This document shows, in pieces, positions 1-19,775 of a stretch of DNA of 19,775 bases. Numbering within the stretch: the first letter of the stretch is position 1; the number at the start of each line of letters is the position of its first letter. Below the pieces are notes generated by a model. That model searched no databases and was not told the DNA's origin. It worked only from the letters and a program-made list of their open reading frames with translations. The position numbers and the translations under genes were made by a program. The stretch comes from a virus (lineage: Duplodnaviria; Heunggongvirae; Uroviricota; Caudoviricetes), in the IMG/VR virus record IMGVR_UViG_2563366917_000005. One strand, written 5' to 3'.

Positions 1-618
1 GAAGAACTCCTGTGGCGCGAGAGTGAAAAACTGCGTCGTTATAAAAAGGAGGCCCGGTTGCCAGTTGCCAAAACGCTAAGCGAATACGACTTCAGTCAGG
101 TGCCGGAACTGAATGGAGCTCAGTTCCGGCAACTCTGTGAAACGACAGACTGGGTTGATGCAGGAGAAAACGTTCTGCTGTTCGGAGCCAGCGGGTTGGG
201 GAAAAGCCATCTGGCGGCAGCGATCGTGGATGGCGTAGTAGGCCAGGGCTACCGGGCCCGGTTCTACAGCGCAGGAGAGTTGTTGCAGGAACTACGTAAA
301 GCCAGAGCGCAGTTGAAACTGAATGAGCTGCTACTGAAACTGGATCGCTACCGGGTGATAGTGGTGGATGATCTTGGCTATGTCAAACGCGACAGCGCCG
401 AAACGGGAGTACTGTTCGAGTTAATAGCGCATCGCTATGAACGTGGGAGCCTGGTGATAACCAGTAACCATCCGTTCAGCATGTGGGGCAGCATCTTCGT
501 GGATGAGACTATGGCGGTGGCGGCGGCAGACCGGCTGATCCATCACGGATATATGTTCGAACTGAAAGGTGAAAGCTACAGGAAAAAGACAGCGAAGGCA
601 GTAACAAGCGCGACTTGA
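1..618 (+). CDS. istB: IstB-like AAA+ ATPase helper of IS21-family transposition (5' partial, frame open to window start)
   Basis: Translation has a Walker A motif (GASGLGKSHLA), a Walker B-like VIVVDDLGY, and the characteristic IstB C-terminus (DRLIHHG...ELKGESYR). The frame is open from position 1 (EELLWRESEKLRRYKKEARL...). Confidence 0.8.
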   Translation, partial: EELLWRESEKLRRYKKEARLPVAKTLSEYDFSQVPELNGAQFRQLCETTDWVDAGENVLLFGASGLGKSHLAAAIVDGVVGQGYRARFYSAGELLQELRKARAQLKLNELLLKLDRYRVIVVDDLGYVKRDSAETGVLFELIAHRYERGSLVITSNHPFSMWGSIFVDETMAVAAADRLIHHGYMFELKGESYRKKTAKAVTSAT

Positions 619-675
619 TGTCGCACTGAAGGGTGCGGCCAGTATAGTTGGCGCGAGTCGGCAAAACTAGTTGAC
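1..675 (+). mobile_element. IS21-family insertion sequence, istB-side end; the element continues beyond the window start
   Basis: Contains the 3' part of an IstB-like gene; the reading frame of a gpD-like head gene begins abruptly at about 675 just downstream, which places the IS terminus at roughly 660-680. Exact terminus and inverted repeat not determined. Confidence 0.6.
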
Positions 676-788
676 GTCTAATAGGGACCTTTGCGACGGA
701 GGCAATCCGCTGGCCTGAAAGTGTGGATGAACACAAAAAGGCCAACGCCTTTACCGGCAGTGCCCTGAGTCACGCGGCGCTGCCGTAA
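675..788 (+). pseudogene. D: 3' remnant (~37 codons) of a lambda gpD-like head decoration protein gene, truncated at its 5' side by the IS
   Basis: Frame translation ...GTFATEAIRWPESVDEHKKANAFTGSALSHAALP* resembles the C-terminus of lambda gpD as I remember it (...[32 protein letters not shown]). An in-frame stop lies at 672-674 and there is no N-terminal part upstream. Confidence 0.55.
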
Positions 789-796
789 CACGTTAT

Positions 797-830
797 CAGG
801 CCACCGCGTTGGCCTGACTGATTTCTTAAT
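797..830 (+). terminator. Hairpin between the D remnant and E (caggcca/tggcctg stem) followed by a U-rich stretch; possible attenuator
   Basis: 7 bp inverted repeat at 797-803 and 810-816 with a 6 nt loop, then auuucuuaau. Confidence 0.25.
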
Positions 831-845
831 GAAAGGAACTGATTT

Positions 846-1874
846 ATGGGATTGTTTACGACCCGCCAGTTACTCGGTTATACCGAACAAAAAGTTAAAT
901 TCCGTGCGCTGTTTCTGGAGCTGTTTTTCCGCCGTACGGTGAATTTCCACACCGAAGAGGTGATGCTGGACAAAATTACCGGAAAAACGCCGGTGGCGGC
1001 CTATGTCTCCCCGATCGTTGAAGGAAAAGTGCTTCGCCATCGCGGTGGTGAAACCCGCGTGTTACGTCCGGGCTACGTCAAGCCCAAACACGAATTTAAT
1101 TACCAGCAGGCGGTTGAGCGCCTTCCTGGTGAAGATCCGGCTCAGCTGAACGACCCGGCCTACCGTCGTCTGCGTATCATTACCGATAACCTCAAACAGG
1201 AAGAGCACGCCATTGTCCAGGTGGAAGAAATGCAGGCGGTGAATGCCGTGCTGTATGGCAAATACACCATGGAAGGGGAACAGTTTGACACGGTCGAGGT
1301 GGATTTCGGACGCTCTGAAGGAAATAACATTGAGCAGGCCGACGGTAAAAAATGGTCTGAGCAGGACCGTGATACGTTTGATCCGACGCATGATATTGAC
1401 CTTTACTGCGATCAGGCCAGCGGTCTTGTAAATATTGCCATTATGGACGGTACGGTCTGGCGTCTGCTGAATGGCTTTAAGCTGTTCCGCGAAAAACTGG
1501 ATACCCGTCGCGGCTCAAATTCACAACTCGAAACGGCAGTGAAAGACCTGGGAGCGGTGGTGTCTTTCAAAGGGTATTACGGTGATCTGGCCATTGTGGT
1601 GGCGAAAACGTCTTATGTGGCAGACGACGGTACCGAAAAACGTTATCTGCCGGTGGGCACACTGGTCCTGGGGAATACGGCAGCAGAGGGCATTCGTTGC
1701 TATGGTGCCATTCAGGATGCGCAGGCGTTGTCCGAAGGTGTGGTGGCCTCTTCCCGTTATCCGAAACACTGGCTGACTGTGGGCGATCCGGCCCGTGAAT
1801 TCACCATGACGCAGTCCGCACCGCTGATGGTGCTGCCGGATCCGGATGAGTTTGTGGTGGTGCAGGTGAAATAA
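846..1874 (+). CDS. E: Major capsid protein, lambda gpE family
   Basis: 342 aa; near co-linear similarity to lambda gpE by recollection (PIVEGKV, PGYVKPKHE, KLDTRRGSNS.LETAVKDLG, GDPAREFTM.QSAPLM, DPDEFV motifs). Confidence 0.95.
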   Translation: MGLFTTRQLLGYTEQKVKFRALFLELFFRRTVNFHTEEVMLDKITGKTPVAAYVSPIVEGKVLRHRGGETRVLRPGYVKPKHEFNYQQAVERLPGEDPAQLNDPAYRRLRIITDNLKQEEHAIVQVEEMQAVNAVLYGKYTMEGEQFDTVEVDFGRSEGNNIEQADGKKWSEQDRDTFDPTHDIDLYCDQASGLVNIAIMDGTVWRLLNGFKLFREKLDTRRGSNSQLETAVKDLGAVVSFKGYYGDLAIVVAKTSYVADDGTEKRYLPVGTLVLGNTAAEGIRCYGAIQDAQALSEGVVASSRYPKHWLTVGDPAREFTMTQSAPLMVLPDPDEFVVVQVK

Positions 1875-1882
1875 TCCGTGAG

Positions 1883-1914
1883 CGGGGGCGAAATGCCCCC
1901 GTGTCTTTTTTCAC
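1883..1914 (+). terminator. Intrinsic terminator-like hairpin directly after E (cgggggc/gcccccg stem, then gucuuuuuu)
   Basis: 7 bp GC stem at 1883-1889 and 1895-1901 with a 5 nt loop, followed by a T-run at 1906-1911. It lies between the E stop and the FI ribosome-binding site. Confidence 0.4.
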
Positions 1915-1925
1915 AGGAGGCTGAG

Positions 1926-2309
1926 ATGGCAACAAAAGAAGAAAATCTGAATCGTCTTCGTCAACTGGCTGGCCTGCTGGGGCGCGAGGCGGATATGTCG
2001 GGGAGTGCTGCGGATATTGCGCAACGTGTGTCTGAGTGGGAAGAGGAGCTTGCTGTTTCCCCGGAGGGCATTATGCACTCTGATGAGAGCGGGGCTGATC
2101 AAAATCACACAGACGATGGTGAGCAGTTGAACAACACGGATGCTCCGGATGATGTTAAAGCCGTCCGGGTACGGAAGTGCCTGCAAGTAATGGGGTATTG
2201 CCCGGAGACAGGTCGTCCCGTTGAGCTGGCGTTACGGGGTATGCGTGTTCTGGTGCCATCATCACTGGCAACGGCCATGATACAGCACGGAACGGCTGAA
2301 TATGCGTGA
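1926..2309 (+). CDS. FI: DNA-packaging / head assembly protein, gpFI-like
   Basis: Position after E; RBS aggagg at 1914-1919; N-terminus MATKEENLNRLRQL... and acidic middle resemble lambda FI. Start chosen at the ATG downstream of the hairpin rather than the ORF-track start 1878. Confidence 0.8.
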   Translation: MATKEENLNRLRQLAGLLGREADMSGSAADIAQRVSEWEEELAVSPEGIMHSDESGADQNHTDDGEQLNNTDAPDDVKAVRVRKCLQVMGYCPETGRPVELALRGMRVLVPSSLATAMIQHGTAEYA

Positions 2310-2655
2310 TTTTCAGAATGCCTTTGATGCTGCCCTCGCCGGGGTAGACAGTACGATCGTTGAAGTGATGGGACTCTGTGCGCAGTTCACCTCGGGGGCA
2401 CAGTGTGGCAGCGAAGTTCAGGGGGTTTTTGACGATCCGGAGTCGCTGGGGGTTGCCGGTGGCGGGGTCCGTATTGAAGGAAGCTGCCCGTCATTATTTG
2501 TGCGGACGGATACGGTTCGTGCCGTGCGGCGTGGTGACACGCTGACCATTAATGGTGAGACATTCTGGGTGGATCGTGTTTCTCCGGATGACGGGGGCAG
2601 CTGTTATCTCTGGCTCAACCGTGGGCAACCACCCGCAGTTAACCGGCGACGATAA
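2302..2655 (+). CDS. FII: Head-tail joining protein, gpFII-like
   Basis: 117 aa; GVFDDPE, PSLFVRTD, RRGDTLTI, FWVDRVSPDDGGSC.LWL.RG.PPAVNRRR match lambda FII by recollection; overlaps the FI stop. Confidence 0.9.
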   Translation: MRDFQNAFDAALAGVDSTIVEVMGLCAQFTSGAQCGSEVQGVFDDPESLGVAGGGVRIEGSCPSLFVRTDTVRAVRRGDTLTINGETFWVDRVSPDDGGSCYLWLNRGQPPAVNRRR

Positions 2656-2669
2656 ACGCAGGGTGAATT

Positions 2670-3245
2670 ATGGCGATAAAAGGGCTTGATCAGGCGATTG
2701 ACAATCTGAGCCGGGTTCGTAAAAACGCCATTCCGGCTGCTTCTGCAATGACCATTAACCGCGTGGCCATAACGGCGATTAATCAGTCTTCGTCACAGGT
2801 TGCCCGGGAAACCAGGGTGAGACGGAAACTGGTAAAGGAACGGTCCAGACTGAAACGGGCGACGGTCAGAAATCCGAATGCCAGAATTATCGTTAACCGC
2901 GGTGATCTCCCTGTGATTAAGCTGGGGATCAGAATGCTGGGGCGTCGTCCGGACAGCATACTCAAAGCCGGTCAGCATCGTTATCAGCGGGCATTTATCC
3001 AGCGATTAAATAATGGGCGCTGGCATGTTATGCAACGTCTTCCCCAGGCCAGATATGAGGAGGGCAATGACGACAAGGGAAGGAAAAAGCGTAATCGCCT
3101 TCCCATTCAGGTGGTGAAAATCCCGATGGCGGCCCCACTGAAACAGGCATTTGATGAGAATGTTGACCGTATCCGGCGTGAACGCCTGCCTAAAGAACTG
3201 GCATACGCGCTGAAACAACAACTGAGGATTGCGATAAAACGATGA
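2670..3245 (+). CDS. Z: Tail completion protein, gpZ-like
   Basis: 191 aa; MAIKGL.QA..NLSR, QVARETRVRRKLVKER.RLKRATV, NRGDLPVIKLG, NGRWHVMQR, ERIRRERLPKEL as in lambda Z. Confidence 0.9.
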   Translation: MAIKGLDQAIDNLSRVRKNAIPAASAMTINRVAITAINQSSSQVARETRVRRKLVKERSRLKRATVRNPNARIIVNRGDLPVIKLGIRMLGRRPDSILKAGQHRYQRAFIQRLNNGRWHVMQRLPQARYEEGNDDKGRKKRNRLPIQVVKIPMAAPLKQAFDENVDRIRRERLPKELAYALKQQLRIAIKR

Positions 3246-3637
3246 AACACACTGACATTCGTGCCGCAGTGCTGGATGCACTCGAGCAGCATGAACACGG
3301 GGCGACGCTGTTTGATGGTCGCCCCGTTGTTTTTGACGAAGAGGATTTTCCTGCGATCGCGGTTTATCTGACGGATGCAGAGTATACCGGTGAAGAGCTG
3401 GATGCAGATACCTGGCGGGCCACGCTGCATATTGAGGTGTTTTTACCGGCACAGGTACCGGATTCAGAGCTTGATCAGTGGATGGAAAGCCGGATTTACC
3501 CGGCGATGACCGCGATCCCGGCACTGGCAGGACTGATTACCACGATGGTTACGCAGGGCTATGAGTATCGTCGTGATGACGATATGGCGTTATGGAGTTC
3601 TGCAGATCTGACTTATTCCATTACATACGAGATGTGA
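3242..3637 (+). CDS. U: Tail tube terminator protein, gpU-like
   Basis: 131 aa; [63 protein letters not shown]; ATGA overlap with Z. Confidence 0.9.
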
Positions 3638-3644
3638 GGACGAT

Positions 3645-4397
3645 ATGGCAACACCAAATCCCCTTGAGCCGGTAAAAGGTGCCGGTACCACTCTGTGGGT
3701 TTACAACGGCAAGGGTGATGCTTATGCAAACCCGTTGTCAGACGATGACTGGCAGCGACTGGCTAAGGTGAAGGATCTGACGCCGGGCGAGATGACGGCA
3801 GAATCCTACGATGATAACTACCTGGATGATGAAGACGCGGACTGGACCGCGACCGGGCAGGGGCAGAAATCTGCAGGTGATACCAGTTTTACGCTGGCCT
3901 GGAAACCGGGAGAGGAAGGCCAGAAAGGGCTTATAGGCTGGTTTGAAAGCGGCGATGTCCGGGCCTATAAAATCCGTTTTCCGAATGGCACGGTGGATGT
4001 GTTTCGTGGCTGGGTCAGCAGTATCGGTAAGGCCGTGACGGCGAAAGAAGTGATCACCCGCACGGTGAAAGTCACTAACGTGGGTAAACCTTCTGTAGCG
4101 GAAGAACGCAGCAAAATTACGCCGGTCAGTGCGATTAAGGTGACGCCGACATCCGGTACGGTGGCAAAAGGGAAAACAACCACCCTGACGGTTTCTTTTG
4201 AGCCGGAAAGTGCAACCGACAAGACGTTCAGAGCGGTTTCCGCCGATCCGTCGAAAGCCACCATTAGTGTGAAAGATATGACAATTACGGTAAACGGCGT
4301 GGCGACAGGTAAGGTGCAGATCCCTGTGGTGAGCGGAAATGGTCAGTTCGCCGCAGTGGCTGAAGTCACCGTTACTGAAGCGGGCGCTGCAGGGTAA
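3645..4397 (+). CDS. V: Major tail tube protein, gpV-like, with C-terminal Ig-like domain
   Basis: 250 aa; [105 protein letters not shown]; the C-terminal ~90 aa look like a Big_2-type Ig-like fold. Confidence 0.95.
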
Positions 4398-4410
4398 ACG
4401 GAGGTAATAC

Positions 4411-4842
4411 ATGTTTCTGAAAACAGAACAATTTGAATATAACGGTGTGTCTGTCACGCTTTCCGAATTGTCTGCGCTGCAGCGTATCGAGCATCTTGCC
4501 CTCCTGAAACGGCGTGCAGAACAGGCAGAATCCTGCGGCAACCTGCAGGTAAGCGTGGAAGATCTCGTCAGAACCGGCGCGTTTCTGGTGGCGATGTCCC
4601 TGTGGCATAACCATCCACAGAAAACGCAGTCACCGTCAATGAATGAGGCCGTGATGAAGATAGAGCAGGAAGTGCTCACCACCTGGCCTGCCGATGCCAT
4701 TGCCCGGGCGGAAGACGTGGTGTTGTGCCTGTCCGGGATGATCGAAGCTGTTCGTCCGGATACTGATATTACTGAAGTGGCGAAAAATAACACGCTGACT
4801 GATGATGATTTTTCTGCGGGAAAGTCTTCGACGGCGAGCTGA
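4411..4842 (+). CDS. G: Tail assembly chaperone, gpG-like
   Basis: 143 aa; MFLKTE.FE.NGV.VTLSELSALQRIEHLAL.KR.AEQAES, AFLVAMSLWHNHPQKTQ.PSMNEA as in lambda G. Confidence 0.9.
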   Translation: MFLKTEQFEYNGVSVTLSELSALQRIEHLALLKRRAEQAESCGNLQVSVEDLVRTGAFLVAMSLWHNHPQKTQSPSMNEAVMKIEQEVLTTWPADAIARAEDVVLCLSGMIEAVRPDTDITEVAKNNTLTDDDFSAGKSSTAS

Positions 4843-5282
4843 ACTTTGCCCTCAGACTGGCGCGTGAGATGGGGAGACCCGACTGGCGCGCCATGCTTGC
4901 CGGGATGACATCCACCGAATATGCCGACTGGCACCGTTTTTACCGCACGCATTATTTTCAGGATACCCAGCTGGATATGCATTTTTCCGGGCTGACGTAC
5001 GCTGTACTCAGCCTGTTTTTTTGCGATCCGGATATGCATCCCTCTGATTTCAGTCTGCTTGTCCCCCGGCATGAGGAAGAGCAGGTGGAGAGGCCGGATG
5101 AGGACAAAATGCTGATGCAGAAAGCGGCAGGACTTGCCGGAGGCGTCCGGTTCGGTGGGGACGGAGGGCGCGATATTTTATCGTCTGCGGATGTGGCGGA
5201 TGTCATGGTGGATGATGCCGCATTAATGATGGCTTCAGCGGGGATTCCGGGAGGTGTGAGATATGTCCCAGCCGGTTGGTGA
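4411..5282 (+). CDS. GT: Tail assembly chaperone G-T fusion made by programmed -1 ribosomal frameshift at 4818-4824; T portion runs 4824..5282 in the -1 frame
   Basis: The -1 frame is open from the slippery site and reads GKVFDGELNFALRLAREMGRPDWRAMLAGMTSTEYADWHRFY..., matching lambda gpT. There is no independent start or RBS for T. Confidence 0.8.
4818..4824 (+). other. -1 programmed frameshift slippery heptamer G GGA AAG near the 3' end of G
   Basis: Heptamer X XXY YYZ in the G frame (codons GGA 4819-4821, AAG 4822-4824), identical to the lambda G/T slippery sequence. Confidence 0.8.
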
Positions 5283-7836
5283 TCTTGTTATTGACCTGAG
5301 TCTGGATGCTGTCCGTTTCGATGAGCAGATGAGCCGGGTAAGGCGTCATTTTTCAGGTCTGGATACCGACGCCAGAAAAACCGCCAGTGCTGTTGAACAG
5401 GGCCTGAGCCGCCAGGCGCTGGCTGCACAAAAAGCCGGGATTTCCGTCGGGCAGTATAAAGCGGCCATGCGAACCCTGCCCGCACAGTTTACGGATATCG
5501 CCACGCAGCTTGCCGGTGGTCAGAATCCCTGGCTGATCCTGCTGCAACAGGGCGGTCAGGTGAAGGACTCCTTCGGCGGGATGATCCCCATGTTCAGGGG
5601 GCTCGCCGGTGCGATCACCCTGCCGATGGTCGGGGTCACCTCGCTGGCGGTGGCGACAGGTGCGCTGGTGTACGCCTGGTACCAGGGAGATTCCACGCTT
5701 TCAGCGTTTAATAAAACCCTGGTTCTTTCCGGTAATCAGTCCGGACTGACTGCCGATCGTATGCTGACTCTCTCAAGAGCCGGGCAGGCAGCAGGGCTGA
5801 CGTTTAACCAGGCGAGAGAGTCACTGGCAGCCCTGGTGAATGCCGGTGTGCGTGGTGGTGAACAGTTTGATGCCATCAACCAGAGTGTCGCGCGTTTTGC
5901 GTCTGCATCCGGTGTGGAGGTGGATAAAGTCGCTGAAGCCTTCGGGAAGCTGACCACTGACCCGACGTCGGGACTGATGGCGATGGCGCGCCAGTTCCGT
6001 AACGTGACGGCAGAGCAGATTGCGTATGTTGCACAGCTGCAGCGTTCCGGAGACGAGGCCGGTGCATTGCAGGCGGCGAACGATATCGCCACGAAAGGCT
6101 TTGATGAGCAGACCCGTCGCCTGAAAGAAAACATGGGAACACTGGAGACCTGGGCGGATAAAACAGGGAAGGCATTCAAATCGATGTGGGATGCCATTCT
6201 GGATATCGGTCGTCCGGAATCCTCAGCGGATATGCTCGCCAGTGCGCAGAAGGCATTTGATGAGGCGGATAAAAAATGGCAGTGGTACCAGAGCCGGAGC
6301 CAGCGCCGGGGAAAAACCGCCTCTTTTCGTGCCAACCTTCAGGGCGCATGGGATGACCGGGAAAATGCCCGTCTGGGTCTGGCAGCGGCAACGCTGCAGT
6401 CGGATATGGAAAAAGCCGGTGAACTGGCGGCAAGGGACAGGGCTGAGCGTGAGTCGTCACAGCTGAAGTATACCGGAGAGGCGCAGAAGGCGTATGAGCG
6501 CCTGCTGACGCCACTGGAGAAATATACCGCCCGGCAGGAAGAGCTGAATAAGGCCCTGAAAGACGGGAAAATCCTGCAGGCGGATTACAACACGCTGATG
6601 GCGTCGGCAAAAAAGGATTATGAGTCGACGCAGAAAAAGCCGTCCGGTGTGAAGGTGTCTGCCGGTGAGCGCCAGGAAGACCAGGCGCATGCAGCCCTGC
6701 TGGCGCTTGAAACCGAGCTCAGGACGCTGGAAAAACACAGCGGTGTGAATGAGAAAATCAGCCAGCAGCGCCGGGATTTATGGGAAGCGGAAAATCAGTA
6801 TGTGGTCCTGAAAGAGGCCGCCACGAAACGGCAGTTATCTGAGCAGGAAAAATCCCTGCTGGCCCATGAGAAAGAGACGCTGGAGTACAAACGCCAGCTG
6901 GCTGAGCTGGGCGACAAGATTGAACACCAGAAACGGCTGAATGAGCTGGCACAGCAGGCGGCGCGGTTTGAACAGCAGCAGAGCGCGAAGCAGGCGGCAA
7001 TCAGCGCAAAAGCCCGCGGACTCACCGACCGTCAGGCGCAGCGGGAGTCGGAAGAGCAGCGCCTTCGTGAGGTGTACGGTGATAATCCGGCTGCGCTGGC
7101 GAAGGCCACATCTGCACTGAAGAACACCTGGTCTGCGGAGGAGCAGCTTCGTGGAAGCTGGATGGCCGGGATGAAGTCCGGCTGGGGCGAGTGGGCGGAA
7201 AGTGCGACGGACAGTTTTTCGCAGGTTAAAAACGCGGCCACGCAGACCTTTGACGGTATTGCACAGAATATGGCAGCGATGCTGACCGGCAGCGAACAGA
7301 ACTGGCGTGGTTTCACCCGTTCTGTGCTGTCCATGCTGACAGAGATTTTTCTGAAGCAGGCGATGGTGGGGATAGTCGGGAGTATCGGCAGCGCCATTGG
7401 CGGGGCTGTTGGTGGCGGCGCATCCGCGTCAGGCGGTACAGCCATTCAGGCTGCGGCGGCGAACTTCCATTTCGCGACCGGGAGATTTACGGGGACGGGG
7501 GGTAAATATGAACCTGCGGGGATTGTTCATCGCGGGGAGTTTGTCTTCACGAAGGAGGCGACCAGCCGGATTGGTGTCGGCAATCTGTACCGCCTGATGC
7601 GGGGCTATGCGGAAGGTGGTTATGTCGGCGGTGCCGGAAGTCCGGCGCAGATGCGGCGGGCGGAAGGCATTAATTTTAATCAGAACAATCACGTGGTGAT
7701 TCAGAACGACGGCCCCAACGGGCGGGCAGGGCCGCAGCTGATGAAAGCGGTGTATGAGATGGCCCGCAAGGGGGCACAGGATGAACTCCGGCTGCAGTTG
7801 CGTGATGGCGGTATGTTATCAGGGAGCGGTGGATGA
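5263..7836 (+). CDS. H: Tail tape measure protein, gpH-like
   Basis: 857 aa; long stretches near-identical to lambda H by recollection (VGDLV.DLSLDA.RFDEQM.RVRRHFSG, GGQVKDSFGGMIPMFRGLAGAITLPMVG, C-terminal GIVHRGEFVFTKEATSRIGVGNLYRLMRGYA); overlaps the T stop. Confidence 0.95.
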   Translation: MSQPVGDLVIDLSLDAVRFDEQMSRVRRHFSGLDTDARKTASAVEQGLSRQALAAQKAGISVGQYKAAMRTLPAQFTDIATQLAGGQNPWLILLQQGGQVKDSFGGMIPMFRGLAGAITLPMVGVTSLAVATGALVYAWYQGDSTLSAFNKTLVLSGNQSGLTADRMLTLSRAGQAAGLTFNQARESLAALVNAGVRGGEQFDAINQSVARFASASGVEVDKVAEAFGKLTTDPTSGLMAMARQFRNVTAEQIAYVAQLQRSGDEAGALQAANDIATKGFDEQTRRLKENMGTLETWADKTGKAFKSMWDAILDIGRPESSADMLASAQKAFDEADKKWQWYQSRSQRRGKTASFRANLQGAWDDRENARLGLAAATLQSDMEKAGELAARDRAERESSQLKYTGEAQKAYERLLTPLEKYTARQEELNKALKDGKILQADYNTLMASAKKDYESTQKKPSGVKVSAGERQEDQAHAALLALETELRTLEKHSGVNEKISQQRRDLWEAENQYVVLKEAATKRQLSEQEKSLLAHEKETLEYKRQLAELGDKIEHQKRLNELAQQAARFEQQQSAKQAAISAKARGLTDRQAQRESEEQRLREVYGDNPAALAKATSALKNTWSAEEQLRGSWMAGMKSGWGEWAESATDSFSQVKNAATQTFDGIAQNMAAMLTGSEQNWRGFTRSVLSMLTEIFLKQAMVGIVGSIGSAIGGAVGGGASASGGTAIQAAAANFHFATGRFTGTGGKYEPAGIVHRGEFVFTKEATSRIGVGNLYRLMRGYAEGGYVGGAGSPAQMRRAEGINFNQNNHVVIQNDGPNGRAGPQLMKAVYEMARKGAQDELRLQLRDGGMLSGSGG

Positions 7837-8162
7837 AAACCTTTCGCTGGAAAGTGAAGCCGGATATGGAGGTGAACTCGCAGCCATCGGTGCGTGAAGT
7901 GCGTTTTGGTGACGGGTACTCACAGCGTATGGCGGCAGGGCTGAATGCTGACCTGAAAACATACAGGGTGACGCTTTCCGTGACCCGGGAGGAGGCCCGG
8001 CATCTGGAAGCGTTCCTGGCAGAGCACGGTGGCTGGAAGGCATTTTTGTGGAAGCCACCCTATGCATACCGGCAGATAAAGGTGACCTGTGCCGGGTGGT
8101 CTGCGCGGGTCGGGATGTTGCGCGTTGAGTTCAGCGCGGAGTTTAAGCAGGTGGTGAACTGA
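7833..8162 (+). CDS. M: Minor tail protein, gpM-like
   Basis: 109 aa; MKTFRWKVKP, VRFGDGYSQR, RQIKVTCA.WS.RV.MLRVEFSAEF.QVVN; ATGA overlap with H. Confidence 0.9.
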   Translation: MKTFRWKVKPDMEVNSQPSVREVRFGDGYSQRMAAGLNADLKTYRVTLSVTREEARHLEAFLAEHGGWKAFLWKPPYAYRQIKVTCAGWSARVGMLRVEFSAEFKQVVN

Positions 8163-8860
8163 TGCAGGATATTCGAGAAGAAAGTCTGAACGAGTCGGTT
8201 AAGTCAGAGCAGTCACCGCGGGTGGTACTCTGGGAAATCGACCTGACGGTACAGGGTGGTGAGCGGTATTTTTTCTGTAATGAGCTGAATGAAAAAGGGG
8301 AGCCGGTCACCTGGCAGGGGCGTAAGTATGAGGCATACCCGATTGACGGCAGCGGCTTTGAGATGAACGGCCGGGGCAGCAGTGCCAGACCGTCGCTGAC
8401 GGTGTCCAATCTGTTCGGTCTGGTCACCGGGATGGCGGAAGACCTGCAGAGTCTGGTGGGGGCCACGGTGGTCCGCCGCCGGGTGTATGCCCGTTTTCTG
8501 GATGCGGTGAATTTCGTTGCGGGCAATCCGGAGGCGGACCCGGAGCAGGAGCTGAGTGACCGCTGGGTGGTGGAGCAGATGTCGCAGCTGACAGCCATGA
8601 CGGCCTCGTTTGTGCTGGCTACACCGACCGAGACGGACGGGGCGCTGTTTCCCGGTCGCATCATGCTGGCGAACACCTGTATGTGGGATTACCGGGGAGA
8701 TGAATGCGGGTATAACGGTCCTGCGGTGGCGGATGAGTTCGACAACCCCACCACGGATATCCGTAAGGACAGATGCAGCAAGTGCATGCGCGGGTGTGAA
8801 CTGCGCAGGAATGTCGGCAATTTTGGCGGTTTCCTTTCCATTAATAAACTTTCGCAGTAA
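8162..8860 (+). CDS. L: Minor tail (tail tip) protein, gpL-like, with C-terminal Cys cluster
   Basis: 232 aa; MQDIR.E.LNE, VVLWEIDLT, GGERYFFCNE.NEKGEPVTWQGR.Y, PGRIMLANTC.W.YRGDECGY.GPAVADE, C-terminal CSKC...C. Confidence 0.9.
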   Translation: MQDIREESLNESVKSEQSPRVVLWEIDLTVQGGERYFFCNELNEKGEPVTWQGRKYEAYPIDGSGFEMNGRGSSARPSLTVSNLFGLVTGMAEDLQSLVGATVVRRRVYARFLDAVNFVAGNPEADPEQELSDRWVVEQMSQLTAMTASFVLATPTETDGALFPGRIMLANTCMWDYRGDECGYNGPAVADEFDNPTTDIRKDRCSKCMRGCELRRNVGNFGGFLSINKLSQ

Positions 8861-8870
8861 ATCCCGGTTT

Positions 8871-9614
8871 ATGACACAGACTGAATCAGCGATTCTGGCG
8901 CATGCCCGGCGGTGTGCGCCTGCGGAGTCGTGCGGCTTCGTGATAAGCACGCCGGAGGGGGAGTGGTATATCCCTTGTGTGAATATTTCTGCAGAGCCGG
9001 AGGCGTATTTTCGTATCGCACCGGAAGACTGGCTGCGGGCAGAGATGCAGGGGGAGATTGTGGCACTGGTCCACAGTCATCCCGGTGGGCTGCCCTGGCT
9101 GAGCGAGGCTGACCGGCGGCTGCAGATAAAAAGCGCACTGCCCTGGTGGCTGGTCTGCCGGGGTGACATTCACAAATTCCGCTGCGTGCCGCACCTGACG
9201 GGACGGCGCTTTGAGCACGGGGTGACGGACTGTTACACCCTGTTCCGGGATGCATACCATCTGGCGGGGACTGAAATGCCGGATTTTCATCGCGAGGATG
9301 ACTGGTGGCGCCACGGTCAGAACCTTTACCTGGACAATATGGCGGTCACCGGCTTTTACCGGGTGCCCCTGTCCTCTGCACAGGCGGGCGATATTCTGCT
9401 GTGCTGCTTTGGTGCTTCGGTACCGAACCATGCCGCCATTTACTGCGGCAACGGTGAGCTGCTTCACCATCTGCCTGAACAACTGAGTAAACGGGAGAGG
9501 TATTCCGAAAAATGGCAACGACGAACGCATTCTGTCTGGCGTCACCGCCACTGGCACGCATCTGCCTTCACGGGGATTTGCAACGATTTGGCCGCCGCCT
9601 CAGCCTGTATGTGA
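8871..9614 (+). CDS. K: Tail tip assembly protein, gpK-like (JAMM/MPN+ and NlpC/P60-like domains)
   Basis: Start at the ATG at 8871 (MTQTESAILAHARRCAPAESCGFV...), not the ORF-track upstream extension. JAMM motif H-x-H-x7-S-x2-D is present (VHSHPGGLPWLSEAD), and DCYTLF...H suggests a Cys-His NlpC/P60-type segment. Strong lambda K similarity. Confidence 0.9.
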   Translation: MTQTESAILAHARRCAPAESCGFVISTPEGEWYIPCVNISAEPEAYFRIAPEDWLRAEMQGEIVALVHSHPGGLPWLSEADRRLQIKSALPWWLVCRGDIHKFRCVPHLTGRRFEHGVTDCYTLFRDAYHLAGTEMPDFHREDDWWRHGQNLYLDNMAVTGFYRVPLSSAQAGDILLCCFGASVPNHAAIYCGNGELLHHLPEQLSKRERYSEKWQRRTHSVWRHRHWHASAFTGICNDLAAASACM

Positions 9615-10192
9615 ACACGGCAGCGGAAGCCATTCGCGCCCTGTCGATGCAGATGCCGGGCTTTCGCCGTCAGATGAACGAAGGCTGGTACCAGATACGT
9701 ATTGCCGGTGATGACACGGCACCGGAGGCGGTGTATGCCCGTCTTCACGAACAGCTGGGTGAGGGAACGGTCATCCACATTGTGCCGCGACTGGCCGGGG
9801 CCGGAAAGGGTGGACTGCAGATTGTGCTGGGGGCGGCAGCCATCGTGGGCTCTTTCTTCACGGCCGGAGGCTCGATGGCGTTATGGGGTACAGCCCTGAG
9901 TGCCGGTGGTTTTTCTGCCACCACGATGCTGTTTTCACTGGGTGCCAGCATGATACTGGGCGGAGTGGCCCAGATGCTGGCCCCGAAGGCAAAAACACCG
10001 GATTACCGCGCAACGGATAACGGCAGACAGAACACGTACTTTTCCTCGCTGGATAACATGATTGCCCAGGGGAACCCGATGCCGGTGCCTTACGGGGAAA
10101 TGCTGGTTGGCTCCCGCCGTATATCCCAGGACATCAGCACCCGTGATGAAGGCGGGGGCGGAAAGGTCGTGGTTATCGGGCGGCAGGGGTAA
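9512..10192 (+). CDS. I: Tail tip assembly protein, gpI-like
   Basis: 226 aa; ARICL.GDLQRFGRR, W.YQ.RIAG, VIHIVPR.AGA, QIVLGAAAI.GSFFTAG, FSLGASM.LGGVAQMLAPKA.TP, DNG.QNTYFSSLDNM.AQGN; begins about 100 nt inside the 3' end of K in another frame, as in lambda. Confidence 0.9.
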   Translation: MATTNAFCLASPPLARICLHGDLQRFGRRLSLYVNTAAEAIRALSMQMPGFRRQMNEGWYQIRIAGDDTAPEAVYARLHEQLGEGTVIHIVPRLAGAGKGGLQIVLGAAAIVGSFFTAGGSMALWGTALSAGGFSATTMLFSLGASMILGGVAQMLAPKAKTPDYRATDNGRQNTYFSSLDNMIAQGNPMPVPYGEMLVGSRRISQDISTRDEGGGGKVVVIGRQG

Positions 10193-10238
10193 AAAGAATA
10201 AAAAAATCCCGCAGTGATCGCGGACAGGAACTGCGGGA
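10193..10238 (-). terminator. Minus-strand intrinsic terminator abutting the I stop codon (ucccgcag/cugcggga stem, then UUUUUUUAUUCUUU on the minus strand)
   Basis: 8 bp inverted repeat at 10207-10214 and 10231-10238 with a 16 nt loop. On the minus strand the hairpin is followed by a run of U's (the + strand A-tract 10193-10206). On the + strand the downstream sequence is not U-rich, so it should not stop late transcription into J. Confidence 0.5.
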
Positions 10239-10296
10239 GAGTTACGAAGATTAAGTGTAAGGAATTATTCTTATATCACGACAAAAAAATTAACGC
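10195..10296 (-). ncRNA. Candidate ~100 nt small RNA (minus strand) in the I-J intergenic insert; identity unknown
   Basis: Bounded by a perfect TATAAT -10 (minus strand, + coordinates 10303-10308) and the minus-strand terminator at 10193-10238. It has no plausible ORF and is AU-rich with a 3' hairpin plus U-tail, the usual layout of Hfq-type sRNAs. Ends are predicted, not measured. Confidence 0.3.
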
Positions 10297-10302
10297 AGAG
10301 AA

Positions 10303-10332
10303 ATTATACGCGCCACAGTCAGTGTGTGAAAA
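10303..10332 (-). promoter_or_regulatory. Putative sigma70 promoter on the minus strand: -35 TTTTCA, 18 nt spacer, -10 TATAAT
   Basis: Reverse complement of 10303-10308 is TATAAT; reverse complement of 10327-10332 is TTTTCA. It points toward the terminator at 10193-10238. Confidence 0.3.
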
Positions 10333-10403
10333 TGTGAAGATATTCAGAATTTTTATGCCATTACCGGTTTTAACCAACAGGATTATCGGTGGGCATGAAA
10401 GAA

Positions 10404-10438
10404 AACCCCGGTATCTGCTGATACCGGGGTTTCTCTTT
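10404..10438. terminator. Strong bidirectional intrinsic terminator hairpin in the I-J intergenic region (12 bp perfect stem aaccccgguauc/gauaccgggguu, 4 nt loop)
   Basis: Perfect inverted repeat at 10404-10415 and 10420-10431. It is followed on the + strand by UUCUCUUU and on the minus strand by UUCUUUC. Confidence 0.55.
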
Positions 10439-10535
10439 AGCATGGCAGAAATGTGTTTCATGCTTTTCGGGCGAAGGATATCCGACTTCTGTACGGAATG
10501 GCAAGTGGCGGTTAATTTATTCAGGGGAAGGCTGT

Positions 10536-13500
10536 ATGGGAAAAGGTGGCGGTAAGGCACACACGCCTCGTGAGGCGAAGGATAATCTCAAATCCACGCA
10601 GATGATGAGTGTGATTGATGCGATTGGTGAGGGACCGATAGAAGGTCCGGTGAAGGGACTGCAGAGTATTCTGGTGAACAAAACCCCGCTGACGGACACG
10701 GACGGTAATCCCGTGATACACGGTGTGACCGCGGTCTGGCGTGCCGGGGAGCAGGAGCAGACACCACCGGAAGGCTTTGAGTCCTCCGGAGCTGAAACCG
10801 GACTGGGCGTGGAAGTGACGAAGGCAAAACCGGTGACGCGCACCATTACGTCCGCGAACATTGACCGCCTGCGGGTTACCTTCGGGGTGCAGTCACTGGT
10901 GGAGACCACCTCAAAGGGTGACCGTAACCCGGCAACCGTCCGCCTGCTGATTCAGTTACAGCGTAACGGTAACTGGGTGACAGAAAAGGACGTCACCATT
11001 AACGGCAAGACCACCTCACAGTTCCTGGCCTCGGTGATTCTGGATAATCTGCCTCCCCGGCCCTTTAACATCCGGATGGTCAGGGAGACGGCGGACAGCA
11101 CCACGGACCAGCTGCAGAATAAGACGCTGTGGTCGTCATACACCGAAATCATCGATGTGAAACAGTGCTACCCGAACACGGCCATTGTGGGGCTGCAGGT
11201 GGATGCGGAGCAGTTCGGCGGCCAGCAGATGACGGTGAACTACCATATCCGCGGTCGTATCATCCAGGTGCCGTCAAACTATGACCCGGAAAAACGCACG
11301 TACAGTGGTATCTGGGACGGCAGTCTGAAACCGGCATACAGCAACAACCCGGCCTGGTGCCTGTGGGACATGCTGACTCACCCGCGCTACGGCATGGGAA
11401 AACGTCTGGGGGCGGCGGATGTGGACAAGTGGGCGCTGTATGCCATCGGGCAGTACTGCGATCAGACGGTCCCGGATGGTTTCGGGGGGACCGAGCCGCG
11501 GATGACCTTTAATGCGTACCTGGCACAACAGCGTAAGGCGTGGGACGTTCTCAGTGATTTCTGCTCTGCGATGCGCTGTATGCCGGTATGGAACGGTCAG
11601 ACGCTGACGTTCGTTCAGGACCGCCCGTCGGATGTGGTGTGGCCGTACACCAACAGCGATGTGGTGGTGGATGATAACGGCGTGGGATTCCGCTACAGCT
11701 TCAGTGCCCTGAAGGACCGGCACACGGCGGTGGAGGTGAATTACACCGACCCGCAGAACGGCTGGCAGACCTCCACGGAACTGGTGGAAGACCCGGAAGC
11801 CATACTGCGCTACGGACGCAACCTGCTGAAGATGGACGCGTTCGGCTGTACCAGCCGCGGTCAGGCCCACCGTGCCGGACTGTGGGTGATAAAGACCGAA
11901 CTGCTGGAAACGCAGACGGTGGATTTCACGCTCGGGTCTCAGGGGCTGCGGCACACACCCGGTGACATCATTGAAATCTGTGATAACGACTATGCCGGGA
12001 CCCTGACCGGCGGACGTGTCCTGTCCATTGATGCTGCCACCCGCACCCTGACGCTGGACCGTGAAGTGACACTTCCGGAGACCGGTGCCGCCACGGTGAA
12101 CCTGATTAACGGCAGCGGTAAGCCAGTGAGTGTGGACATCACCGAACACCCCGCGCCGGACCGGATACAGGTCAGTACCCTGCCTGATGGTGTGGAGACA
12201 TACGGGGTGTGGGGACTCTCCCTGCCGTCACTGCGCCGTCGCCTGTTCCGCTGTGTCTCCGTCCGGGAAAACACGGACGGCACCTTTGCCATCACGGCGG
12301 TGCAGCACGTACCGGAAAAAGAAGCCATCGTGGATAACGGTGCCCGCTTTGAGCCGCAGTCAGGTTCCCTGAACAGCGTCATCCCACCGGCAGTGCAGCA
12401 CCTGACGGTGGAGGTGAGCGCAGCTGACGGCCAGTATCTGGCGCAGGCGAAATGGGACACGCCGCGGGTGGTGAAGGGTGTGCGCTTCAGTCTGCGCCTG
12501 ACCAGTGGTAAGGGAACGGATGCCAGACTGGTGACCACCGCTATCACCGCAGACACGGAGCACCGTTTCAGCGGCCTGCCGCTCGGGGAATACACCCTGA
12601 CGGTGCGGGCGATAAACAGCTATGGCCAGCAGGGTGAACCTGCCACCACCACCTTCCGGATTGCCGCACCGGCAGCACCGTCGCGGATTGAGCTGACGCC
12701 GGGCTATTTTCAGATAACCGCCACGCCGCATCTTGCCGTTTATGACCCGACGGTACAGTTTGAGTTCTGGTTCTCGGAAAAGCGGATTGCGGATATCAGG
12801 CAGGTTGAAACCGCAGCCCGCTATCTTGGCTCGGCGCTGTACTGGATAGCTGCCAGTATCAATATCAAACCGGGCCATGATTATTATTTTTATATCCGCA
12901 GTGTGAATACTGTTGGCAAATCGGCATTCGTGGAGGCTGTCGGTCGGGCGAGCGATGATGCGGAAGGTTACCTGGATTTTTTCAAAGGAGAAATCGGGAA
13001 AACACATCTGGCCCAGGAGCTGTGGACGCAGATTGATAACGGTCAGCTTGCGCCGGACCTGGCTGAAATCAGGACGTCCATTACGAATGTCAGCAATGAA
13101 ATCACGCAGACCGTCAATAAAAAACTGGAAAATCAGAGTGCGGCAATCCAGCAGATACAGAAAGTTCAGGTTGATACAAATAATAACCTGAACAGCATGT
13201 GGGCCGTGAAACTGCAGCAGATGCAGGACGGACGCCTTTATATTGCGGGTATCGGTGCCGGTATTGAGAATACGCCAGCAGGAATGCAGAGTCAGGTGCT
13301 GCTGGCGGCAGACAGGATTGCGATGATTAATCCTGCGAATGGCAACACAAAGCCGATGTTTGTTGGTCAGGGCGATCAGATATTTATGAATGAAGTGTTC
13401 CTGAAATATCTGACGGCTCCCACCATTACCAGCGGCGGTAATCCTCCGGCATTTTCCCTGACACCGGACGGGCGGCTGACGGCGAAAAATGCCGATATCA

Positions 13501-14009
13501 GCGGTAACGTGAATGCGAACTCCGGGACGCTCAACAACGTCACGATTAACGAGAACTGTCGGGTTCTGGGAAAATTGTCCGCGAACCAGATTGAAGGCGA
13601 TCTCGTTAAAACAGTGGGCAAAGCTTTCCCCCGGGACTCCCGTGCACCGGAGCGGTGGCCATCAGGAACCATTACCGTCAGGGTTTATGACGATCAGCCG
13701 TTTGACCGGCAGATTGTTATTCCGGCGGTGGCATTCAGCGGCGCTAAACATGAGAAAGAGCATACTGATATTTACTCCTCATGCCGTCTGATAGTGCGGA
13801 AAAACGGTGCTGAAATTTATAACCGTACCGCGCTGGATAATACGCTGATTTACAGTGGTGTTATTGATATGCCTGCCGGTCACGGTCACATGACACTGGA
13901 GTTTTCGGTGTCAGCATGGCTGGTAAATAACTGGTATCCCACAGCAAGTATCAGCGATTTGCTGGTTGTGGTGATGAAGAAAGCCACTGCAGGCATCACG
14001 ATTAGCTGA
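10536..14009 (+). CDS. J: Central tail fibre / host specificity protein, gpJ-like
   Basis: 1157 aa; N-terminus [22 protein letters not shown] and long blocks match lambda J by recollection; RBS ggggaagg upstream. A central patch (about aa 820-890) and the last ~100 aa diverge from lambda. Confidence 0.95.
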
Positions 14010-14028
14010 ATTTTATAACCCAGATACG

Positions 14029-14056
14029 GGCGCCAGAAATGGCGCCTTTTTTATTG
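14029..14056 (+). terminator. Intrinsic terminator after J (ggcgcca/uggcgcc stem, GAAA loop, UUUUUUAUU)
   Basis: Inverted repeat at 14030-14036 and 14041-14047 followed by a T-run at 14048-14056. Confidence 0.6.
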
Positions 14057-14076
14057 CAGAAAAGCGAGAGGTAATT

Positions 14077-14676
14077 ATGCGTAAATTATGTGCTGTTATT
14101 TTGTCCGCAGTAGTCTGGCAGGTCGCCGCTGCTACGCCAGCGAGTGCAGCAGAACATCAGTCCACGCTGAGCGCGGGGTATCTCCATGCCTCGACGAACG
14201 TTCCCGGTAGTGATGATCTGAACGGGATTAACGTGAAATACCGTTATGAGTTTACGGACGCGCTGGGGCTGATTACGTCCTTCAGTTATGCCAATGCTGA
14301 GGATGAGCAAAAAACGCGCTACAGCGATACCCGCTGGCATGAAGATTCCGTGCGTAACCGCTGGTTCAGCGTGATGGCGGGGCCGTCTGTACGCGTGAAT
14401 GAATGGTTCAGCGCGTATGCGATGGTGGGTGTGGCTTACAGCCGTGTGTCGACTTTCTCCGGGGATTATCTCCGCGTAACTGACAACAAGGGGAAAACGC
14501 ACGATGTGCTGACCGGAAGTGATGACGGTCGCCACAGCAACACGTCTCTGGCGTGGGGGGCTGGCGTGCAGTTTAATCCGACCGAATCCGTGACCATTGA
14601 CCTTGCTTATGAAGGTTCCGGTAGTGGCGACTGGCGAACGGATGCATTTATTGTTGGTATCGGATACCGTTTCTGA
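14077..14676 (+). CDS. lom: Lom-like outer-membrane beta-barrel protein (Ail/Lom/PagC family), a lysogenic-conversion moron
   Basis: 199 aa; signal-peptide-like N-terminus (MRKLCAVILSAVVWQVAAATPASA), GINVKYRYE.TD, WFSAYAM.GVA.SR, C-terminal DLAYEGSGSGDWRTD.FIVG.GY.F as in lambda Lom; RBS gagagg. Confidence 0.9.
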   Translation: MRKLCAVILSAVVWQVAAATPASAAEHQSTLSAGYLHASTNVPGSDDLNGINVKYRYEFTDALGLITSFSYANAEDEQKTRYSDTRWHEDSVRNRWFSVMAGPSVRVNEWFSAYAMVGVAYSRVSTFSGDYLRVTDNKGKTHDVLTGSDDGRHSNTSLAWGAGVQFNPTESVTIDLAYEGSGSGDWRTDAFIVGIGYRF

Positions 14677-14781
14677 CAACAGACGCCGATTTATCTTCTG
14701 TAAATATTGTTATGATACGCAGGTTCATCCACCTTATGGGGTGAACTGCGTTTGAGGAAACGTAAAGTTACACTGTCCTGA

Positions 14782-14816
14782 AGCCCGTGGCGTCACTGCT
14801 GCGGGCTTTTTTTATT
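14782..14816 (+). terminator. Terminator-like hairpin after lom (gcccg...cgggc stem, then UUUUUUUAUU)
   Basis: Inverted repeat at 14783-14787 and 14802-14806 with an internal structured loop, then a T-run at 14807-14816. Confidence 0.45.
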
Positions 14817-14827
14817 GGTGGAAAAGT

Positions 14828-17800
14828 ATGACAGTAAAAATTTCTGGCGTGCTTAAAGATGGCACAGGAAAACCAGTACAGAACTGCACCATTGTGCTGA
14901 AGGCCAGACGAACCAGCAGCACGGTGGTGGTGAACACGGTGGCCTCTGAAAATCCGGATGAAGCCGGACGTTACAGCATGGATGTTGAGCATGGTCAGTA
15001 CAGCGTCACCCTGCTGGTTGAAGGTTTTCCGCCTTCACATGCCGGGACCATTACCGTCTATGAAGGTTCCAGATCAGGTACGCTGAATGATTTTCTCGGT
15101 GCCATGACGGAGGATGATGTCCGACCGGAGGCACTGCGCCGCTTTGAGCAGATGGTGGAAGAGGTGTCACGTAACGCCTCCGCGGTTGCACAGAATACGG
15201 CAGCCGCGAAAAAATCAGCCAGCGATGCCAGTGCATCAGCCAGCGAGGCGGCAACTCATGCAACCGATGCTGCAGCCTCAGCACGTGCCGCCAGCACGTC
15301 AGCCGGACAGGCCGCGTCGTCGGCTCAGTCAGCGTCTTCCAGCGCAGGAACGGCATCGACAAAGACCCGTGAAGCAGCAAAAAGTGCTGCTGCTGCTGCA
15401 GAGTCATCAAAAAGCGCGGCAGCTACCAGCGCCAGTGCCGCGAAAACGTCAGAAACGAATGCCGCAGCATCACAAAAATCGGCAGCCACTTCTGCATCCA
15501 CAGCGACCACGAAGGCGTCAGAAGCTGCCACCTCGGCACGGGGTGCGGCGACCTCAAAAGAGGCAGCGAAATCTTCAGAAACGAATGCATCATCAAGTGC
15601 CAGTAGTGCAGCTTCCTCGGCAACGGCGGCAGGAAATTCCGCGAAGGCGGCAAAAACGTCCGAGACGAACGCTAAGTCTTCTGAAACAGCAGCGGGACAG
15701 AGCGCCTCAGCTGCGGCAGGTTCAAAAACAGCGGCTGCATTATCTGCCAGTGCCGCGTCAACAAGTGCCGGGCAGGCCTCAGCCAGTGCCACCGCCGCCG
15801 GAAAATCGGCAGAAAGCGCCGCATCATCCGCTTCAACAGCCACAACGAAGGCTGGCAAAGCCACTGAGCAAGCCACTGCAGCAGCGAGGTCTGCTTCTGC
15901 AGCAAAAACCTCTGAAACAAATGCAAAGACTTCAGCAGACAATGCTGCTTCCTCTAAGGCGGCAGCCGCATCGTCAGCCAGTTCAGCGGCGTCATCGGCA
16001 TCATCTGCGTCTGCTTCAAAAGATGAGGCGACCAGACAAGCGTCAGCAGCGAAAGGTAGTGCCACGACAGCAACAACGAAAGCATCAGAGGCGGCAGGCA
16101 GTGCGACGGCTGCATCTCAGAGCAAAGTTGCTGCTGAATCCGCGGCAACGCGCGCCGAGACAGCAGCAAAACGGGCAGAGGATATTGCATCCGCCGTGGC
16201 GCTGGAGGATGCGAGCACGACGAAAAAGGGGATAGTACAGCTCAGCAGTGCAACAAACAGCACCAGTGAAAAGCTGGCGGCAACGCCAAAGGCAGTTAAA
16301 ACTGTTAAAGATAGTTCAGTTCAAAAAACTGGCGACACAATGGGAGGGCAGTTAAAAATCAGCACGATAAATGCTCTTCGAATATTCAACCAAGCCTTTG
16401 GCCTTATTTTTAGGCGTTCCGAAGATCATCTTCATCTTATTCCGACTAATGAAGGGGAGGGGGAAAATGGAGACATCGGTTCATTAAGACCATTCTCTAT
16501 AAACTTAAGATCAGGGTTGGTGTCCATCGGTAATGGACTAAAAGTTGGTGGTAGTGTTACTGGTAATTTGACCGGAAACGCAGATACTGCGACCAAGATC
16601 AAGACAGCACGTAAGATTGGGGGCGTGGCATTTGATGGATCGGCAGATATCAACTTGCCTGGAGTCAACGCTACCGGTAATCAAAACACTACAGGTAATG
16701 CTGCGACCGCCACGAAACTTCAGGCAGCCAGAACGATTAACGGTGTGTCATTTGATGGTAGTGCAAATATCACATTGACCCCTTCAAATATTGGGGCATT
16801 GGCATTAACTGGAGGGACTCTTTCAGGTGGTTTAACTGCTGCTGGTGAGGTTATTTCAAGGTCAGCAAATGGTCTGCGTATTGCCTATGGCAACTATGGA
16901 TTCTTTATCCGAAATGATGGATCAAACACATATTTTATGTTGACAGATTCGGGTAACAGTCTTGGTACGCACAATAGCTTAAGGCCGTTTATAATTAGTA
17001 ACCATACTGGCAATGTTACAATTGCAACTAAATTAAACGCGAGTGGTGGTATCACTGGATCTTTATCGGGTAATGCAAGCACAGCAACCAAATTGCAAAC
17101 TGCAAGGACAATTAACGGCGTAAAATTTGACGGCTCGGCAAATATTGAAGCGTTTCCGCCAGGTGTTCCGCTGCCGTGGCCATCAGATACACCACCTGCA
17201 GGTTATGCAATCATGCAGGGGCAGACGTTTGATAAGGCAGCATATCCGAAACTGGCTATTGCCTATCCTTCAGGTGTTATTCCAGATATGCGCGGCTGGA
17301 CAATCAAGGGCAAACCCGCCAGTGGCCGGGCCGTATTGTCTCAGGAACAGGACGGCATTAAATCGCACACCCACAGCGCCAGCGCATCCAGTACGGATTT
17401 GGGGACGAAAACCACATCGTCGTTTGATTACGGCACTAAATCCACGAATAACACCGGGGCGCATACGCACAGTCTGAGTGGCTCTACGGGGTCTGCCGGT
17501 GTTCATACTCATGGTAATGGTATTCGTTGGCCAGGAGGCGGCGGTTCTGCGTTAGCATTTTATGATGGCGGTGGGTTCACTTATGTCCAGAATTCACAGT
17601 ATCAAGTAAGCCCGGAGACTTCTTCCTATAGATCGTATTATCAACGTATTCAGACACAGTCAGCAGGTGCTCATACCCACTCGCTGTCTGGTACTGCAGC
17701 AAGTTCTGGCGCACATGCACATACTGTAGGTATTGGTGCGCATACGCACTCCGTTGCGATTGGTTCACATGGACACACCATCACCGTTAACGCTGCGGGT

Positions 17801-17857
17801 AACGCGGAAAACACCGTCAAAAACATCGCATTTAACTATATTGTGAGGCTTGCATAA
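14828..17857 (+). CDS. stf: Side tail fibre protein, Stf-like (1009 aa; expanded Ala/Ser shaft, central tail-fibre repeat module, His-motif C-terminal region)
   Basis: N-terminus [22 protein letters not shown]...[14 protein letters not shown] and C-terminus ...[31 protein letters not shown] match lambda Stf by recollection. It contains three copies of the TATK(I/L)(K/Q)TAR.I.GV.FDGSA.I repeat and several (S/A)H(T/A/G)H(S/T) motifs. Confidence 0.9.
15200..16200 (+). repeat. Imperfect in-frame tandem repeats encoding the Ala/Ser/Thr-rich Stf shaft (recurring AAKTSETNA and SASxA units)
   Basis: Recurring DNA units such as gcgaaaacgtcagaaacgaatgc and gcaaaaacctctgaaacaaatgc; GC-rich in both strands, which creates spurious long ORFs in other frames. 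Confidence 0.6.
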
Positions 17858-18441
17858 TGGCATTCAGAATGAGTGAACAAGCACGGACCATAAAAATTTA
17901 TAATCTGCTGGCCGGAACTAATGAATTTATTGGTGAAGGTGACGCATATATTCCGCCTCATACAGGTCTGCCAGCAAACAGTACCGATATTGCACCACCA
18001 GATATTCCTGCTGGCTTTGTGGCTGTTTTCAACAGTGATGAGGCATCGTGGCATCTCGTTGAAGACCATCGGGGTAAAACGGTTTATGACGTAGCGTCAG
18101 GGGACGAGTTATTTATTTCTGAACTCGGTCCGTTACCGGAAAATGTTACCTGGTTATCGCCGGAAGGGGAGTTTCAGAAGTGGAACGGCACAGCCTGGGT
18201 GAAGGATACGGAAGCAGAAAAACTGTTCCGGATCCGGGAGGCGGAAGAAACAAAAAACAACCTGATGCAGGTAGCCAGTGAGCATATTGCGCCGCTTCAG
18301 GATGCTGCAGATCTGGAAATTGCAACGGAGGAAGAAACCTCATTGCTGGAAGCCTGGAAAAAGTATCGGGTGTTGCTGAACCGTGTTGATACATCAACTG
18401 CACCTGATATTGAGTGGCCTACGAACCCTGTCAGGGAGTAA
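17857..18441 (+). CDS. tfa: Tail fibre assembly (chaperone) protein, Tfa-like
   Basis: 194 aa; [82 protein letters not shown]...[26 protein letters not shown], almost identical to lambda Tfa by recollection; 1 nt overlap with the stf stop. Confidence 0.9.
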
Positions 18442-18490
18442 TCATTGGGATTATGCCGCAGCACGTCTTAAGCAAGAACGTGCTGCGGTT
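18276..18490 (+). repeat. Direct repeat copy A (~215 bp): tfa 3' coding end plus downstream hairpin
   Basis: About 88% identical to 19326-19540 by eye alignment (cagtgagcatattgcgccgcttcaggatgctgcagatctggaaat... versus cagtgagtatattgcgccactgcaggatgctgtagatctggaaat...). Confidence 0.8.
18456..18488. terminator. Hairpin shared by the convergent tfa (+) and methyltransferase-like (-) genes (11 bp stem ccgcagcacgu/acgugcugcgg)
   Basis: Inverted repeat at 18456-18466 and 18478-18488 with an 11 nt loop; on the + strand uuggaugcuauuuuuu follows. It lies 15 nt after the tfa stop and 8 nt after the minus-strand gene stop. Confidence 0.45.
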
Positions 18491-18495
18491 GGATG

Positions 18496-19164
18496 CTATT
18501 TTTTCCCTGAAGCGGAAAACATTACTACAGTACCTTGAACCTTGGTTTTAACATTCTCGAAATGCTCTGAGAGTATATGTGTTAAGCCTTCTTCGGAATC
18601 TTTTGTGTTTGAAAAGATGCCTTTCTGATTGTAAATGCGCATCAGTTTTTGACCGAAGCTATTGTGCACAACTCCATCGCCAAGAATTGTGGCTCCGTAT
18701 AGAGTTCCATCGTCAGTTAAGGCCTGCGCCGCATTGCGTATTACACAGCTTTTTGTAGATATATTTCCAGGCAGGCAGTGAAGAAGGTAAAACATGGAAA
18801 TGGAATCAAATTGACCATGTAACGCCGCGGGATAAGGATCAAAAACATCATGGCTAATTTTATGTTTAATTTTTGATTCCCCAGCCCTTGTCGATGCCGC
18901 GTTCAGGCTAGCTTCGTTCAAATCCATTAAAGATATCAGACTACTCTCAGGTACGTGAGTAAGGTAAAACCCAGTTCCAACACCAATATCCAGATGGTTG
19001 TTACCTACATGTTCCAGAAAGTGTGGAAGAAGGTGTTCCTTTGTAGGACATCCCCATGCAAGCCGATTTGATACTCCCAAAACCCACCAGTCATAAAGCT
19101 TTAGGGTAAGTGGTGTGTAAATTTTAGCCCCATCATCTGTGTTTTTTTTCATTGATTTCACCAT
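18496..19164 (-). CDS. Class I SAM-dependent methyltransferase-like protein (small-molecule or protein type, not a DNA methyltransferase); low-GC cargo gene
   Basis: 222 aa; Rossmann motif I LDIGVGTGFY, an acidic residue at the end of beta-2 (LISLMDLNE), a motif II-like DSISMFYLLHCLPG, and an N-terminal YDWW...AWG segment. No DPPY/NPPY or C5-methyltransferase motifs. Visibly AT-richer than the tail genes. The true start may be the second ATG (19152), given the promoter position. The arrangement recalls the DLP12 tfaD-ybcY-tfaX locus of E. coli K-12, as far as I remember it. Confidence 0.6.
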   Translation of the reverse strand: MVKSMKKNTDDGAKIYTPLTLKLYDWWVLGVSNRLAWGCPTKEHLLPHFLEHVGNNHLDIGVGTGFYLTHVPESSLISLMDLNEASLNAASTRAGESKIKHKISHDVFDPYPAALHGQFDSISMFYLLHCLPGNISTKSCVIRNAAQALTDDGTLYGATILGDGVVHNSFGQKLMRIYNQKGIFSNTKDSEEGLTHILSEHFENVKTKVQGTVVMFSASGKK

Positions 19165-19193
19165 GTTATAGTTTTATTTGTGAATTAAATCAA
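19165..19193 (-). promoter_or_regulatory. Putative sigma70 promoter for the methyltransferase-like gene: -35 TTGATT, 17 nt spacer, -10 TATAAC (minus strand)
   Basis: Reverse complement of 19188-19193 is TTGATT and of 19165-19170 is TATAAC. The -10 sits immediately next to the first ATG, implying a leaderless or very short-leader mRNA or use of the second ATG. Confidence 0.3.
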
Positions 19194-19220
19194 TTATGGC
19201 GATGAATTACAAGGGGTTAA

Positions 19221-19490
19221 ATGCTGCCGCAGCATAGCGATATTGAAATAGCCTGGTATGCTTCGATACAGCAGGAGCCGAATGGCTGGAAGACCGTCAC
19301 CACACAGTTCTACATCCAGGAATTCAGTGAGTATATTGCGCCACTGCAGGATGCTGTAGATCTGGAAATCGCAACGGAGGAAGAAAGATCGTTGCTGGAG
19401 GCATGGAATAAATATCGGGTATTGTTGAATCGTGTTGATACATCAACTGCACCTGATATTGAGTGGCCTGCAAATCCTGTCAGGGAGTAA
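19221..19490 (+). CDS. Tfa C-terminal paralog (chimeric 89 aa ORF: unique 37 aa N-terminus fused to the conserved Tfa C-terminal ~50 aa); possibly a gene fragment
   Basis: C-terminal [52 protein letters not shown] matches the Tfa C-terminus; RBS aagggg sits 5 nt before the ATG; the N-terminal part has no counterpart in tfa. Confidence 0.5.
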
Positions 19491-19540
19491 TCATTGGGAT
19501 TATGCCGCAGACACGTCGTATGCAGGAACGTGCTGCGGTT
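19326..19540 (+). repeat. Direct repeat copy B (~215 bp): tfa-like 3' end plus hairpin
   Basis: See copy A. The hairpin stems are conserved (ccgcag(a)cacgu / acgugcugcgg) while the loops differ. Confidence 0.8.
19505..19538. terminator. Hairpin B downstream of the tfa paralog (stem conserved with hairpin A, one bulged A, different loop)
   Basis: Stem at 19505-19516 and 19528-19538; weak U-tract. Confidence 0.35.
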
Positions 19541-19604
19541 AGTTTGTGAGCTTTCGATAGTGGTTGTTATTTTTGCCCTTATTTGTTCCGGAGGCCATGG
19601 TTCA

Positions 19605-19775
19605 ATGGTCCGTCTGCCCCCTGTGGTGATGTCAGCAAAATCAGCCACTGCGCGAACCACAATAGCCCGGGAAGATGCTGAAGATCACCAGGTAAAGCTA
19701 TCAGCGCAGAAACTGGAAGAACTGCTCGCATCAATGGTTAAGGATGAGGTTGATCGCAATGATGGGATTTATTGA
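19605..19775 (+). CDS. Hypothetical small protein (56 aa; MVRLPPVVMSAKSATARTT...), stop codon at the window end
   Basis: ORF with ggagg at 19590-19594 about 10 nt upstream of the ATG at 19605; charged, helical-looking C-terminus. No family recognised. Confidence 0.3.
   Translation: MVRLPPVVMSAKSATARTTIAREDAEDHQVKLSAQKLEELLASMVKDEVDRNDGIY

What the first reader, a model, noticed from the sequence alone, without database searches (positions are those of the whole stretch)
1..845. IS21-family insertion truncates the head decoration gene immediately upstream of the major capsid gene
An IstB-type ATPase gene runs to position 618. About 55 bp later the frame of a gpD-like gene begins abruptly with only its C-terminal ~37 codons, followed normally by E. 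This means the prophage head module has been interrupted (D disrupted, and upstream terminase/portal genes displaced or lost), so the element is likely a defective prophage that still keeps an apparently intact tail, lom and fibre region. IS ends can also supply outward promoters that might drive the downstream late genes independently of Q antitermination.
Basis: partly seen in the sequence, partly recalled or inferred. Interest (0 to 1): 0.45.

Follow-up and report, generated by a model that had tools for sequence, protein, structure and literature searches.

The report
ISEc10 insertion in prophage head-decoration gene
A common E. coli jumping gene (ISEc10) has landed inside the head-decoration gene of a lambda-like prophage. 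This is a real and recent event but an ordinary one, and it probably cripples the prophage.

Summary

- **IS part.** Window 1-683 is the last 683 bases of ISEc10, an IS21-family element of 2,410 bp. It holds the 3' 205 codons of istB, whose stop is at 616-618, then 65 bases of IS terminus ending ...GTTGACGTCTAATA. This stretch is base-for-base identical to full copies in other E. coli.
- **Phage part.** The native D-E spacer and an intact E gene (846-1874) follow.
- **Age.** Uninterrupted prophages in other strains match the window 100% from base 684 onward, so the insertion is recent. The junction occurs in none of 5,426 complete E. coli genomes and in none of three contig collections, so it looks strain-specific.
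- **Source.** The window is the start of scaffold KB733359.1 of draft assembly GCA_000353145.1, which begins inside istB. istA, the left IS end, the target duplication and any 5' half of D are therefore not visible. Simple insertion versus deletion or rearrangement stays open.
- **Promoter idea.** The IS tip carries a -35-like TTGACG, but no -10 follows it in the D remnant, so an outward hybrid promoter is not supported.
- **Downstream genes.** E through the tail-fibre genes are intact.

Verdict: an ordinary IS hit in a prophage, of low interest.

The parts
1..618 (+). 3' part of ISEc10 istB: codons 47-251 plus stop of the AAA+ helper ATPase. It is cut by the scaffold start, not by biology.
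619..683 (+). ISEc10 right terminal region. The imperfect right inverted repeat covers about the last 48 nt (636-683), and the element ends ...GTTGACGTCTAATA at 683.
   Evidence: The ends of the reference copy pair at 34 of 48 positions.
671..676 (+). -35-like hexamer TTGACG facing outward, 7 nt from the IS tip. No matching -10 follows in the flank.
   Evidence: The layout is compared with IS21 as described in PMC10122671.
684..689 (.). GGGACC, the predicted right-hand copy of a 6-bp target-site duplication. This is inferred; the left copy is not in the window.
   Evidence: other ISEc10 copies show duplications of 6, 6 and 9 bp.
684..788 (+). Remnant of the lambda-D-type head-decoration gene: codons 82-115 plus stop. 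It has no start codon or ribosome-binding site of its own, so it is a pseudogene fragment.
796..817 (+). Native D-E intergenic hairpin followed by a T-rich tract (terminator-like). The spacer that contains it is identical in uninterrupted relatives.
   Evidence: for the hairpin; for identity of the spacer
846..1874 (+). Intact major capsid gene of lambda E type, 342 aa.
1926..18441 (+). Intact downstream late genes: FI, FII, Z, U, V, G/T, H, M, L, K, I, J, lom, side tail fibre and tail-fibre assembly.

Best explanation
**What it is.** A copy of ISEc10 transposed into codon 82/83 of the lambda-D-type head-decoration gene of a lambdoid prophage. In relatives this prophage sits at ompW next to the trp operon. 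ISEc10 is an IS21-family element of 2,410 bp carrying istA and istB. The host is the E. coli strain of draft assembly GCA_000353145.1. The IS points the same way as the late operon.

**What is shown.**
- The right IS-target junction lies exactly at the canonical IS tip.
- Both sides of the junction are identical to an IS copy and to uninterrupted prophages elsewhere.
- The C-terminal D piece has no start codon.
- E and the tail genes are intact.

**What is inferred.**
- The event was most likely a simple insertion. The first 83 codons of D and the genes Nu1-A-W-B-C would then lie about 2.4 kb to the left.
- D is inactivated. Without gpD, lambda-type heads cannot be stabilised around a full-length genome, so the prophage should not make stable infectious particles unless a co-resident prophage supplies D in trans.
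- After induction, transcription of E and the tail genes would still come mainly from Q-antiterminated read-through across the co-oriented IS, not from an IS promoter.
For: - **IS identity.** Window 1-683 equals the 3' 683 bases of ISEc10, and the istB part hits Pfam IstB_IS21.
- **IS end.** The terminus was defined from three full copies with target duplications.
- **Junction position.** Phage homology starts at exactly 684 in every relative. That base is the first base of codon 82 of a 115-codon D gene.
- **Recent event.** L015, L021 and L023 are 100% identical to the window from 684 onward for 12.6-17.2 kb and carry an intact D.
- **Strain-specific.** The junction is absent from 5,426 complete genomes and from three contig collections.
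- **ISEc10 is mobile today.** New insertions arose in CFT073 under drug selection (PMC7482066).
- **IS hits in prophage structural genes are common.** Other ISEc10 copies sit in or next to prophage structural genes (L002, L028), and an IS66-family element sits in a portal gene (L010).
- **Role of gpD.** gpD mechanically reinforces the expanded lambda capsid (PMC4132744).
Against: - The left half of the event is unseen, because the scaffold starts inside istB.
- None of six predicted D(1-82/83/84)-ISEc10 fusion products, covering target duplications of 4-9 bp, is in a protein collection that does include this assembly. No such fusion appeared among 105 D homologues either. This is weak evidence that the left junction is either not assembled or not there.
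- Loss of function and defectiveness are inferred, not measured.
- A second lambdoid prophage with a D-E region is present in most of the listed close relatives (places_in_record = 2) and could complement.
Confidence: 0.85

Rival explanations
1. **IS-associated deletion or rearrangement.** The ISEc10 copy, or only its 3' part, is joined on its left to unrelated DNA. The 5' part of D and the packaging and head genes Nu1-C are then deleted or moved elsewhere, leaving an E-to-tail-fibre remnant.
For: - The scaffold ends inside the IS, so nothing contradicts this reading.
- The predicted D'-IS fusion proteins are absent from a collection that holds the assembly.
- 22 more complete-genome records match window 1-700 than match the 120-mer across IS position 1727/1728 (588 against 566). 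This suggests that 5'-truncated ISEc10 copies exist.
- Prophages of this family are often rearranged within D (L035, L036).
Against: - Absence of a predicted ORF from a gene-call collection is weak evidence.
- The visible junction is a canonical transposition end.
- Three of three full copies examined are simple insertions with target duplications.
- Draft scaffolds routinely break inside multi-copy IS elements. N-terminal IstB fragments of many lengths are on record.
Confidence: 0.22
2. **IS-driven expression.** The IS supplies an outward promoter, or istAB read-through, that expresses E and the tail, lom and fibre genes without Q.
For: - TTGACG lies 7 nt from the IS tip. IS21 carries a -35 box in its right end (PMC10122671).
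- ISEc10 insertions near ampC are reported to raise AmpC expression (cited in PMC7482066).
- No terminator-like site was found on the + strand between position 400 and the hairpin at 796.
Against: - No -10-like hexamer lies at 16-18 nt spacing. The candidate hexamers are GCGACG, CGACGG and GACGGA.
- The scan found no promoter in 400-2000.
- The promoter of a single IS21 element is described as weak.
- A 227-nt untranslated gap and a terminator-like hairpin at 796-817 lie before E.
- In CFT073, ISEc10 insertions next to lpp lowered expression.
Confidence: 0.08
3. **Assembly artefact.** The junction is a chimeric join of an IS contig to a prophage contig.
For: - The source is a draft short-read scaffold that starts in a repeat.
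- The junction is found nowhere else.
Against: - The join falls exactly at the last base of the ISEc10 inverted repeat. That is the signature of transposition, not of a misjoin at shared sequence.
- The IS end and D share no homology that could cause a misjoin.
Confidence: 0.03

Closest known systems
ISEc10 (IS21 family insertion sequence of E. coli)
   Same: All 683 visible bases are identical to full copies. These include the istB 3' part, the right inverted repeat and the terminal ...CTAATA. RefSeq annotates the matching genes as 'IS21-like element ISEc10 family helper ATPase IstB'.
   Different: Only the right 28% of the element is visible. istA, the left end and the target duplication cannot be seen. 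This insertion site in D is not found in any other genome searched.
IS21 (prototype, plasmid R68.45) split promoter
   Same: ISEc10 has a -35-like TTGACG near its right tip and a -10-like GACAAT at left-end positions 8-13. This is the arrangement described for IS21, in which a strong promoter forms only at tandem IS junctions (PMC10122671).
   Different: Here the right tip abuts phage DNA with no -10, so no hybrid promoter is predicted. ISEc10 ends TAT...ATA. IS21 makes 5-bp target duplications in the cited study, whereas ISEc10 copies here show 6, 6 and 9 bp.
Lambda gpD (head decoration protein, Pfam PF02924) and D-deficient lambda
   Same: The parent gene is a 115-aa HDPD-family protein placed immediately upstream of an E-type capsid gene, in lambda gene order Nu1-A-W-B-C-D-E-FI.
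   Different: The gene here is split. The remnant keeps only the last 34 codons. That lambda D mutants are viable only with shortened genomes is from my own knowledge (Sternberg and Weisberg 1977). It was not tested for this phage.
IS-disrupted cryptic lambdoid prophages of E. coli
   Same: An IS sits in a structural gene of a lambdoid prophage. The same pattern appears in L002 (ISEc10 in a portal gene), L028 (ISEc10 beside a tail-completion gene) and L010 (an IS66-family element in a portal gene).
   Different: No substitutions separate this prophage's visible part from the closest uninterrupted relatives (L015, L021, L023), so decay has only just begun.

Membership tests
IS21 family / ISEc10 | IstB-type AAA+ helper ATPase gene as the 3' gene of the element | tested here: met
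   Pfam PF01695 at E=3.6e-57. The gene is 100% identical to annotated ISEc10 istB.
IS21 family / ISEc10 | istA (DDE transposase) immediately upstream of and overlapping istB | not testable with these tools
   The scaffold, and so the window, starts at IS position 1728. istA is present in the identical full copies L002, L028 and L029.
IS21 family / ISEc10 | Terminal inverted repeats, with the element ending at the canonical tip at the junction with target DNA | tested here: met
   The right tip ...GTTGACGTCTAATA at 683 is the same as in three full copies. Phage homology starts at 684. The inverted repeats of the reference copy pair at 34 of 48 positions.
IS21 family / ISEc10 | Short direct target-site duplication flanking the element | not testable with these tools
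   The left junction is not in the window and was not found in any collection. Other copies show 6, 6 and 9 bp.
Lambda gpD head decoration protein (PF02924) | Full-length HDPD-domain ORF of about 110-115 aa upstream of the E-type capsid gene | tested here: not met
   Only codons 82-115 remain, with no start codon. The uninterrupted parent gene meets the criterion. The feature is therefore a D pseudogene fragment.
Lambda E major capsid protein (PF03864) | Full-length Phage_cap_E domain | tested here: met
   E=3.4e-66 over residues 5-341 of 342. The protein is identical to WP_000522601.1 as annotated in relatives.
Defective (cryptic) prophage | Loss of an essential morphogenetic function, shown by failure to produce infectious particles | not testable with these tools
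   Disruption of D is shown. Particle production, trans-complementation and the state of the left half of the prophage are unknown.

The most novel reading that the evidence does not exclude
ISEc10 did not simply insert. It mediated a deletion or inversion that uncoupled an intact capsid-tail-lom-fibre module from its packaging genes. That module would then be kept as a separately expressed unit through IS read-through, for example as a source of tail-like particles or of Lom and the methyltransferase. A weaker variant is that D codons 82-83 are a recurrent breakpoint, because three unrelated rearrangements in other assemblies end within 6 bp of this junction.
Probability: 0.06. Interest if true: 0.3.

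Novelty: already known. Interest (0 to 1): 0.08.

Why it matters
- **Biology.** It matters little beyond strain bookkeeping. It is a clean, datable example of the first step in prophage decay: one IS hit and no other change from the closest uninterrupted relatives.
- **Annotation.** The prophage in GCA_000353145.1 should be called 'questionable/defective' by prophage predictors.
- **Assembly caveat.** A window that starts at a draft-scaffold end inside a repeat cannot show whether upstream genes were lost.

Tried and rejected
1. **Junction in public data.** I searched complete E. coli genomes and the genome, metagenome and viral contig collections. Nothing was found.
2. **Source via window proteins.** Exact look-ups of E, Z and H returned only contexts with an intact D. 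Two minus-strand ORFs that span the junction are not on record.
3. **Source via the partial IstB product.** This look-up worked. It showed that the window is a scaffold start.
4. **Left junction.**
   - The ISEc10 left-end 34-mer in genome contigs gave one hit, L030. It is an unrelated insertion in an island integrase gene, on an E. coli contig binned into a 'Collinsella' MAG.
   - Six predicted D'-IS fusion proteins are not in the collection.
   - A homology search with the fusion found only other kinds of broken D.
   - Contigs ending at IstB codon 46 (P0106) did not include the source assembly.
5. **Why the scaffold starts at IS position 1728.**
   - No split ISEc10 copies occur at that point in complete genomes.
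   - There is no SNP at that position between the active lineage and the old kpsF-linked lineage. Position 1728 does lie inside their 238-bp stretch of perfect identity, 1651-1888.
   - The cause is left unexplained. It is probably repeat-induced.
6. **Promoter.** The consensus scan was negative.

Full report
**Observation.** The + strand of window 1-618 is an open frame that runs from the first base to a stop at 616-618. Its 205-residue product hits Pfam IstB_IS21 at E=3.6e-57.
- A megablast of window 1-700 against 5,426 complete E. coli genomes hit 551 genomes. The matching genes are annotated 'IS21-like element ISEc10 family helper ATPase IstB'. The matches end at window 684-687 depending on chance bases in each flank.
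- A full copy inside a prophage portal gene (L002) and two more (L028, L029) define the element. It is 2,410 bp, runs TATGAGACG...CGTCTAATA, carries istA and istB, and has imperfect terminal inverted repeats that pair at 34 of 48 positions. Its target duplications are GGCCAT, GGCAAG and GGGTTGCAC.
- Window 1-683 is identical to the last 683 bases of that copy. The IS therefore ends at 683, which is 65 bases after the istB stop.

**The phage side.** Window 640-2300 matches hundreds of E. coli prophages at up to 100% identity, and every match starts at window 684. The annotated features are head decoration protein, major capsid protein and FI.
- In the uninterrupted relative L001 the D-type gene is 348 bp (8758-9105). 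Window 684 corresponds to L001 9001, the first base of codon 82.
- The window therefore keeps codons 82-115 plus the stop (684-788), the native 57-bp spacer and an intact E gene (846-1874; Phage_cap_E at E=3e-66). The intact D protein is a Pfam HDPD (lambda gpD) member.
- The remnant has no in-frame start near its 5' end.

**Context and age.**
- The rest of the window (684-19775) matches five poultry and APEC genomes almost perfectly. Against APEC E19035 it differs by 6 SNPs and one in-frame 3-bp indel.
- In E19035 the prophage lies beside an ompW fragment next to yciE and the trp operon. It has the full lambda late order Nu1-A-W-B-C-D-E-FI-FII-Z-U-V-G-T-H-M-L-K-I-J-lom-stf-tfa. All of E through tfa are full length in the window.
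- Three other uninterrupted prophages are 100% identical to the window from 684 onward over 12.6-17.2 kb, and all have the same intact D. They are L015 (OZ038694.1), L021 (GCA_014082745.1) and L023 (a gut metagenome).
- Both the IS part and the phage part are thus unmutated relative to other copies, so the insertion is evolutionarily very recent.
- A query spanning the junction found no complete genome that covers it. The 33-mer across the junction is absent from the genome, metagenome and viral contig collections.

**Where the window comes from, and what that limits.**
- An exact look-up of the partial IstB product found scaffold KB733359.1 (1.8 Mb) of NCBI draft assembly GCA_000353145.1 at coordinates 1-10618, with the same gene layout. 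That stretch is identical to the window. The window is therefore the very beginning of a draft scaffold that starts inside istB.
- istA, the left IS end, the target duplication and the 5' part of D cannot be on this scaffold. 'Displaced or lost' cannot be decided from the window.
- I tried to find the left junction indirectly.
  - The ISEc10 left-end 34-mer occurs once in the representative-genome collection. It is in an unrelated island integrase gene, on an E. coli contig binned into a 'Collinsella' MAG.
  - Six predicted D'-ISEc10 fusion proteins, covering duplications of 4-9 bp, are not in the 15-billion-protein collection that includes this assembly.
  - A homology search found no such fusion.
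  - Contigs that end at IstB codon 46 belong to other samples.
- This is weak negative evidence. Draft assemblies routinely break in this IS, and IstB fragments of many lengths are on record.

**Mechanism.**
- Shown: the right junction sits exactly at the IS tip, which is the signature of transposition and not of misassembly. D is split.
- Inferred: simple insertion is the most likely event. All three full copies examined are simple insertions, and ISEc10 transposes readily in CFT073 (PMC7482066).
- On consequences, gpD reinforces the expanded lambda capsid (PMC4132744). From my own knowledge, lambda D mutants survive only with shortened genomes (Sternberg and Weisberg 1977). A D-null prophage that has also gained 2.4 kb should therefore not yield stable particles, unless D is supplied in trans.
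- Trans supply is possible. Most of the listed close relatives carry a second D-E region (places_in_record = 2).
- The IS is co-oriented with the late operon, so Q-modified RNA polymerase should read through it (inference).

**The promoter idea.**
- IS21 carries a -35 box in its right end and a -10 box in its left end. These form a strong promoter only at tandem junctions, and the promoter of a single element is weak (PMC10122671).
- ISEc10 has the same layout: TTGACG lies 7 nt from the right tip (window 671-676) and GACAAT lies at left-end positions 8-13.
- In the window the hexamers 16-18 nt downstream of TTGACG are GCGACG, CGACGG and GACGGA. None is -10-like. The scan found no promoter-like site in 400-2000, and it found a terminator-like hairpin at 796-817 before E.
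- An IS-flank hybrid promoter is therefore not supported. Weak read-through from istAB cannot be excluded.

**Comparison and novelty.** The feature is a known IS (ISEc10, IS21 family) in a known gene type (lambda D) of a common E. coli prophage. IS elements in or beside structural genes of other prophages turned up in passing (L002, L010, L028). Only the particular site is new. Novelty is 'already known', and interest is low.

**Side observations.**
- Other assemblies carry D genes broken at codons 82-83 by non-IS events:
  - a D-E deletion at a GACC microhomology;
  - a D-FI deletion;
  - an inversion with a portal gene.
- Another cluster of breaks lies at codon 66.
- Contigs from many assemblies end or start at ISEc10 position 1727-1729. 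No split copy occurs there in complete genomes, and no SNP lies there. The position is inside a 238-bp stretch (1651-1888) that is identical between the active lineage and an old, degenerate kpsF-linked copy. That identity may be why assemblies break there. This remains unexplained.

Noticed in passing
window 1 (scaffold start); L031-L034 and L037-L042: Contigs from several unrelated assemblies start at ISEc10 position 1727/1728 or end at 1727-1729. Complete genomes show no split copy there and no SNP there. The point lies inside a 238-bp stretch (IS 1651-1888) that is identical between the active ISEc10 lineage and an old degenerate copy next to kpsF. IstB fragments of many other lengths are also on record, so this may be sampling.
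   Followed up: partly
D gene codons 82-83 (equivalent to window 684-689); L035 about 4245, L036 about 4245, protein P0002: Three unrelated rearrangements in other assemblies break the D gene within 6 bp of this IS junction. They are a D-E deletion at a GACC microhomology, a D-FI deletion and an inversion with a portal gene. A second cluster of broken D variants ends at codon 66. This could be a fragile spot, a homology boundary or assembly chimeras.
   Followed up: partly
L030 (CBCSNQ010000031.1, 20,484 bp): A contig of a GTDB representative MAG labelled 'uncultured Collinsella sp.' is 100% E. coli genomic-island DNA over its first 2.9 kb and ends in 55 bp of ISEc10. This looks like bin contamination.
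   Followed up: partly
L043 (NZ_CP080118.1, next to kpsF); Nissle 1917 and ATCC 25922 hits: An old ISEc10 lineage is fixed beside the capsule locus. It is 98.8% identical to the active copy and has an internal stop in istB. A separate 5' remnant that ends near IS position 1691 occurs in Nissle 1917, ATCC 25922 and other genomes. Both are extra repeats that confuse short-read assembly of active copies.
   Followed up: partly
window 10214-10555 (+): A 113-aa ORF (GTG start) fills the 343-bp gap between tail genes I and J. Nothing is annotated there in the RefSeq relative (L013). A gene of about 112 aa with no Pfam hit is called at the equivalent place in L007.
   Followed up: no
window 18496-19164 (-): A class I SAM-dependent methyltransferase gene lies on the opposite strand just after the tail-fibre assembly gene. 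It looks like a moron-type cargo gene and has two SNPs relative to APEC E19035.
   Followed up: no
window 18283-18475 and 19332-19525: A repeat of about 216 bp at about 90% identity. It is the 3' end of the tail-fibre assembly gene duplicated as a downstream remnant, which is annotated as a partial tail-fibre assembly gene in relatives.
   Followed up: no
L028 about 874 and 3283: One ISEc10 copy is flanked by a 9-bp direct repeat (GGGTTGCAC), unlike the 6 bp seen at two other copies. The duplication length of this IS may vary.
   Followed up: no
L015 1-2000 (OZ038694.1): In one prophage that is 100% identical to the window, transposase genes replace the lysis region directly upstream of Nu1. 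Some members of this prophage lineage were therefore already degraded on the left side.
   Followed up: no

Follow-up and report, generated by a model that had tools for sequence, protein, structure and literature searches.

What is carried in the 343 bp that separate tail genes I and J of this phage, at a junction where lambda has only 60 bp? In the window, by which we mean the whole 19,775-nt stretch of Caudoviricetes DNA analyzed here (IMG/VR virus record IMGVR_UViG_2563366917_000005), the gene for tail assembly protein I (9611..10192, plus strand; PF06805 Lambda_tail_I, E = 1.8e-16, with a matching RefSeq annotation at an identical locus in strain 7/2) ends in the stop codon TAA at 10190-10192, and the gene for the tail tip/host specificity protein J (10536..14009, plus strand; placed from the list of open reading frames and from near-identical loci that RefSeq annotates as gpJ) begins with an ATG at 10536. 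GC content is 0.39-0.43 in the gap and 0.58-0.63 in the flanking sequence. A sequence-only reading of this DNA had given the gap the same length, had called it AT-richer than the flanking genes, and had put the lambda genes only tens of nucleotides apart; all of this is correct, with lambda gene I ending at 15444 and gene J starting at 15505. The whole gap is matched by BLAST in 1,669 of 5,426 complete E. coli genomes, in none of which it is annotated, and in Stx-converting and other lambdoid phages. It has the marks of a phage moron (a concept of Juhala et al., 2000, as cited in PMC4104026), since a promoter-gene-terminator unit of its own and a composition unlike that of the flanks sit between genes that are nearly adjacent in lambda. 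It departs from the moron pattern in that its cargo is a non-coding RNA, not a protein gene, and faces against the late operon. Its homologies place this small RNA gene, as a divergent allele, in the PasB/EcOnc22-24 family of Hfq-dependent prophage sRNAs.

The unit lies on the minus strand. A consensus scan finds its -10 hexamer, a perfect TATAAT, at 10308..10303, just where the sequence-only reading had put it. The near-consensus promoter of that reading also stands, with a change of -35 element: its choice of TTTTCA with an 18-nt spacer agrees with the consensus at 10 of 12 positions, whereas the scan favors TTCACA at 10330..10325, with a 16-nt spacer and 11 of 12. The predicted sigma-70 promoter as a whole (10303..10346, minus strand), assigned from the 11/12 scan result and from its near-identity with the promoter of PasB in enteropathogenic E. 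coli (EPEC), also takes in a second direct repeat of TTCACA at 10338..10333 and, further upstream, a conserved A/T-rich block, AAAAATTCTGAATATC. Promoter-like sites number 3 in the region, against 0.6 +/- 0.9 in shuffled sequences. The stem of an intrinsic terminator (UCCCGCAGU/ACUGCGGGA, 9 bp, 10238..10207) begins about 60 nt downstream of the promoter and is followed by U7 at 10206..10200 and then by AUUCUUUUU, which reaches the I stop codon; the end of the U7 run is 8 nt from that stop. Scanning and folding both support this terminator and Hfq 3' module (10200..10238, minus strand), of which 25 nt are identical in EPEC PasB. On the plus strand no T-run follows the stem, and the terminator is therefore unidirectional. 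The terminator had been described earlier as an 8-bp stem on the minus strand that ends at the I stop and works in the minus direction only, a description that is borne out, the 8 bp being part of the 9.

If transcription starts 7 nt past the -10 hexamer, the predicted primary transcript of the window allele, which we call W, is 97 nt long (10200..10296, minus strand; from the EPEC PasB alignment, folding, and the PasB coordinates in the literature). A 5' end homologous to the one annotated for EPEC PasB would give a mature RNA of 84 nt, 10283..10200. That annotated end lies 22 nt after the -10 hexamer, against the usual distance of about 7 nt, so that EPEC PasB, and with it the W allele, may start later or be processed. 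The body of the sRNA, within an RNA of about 84-97 nt, is predicted by folding to be unpaired, and the terminator is the only conserved structure.

The described counterpart to which these comparisons refer, PasB of EPEC O127:H6 E2348/69, is an 83-nt RNA encoded on the minus strand of NC_011601.1 (1466343..1466261) in prophage PP6 (Pearl Mizrahi et al. 2021, PMC8550237). A Northern probe, AATCCCGCAGTGATCGCGGAGCT, detects it as a band of the predicted size; in a delta-hfq strain its level changes by a log2 fold change of -6.8 under the activating condition and -2.4 under the non-activating condition, the latter being the condition of higher expression; and it takes part in 37 RIL-seq interactions, including some with core, T3SS, and bfp transcripts (PMC8550237). 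We find that the 3' end of PasB is 6 nt past the stop of the EPEC 'tail assembly protein' (I) and ahead of gpJ, so that in EPEC as in the window the gene lies between I and J of a lambdoid prophage, runs antisense to both, and has its 3' end by the I stop. The promoter block TTCACATTTTCACACACTGACTGTGGCGCxTATAAT is near-identical in the two, the terminator and U-tail (TCCGCGATCACTGCGGGATTTTTTT, 25 nt) are identical, and the 23-nt PasB Northern probe has 20 of its nucleotides matched in the window, at 10205-10224. In both RNAs an ARN tract is followed by a (C/U)UCCUU motif and then by an AUCUUC motif. The two differ in that overall identity is about 74% and identity in the body about 60%, in terminator loop length (by 5 nt), and in the spacer joined to the sRNA, which is 197 nt in the window and 95 nt in EPEC. 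Because the bodies are only about 60% identical, the published partners of PasB are not transferable to the window allele. The wider neighborhood is also partly shared: the commonest Rfam matches in the flanks of PasB are IS009 and IsrG (Zhu, Shabalina and Storz 2026, bioRxiv 10.64898/2026.05.13.724894), and the only gathering-level Rfam match in the window is IS009, at 18200-18398 (225 bits), about 8 kb downstream; IsrG was not found by the Rfam scan of the window.

A second set of described RNAs belongs here as well. EcOnc22 (in Sp15), EcOnc23 (Sp14), and EcOnc24 (Sp11) of E. coli O157:H7 Sakai were detected as homologous Hfq-CRAC peaks, run at about 85 nt on Northern blots, and are destabilized in delta-hfq (Tree et al. 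2014, PMC4104026); their target was given as unknown in a 2021 review (PMC7873438). Their coordinates put all three in Sakai I-J gaps, opposite in sense to the tail genes. With AgvB1 as an anchor, positions in the current Sakai RefSeq version prove to be offset by +137 to +146 from those of PMC4104026, which brings the EcOnc22-24 peaks inside the sRNA body, and the EcOnc22/23/24 probe, taken as its reverse complement, agrees with the sRNA of the Sp15 I-J gap exactly over 23 nt and at 31 of 33 nt overall. EcOnc22-24 share with the window the position and orientation in the I-J gap, the promoter architecture, the UUAAUCUUC motif, and the CCCGCAG/CUGCGGG terminator; they are about 74% identical to the window allele and differ from it in the -10 hexamer (AATAAT), a short spacer, and a different body (GAUGCCUGAAAAAUAACUCCAUAAC...). 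From the probe match and the coordinates we infer that EcOnc22-24, reported in 2014, and PasB, reported in 2021, are the same family. This link is absent from both papers on the Pas RNAs: the 2021 paper (PMC8550237), in whose Table S6 PasA and PasD are given EHEC homologues and PasB none, and the 2026 survey (bioRxiv 10.64898/2026.05.13.724894), which nowhere mentions EcOnc.

That the minus strand encodes a regulatory RNA of the Hfq type, equipped with a promoter and a terminator of its own, was proposed from the letters of the sequence and is supported by the homology with PasB and EcOnc22/23/24. The same homology takes away its novelty, the literature match having turned out to be with an element already described. 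The family is absent from Rfam 15. The I-J gap (10193-10535) has no match to any Rfam 15 family at the gathering threshold, nor does the cmscan comparison that the reading had proposed assign it to one at a permissive E-value; the best sub-threshold matches (STnc310, CopA, and others, E >= 0.05) all fall on a second hairpin in the gap, and we rejected them as reflecting only a generic 12-bp hairpin. The Sakai homologue of the sRNA likewise has no Rfam match. The AgvB/AsxR models RF02702 and RF02703 do not match the window gap, and the same scan, as a positive control, found AgvB in Sakai loci at 96.5 bits.

How far the family extends depends on the query. Used as a blastn query against the window, the 83-nt EPEC PasB gives no match at word size 28, and at word size 11 it aligns only in the 25-nt terminator, a coverage of 30%. 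The 2026 survey of PasB used blastn at word size 28 with query coverage above 75%, within Escherichia, and the PasB variants that it describes differ by few nucleotides, PasB-2 being C27A (bioRxiv 10.64898/2026.05.13.724894); in our collected set PasB-2 corresponds to the O157-type allele r02. The window sRNA lies below that level of similarity (word size 28, more than 75% coverage, few differences), and since it goes undetected at the survey's BLAST settings, its allele class is outside PasB as described. The window, EPEC, and Sakai alleles are about 74% identical pairwise, and 60-68% identical outside the 5' leader and the terminator. A BLASTN comparison of the gap across lambdoid prophages, as the sequence-only reading had suggested, shows that the unit recurs: 1,842 of the 5,426 complete E. 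coli genomes, about a third, carry some allele of the family, at 3,569 places in all, and about 609 of the 5,426 (about 11%) carry the W allele at 99% identity or more when promoter and sRNA together are the query. Among the matches listed, carriers of the W allele are mostly human isolates. Fragments of the W-allele sequence had no occurrence in a full-text literature search. An exact scan for three family motifs in one genome per species found E. albertii only, besides two short contigs from assemblies of Parendozoicomonas and Streptomyces, apparently contaminants. The PasB/EcOnc22-24 family thus appears confined to Escherichia, in agreement with the 2026 survey.

For a closer comparison we collected the window locus, the EPEC locus (L001), 14 E. 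coli loci derived by BLAST across the range of identities, 3 Sakai loci, and loci from IMG/VR. Among the loci fetched, the unit from promoter to terminator is present in 145 copies with 54 distinct sequences, and the W allele is the commonest transcribed sequence, with 35 copies, and the commonest in the IMG/VR sample. The IMG/VR loci were retrieved by a pattern of three motifs (TTCACATTT, CTGCGTTA, and CTGCGGGATTTTT), so the conservation of these motifs in the IMG/VR subset is by construction, and the independent test of it is confined to the BLAST-derived loci L002-L015. These loci, which were not selected by the pattern, show the same motif conservation as the IMG/VR subset.

A conservation profile of the family combines a fixed frame with changing contents. 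Upstream, the A/T-rich block, the two direct TTCACA repeats, and an xATAAT -10 hexamer are conserved; the family promoter, TTCACA-TT-TTCACA ... xATAAT ... CTGCGTTA, is homologous in the window by pairwise comparison with EPEC, in the multi-locus alignment, and in the profile. In the transcribed part, the conserved elements are the first bases GCGUUA, a U-run, the A-rich tract, (C/U)UCCUUA, UUAAUCUUC(G/A)U, and the terminator, and the sequence between them is variable (alignment A2, conservation profile). The terminator, CCCGCAG...CUGCGGGA with 6 or more U after it, is homologous between the window and the PasB/EcOnc22-24 family, and 26 of 27 aligned alleles have the same stem, a count that leaves out the divergent terminator of the L015 type (CUCCCGU/ACGGGAG), which is shifted in the alignment. 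RNAalifold, applied to 27 diverse alleles, returns a 7-bp core of the terminator as the sole consensus structure, with a stem that shows no variation; because the stem never varies, covariation neither supports nor refutes it.

Three of the conserved elements within the body may bear on function. The A-rich tract, an (ARN)3 sequence in the window (AAGAAUAAU, 10264..10272, minus strand), is a candidate for a motif bound by Hfq's distal face: at least three consecutive ARN triplets occur at this position in 43 of 49 distinct alleles, compared with 3.5% of shuffled sequences, and the A-R-N periodicity is kept despite sequence change among alleles. Judged by sequence, the W allele has the features of a 'class II'-like Hfq sRNA, namely a U7 tail and an internal (ARN)n tract with n>=3. 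Next to the tract, at 10244..10263 on the minus strand, are the single-stranded motifs UCCUUA (10263..10258) and UUAAUCUUCGU (10254..10244), delimited from alignment A2, the consensus fold, and motif counts; their positions are near-invariant and unpaired in the alignment and fold, and they are candidates for a seed, for a U-rich Hfq site upstream of the terminator, or for both. Because UCCUU is complementary to the Shine-Dalgarno core AAGGA, the motif suggests, by inference only, that the sRNA may occlude ribosome-binding sites.

The rest of the gap, from the sRNA promoter to the J start codon (10339..10535), is taken up by a spacer that comparison of loci resolves into two kinds. The 'long' module of the window, 197 nt, is almost invariant wherever it is found (about 59 copies), and in other phages (about 66 copies) a 'short' module of 94-104 nt replaces it. 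Within the long module lies a hairpin of 12-13 perfect base pairs (10403..10432, not assigned to a strand), with arms at 10403-10415 and 10420-10432 around a loop at 10416-19, a folding energy of -26 to -27 kcal/mol, and z-scores of -7.1 and -7.7; on both strands the sequence before it is A-rich and the sequence after it T-rich. Long and short spacers alike have a GC-rich hairpin and then a T-rich run on the tail-gene strand, upstream of J. The hairpin of the short module shows an exchange of C-G for T-A (CAGGCACC...GGTGCCTG versus CAGGCATC...GATGCCTG), with some mismatched intermediates, and the 60-bp gap of lambda contains a comparable hairpin, AAACCGCC-tgcg-GGCGGTTT, with TGTCATTT after it. 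The presence of an equivalent in lambda implies that the hairpin is ancestral to the I-J junction and lies outside the sRNA unit, which by this comparison was inserted between the I stop and the ancestral junction hairpin. The perfect pairing and the flanking U-runs on both strands that the sequence-only reading reported for this hairpin are real, but the equivalents in lambda and in the short gaps speak against the hairpin being an insulator that arrived with the insert. The junction hairpin could be a terminator for RNA polymerase unmodified by Q, or a stabilizing or processing structure of the late mRNA. A second small RNA was considered and rejected, its sole support being a weak promoter, TTGCCA-18-TATCCT (9/12), upstream of the 12-bp hairpin.

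Classes of sRNA body (window-type, PasB-type, EcOnc22-type, and others) combine freely with both types of spacer, which indicates recombination inside the gap. Some gaps hold tandem pairs of sRNA genes (L013, L062, and L117), others an extra divergent copy of the L015 type (L007 and L026), and some loci, such as L014 beside sodC, have truncated or promoter-less copies. Across the family, alleles vary and recombine outside the promoter, the (ARN)n tract, UCCUUA, UUAAUCUUC, and the terminator.

We consider it very probable that the I-J unit encodes a lysogen-expressed, Hfq-dependent, trans-acting base-pairing sRNA that is carried as a moron. In this mechanism, a small autonomous transcription unit would have been inserted between I and J, against the late operon, and its sigma-70 promoter would drive an RNA of about 84-97 nt that ends at the unidirectional terminator beside the I stop. 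In a lysogen the RNA would be made from its own promoter; Hfq would hold it through the 3' hairpin and U-tail and through the internal (ARN)n tract, and the unstructured body, with its UCCUUA and UUAAUCUUC motifs, would pair with mRNAs of the host and of the accessory genome. The window allele itself is homologous to the described RNAs in position, orientation, promoter, and terminator, and displays the conserved motifs and the mosaic allele structure of the family. Expression, size, Hfq dependence, and RIL-seq partners are taken from the literature on the other alleles, those of EPEC and Sakai. By analogy with these, the window allele is presumably expressed and bound by Hfq, with a target set of its own that is probably different.

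The position of the gene raises another reading, that its main role is in the phage itself, as a cis-antisense regulator of the late operon. That the sRNA gene is antisense inside the late operon is a fact of sequence, and its position between I and J is strictly conserved (145 of 145 copies); since the late mRNA runs through the gene in the opposite sense, its I-J junction is the perfect complement of the sRNA. Such a regulator could act through cleavage by RNase III or by altering the ratio of I to J expression, or else, in lytic growth, the sRNA could be titrated by the late mRNA. However, uninduced lysogens express PasB, and its RIL-seq chimeras include many core and accessory transcripts, both of which fit action in trans, and the body diverges freely while I and J are conserved, giving no sign, apart from the trivial complementarity, of co-evolution with a fixed target in cis. 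Nor does complementarity in trans to ribosome-binding regions, compared for genes of the window itself, exceed that of shuffled sequences: against the -35..+20 regions of 17 window genes, the best duplex of the sRNA body is -20.7 kcal/mol, compared with a shuffled median best of -21.2 kcal/mol. We regard a main role in cis as unlikely, though it could exist in addition to action in trans.

A different kind of trans action, in which the RNA would be an anti-sRNA or sponge that uses the ARN tract to occupy the distal face of Hfq and sequesters a core sRNA, is suggested by AgvB and AsxR, which are also prophage-encoded, bound by Hfq, and equipped with an ARN motif, a conserved 3' module, and a recognition region that differs. 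The conserved ARN tract of the PasB family and its combination of constant Hfq and terminator modules with a recognition part that varies resemble that design, and the first PasB chimera in Table S3 of the 2021 paper involves intergenic RNA flanking pasA (PMC8550237). In contrast, AgvB and AsxR occupy the PR' moron site downstream of Q and are 51-60 nt long, whereas the PasB family sits in the tail region, in the I-J gap, at about 85 nt and without an AgvB or AsxR match in Rfam. A sponge of this type seems to us quite unlikely.

The mosaic state of the gap, in which body classes and spacer modules recombine freely, and the truncated or promoter-less copies at loci such as that beside sodC might instead be taken to mean that the unit is a non-functional recombination scar or a decaying remnant with incidental promoter and terminator features. 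Against this, in alleles with 60-75% identity conservation is higher in promoter and terminator than in the body, two alleles have been found experimentally to be expressed and Hfq-dependent (PMC8550237, PMC4104026), and the near-perfect conservation of the W allele extends over its roughly 609 genomes; a scar is highly improbable. A small protein gene (a 113-aa ORF on the plus strand, or a 94-aa or 44-aa ORF on the minus strand) is scarcely credible despite the 'hypothetical protein' annotated under the match in a few phage records, because none of the three ORFs has a Pfam match, they use GTG or TTG starts and run through the 12-bp hairpin into J, and they cross the boundaries of mosaic modules, being impossible in short-spacer loci where about 100 nt are replaced, in keeping with the earlier view that no believable ORF fits the gap.

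The sRNA of the I-J gap belongs to a family seen in 2014, given its name in 2021, and covered by a survey in 2026, of which the window carries an uncharacterized but common divergent allele class. The current understanding of sRNA biology is unchanged by these results, and our additions are modest: the equivalence of EcOnc22-24 with PasB, evidence of an undercount in the survey, the conserved ARN, UCCUUA, and UUAAUCUUC modules, and the ancestry of the junction hairpin. The family may, as we tentatively suggest at somewhat less than even confidence, be a modular and fast-diversifying cassette, in which the promoter, the Hfq modules, and the insertion point stay fixed and the body is exchanged, sometimes with tandem copies, such that the W allele has a distinct regulon and the survey is an undercount. 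If so, the W allele would control, in about 11% of complete E. coli genomes, a host regulon unlike that of EPEC PasB, and a survey restricted to PasB-like sequences would undercount a family that is present, as one allele or another, in about a third of E. coli genomes. The I-J gap sRNA comes in several allele classes that are about 74% identical, some of which are missed by homology searches that start from the EPEC sequence. Prophage sRNAs link horizontally acquired DNA to the post-transcriptional networks of the host, and the RIL-seq partners of PasB include virulence genes of EPEC (PMC8550237). Widespread and still without assigned targets, the W allele offers a concrete subject for RIL-seq or CLASH and a basis for an Rfam model.

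On the minus strand of the window, the -35 region of the sRNA promoter, at positions 10325-10338, is a direct repeat, TTCACA-TT-TTCACA, and it is preceded by a conserved block, AAAAATTCTGAATATC. Because the sequence upstream of the -35 element is conserved, it hints at a regulator-binding site or an UP element at this position. The level of PasB, an Hfq-dependent prophage sRNA of the same family, is reported to be higher in non-activating growth (PMC8550237).

The 197-nt module that separates the sRNA promoter from the start of J in long-spacer loci could hold a candidate second small RNA (window 10395-10504, minus strand), as suggested by a weak promoter-like site, TTGCCA-18-TATCCT (9/12), with the 12-bp hairpin and its U-run some 70 nt further downstream, and by the predicted fold of a 74-nt interval in this region, which forms two hairpins on folding (-31.9 kcal/mol, z = -7.3). 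One IMG/VR copy has a spacer of 150 nt that corresponds to the long-spacer variant minus exactly the 12-bp hairpin, the loss being due to a deletion between short repeats (…CATTTCT / TTTCTTTCAT…); at least one prophage copy can thus do without this hairpin.

In lambda (J02459), the 60-bp gap between I and J contains the hairpin AAACCGCC-tgcg-GGCGGTTT at 15461-15489 (1262-1290 of L146, the lambda locus in our collection), followed on the late strand by TGTCATTT, and equivalent hairpins that differ in sequence lie upstream of J in all gap variants examined. The I-J hairpin looks like a conserved junction element. Immediately before the J start codon, the 7-nt unit CTGATGT (read on the sRNA strand) varies in copy number, with one to three extra units among otherwise identical spacers; short-spacer loci such as L013 and spacers of 103, 110, and 117 nt show this variation, which makes the J 5' leader slightly polymorphic in length.

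The number and integrity of the sRNA genes also vary. Some prophages, such as L013 (NZ_AP027217, with an I-J gap of 471 bp), L062, and L117, have a tandem pair of distinct PasB-family sRNA genes within one gap, and in L007 and L026 there is an additional, divergent copy that belongs to the L015 type and has the terminator CUCCCG...CGGGAG. At L014 (NZ_CP148461 223017-224117), the sRNA body and terminator that come after gene I resemble those of the window, but other sequence takes the place of the promoter from approximately the transcription start onward, and the gene that follows is sodC, not J; this copy appears to be a truncated remnant of recombination. Exact PasB-family units on very short contigs from unrelated genera, Parendozoicomonas haliclonae (L022, 460 bp) and Streptomyces flavalbus (L024, 3.4 kb), most likely reflect contamination of those assemblies with E. 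coli or phage DNA.

In strain 7/2, whose closely matching prophage has an I-J gap 100% identical to that of the window, the prophage end adjoins potB/potA. Toward the right end of the window, a class I SAM-dependent methyltransferase gene (18496-19164 and beyond, minus strand) lies downstream of the tail fibre assembly gene tfa, on the opposite strand. The tfa gene (ORF 17857-18441, Pfam Caudo_TAP) wholly contains a full-length match to the Rfam family IS009 (RF02111; 225 bits, 18200-18398, plus strand). That a family described as a 'non-coding RNA' falls fully within conserved coding sequence raises the question of whether it is an RNA at all.

Follow-up and report, generated by a model that had tools for sequence, protein, structure and literature searches.

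The open reading frame at positions 14828 to 17857 of the window (the whole 19,775-nucleotide stretch of DNA that was analyzed) lies on the + strand in the gene order J (10536-14009), lom (14077-14676), stf, tfa (17857-18441), which fits a side tail fiber (Stf) of the lambda type. The start of tfa overlaps the stop codon of stf (TAATG), and a near-identical annotated locus adjoins ompW and trp. The N-terminal attachment domain, the placement beside J, lom, and tfa, and the long proximal coiled coil that mark a lambda-type Stf were all found. Judged from its sequence, the gene is very probably the intact, modular stf of a lambda-like E. coli prophage belonging to the type that integrates beside ompW. 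The features of the locus are as follows.

14828-17857, + strand: stf, side tail fiber gene, intact, 1009 aa (open reading frame list and translation)
14828-15109, + strand: N-terminal tail-attachment (collar) domain, aa 1-94 (PF08400, 9E7M)
15173-16192, + strand: Ala/Ser-rich heptad-repeat coiled-coil shaft, aa 116-455 (periodicity and lambda alignment)
15214-15225 and 15235-15246, + strand: two 12-nt direct repeats, ATCAGCCAGCGA, which flank a one-heptad (21-nt) deletion in other alleles
15385-15399, + strand: (TGC)5 microsatellite encoding AAAAA (codons 187-191, 15386-15400) (Tandem Repeats Finder)
15437-15463, 15563-15589, 15647-15673, and 15899-15925, + strand: four dispersed in-phase copies of AAK(T/S)SETNA, within 15437-15925 (repeat search, family D2)
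16208-16327, + strand: conserved linker, aa 461-500, containing the first junction at 16300/16301 (Mu S and lambda alignments)
16301-17173, + strand: low-GC central module, unrelated to the central region of lambda (GC3 and alignment breaks)
16328-16582, + strand: central sub-domain A, aa 501-585, first copy of the globular domain (pairwise comparison)
16571-16690 and 16691-16810, + strand: TATK...FDGSA repeats 1 and 2 (sequence comparison)
16808-17062, + strand: central sub-domain B, aa 661-745, of the T4 gp34/Mu gpS type (PF21446, 5YVQ, 4UXE)
17066-17170, + strand: TATK...FDGSA repeat 3 (sequence comparison)
17174-17518, + strand: collar domain and ascending needle half (HxH 1 to 3), with the second junction at 17173/17174 (PF07484, 2XGF)
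17519-17662, + strand: variable distal tip (head) domain, aa 898-945, putative receptor-binding site (T4 gp37 alignment)
17663-17854, + strand: descending needle half (HxH 4 to 7) and conserved C terminus (75% identical to T4 gp37, 88% to lambda)
17857-18441, + strand: tfa, tail fiber assembly chaperone (PF02413, E = 2e-44; 94% identical to lambda Tfa)

The best RefSeq coding sequence match, annotated as "prophage tail fiber N-terminal domain-containing protein," is 99.9% identical. The Stf protein has Pfam matches to PF08400, PF21446, PF07484, and PF03335, and 52 PHROG families match different segments of this single protein. A search of NCBIfam returned no family for Stf or Tfa and none naming the Stf protein, Rfam gave no match within stf, and promoter and terminator scans within the gene were at or near background. 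The allele occurs in about 423 of 5,426 complete E. coli genomes (best identity, 99.9%); 375 genome records match it at 99% identity or more across the whole gene, and the exact 1009-aa protein turned up in 121 blocks of the public assembly collection, with more than 100 assemblies encoding it.

At the N terminus, PF08400 spans aa 1 to 134 (E = 1e-68), and residues 1 to 94 align with residues 1 to 94 of the Ur-lambda Stf N-terminal domain (PDB 9E7M; E = 5e-46), to which a tail-attachment role is ascribed (PMC12617516). Nucleotides 1 to 911 and 1217 to 1472 of stf are 84% and 77% identical to lambda DNA, respectively, and protein residues 1 to 495 are 82% identical to Ur-lambda Stf, two gaps excepted. 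The lambda-like N-terminal part is therefore about 491 aa long rather than the roughly 120 aa given in the initial annotation, whose claim of lambda-like ends was borne out and even understated; at the C terminus, the last 234 aa are 84 to 88% identical to lambda outside the tip.

In lambda Stf, the region to which the shaft aligns is the proximal coiled coil at residues 102 to 393 (PMC12617516). The shaft is longer than that of lambda, as had been suspected, by 106 aa (a single 105-aa gap plus one Ala), and these extra residues would add about 16 nm to its length. The initial annotation had also described the shaft as built of imperfect tandem units. Its repeat order is real and has a 7-residue period, but Tandem Repeats Finder, run over 14700-18000, detected only the (TGC)5 at 15385-15399 and two short arrays (arrays of 15 to 29 nt); because no substantial tandem array was found, we replace the tandem units with heptad periodicity. 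Identity at a lag of 7 residues is 0.43 versus 0.23 in shuffled sequences (z = 9.9; 0 of 5,000 shuffles as high), the top self-identity offsets are all multiples of 7 aa (21 nt), and one heptad position is Ala in each of the 38 heptads between aa 190 and 455. The copies of AAK(T/S)SETNA start at aa 204, 246, 274, and 358, with spacings of 42, 28, and 84 aa, each a multiple of 7, and the DNA copies of longer shaft motifs are just 64 to 82% identical to each other. To judge from this periodicity, the shaft is a strict heptad coiled coil and not a DNA tandem array. The fiber is presumably a trimer.

The linker that follows matches residues 82 to 150 of Mu tail fiber S (5YVQ) and aligns with lambda ...KAVKVVMDETNR(393). 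No DNA match to the central module was found in the Stf genes of four lambdoid phages, and no phage record in the collection carries the whole module at high identity, the best being a P1-like plasmid prophage with 65% amino acid identity. PF21446 (Gp34_trimer) spans aa 621 to 723 (E = 1e-26; 94 bits versus a Pfam gathering cutoff of 27). Sub-domain B matches residues 268 to 350 of Mu gpS (5YVQ; E = 2e-24) and T4 gp34 (4UXE; E = 2e-17), and the structure matches of the gp34/Mu gpS type comprise 5YVQ (best E = 4e-30), 4UXE, 5NXF, and 9X3R. Sub-domain A shares 42% identity with sub-domain B taken together with the repeat after it (E = 7e-23), a duplication that emerged in direct pairwise comparison, self-BLASTP with composition correction having returned no internal repeat. 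The three TATK...FDGSA copies pointed out initially were recovered at aa 582 to 621, 622 to 661, and 747 to 781, with 18 invariant positions. By homology, then, the central module is a replacement that is related to T4 gp34 and Mu gpS and is internally duplicated. An expansion of lambda's own module was ruled out, since the central region of lambda is a different sequence. Single-sequence, single-chain AlphaFold2 prediction of aa 491 to 790 gave a pLDDT of 40 and a pTM of 0.20, so that the fold of the module is read from sequence homology only.

In the C-terminal region, PF07484 (Collar) spans aa 779 to 826, the match to the T4 gp37 tip (2XGF) is collinear (E = 1e-79), and the product of 17174-17518 is 77% identical to T4 gp37 and 84% identical to lambda. 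The multiple HxH motifs expected here number seven (aa 846, 878, 892, 948, 962, 971, and 980). Such motifs bind metal in T4 and presumably do so in this protein as well. Between HxH 3 and HxH 4, the tip aligns with T4 gp37 residues ~934 to 962 at 38% identity, with indels. This is the sub-segment that had been singled out as unlike lambda, and it is indeed 25% identical to lambda versus 84 to 88% in its flanks. The GC3 of the tip is 0.35. Among 50,697 phage records just 2 carry this tip, and no characterized phage does. The collar and the needle with HxH motifs of a T4 gp37-type tip are thus present (2XGF), whereas the conserved OmpC/LPS-binding head is not (the 29 positions that align are 38% identical, and 19 residues are additional). 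The tip most likely binds the receptor. The receptor of lambda Stf is OmpC, and reversible binding speeds adsorption; because the tip is 25% identical to that of lambda, OmpC binding cannot be assumed here.

The AT-rich segment noticed initially is real (for 16298-17152, GC is 0.43 and GC3 is 0.34, versus a GC3 of 0.62 in the other tail genes of the window). The visible contrast is partly compositional, since amino acid content explains why the shaft is GC-rich (GC2, 0.77; GC3, just 0.45), and this speaks for an explanation in which an Ala-rich, GCN-encoded shaft simply stands beside an Asn/Thr/Gly/Ile-rich module, with no foreign DNA. However, the amino acids of the module combined with the codon usage of the window predict a GC3 of 0.59 against the observed 0.34 (z about −9.8), which largely refutes an effect of amino acids only, and the edges of the low-GC block match the alignment breakpoints in four phages; we consider that explanation extremely improbable. 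Alignments to the four lambdoid phages all end at stf nt 1472-1473 and restart at nt 2347, with a third variable block at about nt 2655-2825, and a set of 60 complete IMG/VR alleles that share this N-terminal domain shows independent assortment of the shaft, the central sub-modules, the collar/needle, and the tip. Module swapping, as proposed initially, is hence supported by three independent lines (GC3 shift, common breakpoints, and independent assortment), and the gene is, on the evidence of these alignments, assembled from modules common to phages lambda, Mu/P1/P2, and T4. The swapping may also have changed receptor specificity, as was proposed along with it. Uniform composition and a co-linear alignment with a single known stf allele had been named as observations that would refute such a mosaic; formally, this test goes against it, because the gene can be aligned from end to end, with no breakpoint, to an allele that hundreds of E. 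coli genomes carry. What the window shows is therefore an old, shared mosaic rather than one peculiar to it. A relic gene of a defective prophage, no longer under selection for its fiber, would fit with the truncated tail-fiber-assembly fragments downstream, with the extra Ala that disturbs an otherwise unbroken heptad register, and with lambda PaPa, in which stf was lost without killing the phage (PMC12617516). We nevertheless consider a relic quite unlikely, as the 3-kb reading frame is intact, all domains and the seven HxH motifs are kept, and the identical protein is maintained in many independent assemblies. The prophage could be defective, yet all tail genes in the window are open, and the fiber of this mosaic gene is presumably produced.

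The repeats had also been proposed as substrates for length variation, and 21-nt and 336-nt deletions at repeats, together with (TGC)n of 3, 4, and 5 copies, agree with this. Compared with relatives, the shaft differs by indels of 7, 105, 112, and 224 aa (1, 15, 16, and 32 heptads) in addition to the Ala-run polymorphism. The 21-nt deletion was seen in alignments with alleles L018 and L021, and a 336-nt (16-heptad) deletion in L023-type alleles was placed at 15569-15904; copies 2 and 4 of AAKxSETNA are separated by 336 nt, the very length of that deletion. Shaft length is the same in 108 of the 115 homologues having both anchor motifs. As 2 of the 115 homologues have 3-residue indels and the extra Ala of the window breaks the register, heptad quantization is a strong tendency and no rule. 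The (TGC)5 tract is one copy above most alleles, relatives having 3 or 4 Ala residues; the extra Ala codon is the sole difference from the best RefSeq match, and the 5-Ala run coincides with a +1 shift of the heptad register. Of 990 complete genomes with this segment, none has five TGC copies, and the exact 5-Ala protein is present in many draft and metagenome assemblies. An assembly error as the source of the extra codon was ruled out, because many independent NCBI and ENA assemblies encode precisely this 1009-aa protein, although no complete RefSeq genome does. Near-identical alleles with 3, 4, or 5 TGC copies and the 21-nt deletion between 12-nt direct repeats could also be taken as signs of a hypermutable tandem-repeat (contingency) locus, with fiber length changing at high frequency within strains. 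This we regard as very improbable, since the arrays are no longer than 15 to 29 nt, the longer motif copies have diverged to 64 to 82% DNA identity, 375 genome records are nearly invariant across the gene, and shaft length is constant in all but a few of the homologues; the long, similar head-to-tail DNA repeats of contingency loci are absent, and indels are rare. All indels also preserve the reading frame, so they do not switch stf on and off. A further reading is that shaft length is tuned under selection in whole-heptad steps that match the depth of host surface layers, and that (TGC)3-5 adds or removes one "skip" residue and so puts a twist between the anchor and the distal two-thirds of the fiber; the 5-Ala allele would then be a functional geometric variant and not neutral slippage. 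We mention it as a rather doubtful proposal.

By sequence homology, in the modular fiber favored here, residues 1 to 94 are the collar domain that anchors the fiber to the tail in Ur-lambda, residues ~102 to 455 constitute the proximal shaft, a long Ala/Ser-rich heptad coiled coil, and the linker (aa 461 to 500) joins this shaft to a central module of two gp34/Mu gpS-type globular domains interleaved with three TATK...FDGSA repeats. The C terminus is a collar and needle of the T4 gp37 type with a divergent head at the far end, and Tfa, encoded directly 3' of stf, is the assembly chaperone of the fiber. Recombination at short conserved junction sequences very probably built stf and introduced lower-GC modules common to myophage fibers. 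Shaft length changes mainly via deletion or duplication between in-phase repeats, and most shaft variants therefore differ by whole heptads.

The gene and such mosaics are already well known, and the description given in the initial annotation is correct; there is little import beyond annotation itself, which gains a confident label as a complete side tail fiber and mapped module boundaries. The allele is a source of two ready-made parts, an uncharacterized gp37-type tip and a spacer module resembling gp34, and the near-perfect heptad order of the shaft suggests a simple rule for resizing such fibers, namely, in multiples of 7.

Ur-lambda Stf has 774 aa and corresponds to orf-401 plus orf-314 in lambda PaPa. 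The protein described here shares with it the locus position, the N-terminal collar domain, the coiled-coil shaft (82%), the linker, the collar/needle layout (84 to 88%), and Tfa (94%). It differs in that its shaft is longer by 105 aa (15 heptads) plus 1 Ala, in that lambda residues ~394 to 528 (PLDSPALTG...GAGENS) are replaced by an unrelated 287-aa gp34/Mu-S-like module, and in its tip (25% identical), whereas a 10-aa duplication and an additional HxH unit are present in lambda (8 versus 7 here). With the T4 gp37 tip (2XGF), it shares a collar, a needle, and seven collinear HxH motifs, with 75 to 77% identity outside the head; the head, in contrast, has 48 aa here versus 29 in T4 (38% identical), the chaperone is a lambda-type Tfa and not gp38, and the carrier is a siphovirus tail. 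Sub-domain B and the TATK...FDGSA repeats are shared with T4 gp34 (4UXE, 5NXF) and with Mu gpS, P1 S, and P2 H (5YVQ) at E = 1e-15 to 1e-30, the matching DNA segments of Mu, P1, P7, and P2 being 70 to 75% identical; unlike in T4 gp34 and Mu gpS, the domain is duplicated here and forms part of a lambdoid Stf, where the coiled coil precedes it and a gp37-type tip follows. No isolated phage of the collection carries the module whole. Finally, functional engineered lambda STF chimeras were fused at R393 (MDETNR) and S528 (GAGENS) (Brodel et al., Nature 2024, PMC11338833), residues that align with the natural junctions at 16300/16301 and 17173/17174. The natural junctions thus coincide with the fusion points used for re-targeting lambda-derived delivery particles. 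Those chimeras were made in the laboratory and carry distal parts from P2, K1F, K5, or KL106 (PMC11338833), whereas the allele described here is a natural one.

The initial annotation had read stf, the side tail fiber gene, as a mosaic with lambda-like ends. The window comes from a lambda-like prophage and contains its late genes (head and tail), and stf, an open reading frame (ORF) of 1009 codons, lies among its neighbors as follows.

Genes around stf (window numbering)
10536-14009: J, upstream of stf
14077-14676: Ail/Lom gene, between J and stf
14828-17857 (+): stf, encoding Stf
17857-18441: tfa, the tail fiber assembly gene, directly after stf, with its ATG overlapping the stf stop

Module swapping, as proposed in that annotation, is borne out by central breakpoints common to lambda and four lambdoid phages and by the combinatorial modules of 60 alleles. 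Breakpoints were mapped by BLASTN of stf against lambda and phages 204576, mEp332, PhiR26_1, and PhiR29_1. The four lambdoid phages were collinear with stf nucleotides (nt) 1 to 1472/1473 at 87 to 89% identity, no alignment was obtained in lambda or the four for nt 1474 to 2346, and lambda and lambdoid alignments restarted exactly at nt 2347, breaking again at approximately nt 2655 to 2825 except in phage 204576, which has the entire C-terminal part in common with stf (94.7%). In window numbering, the junctions fall at 16300/16301 and 17173/17174, with a variable block at approximately 17482-17652. The central gap measures 873 nt in the window, 430 nt in lambda, and 802, 935, or 1261 nt in the other four phages. 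Junction 1 lies inside a conserved linker that also matches Mu gpS, and junction 2 lies just upstream of the collar motif PxGxPxPWPSD; the lambda residues aligned with them are R393 and S528, the fusion points of working lambda-P2 and lambda-K1F/K5/KL106 STF chimeras (PMC11338833). Among 60 complete IMG/VR alleles with the same N-terminal domain, modules occur in many combinations: sub-domain A (amino acids [aa] 501-585) with unrelated C termini, sub-domain B (aa 661-745) plus the third TATK repeat in a 1680-aa protein, the window tip with several other central modules, and the window needle with other tips. Segment by segment, the single Stf protein matches 52 different PHROG families.

An AT-richer central segment had also been noted, and sliding-window GC content is indeed not uniform along stf: in a 200-nt profile it is 0.56 to 0.63 over 15100-16300, 0.38 to 0.48 over 16300-17100, and approximately 0.5 beyond.

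GC content by codon position
Shaft: GC2 0.77, GC3 0.45
Central module (aa 491-775): GC3 0.34
Tip: GC3 0.35
tfa: GC3 0.44
Other tail genes of the window: GC3 0.62

The high GC content of the shaft is an amino-acid effect of Ala, Ser, and Thr codons. The central shift persists at third codon positions, where GC3 is 0.34 versus 0.59 expected from the module's own amino acids (z ~ −9.8), so the low-GC block is real at synonymous sites.

The central module matches the Pfam family Gp34_trimer and the solved structures of Mu tail fiber S (5YVQ) and T4 gp34 (4UXE, 5NXF, 9X3R). It contains the three 30- to 40-aa tail fiber repeats recognized at the outset (GNAxTATKxxxARxIxGVxFDGSAxI, 18 invariant positions). 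Residues ~502-608 and ~668-773, each a globular domain with the next TATK repeat, share 42% identity (E = 7e-23), with one further TATK repeat between the two copies; judged by this similarity, the module is an internal duplication. P1, P7, Mu, P2, and T4-like phages carry pieces of it at 70 to 75% DNA identity, and none of 50,697 phage records contained the entire module at high identity. A single-chain AlphaFold2 model of it reached a pLDDT of only 40, too low for use. That the module might be an enlarged lambda central region was rejected, since lambda's region (PLDSPALTGTPTAP...GAGENS) is another sequence, which the gp34/Mu-S-like module replaces in the window Stf.

The "imperfect tandem units" described in the shaft (aa 116-455) stood only in part. 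Tandem Repeats Finder reported only (TGC)5 and two 26- to 29-nt arrays, which rules out a DNA tandem array; the AAK(T/S)SETNA copies are real, and their spacings of 42, 28, and 84 residues place them in phase with the heptad, which is the ordering unit. All 15 best self-identity offsets of the shaft are multiples of 7 aa, each of the 12 top DNA offsets listed is a multiple of 21 nt, and lag-7 identity is 0.43 versus 0.23 ± 0.02 in shuffles. Over aa 190-455, one heptad position is Ala in 38/38 heptads, the residue four after it is Ala in 26/38, and the residue just before the latter is Ser in 30/38. Residues 102-393 of Ur-lambda Stf, which align with this shaft, are described in a cryo-EM/cryo-ET study as the trimeric fiber's proximal coiled coil (PMC12617516). 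Two other-frame ORFs overlie the shaft (15114-16235 [+], 373 aa; 15325-16065 [−], 246 aa); they resemble the annotated orf206b opposite lambda orf-401 and are most likely artifacts of stop-poor, GCN-rich composition.

Length variation between repeats, as anticipated, is seen in a 21-nt deletion between direct repeats, a 336-nt gap between AAKxSETNA copies, and (TGC)n differences.

All observed differences in shaft length from the common 1008-aa allele
Lambda: −105 aa (15 heptads)
L018-type alleles: −7 aa; 21-nt deletion flanked by two 12-nt direct repeats (ATCAGCCAGCGA)
L023-type alleles: −112 aa (16 heptads); this gap is the exact 336-nt span from AAKxSETNA copy 2 to copy 4
L070-type alleles: −224 aa (32 heptads)
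Window allele: one additional Ala; (TGC)5 versus (TGC)4
P0040 and P0043 (2 of 115 homologues with both anchor motifs): 3-aa indels

The Ala run is 3, 4, or 5 residues long across alleles. Lambda and the common 4-Ala form keep an unbroken heptad register along the shaft (~aa 116-455, window numbering), and the window's fifth Ala shifts the register by +1 at aa 187-191. Five TGC copies were found in none of the complete RefSeq genomes; many draft and metagenome assemblies contain the exact 5-Ala protein, which is therefore a real variant.

Distally, Stf residues 744-1009 match the crystallized T4 gp37 fragment (2XGF; E = 1e-79). The multiple C-terminal HxH motifs of the initial annotation number seven, and the sub-segment said to differ from lambda (aa 898-945, between HxH motifs 3 and 4) has 25% identity to it versus 84 to 88% in the flanks. 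This sub-segment aligns with approximately gp37 residues 934-962. In the T4 gp37 structure, the chain ascends the needle, folds into the receptor-binding domain at its far tip, and then runs back, as summarized for lambda in PMC7291167; from the alignment with that domain, we infer that aa 898-945 form the receptor-binding head. This putative head is present in only two phage records, both uncharacterized.

The neighboring sequence offers further observations. An AT-rich insert of ~343 nt (10193-10535) separates the gpI-like gene from J, where lambda has ~60 nt. It contains two strong hairpins, of which one precedes a T-run, and a doubtful 113-aa GTG frame as its sole ORF; it matches PPompW prophages and Stx2a phages at 91.6%, without annotation there, and an Rfam search of it gave no match. 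It may represent a small moron or an sRNA. The lom gene is flanked by strong terminator-like hairpins at 14028-14047 (8 pairs) and 14780-14809 (13 pairs) (+), both with a T-run after them; the latter hairpin ends 18 nt upstream of the stf ATG. The unit looks like a moron, and stf expression would have to rely on late-transcription read-through of the unit. Wholly within tfa, 18200-18398 (+) matches Rfam family IS009 (RF02111; 225 bits versus a gathering score of 117), probably merely as conserved prophage tfa sequence. Downstream of tfa lie a YbcY-like class I SAM methyltransferase gene (18496-19164, minus strand), a fragment (89 aa, 19221-19490) of a second tail fiber assembly gene, and a fragment resembling DUF4376. 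They may represent what is left of an earlier fiber or chaperone cassette; PhiR26_1 and PhiR29_1 share the arrangement of 18496-19775.

We propose that the N-terminal domains would form the collar on the tail and that the coiled coil would project the fiber ~16 nm further than lambda's (106 residues at ~0.15 nm/residue). Past a hinge, the distal rod would consist of gp34/Mu-S-like knobs and repeats, and the head domain, displayed by the gp37-like needle, would contact a surface receptor, allowing fast reversible adsorption before J meets its own receptor. Tfa would act as chaperone for C-terminal trimerization. We infer the oligomeric state, metal binding, hinge behavior, and receptor binding of Stf; its homology, junctions, composition, and periodicity are observed directly. 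The initial annotation was essentially right in description and interpretation.

RefSeq already includes this very allele of stf. The best matches of the entire gene are Escherichia coli chromosomes (99.9% identity); of 5,426 complete genomes, 423 contain at least 80% of it, and identity reaches 99% or more in 375 records. In one matching genome, where the prophage adjoins a truncated ompW and the trp operon, the coding sequence is labeled "prophage tail fiber N-terminal domain-containing protein." The exact 1009-aa Stf occurs, in the same gene context, in 121 blocks of a public assembly collection. With the exact protein and an annotated near-identical coding sequence on record, both the sequence and its annotation as a tail fiber are thus public already. 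Several partial homologues on public record (P0021, P0028, P0031; ~89% identical) bear the source name "short-chain fatty acid transporter, partial," an evident mis-annotation spreading through databases.

That lambda, Mu, P1, P2, and T4 have mosaic tail fiber genes in common has long been textbook knowledge, and each element of Stf has a named, structurally characterized relative. The heptad order, near-quantized indels, internal duplication, gp37-type head as the divergent block, and match of natural with engineered junctions are refinements rather than surprises. Outside the head, T4 gp37 is 75 to 77% identical to the window Stf, and its seven HxH motifs are all collinear with the seven there, whereas lambda Stf has eight and an additional 10-aa duplication; the head itself spans 29 aa in T4 and 48 aa in the window.

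Follow-up and report, generated by a model that had tools for sequence, protein, structure and literature searches.

Cargo genes lying 3′ of the tail-fiber genes are a familiar theme among lambdoid phages, and the prophages of enterohemorrhagic Escherichia coli (EHEC) carry cargo loci downstream of their tail-fiber genes. The term moron, due to Hendrix, denotes an extra phage gene of deviant composition that brings along a promoter and a terminator of its own, lom and bor of lambda being examples; other cargo genes at prophage ends act in defense or counter-defense. The closest described arrangement is found in the DLP12 prophage of E. coli K-12, where a ybcY pseudogene (b0562) lies between tfaD and tfaX, the parallel that an initial annotation of the present locus had drawn. 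The K-12 ybcY/tfaX spacer was bound in vitro by RpoD holoenzyme in genomic SELEX, and a promoter (TTGATT, 17 nt, TATAAC) and an H-NS site in this spacer have been given for ybcY (PMC3946193). A ybcY mutant was without effect in a study of Hha; K-12 has no working ybcY to begin with, and the gene is thus dispensable in the laboratory. A homolog in Klebsiella pneumoniae is listed by association studies as a marker of hypervirulence (PMC9846069, PMC9372168, PMC12525063). Our search of the literature on ybcY, its protein accessions, tfaX/tfaD, and tail fibers together with methyltransferases found no functional study.

The window analyzed here (the whole 19,775-nt stretch of the virus record) is the terminal part of a lambdoid prophage that occupies ompW, with 99.8% identity to UTI89; its features are collected in Table 1. 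It carries an uninterrupted ybcY-family methyltransferase gene, which is likely to be a self-contained cargo gene, or moron, placed between the tail-fiber genes and the attachment site. By sequence comparison the gene is already known and annotated, its product being identical or nearly so to a RefSeq protein of thousands of genomes, and the initial annotation had overrated its novelty in this respect and in that of the cargo position.

Table 1. Features at the end of the window, in window coordinates
Feature	Position	Strand	Basis
tfa, tail fiber assembly protein, 194 aa	17857..18441	+	Pfam Caudo_TAP, E 1.9e-44; UTI89 annotation agrees
Left direct repeat: last 58 tfa codons and stop, then hairpin	18265..18490	+	Repeat search; 88.5% identity to right copy
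Stem-loop and six-T run	18446..18504	+	Fold −28.5 kcal/mol, z −5.2; helix abuts UUUUUU
Class I SAM-dependent methyltransferase (predicted), ybcY family (PHROG 2132)	18496-19164	−	ORF, Pfam and PHROG matches, fold
Promoter candidate: TTGATT (19193-19188), 17-nt spacer, TATAAC (19170-19165)	19165..19193	−	Sequence; K-12 listing
Conserved upstream element TAATTGATTTAATTCAC, includes −35 hexamer	19180..19196	−	Cross-homolog comparison
Spacer, methyltransferase to right repeat	19165..19313	unstranded	Co-travels with methyltransferase
tfaX-type ORF, 89 aa	19221..19490	+	About 26-31 unrelated N-terminal residues joined to tfa C-terminal part
DinI-family fragment, 27 codons, inside spacer region	19239-19319	−	RefSeq annotation
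Right direct repeat: 5′-truncated tfa end and hairpin	19314..19540	+	Repeat search, fold, alignment
Decayed DUF4376/tail-fiber-related fragment	19587..19775	+	UTI89 annotation; PHROG 1141/7703 matches

The Methyltransferase

The initial annotation described a minus-strand gene for a 222-aa protein with the motifs LDIGVGTGFY, LMDLNE, and DSISMFYLLHCLPG; the reading frame is free of interruption and all three motifs occur in its product. The length holds for the ORF, whereas the real start is probably the second ATG (M5, at 19152), giving a protein of 218 aa. Several features favor this start: the homologs are 218 aa long; residues 5-222 fall on positions 1-218 of the 218-position phrog_2132 profile (E 7e-157); a Shine-Dalgarno sequence (GGTGA, 19162-19158) is kept in the Enterobacter and Klebsiella homologs; and ACG replaces the first ATG in strain CS18F.

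Pfam and structure comparison agree in assigning the product a predicted class I SAM methyltransferase fold. It exceeds the Pfam gathering scores of Methyltransf_12 (37.4 against 30), Methyltransf_23, and Methyltransf_11, and the structure model has a seven-stranded beta sheet with flanking helices. The glycine-rich loop of motif I, (E/D)xGxGxG, is found as LDIGVGTG at residues 58-65, with G61, G63, and G65 nearly invariant among 78 homologs; D81, at the end of strand E76-81 in the model and invariant in the same set, would be the acidic residue that binds the ribose hydroxyls. The earlier exclusion of a DNA methyltransferase is borne out: motif IV ([DNS]PP[YFW]) does not occur in the protein and a Pfam search matched no DNA-methyltransferase family, so both the N6-adenine and the N4-cytosine types were rejected. 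Against NCBIfam the protein has matches only at E 0.002 or worse; the best match of any family member is to BioC (1.3e-10), which we take to be a match to the generic methyltransferase core. The named small methyltransferases of the E. coli type (BioC, UbiE/MenG, UbiG, CmoA/CmoM, RsmC, and RlmA) were rejected, since curated NCBIfam cut-offs were not reached.

A hint of the substrate class comes from the phosphoethanolamine and phosphatidylethanolamine N-methyltransferases PfPMT (3uj6) and PmtA (8ys9), to which the enzyme has 15-21% identity. In hhalign the probability for PfPMT is 71%, and the profile alignment pairs Y16, Y24, and H129 of the window enzyme with Y19, Y27, and H132 of PfPMT; Y24 and H129 are invariant among the 78 homologs and Y16 nearly so. 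Membership of the PmtA/PfPMT family was rejected: the NCBIfam PmtA model gives 17.7 bits where 390 are required, and D128 and the phosphate-binding C-terminal part of PfPMT have no counterpart in the window enzyme.

The gene is AT-rich, as initially described, with 41.3% GC against 54.3% for the window, 48% for tfa, and 48-52% for tfa and stf, a composition unlike that of the surrounding phage genes. It is intact, as also claimed, and under purifying selection (dN/dS of 0.23 in comparison with Citrobacter and of 0.12 with Enterobacter).

Promoter and Hairpins

The promoter-like TTGATT-17-TATAAC of the initial annotation is present, and the same hexamers are those given for K-12 ybcY by RpoD SELEX (PMC3946193). 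Because position 6 of its −10 hexamer is not T, this site is missing from the output of a generic promoter scan. The promoter-like sites that the scan finds in the region do not exceed those of shuffled sequence. Comparison across homologs points to a conserved element: ATTGATTTAATT is invariant in the homologs from E. coli phages, Citrobacter, a Salmonella prophage, and the Enterobacter chromosome, the remaining upstream DNA having diverged, and the variant TTGATTTATTTTCA occurs on a Klebsiella plasmid. The −35 element is kept across homologs of 64-89% identity in unrelated contexts.

The stem-loop of the left repeat lies where tfa and the methyltransferase gene converge and, judging by its fold and T run, resembles a terminator serving tfa and the late operon; the last two Lys codons of the methyltransferase, read in antisense, make up the T run. 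On the minus strand a strong hairpin directly follows the methyltransferase stop with no U tract after it, so the terminator of this gene remains a candidate. The hairpin of the right repeat folds at −25.5 kcal/mol (z −2.8).

Direct Repeats and Loss of the Cassette

The methyltransferase gene had been described as lying between direct repeats of about 215 bp and 88% identity, each built from the last 50 or so tfa codons and a hairpin. The repeats are real and so constructed, and they agree in 201 of the 227 columns of their alignment; they measure 226 and 227 nt, the left copy beginning at 18265 rather than 18276, and the tfa portion of each comprises 58 codons and the stop (the Caudo_TAP C terminus). 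The left copy is the 3′ end of the full-length tfa gene. The right copy overlaps a tfaX-type ORF that matches PHROG 2341 over its full length and in which Pfam Caudo_TAP aligns residues 31-86 with profile positions 75-130. Homology to tfa starts at about residue 27 (tblastn) and the N-terminal part is found only in cassette-carrying phages, which rules out derivation of tfaX from a longer, different tfa. Beyond the right repeat, the DUF4376 fragment continues past the window end; at the prophage end of UTI89 the ompW fragment comes next.

Three genomes (EFF60, 190693, and NMBU-W13E19) contain the same ompW-site prophage with the cassette absent, so that phages which match in other respects differ in whether they have the gene. 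Each has a single tfa 3′ end of left-copy type on its 5′ side and of right-copy type on its 3′ side, followed by a right-type hairpin, and the point of the switch differs in all three; these chimeric ends point to loss of the cassette by homologous recombination. Crossing-over between the two diverged tfa 3′ ends deletes the cassette, although part of the chimerism of the empty alleles could stem from gene conversion among tfa alleles instead of a simple deletion. The initial annotation had proposed exchange at tfa 3′ ends. These alleles support its loss side; as to gain, lambdoid prophages can probably also pass the cassette to one another through this homology, and the same tfa′-hairpin-methyltransferase-spacer-tfa′ module is seen behind different tail-fiber modules and at two integration sites.

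We rejected an invertible tail-fiber segment of the Mu G, P1 C, or e14 P type: the repeats are direct, no inverted repeats of at least 14 nt occur between 17800 and 19775, and no gene for a Gin/Pin-type invertase is annotated up to the end of the UTI89 prophage.

Distribution

The initial annotation had asked which phage contexts carry the gene. With its upstream spacer it is present in 14 phage genome records, where it is intact, and in 3844 complete E. coli genomes out of 5426 (71%). A genome has up to four copies, and the 4893 copies in these genomes all show a nucleotide identity of at least 95%. An intact copy remains even in a minimal DLP12 remnant, int′-tfa′-methyltransferase-ompT. The full-length 222-aa protein cluster has 6589 member sequences; truncated clusters also occur, one of which, at 161 aa, has 445. 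Carriers of the family include lambdoid phage cargo regions, a Salmonella prophage, Klebsiella virulence plasmids, ICEKp1, and islands. Many homologs in Salmonella and Enterobacter occupy conserved chromosomal positions with no mobile-element genes nearby, and in a collection with one genome per species, relatives occupy at least 600 loci as stand-alone genes, cyanobacteria and actinobacteria included.

Clustering of all ORFs 90 aa or longer that lie no more than 5 kb from the gene, at 85 loci, revealed no specific conserved neighbor; only LysR, SDR, and ABC ATPase families recur, as expected by chance, and eight sets of Pfam-annotated homolog contexts contain no conserved partner gene. DoxX, which adjoins the gene in Erwinia and on one Klebsiella plasmid, was rejected as a partner because it does not recur elsewhere. 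Longer homologs have unannotated extensions only, apart from one P450 and one RCC1 fusion that are probably eukaryotic gene models with no usable functional hint. The methyltransferase would therefore seem to act alone.

Proposed Role and Alternatives

The cargo unit would comprise a sigma-70 promoter, probably silenced by H-NS, a Shine-Dalgarno sequence, a cytoplasmic single-domain methyltransferase of 218 aa, and a hairpin that it has in common with the convergent tfa gene. The most likely substrate of the enzyme is not DNA but a small molecule or the head group of a lipid, its active site keeping a Tyr/His pair at the catalytic positions of phosphoethanolamine N-methyltransferases; the enzyme would be expressed in the lysogen and serve it, to the benefit of the host, rather than virion production. 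The diverged tfa 3′-end copies are the substrates of homologous recombination, a crossover between them removing the cassette; recombination of this kind probably also admits it.

Methylation of a macromolecule (tRNA, rRNA, or protein), altering for instance translation or a host or phage protein, is an unlikely alternative. It is kept alive by the structural neighbors of the enzyme, a flat ranking that singles out no family and in which the tRNA-modifying CmoA, Trm9, and METTL6 score nearly as well as the rest; against it, matches to the corresponding family profiles are all far under their cut-offs, the protein consists of the methyltransferase domain alone, lacks any domain for RNA binding or recognition, and has a pI of 6.9-7.2, and its closest PDB sequence matches are small-molecule enzymes (CysG/BelI, XrdM, NodS, and JHAMT). 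It is very doubtful that the gene lacks a present function and is an H-NS-silenced relic hitch-hiking with useful neighbors such as ompT and the tail genes. The K-12 pseudogene, the truncated protein clusters, the viability of cassette-less prophages, and the H-NS site of the promoter region would all suit a relic, but the low dN/dS, the size of the full-length cluster, the intact copies in phage records, the retention of the gene where DLP12 is almost wholly gone, and the conservation of promoter element and Shine-Dalgarno sequence across genera would not.

A part in phage defense or counter-defense, in which the enzyme might methylate a signaling nucleotide, a receptor component, or a molecule of an incoming phage, would accord with a position among cargo genes at a prophage end and with a mobile single gene widespread on phages, plasmids, and islands. 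We give it little credence, given that PADLOC-DB 2.0 yields no significant match (best mad2, E 0.012, 12.5 bits) and given the conserved chromosomal positions and broad taxonomic range of the homologs. Equally little favors the view that the tfa ends are remnants of a former tandem or invertible tail-fiber arrangement rather than functional cassette boundaries: extra tfa fragments are common in tail-fiber regions, another decayed fragment (DUF4376) lies downstream, and the repeat copies are 11% diverged and hence no recent duplication, yet inverted repeats and an invertase gene are absent, the three switch points of the cassette-less alleles show that the repeats recombine, and the whole module recurs behind different fiber genes at two integration sites.

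Our preferred reading, a self-contained cargo gene, could be extended to the ybcY family at large as a widely mobile single-gene trait that methylates a host-relevant small molecule or membrane amine and alters host fitness, envelope, or phage sensitivity, with the tfa 3′ end as a general handle for swapping cargo; we regard this extension as rather improbable. Conversion of phosphatidylethanolamine to monomethyl-PE via the Tyr/His pair would be one membrane-amine example.

Few uncharacterized enzyme genes of E. coli prophages are as widespread as this one, and identification of its substrate would fill an annotation gap for E. coli and for virulence plasmids. The chimeric empty sites offer a clean natural example of a conserved structural-gene end used as a recombination site for cargo loss and probably exchange. 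Neither point changes current understanding, the mechanism being ordinary homologous recombination.

Comparison with Known Systems

The K-12 locus is the same module, aligning with the window from 18003 to 19467 at 96.9% and sharing its gene order and promoter hexamers. It differs in having lost 2 nt at window positions 19149-19150, which abolishes the likely start codon of ybcY and causes a frameshift, whereas the window copy is intact; in a shortened right repeat without the hairpin; and in its location at the argU/ompT site rather than in an ompW-site prophage. The K. pneumoniae homolog, found near rmpADC, peg-344, and iroBCDN on hypervirulence plasmids and ICEKp1, has 63-66% amino-acid identity over its full length. 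It too is stand-alone cargo of a mobile element, and its upstream element and Shine-Dalgarno sequence are akin to those of the window gene; its carrier, in contrast, is a plasmid or ICE, and the tfa repeats are absent. Its association with hypermucoviscosity arises from linkage to rmpA, and this 64% homolog is a statistical marker of hypervirulent Klebsiella only through that adjoining gene.

Like the lambdoid morons and the EHEC cargo genes, the window gene follows the tail-fiber genes, opposes the late operon, is low in GC, has a candidate promoter of its own, and is present in some phages and absent from others. Its predicted product is a cytoplasmic enzyme, in contrast to an envelope protein or a secreted effector; and, unlike lambdoid morons, it is bracketed by direct repeats of a structural-gene end, which the loss alleles show to recombine.

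Gene and Probable Start Codon

The minus-strand gene near the right end of the prophage is an already annotated and very common gene of the ybcY family, and it occupies a prophage cargo site of a familiar type. The initial annotation had described an intact, AT-rich gene for a 222-aa methyltransferase, bounded by repeats and preceded by promoter-like hexamers; these observations are confirmed, and their interpretation is supported. The ORF (18496-19164) is uninterrupted, its GC content is 41.3% versus 54.3% in the window, and its product scores above the Pfam gathering scores of Methyltransf_12, Methyltransf_23, and Methyltransf_11. The present analysis identifies a probable true start, characterizes the lesion of the K-12 copy, and adds a conserved upstream element, a link to the rmpA-adjacent gene of Klebsiella, and chimeric empty sites showing recombination at tfa ends.

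The first ATG (19164, annotated) lies directly against the -10 hexamer and lacks a Shine-Dalgarno sequence; GGTGA stands just upstream of the second (19152, M5). Homologs outside the E. coli/Citrobacter group are mostly 217-220 aa long (commonest length 218), the PHROG 2132 profile covers residues 5-222, AAGGTG-N6-ATG is kept at the M5 position in the Enterobacter and Klebsiella homologs, and in strain CS18F the first ATG is replaced by ACG, with annotation starting at M5. Together these features make M5 the probable true start. In the ybcY pseudogene of K-12, a 2-nt deletion takes out the G of this second ATG, and the remaining 213 codons are open.

Prophage Setting

Bases 17800-19775 of the window match many E. 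coli chromosomes at 99.8-99.9% identity, including those of UTI89, APEC O1, S88, and the type strain. The corresponding UTI89 sequence forms the right-hand end of a lambda-like prophage that is complete and inserted at ompW, adjoining yciEFG and the trp operon; its genes run in the order portal, capsid, tape measure, J, Lom, a 1035-aa tail fiber protein, and tfa. The methyltransferase gene is the final intact one at this end of the prophage, and all that follows it are fragments of tfa, DUF4376 (decayed), and ompW. The tail fiber gene of the window (14828-17857, plus strand; 1009 aa) contains an Ala/Ser/Thr-rich low-complexity stretch (15100-16250, approximately residues 100-470) with a strong A-over-T skew, a GC content of ~60%, and several long spurious ORFs in other frames.

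Repeats and Hairpins

Direct repeats built from tfa 3' ends plus a hairpin do flank the gene, as had been proposed, and are identical at 201 of 227 aligned columns; the tfa part of each is revised from ~50 to 58 codons, and the start of the left repeat from 18276 to 18265. The left hairpin has a folding energy of -28.5 kcal/mol (z -5.2) and the right one of -25.5 kcal/mol (z -2.8), with z relative to shuffles. Because a run of six U directly follows its stem on the plus strand, the left hairpin looks like an intrinsic terminator for tfa; the same six positions, read on the other strand, belong to the final two lysine codons of the methyltransferase gene, and on the minus strand the stem has no U run after it.

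Repeats, module matches, and switch points at empty sites
Feature	Position	Length	Remarks
Left direct repeat	18265-18490	226 nt	Last 58 codons and stop of tfa, then hairpin
Right direct repeat	19314-19540	227 nt	Last 58 codons and stop of tfa, then hairpin
Module match, K-12	Window 18003-19467		
Module match, TL20	Window from 18321		Different fiber set ahead
Module match, O157:H7 F6667	tfa to window 18420, then 18450-19445		2.8-kb block between the two parts
Switch, EFF60	Alignment columns ~188-222		
Switch, 190693	Alignment columns ~143-181		
Switch, NMBU-W13E19	From alignment column ~115		Mosaic

In the right fragment, an 89-aa ORF, tfa homology begins only at about residue 27, and the N-terminal part is confined to phages with the cassette (the gene plus spacer between the repeats), which makes the right copy a tfa truncated at its 5' end. 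This tfaX-type ORF (19221-19490, plus strand) has an ATG preceded by AAGGGG and constitutes a separate family of phage proteins, PHROG 2341, which it matches at full length; for tfaX, too, a candidate promoter was reported in K-12 (PMC3946193). The Rfam family RF02111 (IS009) matches 18200-18398 (plus strand) over its whole length, scoring 225 bits where the gathering cut-off is 117. The match falls entirely inside the 3' coding portion of tfa, overlapping the left repeat, and this "RNA family" may be conserved tfa coding sequence, with no separate RNA gene. A 45-codon ORF (18414-18551, plus strand) across the hairpin and the methyltransferase 3' end, annotated in RefSeq genomes as hypothetical protein WP_001309429.1, is probably a spurious call.

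Upstream Region

The promoter-like TTGATT-17-TATAAC is present at 19193-19165 (minus strand). Genomic SELEX with RpoD holoenzyme placed a constitutive-promoter site in the ybcY/tfaX spacer of K-12, with these same hexamers for ybcY and an H-NS site (PMC3946193). A generic promoter scan of the region showed no enrichment over shuffled sequence. The element ATTGATTTAATT (19180-19196, minus strand), which holds the -35 hexamer, is invariant upstream of the genes of the E. coli phage, Citrobacter, a Salmonella prophage (67% protein identity), and an Enterobacter chromosome (64%); a variant occurs on the Klebsiella plasmid and in a 57% Salmonella homolog. Since the non-coding DNA around ATTGATTTAATT differs between those genes, the methyltransferase gene moves together with its own candidate expression signals. 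Within the element and overlapping the -35 hexamer is a near-palindrome, TGATTTAATTCA (10 of 12 positions symmetric), which could be an operator for a regulator, beyond a mere -35 box. Further upstream, on the same strand (19239-19319), the RefSeq annotation of TL20 has a "DinI family protein" fragment of 27 codons; the 89% homolog of Citrobacter freundii has an intact DinI gene immediately downstream of it.

Recombination at tfa Ends

The tfa'-hairpin-methyltransferase-spacer-tfa' module is conserved as a unit behind different fiber genes. The block in F6667 (2295-4508 of that locus, at the DLP12/ompT site) carries manganese catalase and yciE-, yciF-, and yciG-like genes and sits precisely between the stop codon of tfa and the hairpin to the left of the methyltransferase gene. 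Chromosomal yciGFE adjoins the other integration site, ompW, and the block may hint at flanking host genes captured by a phage.

A synthetic junction (18000-18490 joined to 19541-19775) was matched in one piece, at 98.5-99.2%, by three genomes (EFF60, 190693, and NMBU-W13E19); in all of them the same prophage occupies ompW, and the DUF4376 fragment comes immediately after tfa. In alignment, the single tfa end of all three is left-copy on its 5' side and right-copy on its 3' side, including a right-type hairpin, and the switch point differs in each. These chimeras are most simply explained by deletions that arose on three separate occasions, each through homologous recombination of one repeat with the other. 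The left copy of K-12 has several right-type bases, which suggests gene conversion. Of the earlier idea of a cassette exchanged at tfa ends, recombination and loss are upheld by the three chimeric sites; gain by the reverse recombination is plausible. In NMBU-W13E19 (3854-4683 of that locus), a Rha-family regulator gene and an ash-family gene between the DUF4376 and ompW fragments constitute a further variable cargo position at the same prophage end.

Distribution

The 222-aa protein cluster has 6589 member sequences. Of 5426 complete E. coli genomes, 3844 carry the gene with its spacer (as many as four copies in one genome, each with at least 95% nucleotide identity), and two integration sites were observed: ompW, as in the window and UTI89, and the argU-ompT site occupied by DLP12, the cryptic K-12 prophage. 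Fourteen phage genome records carry it at a protein identity of at least 97.7%; in phage ev243, the stretch between the fiber genes and int holds it together with ompT and a gene for an alpha/beta hydrolase, all oriented against the tail genes. CS18F has lost nearly all of DLP12, leaving int'-tfa'-methyltransferase-ompT with the methyltransferase gene intact. The dN/dS ratio is 0.23 relative to the Citrobacter homolog (89% identical) and 0.12 relative to that of Enterobacter (64%).

Relatives of 40-70% identity occupy at least 600 loci in a one-genome-per-species collection, including Enterobacterales, Pseudomonas, Dyella, Burkholderiales, Vibrio, Nostoc, and actinobacteria. They are stand-alone genes in every case, and no specific conserved partner gene was found in Pfam-annotated contexts or by clustering neighboring ORFs at 85 loci. 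Several copies are on mobile DNA: the Aeromonas relative is flanked by transposase genes, that of Testudinibacter lies at the end of an integrase island, and that of the Salmonella prophage lies between int and tail genes.

The Klebsiella homolog is found in 603 plasmid records; on a hypervirulence plasmid, the 64% homolog adjoins rmpC, peg-344, and iroN. Association studies name it as one of the markers for hypermucoviscosity or liver abscess and assign it no function (PMC9846069, PMC9372168, PMC12525063). Many Klebsiella virulence plasmids have two copies, one beside rmpC/peg-344/iroN and another beside alpha-hydroxy-acid oxidase, DoxX, and ZigA; examples are K. pneumoniae phvKP4_1 (7010-7714) and pCY814036-iucA (6995-7648). 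DoxX also follows the Erwinia homolog.

Comparison with Known Methyltransferases

Beyond the SAM-binding core, the ybcY family has conserved features of its own: Y24, H57, D81, S121, H129, G157, and D189 are invariant, and Y16, D25, W37, C39, C130, P132, and G133, among others, are nearly so. Enzymes listed for comparison are MM_2633, SpnL, PsmD, BelI/CysG, DhpI, phosphatidylethanolamine and phosphoethanolamine N-methyltransferases, Coq5, and juvenile hormone acid methyltransferase. In the phosphoethanolamine methyltransferase of P. falciparum (PfPMT), Y19 and H132 are, according to published structures, the catalytic pair. Profile comparison, at a probability of only 71%, aligned Y16, Y24, and H129 with PfPMT Y19, Y27, and H132; D128 and the phosphate-binding part of PfPMT (sequence checked against PDB 3uj6) are unmatched. 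The alignment is no evidence for the same substrate; it lends support to a putative transfer, assisted by His and Tyr, in which the acceptor would be a nucleophile on a small substrate.
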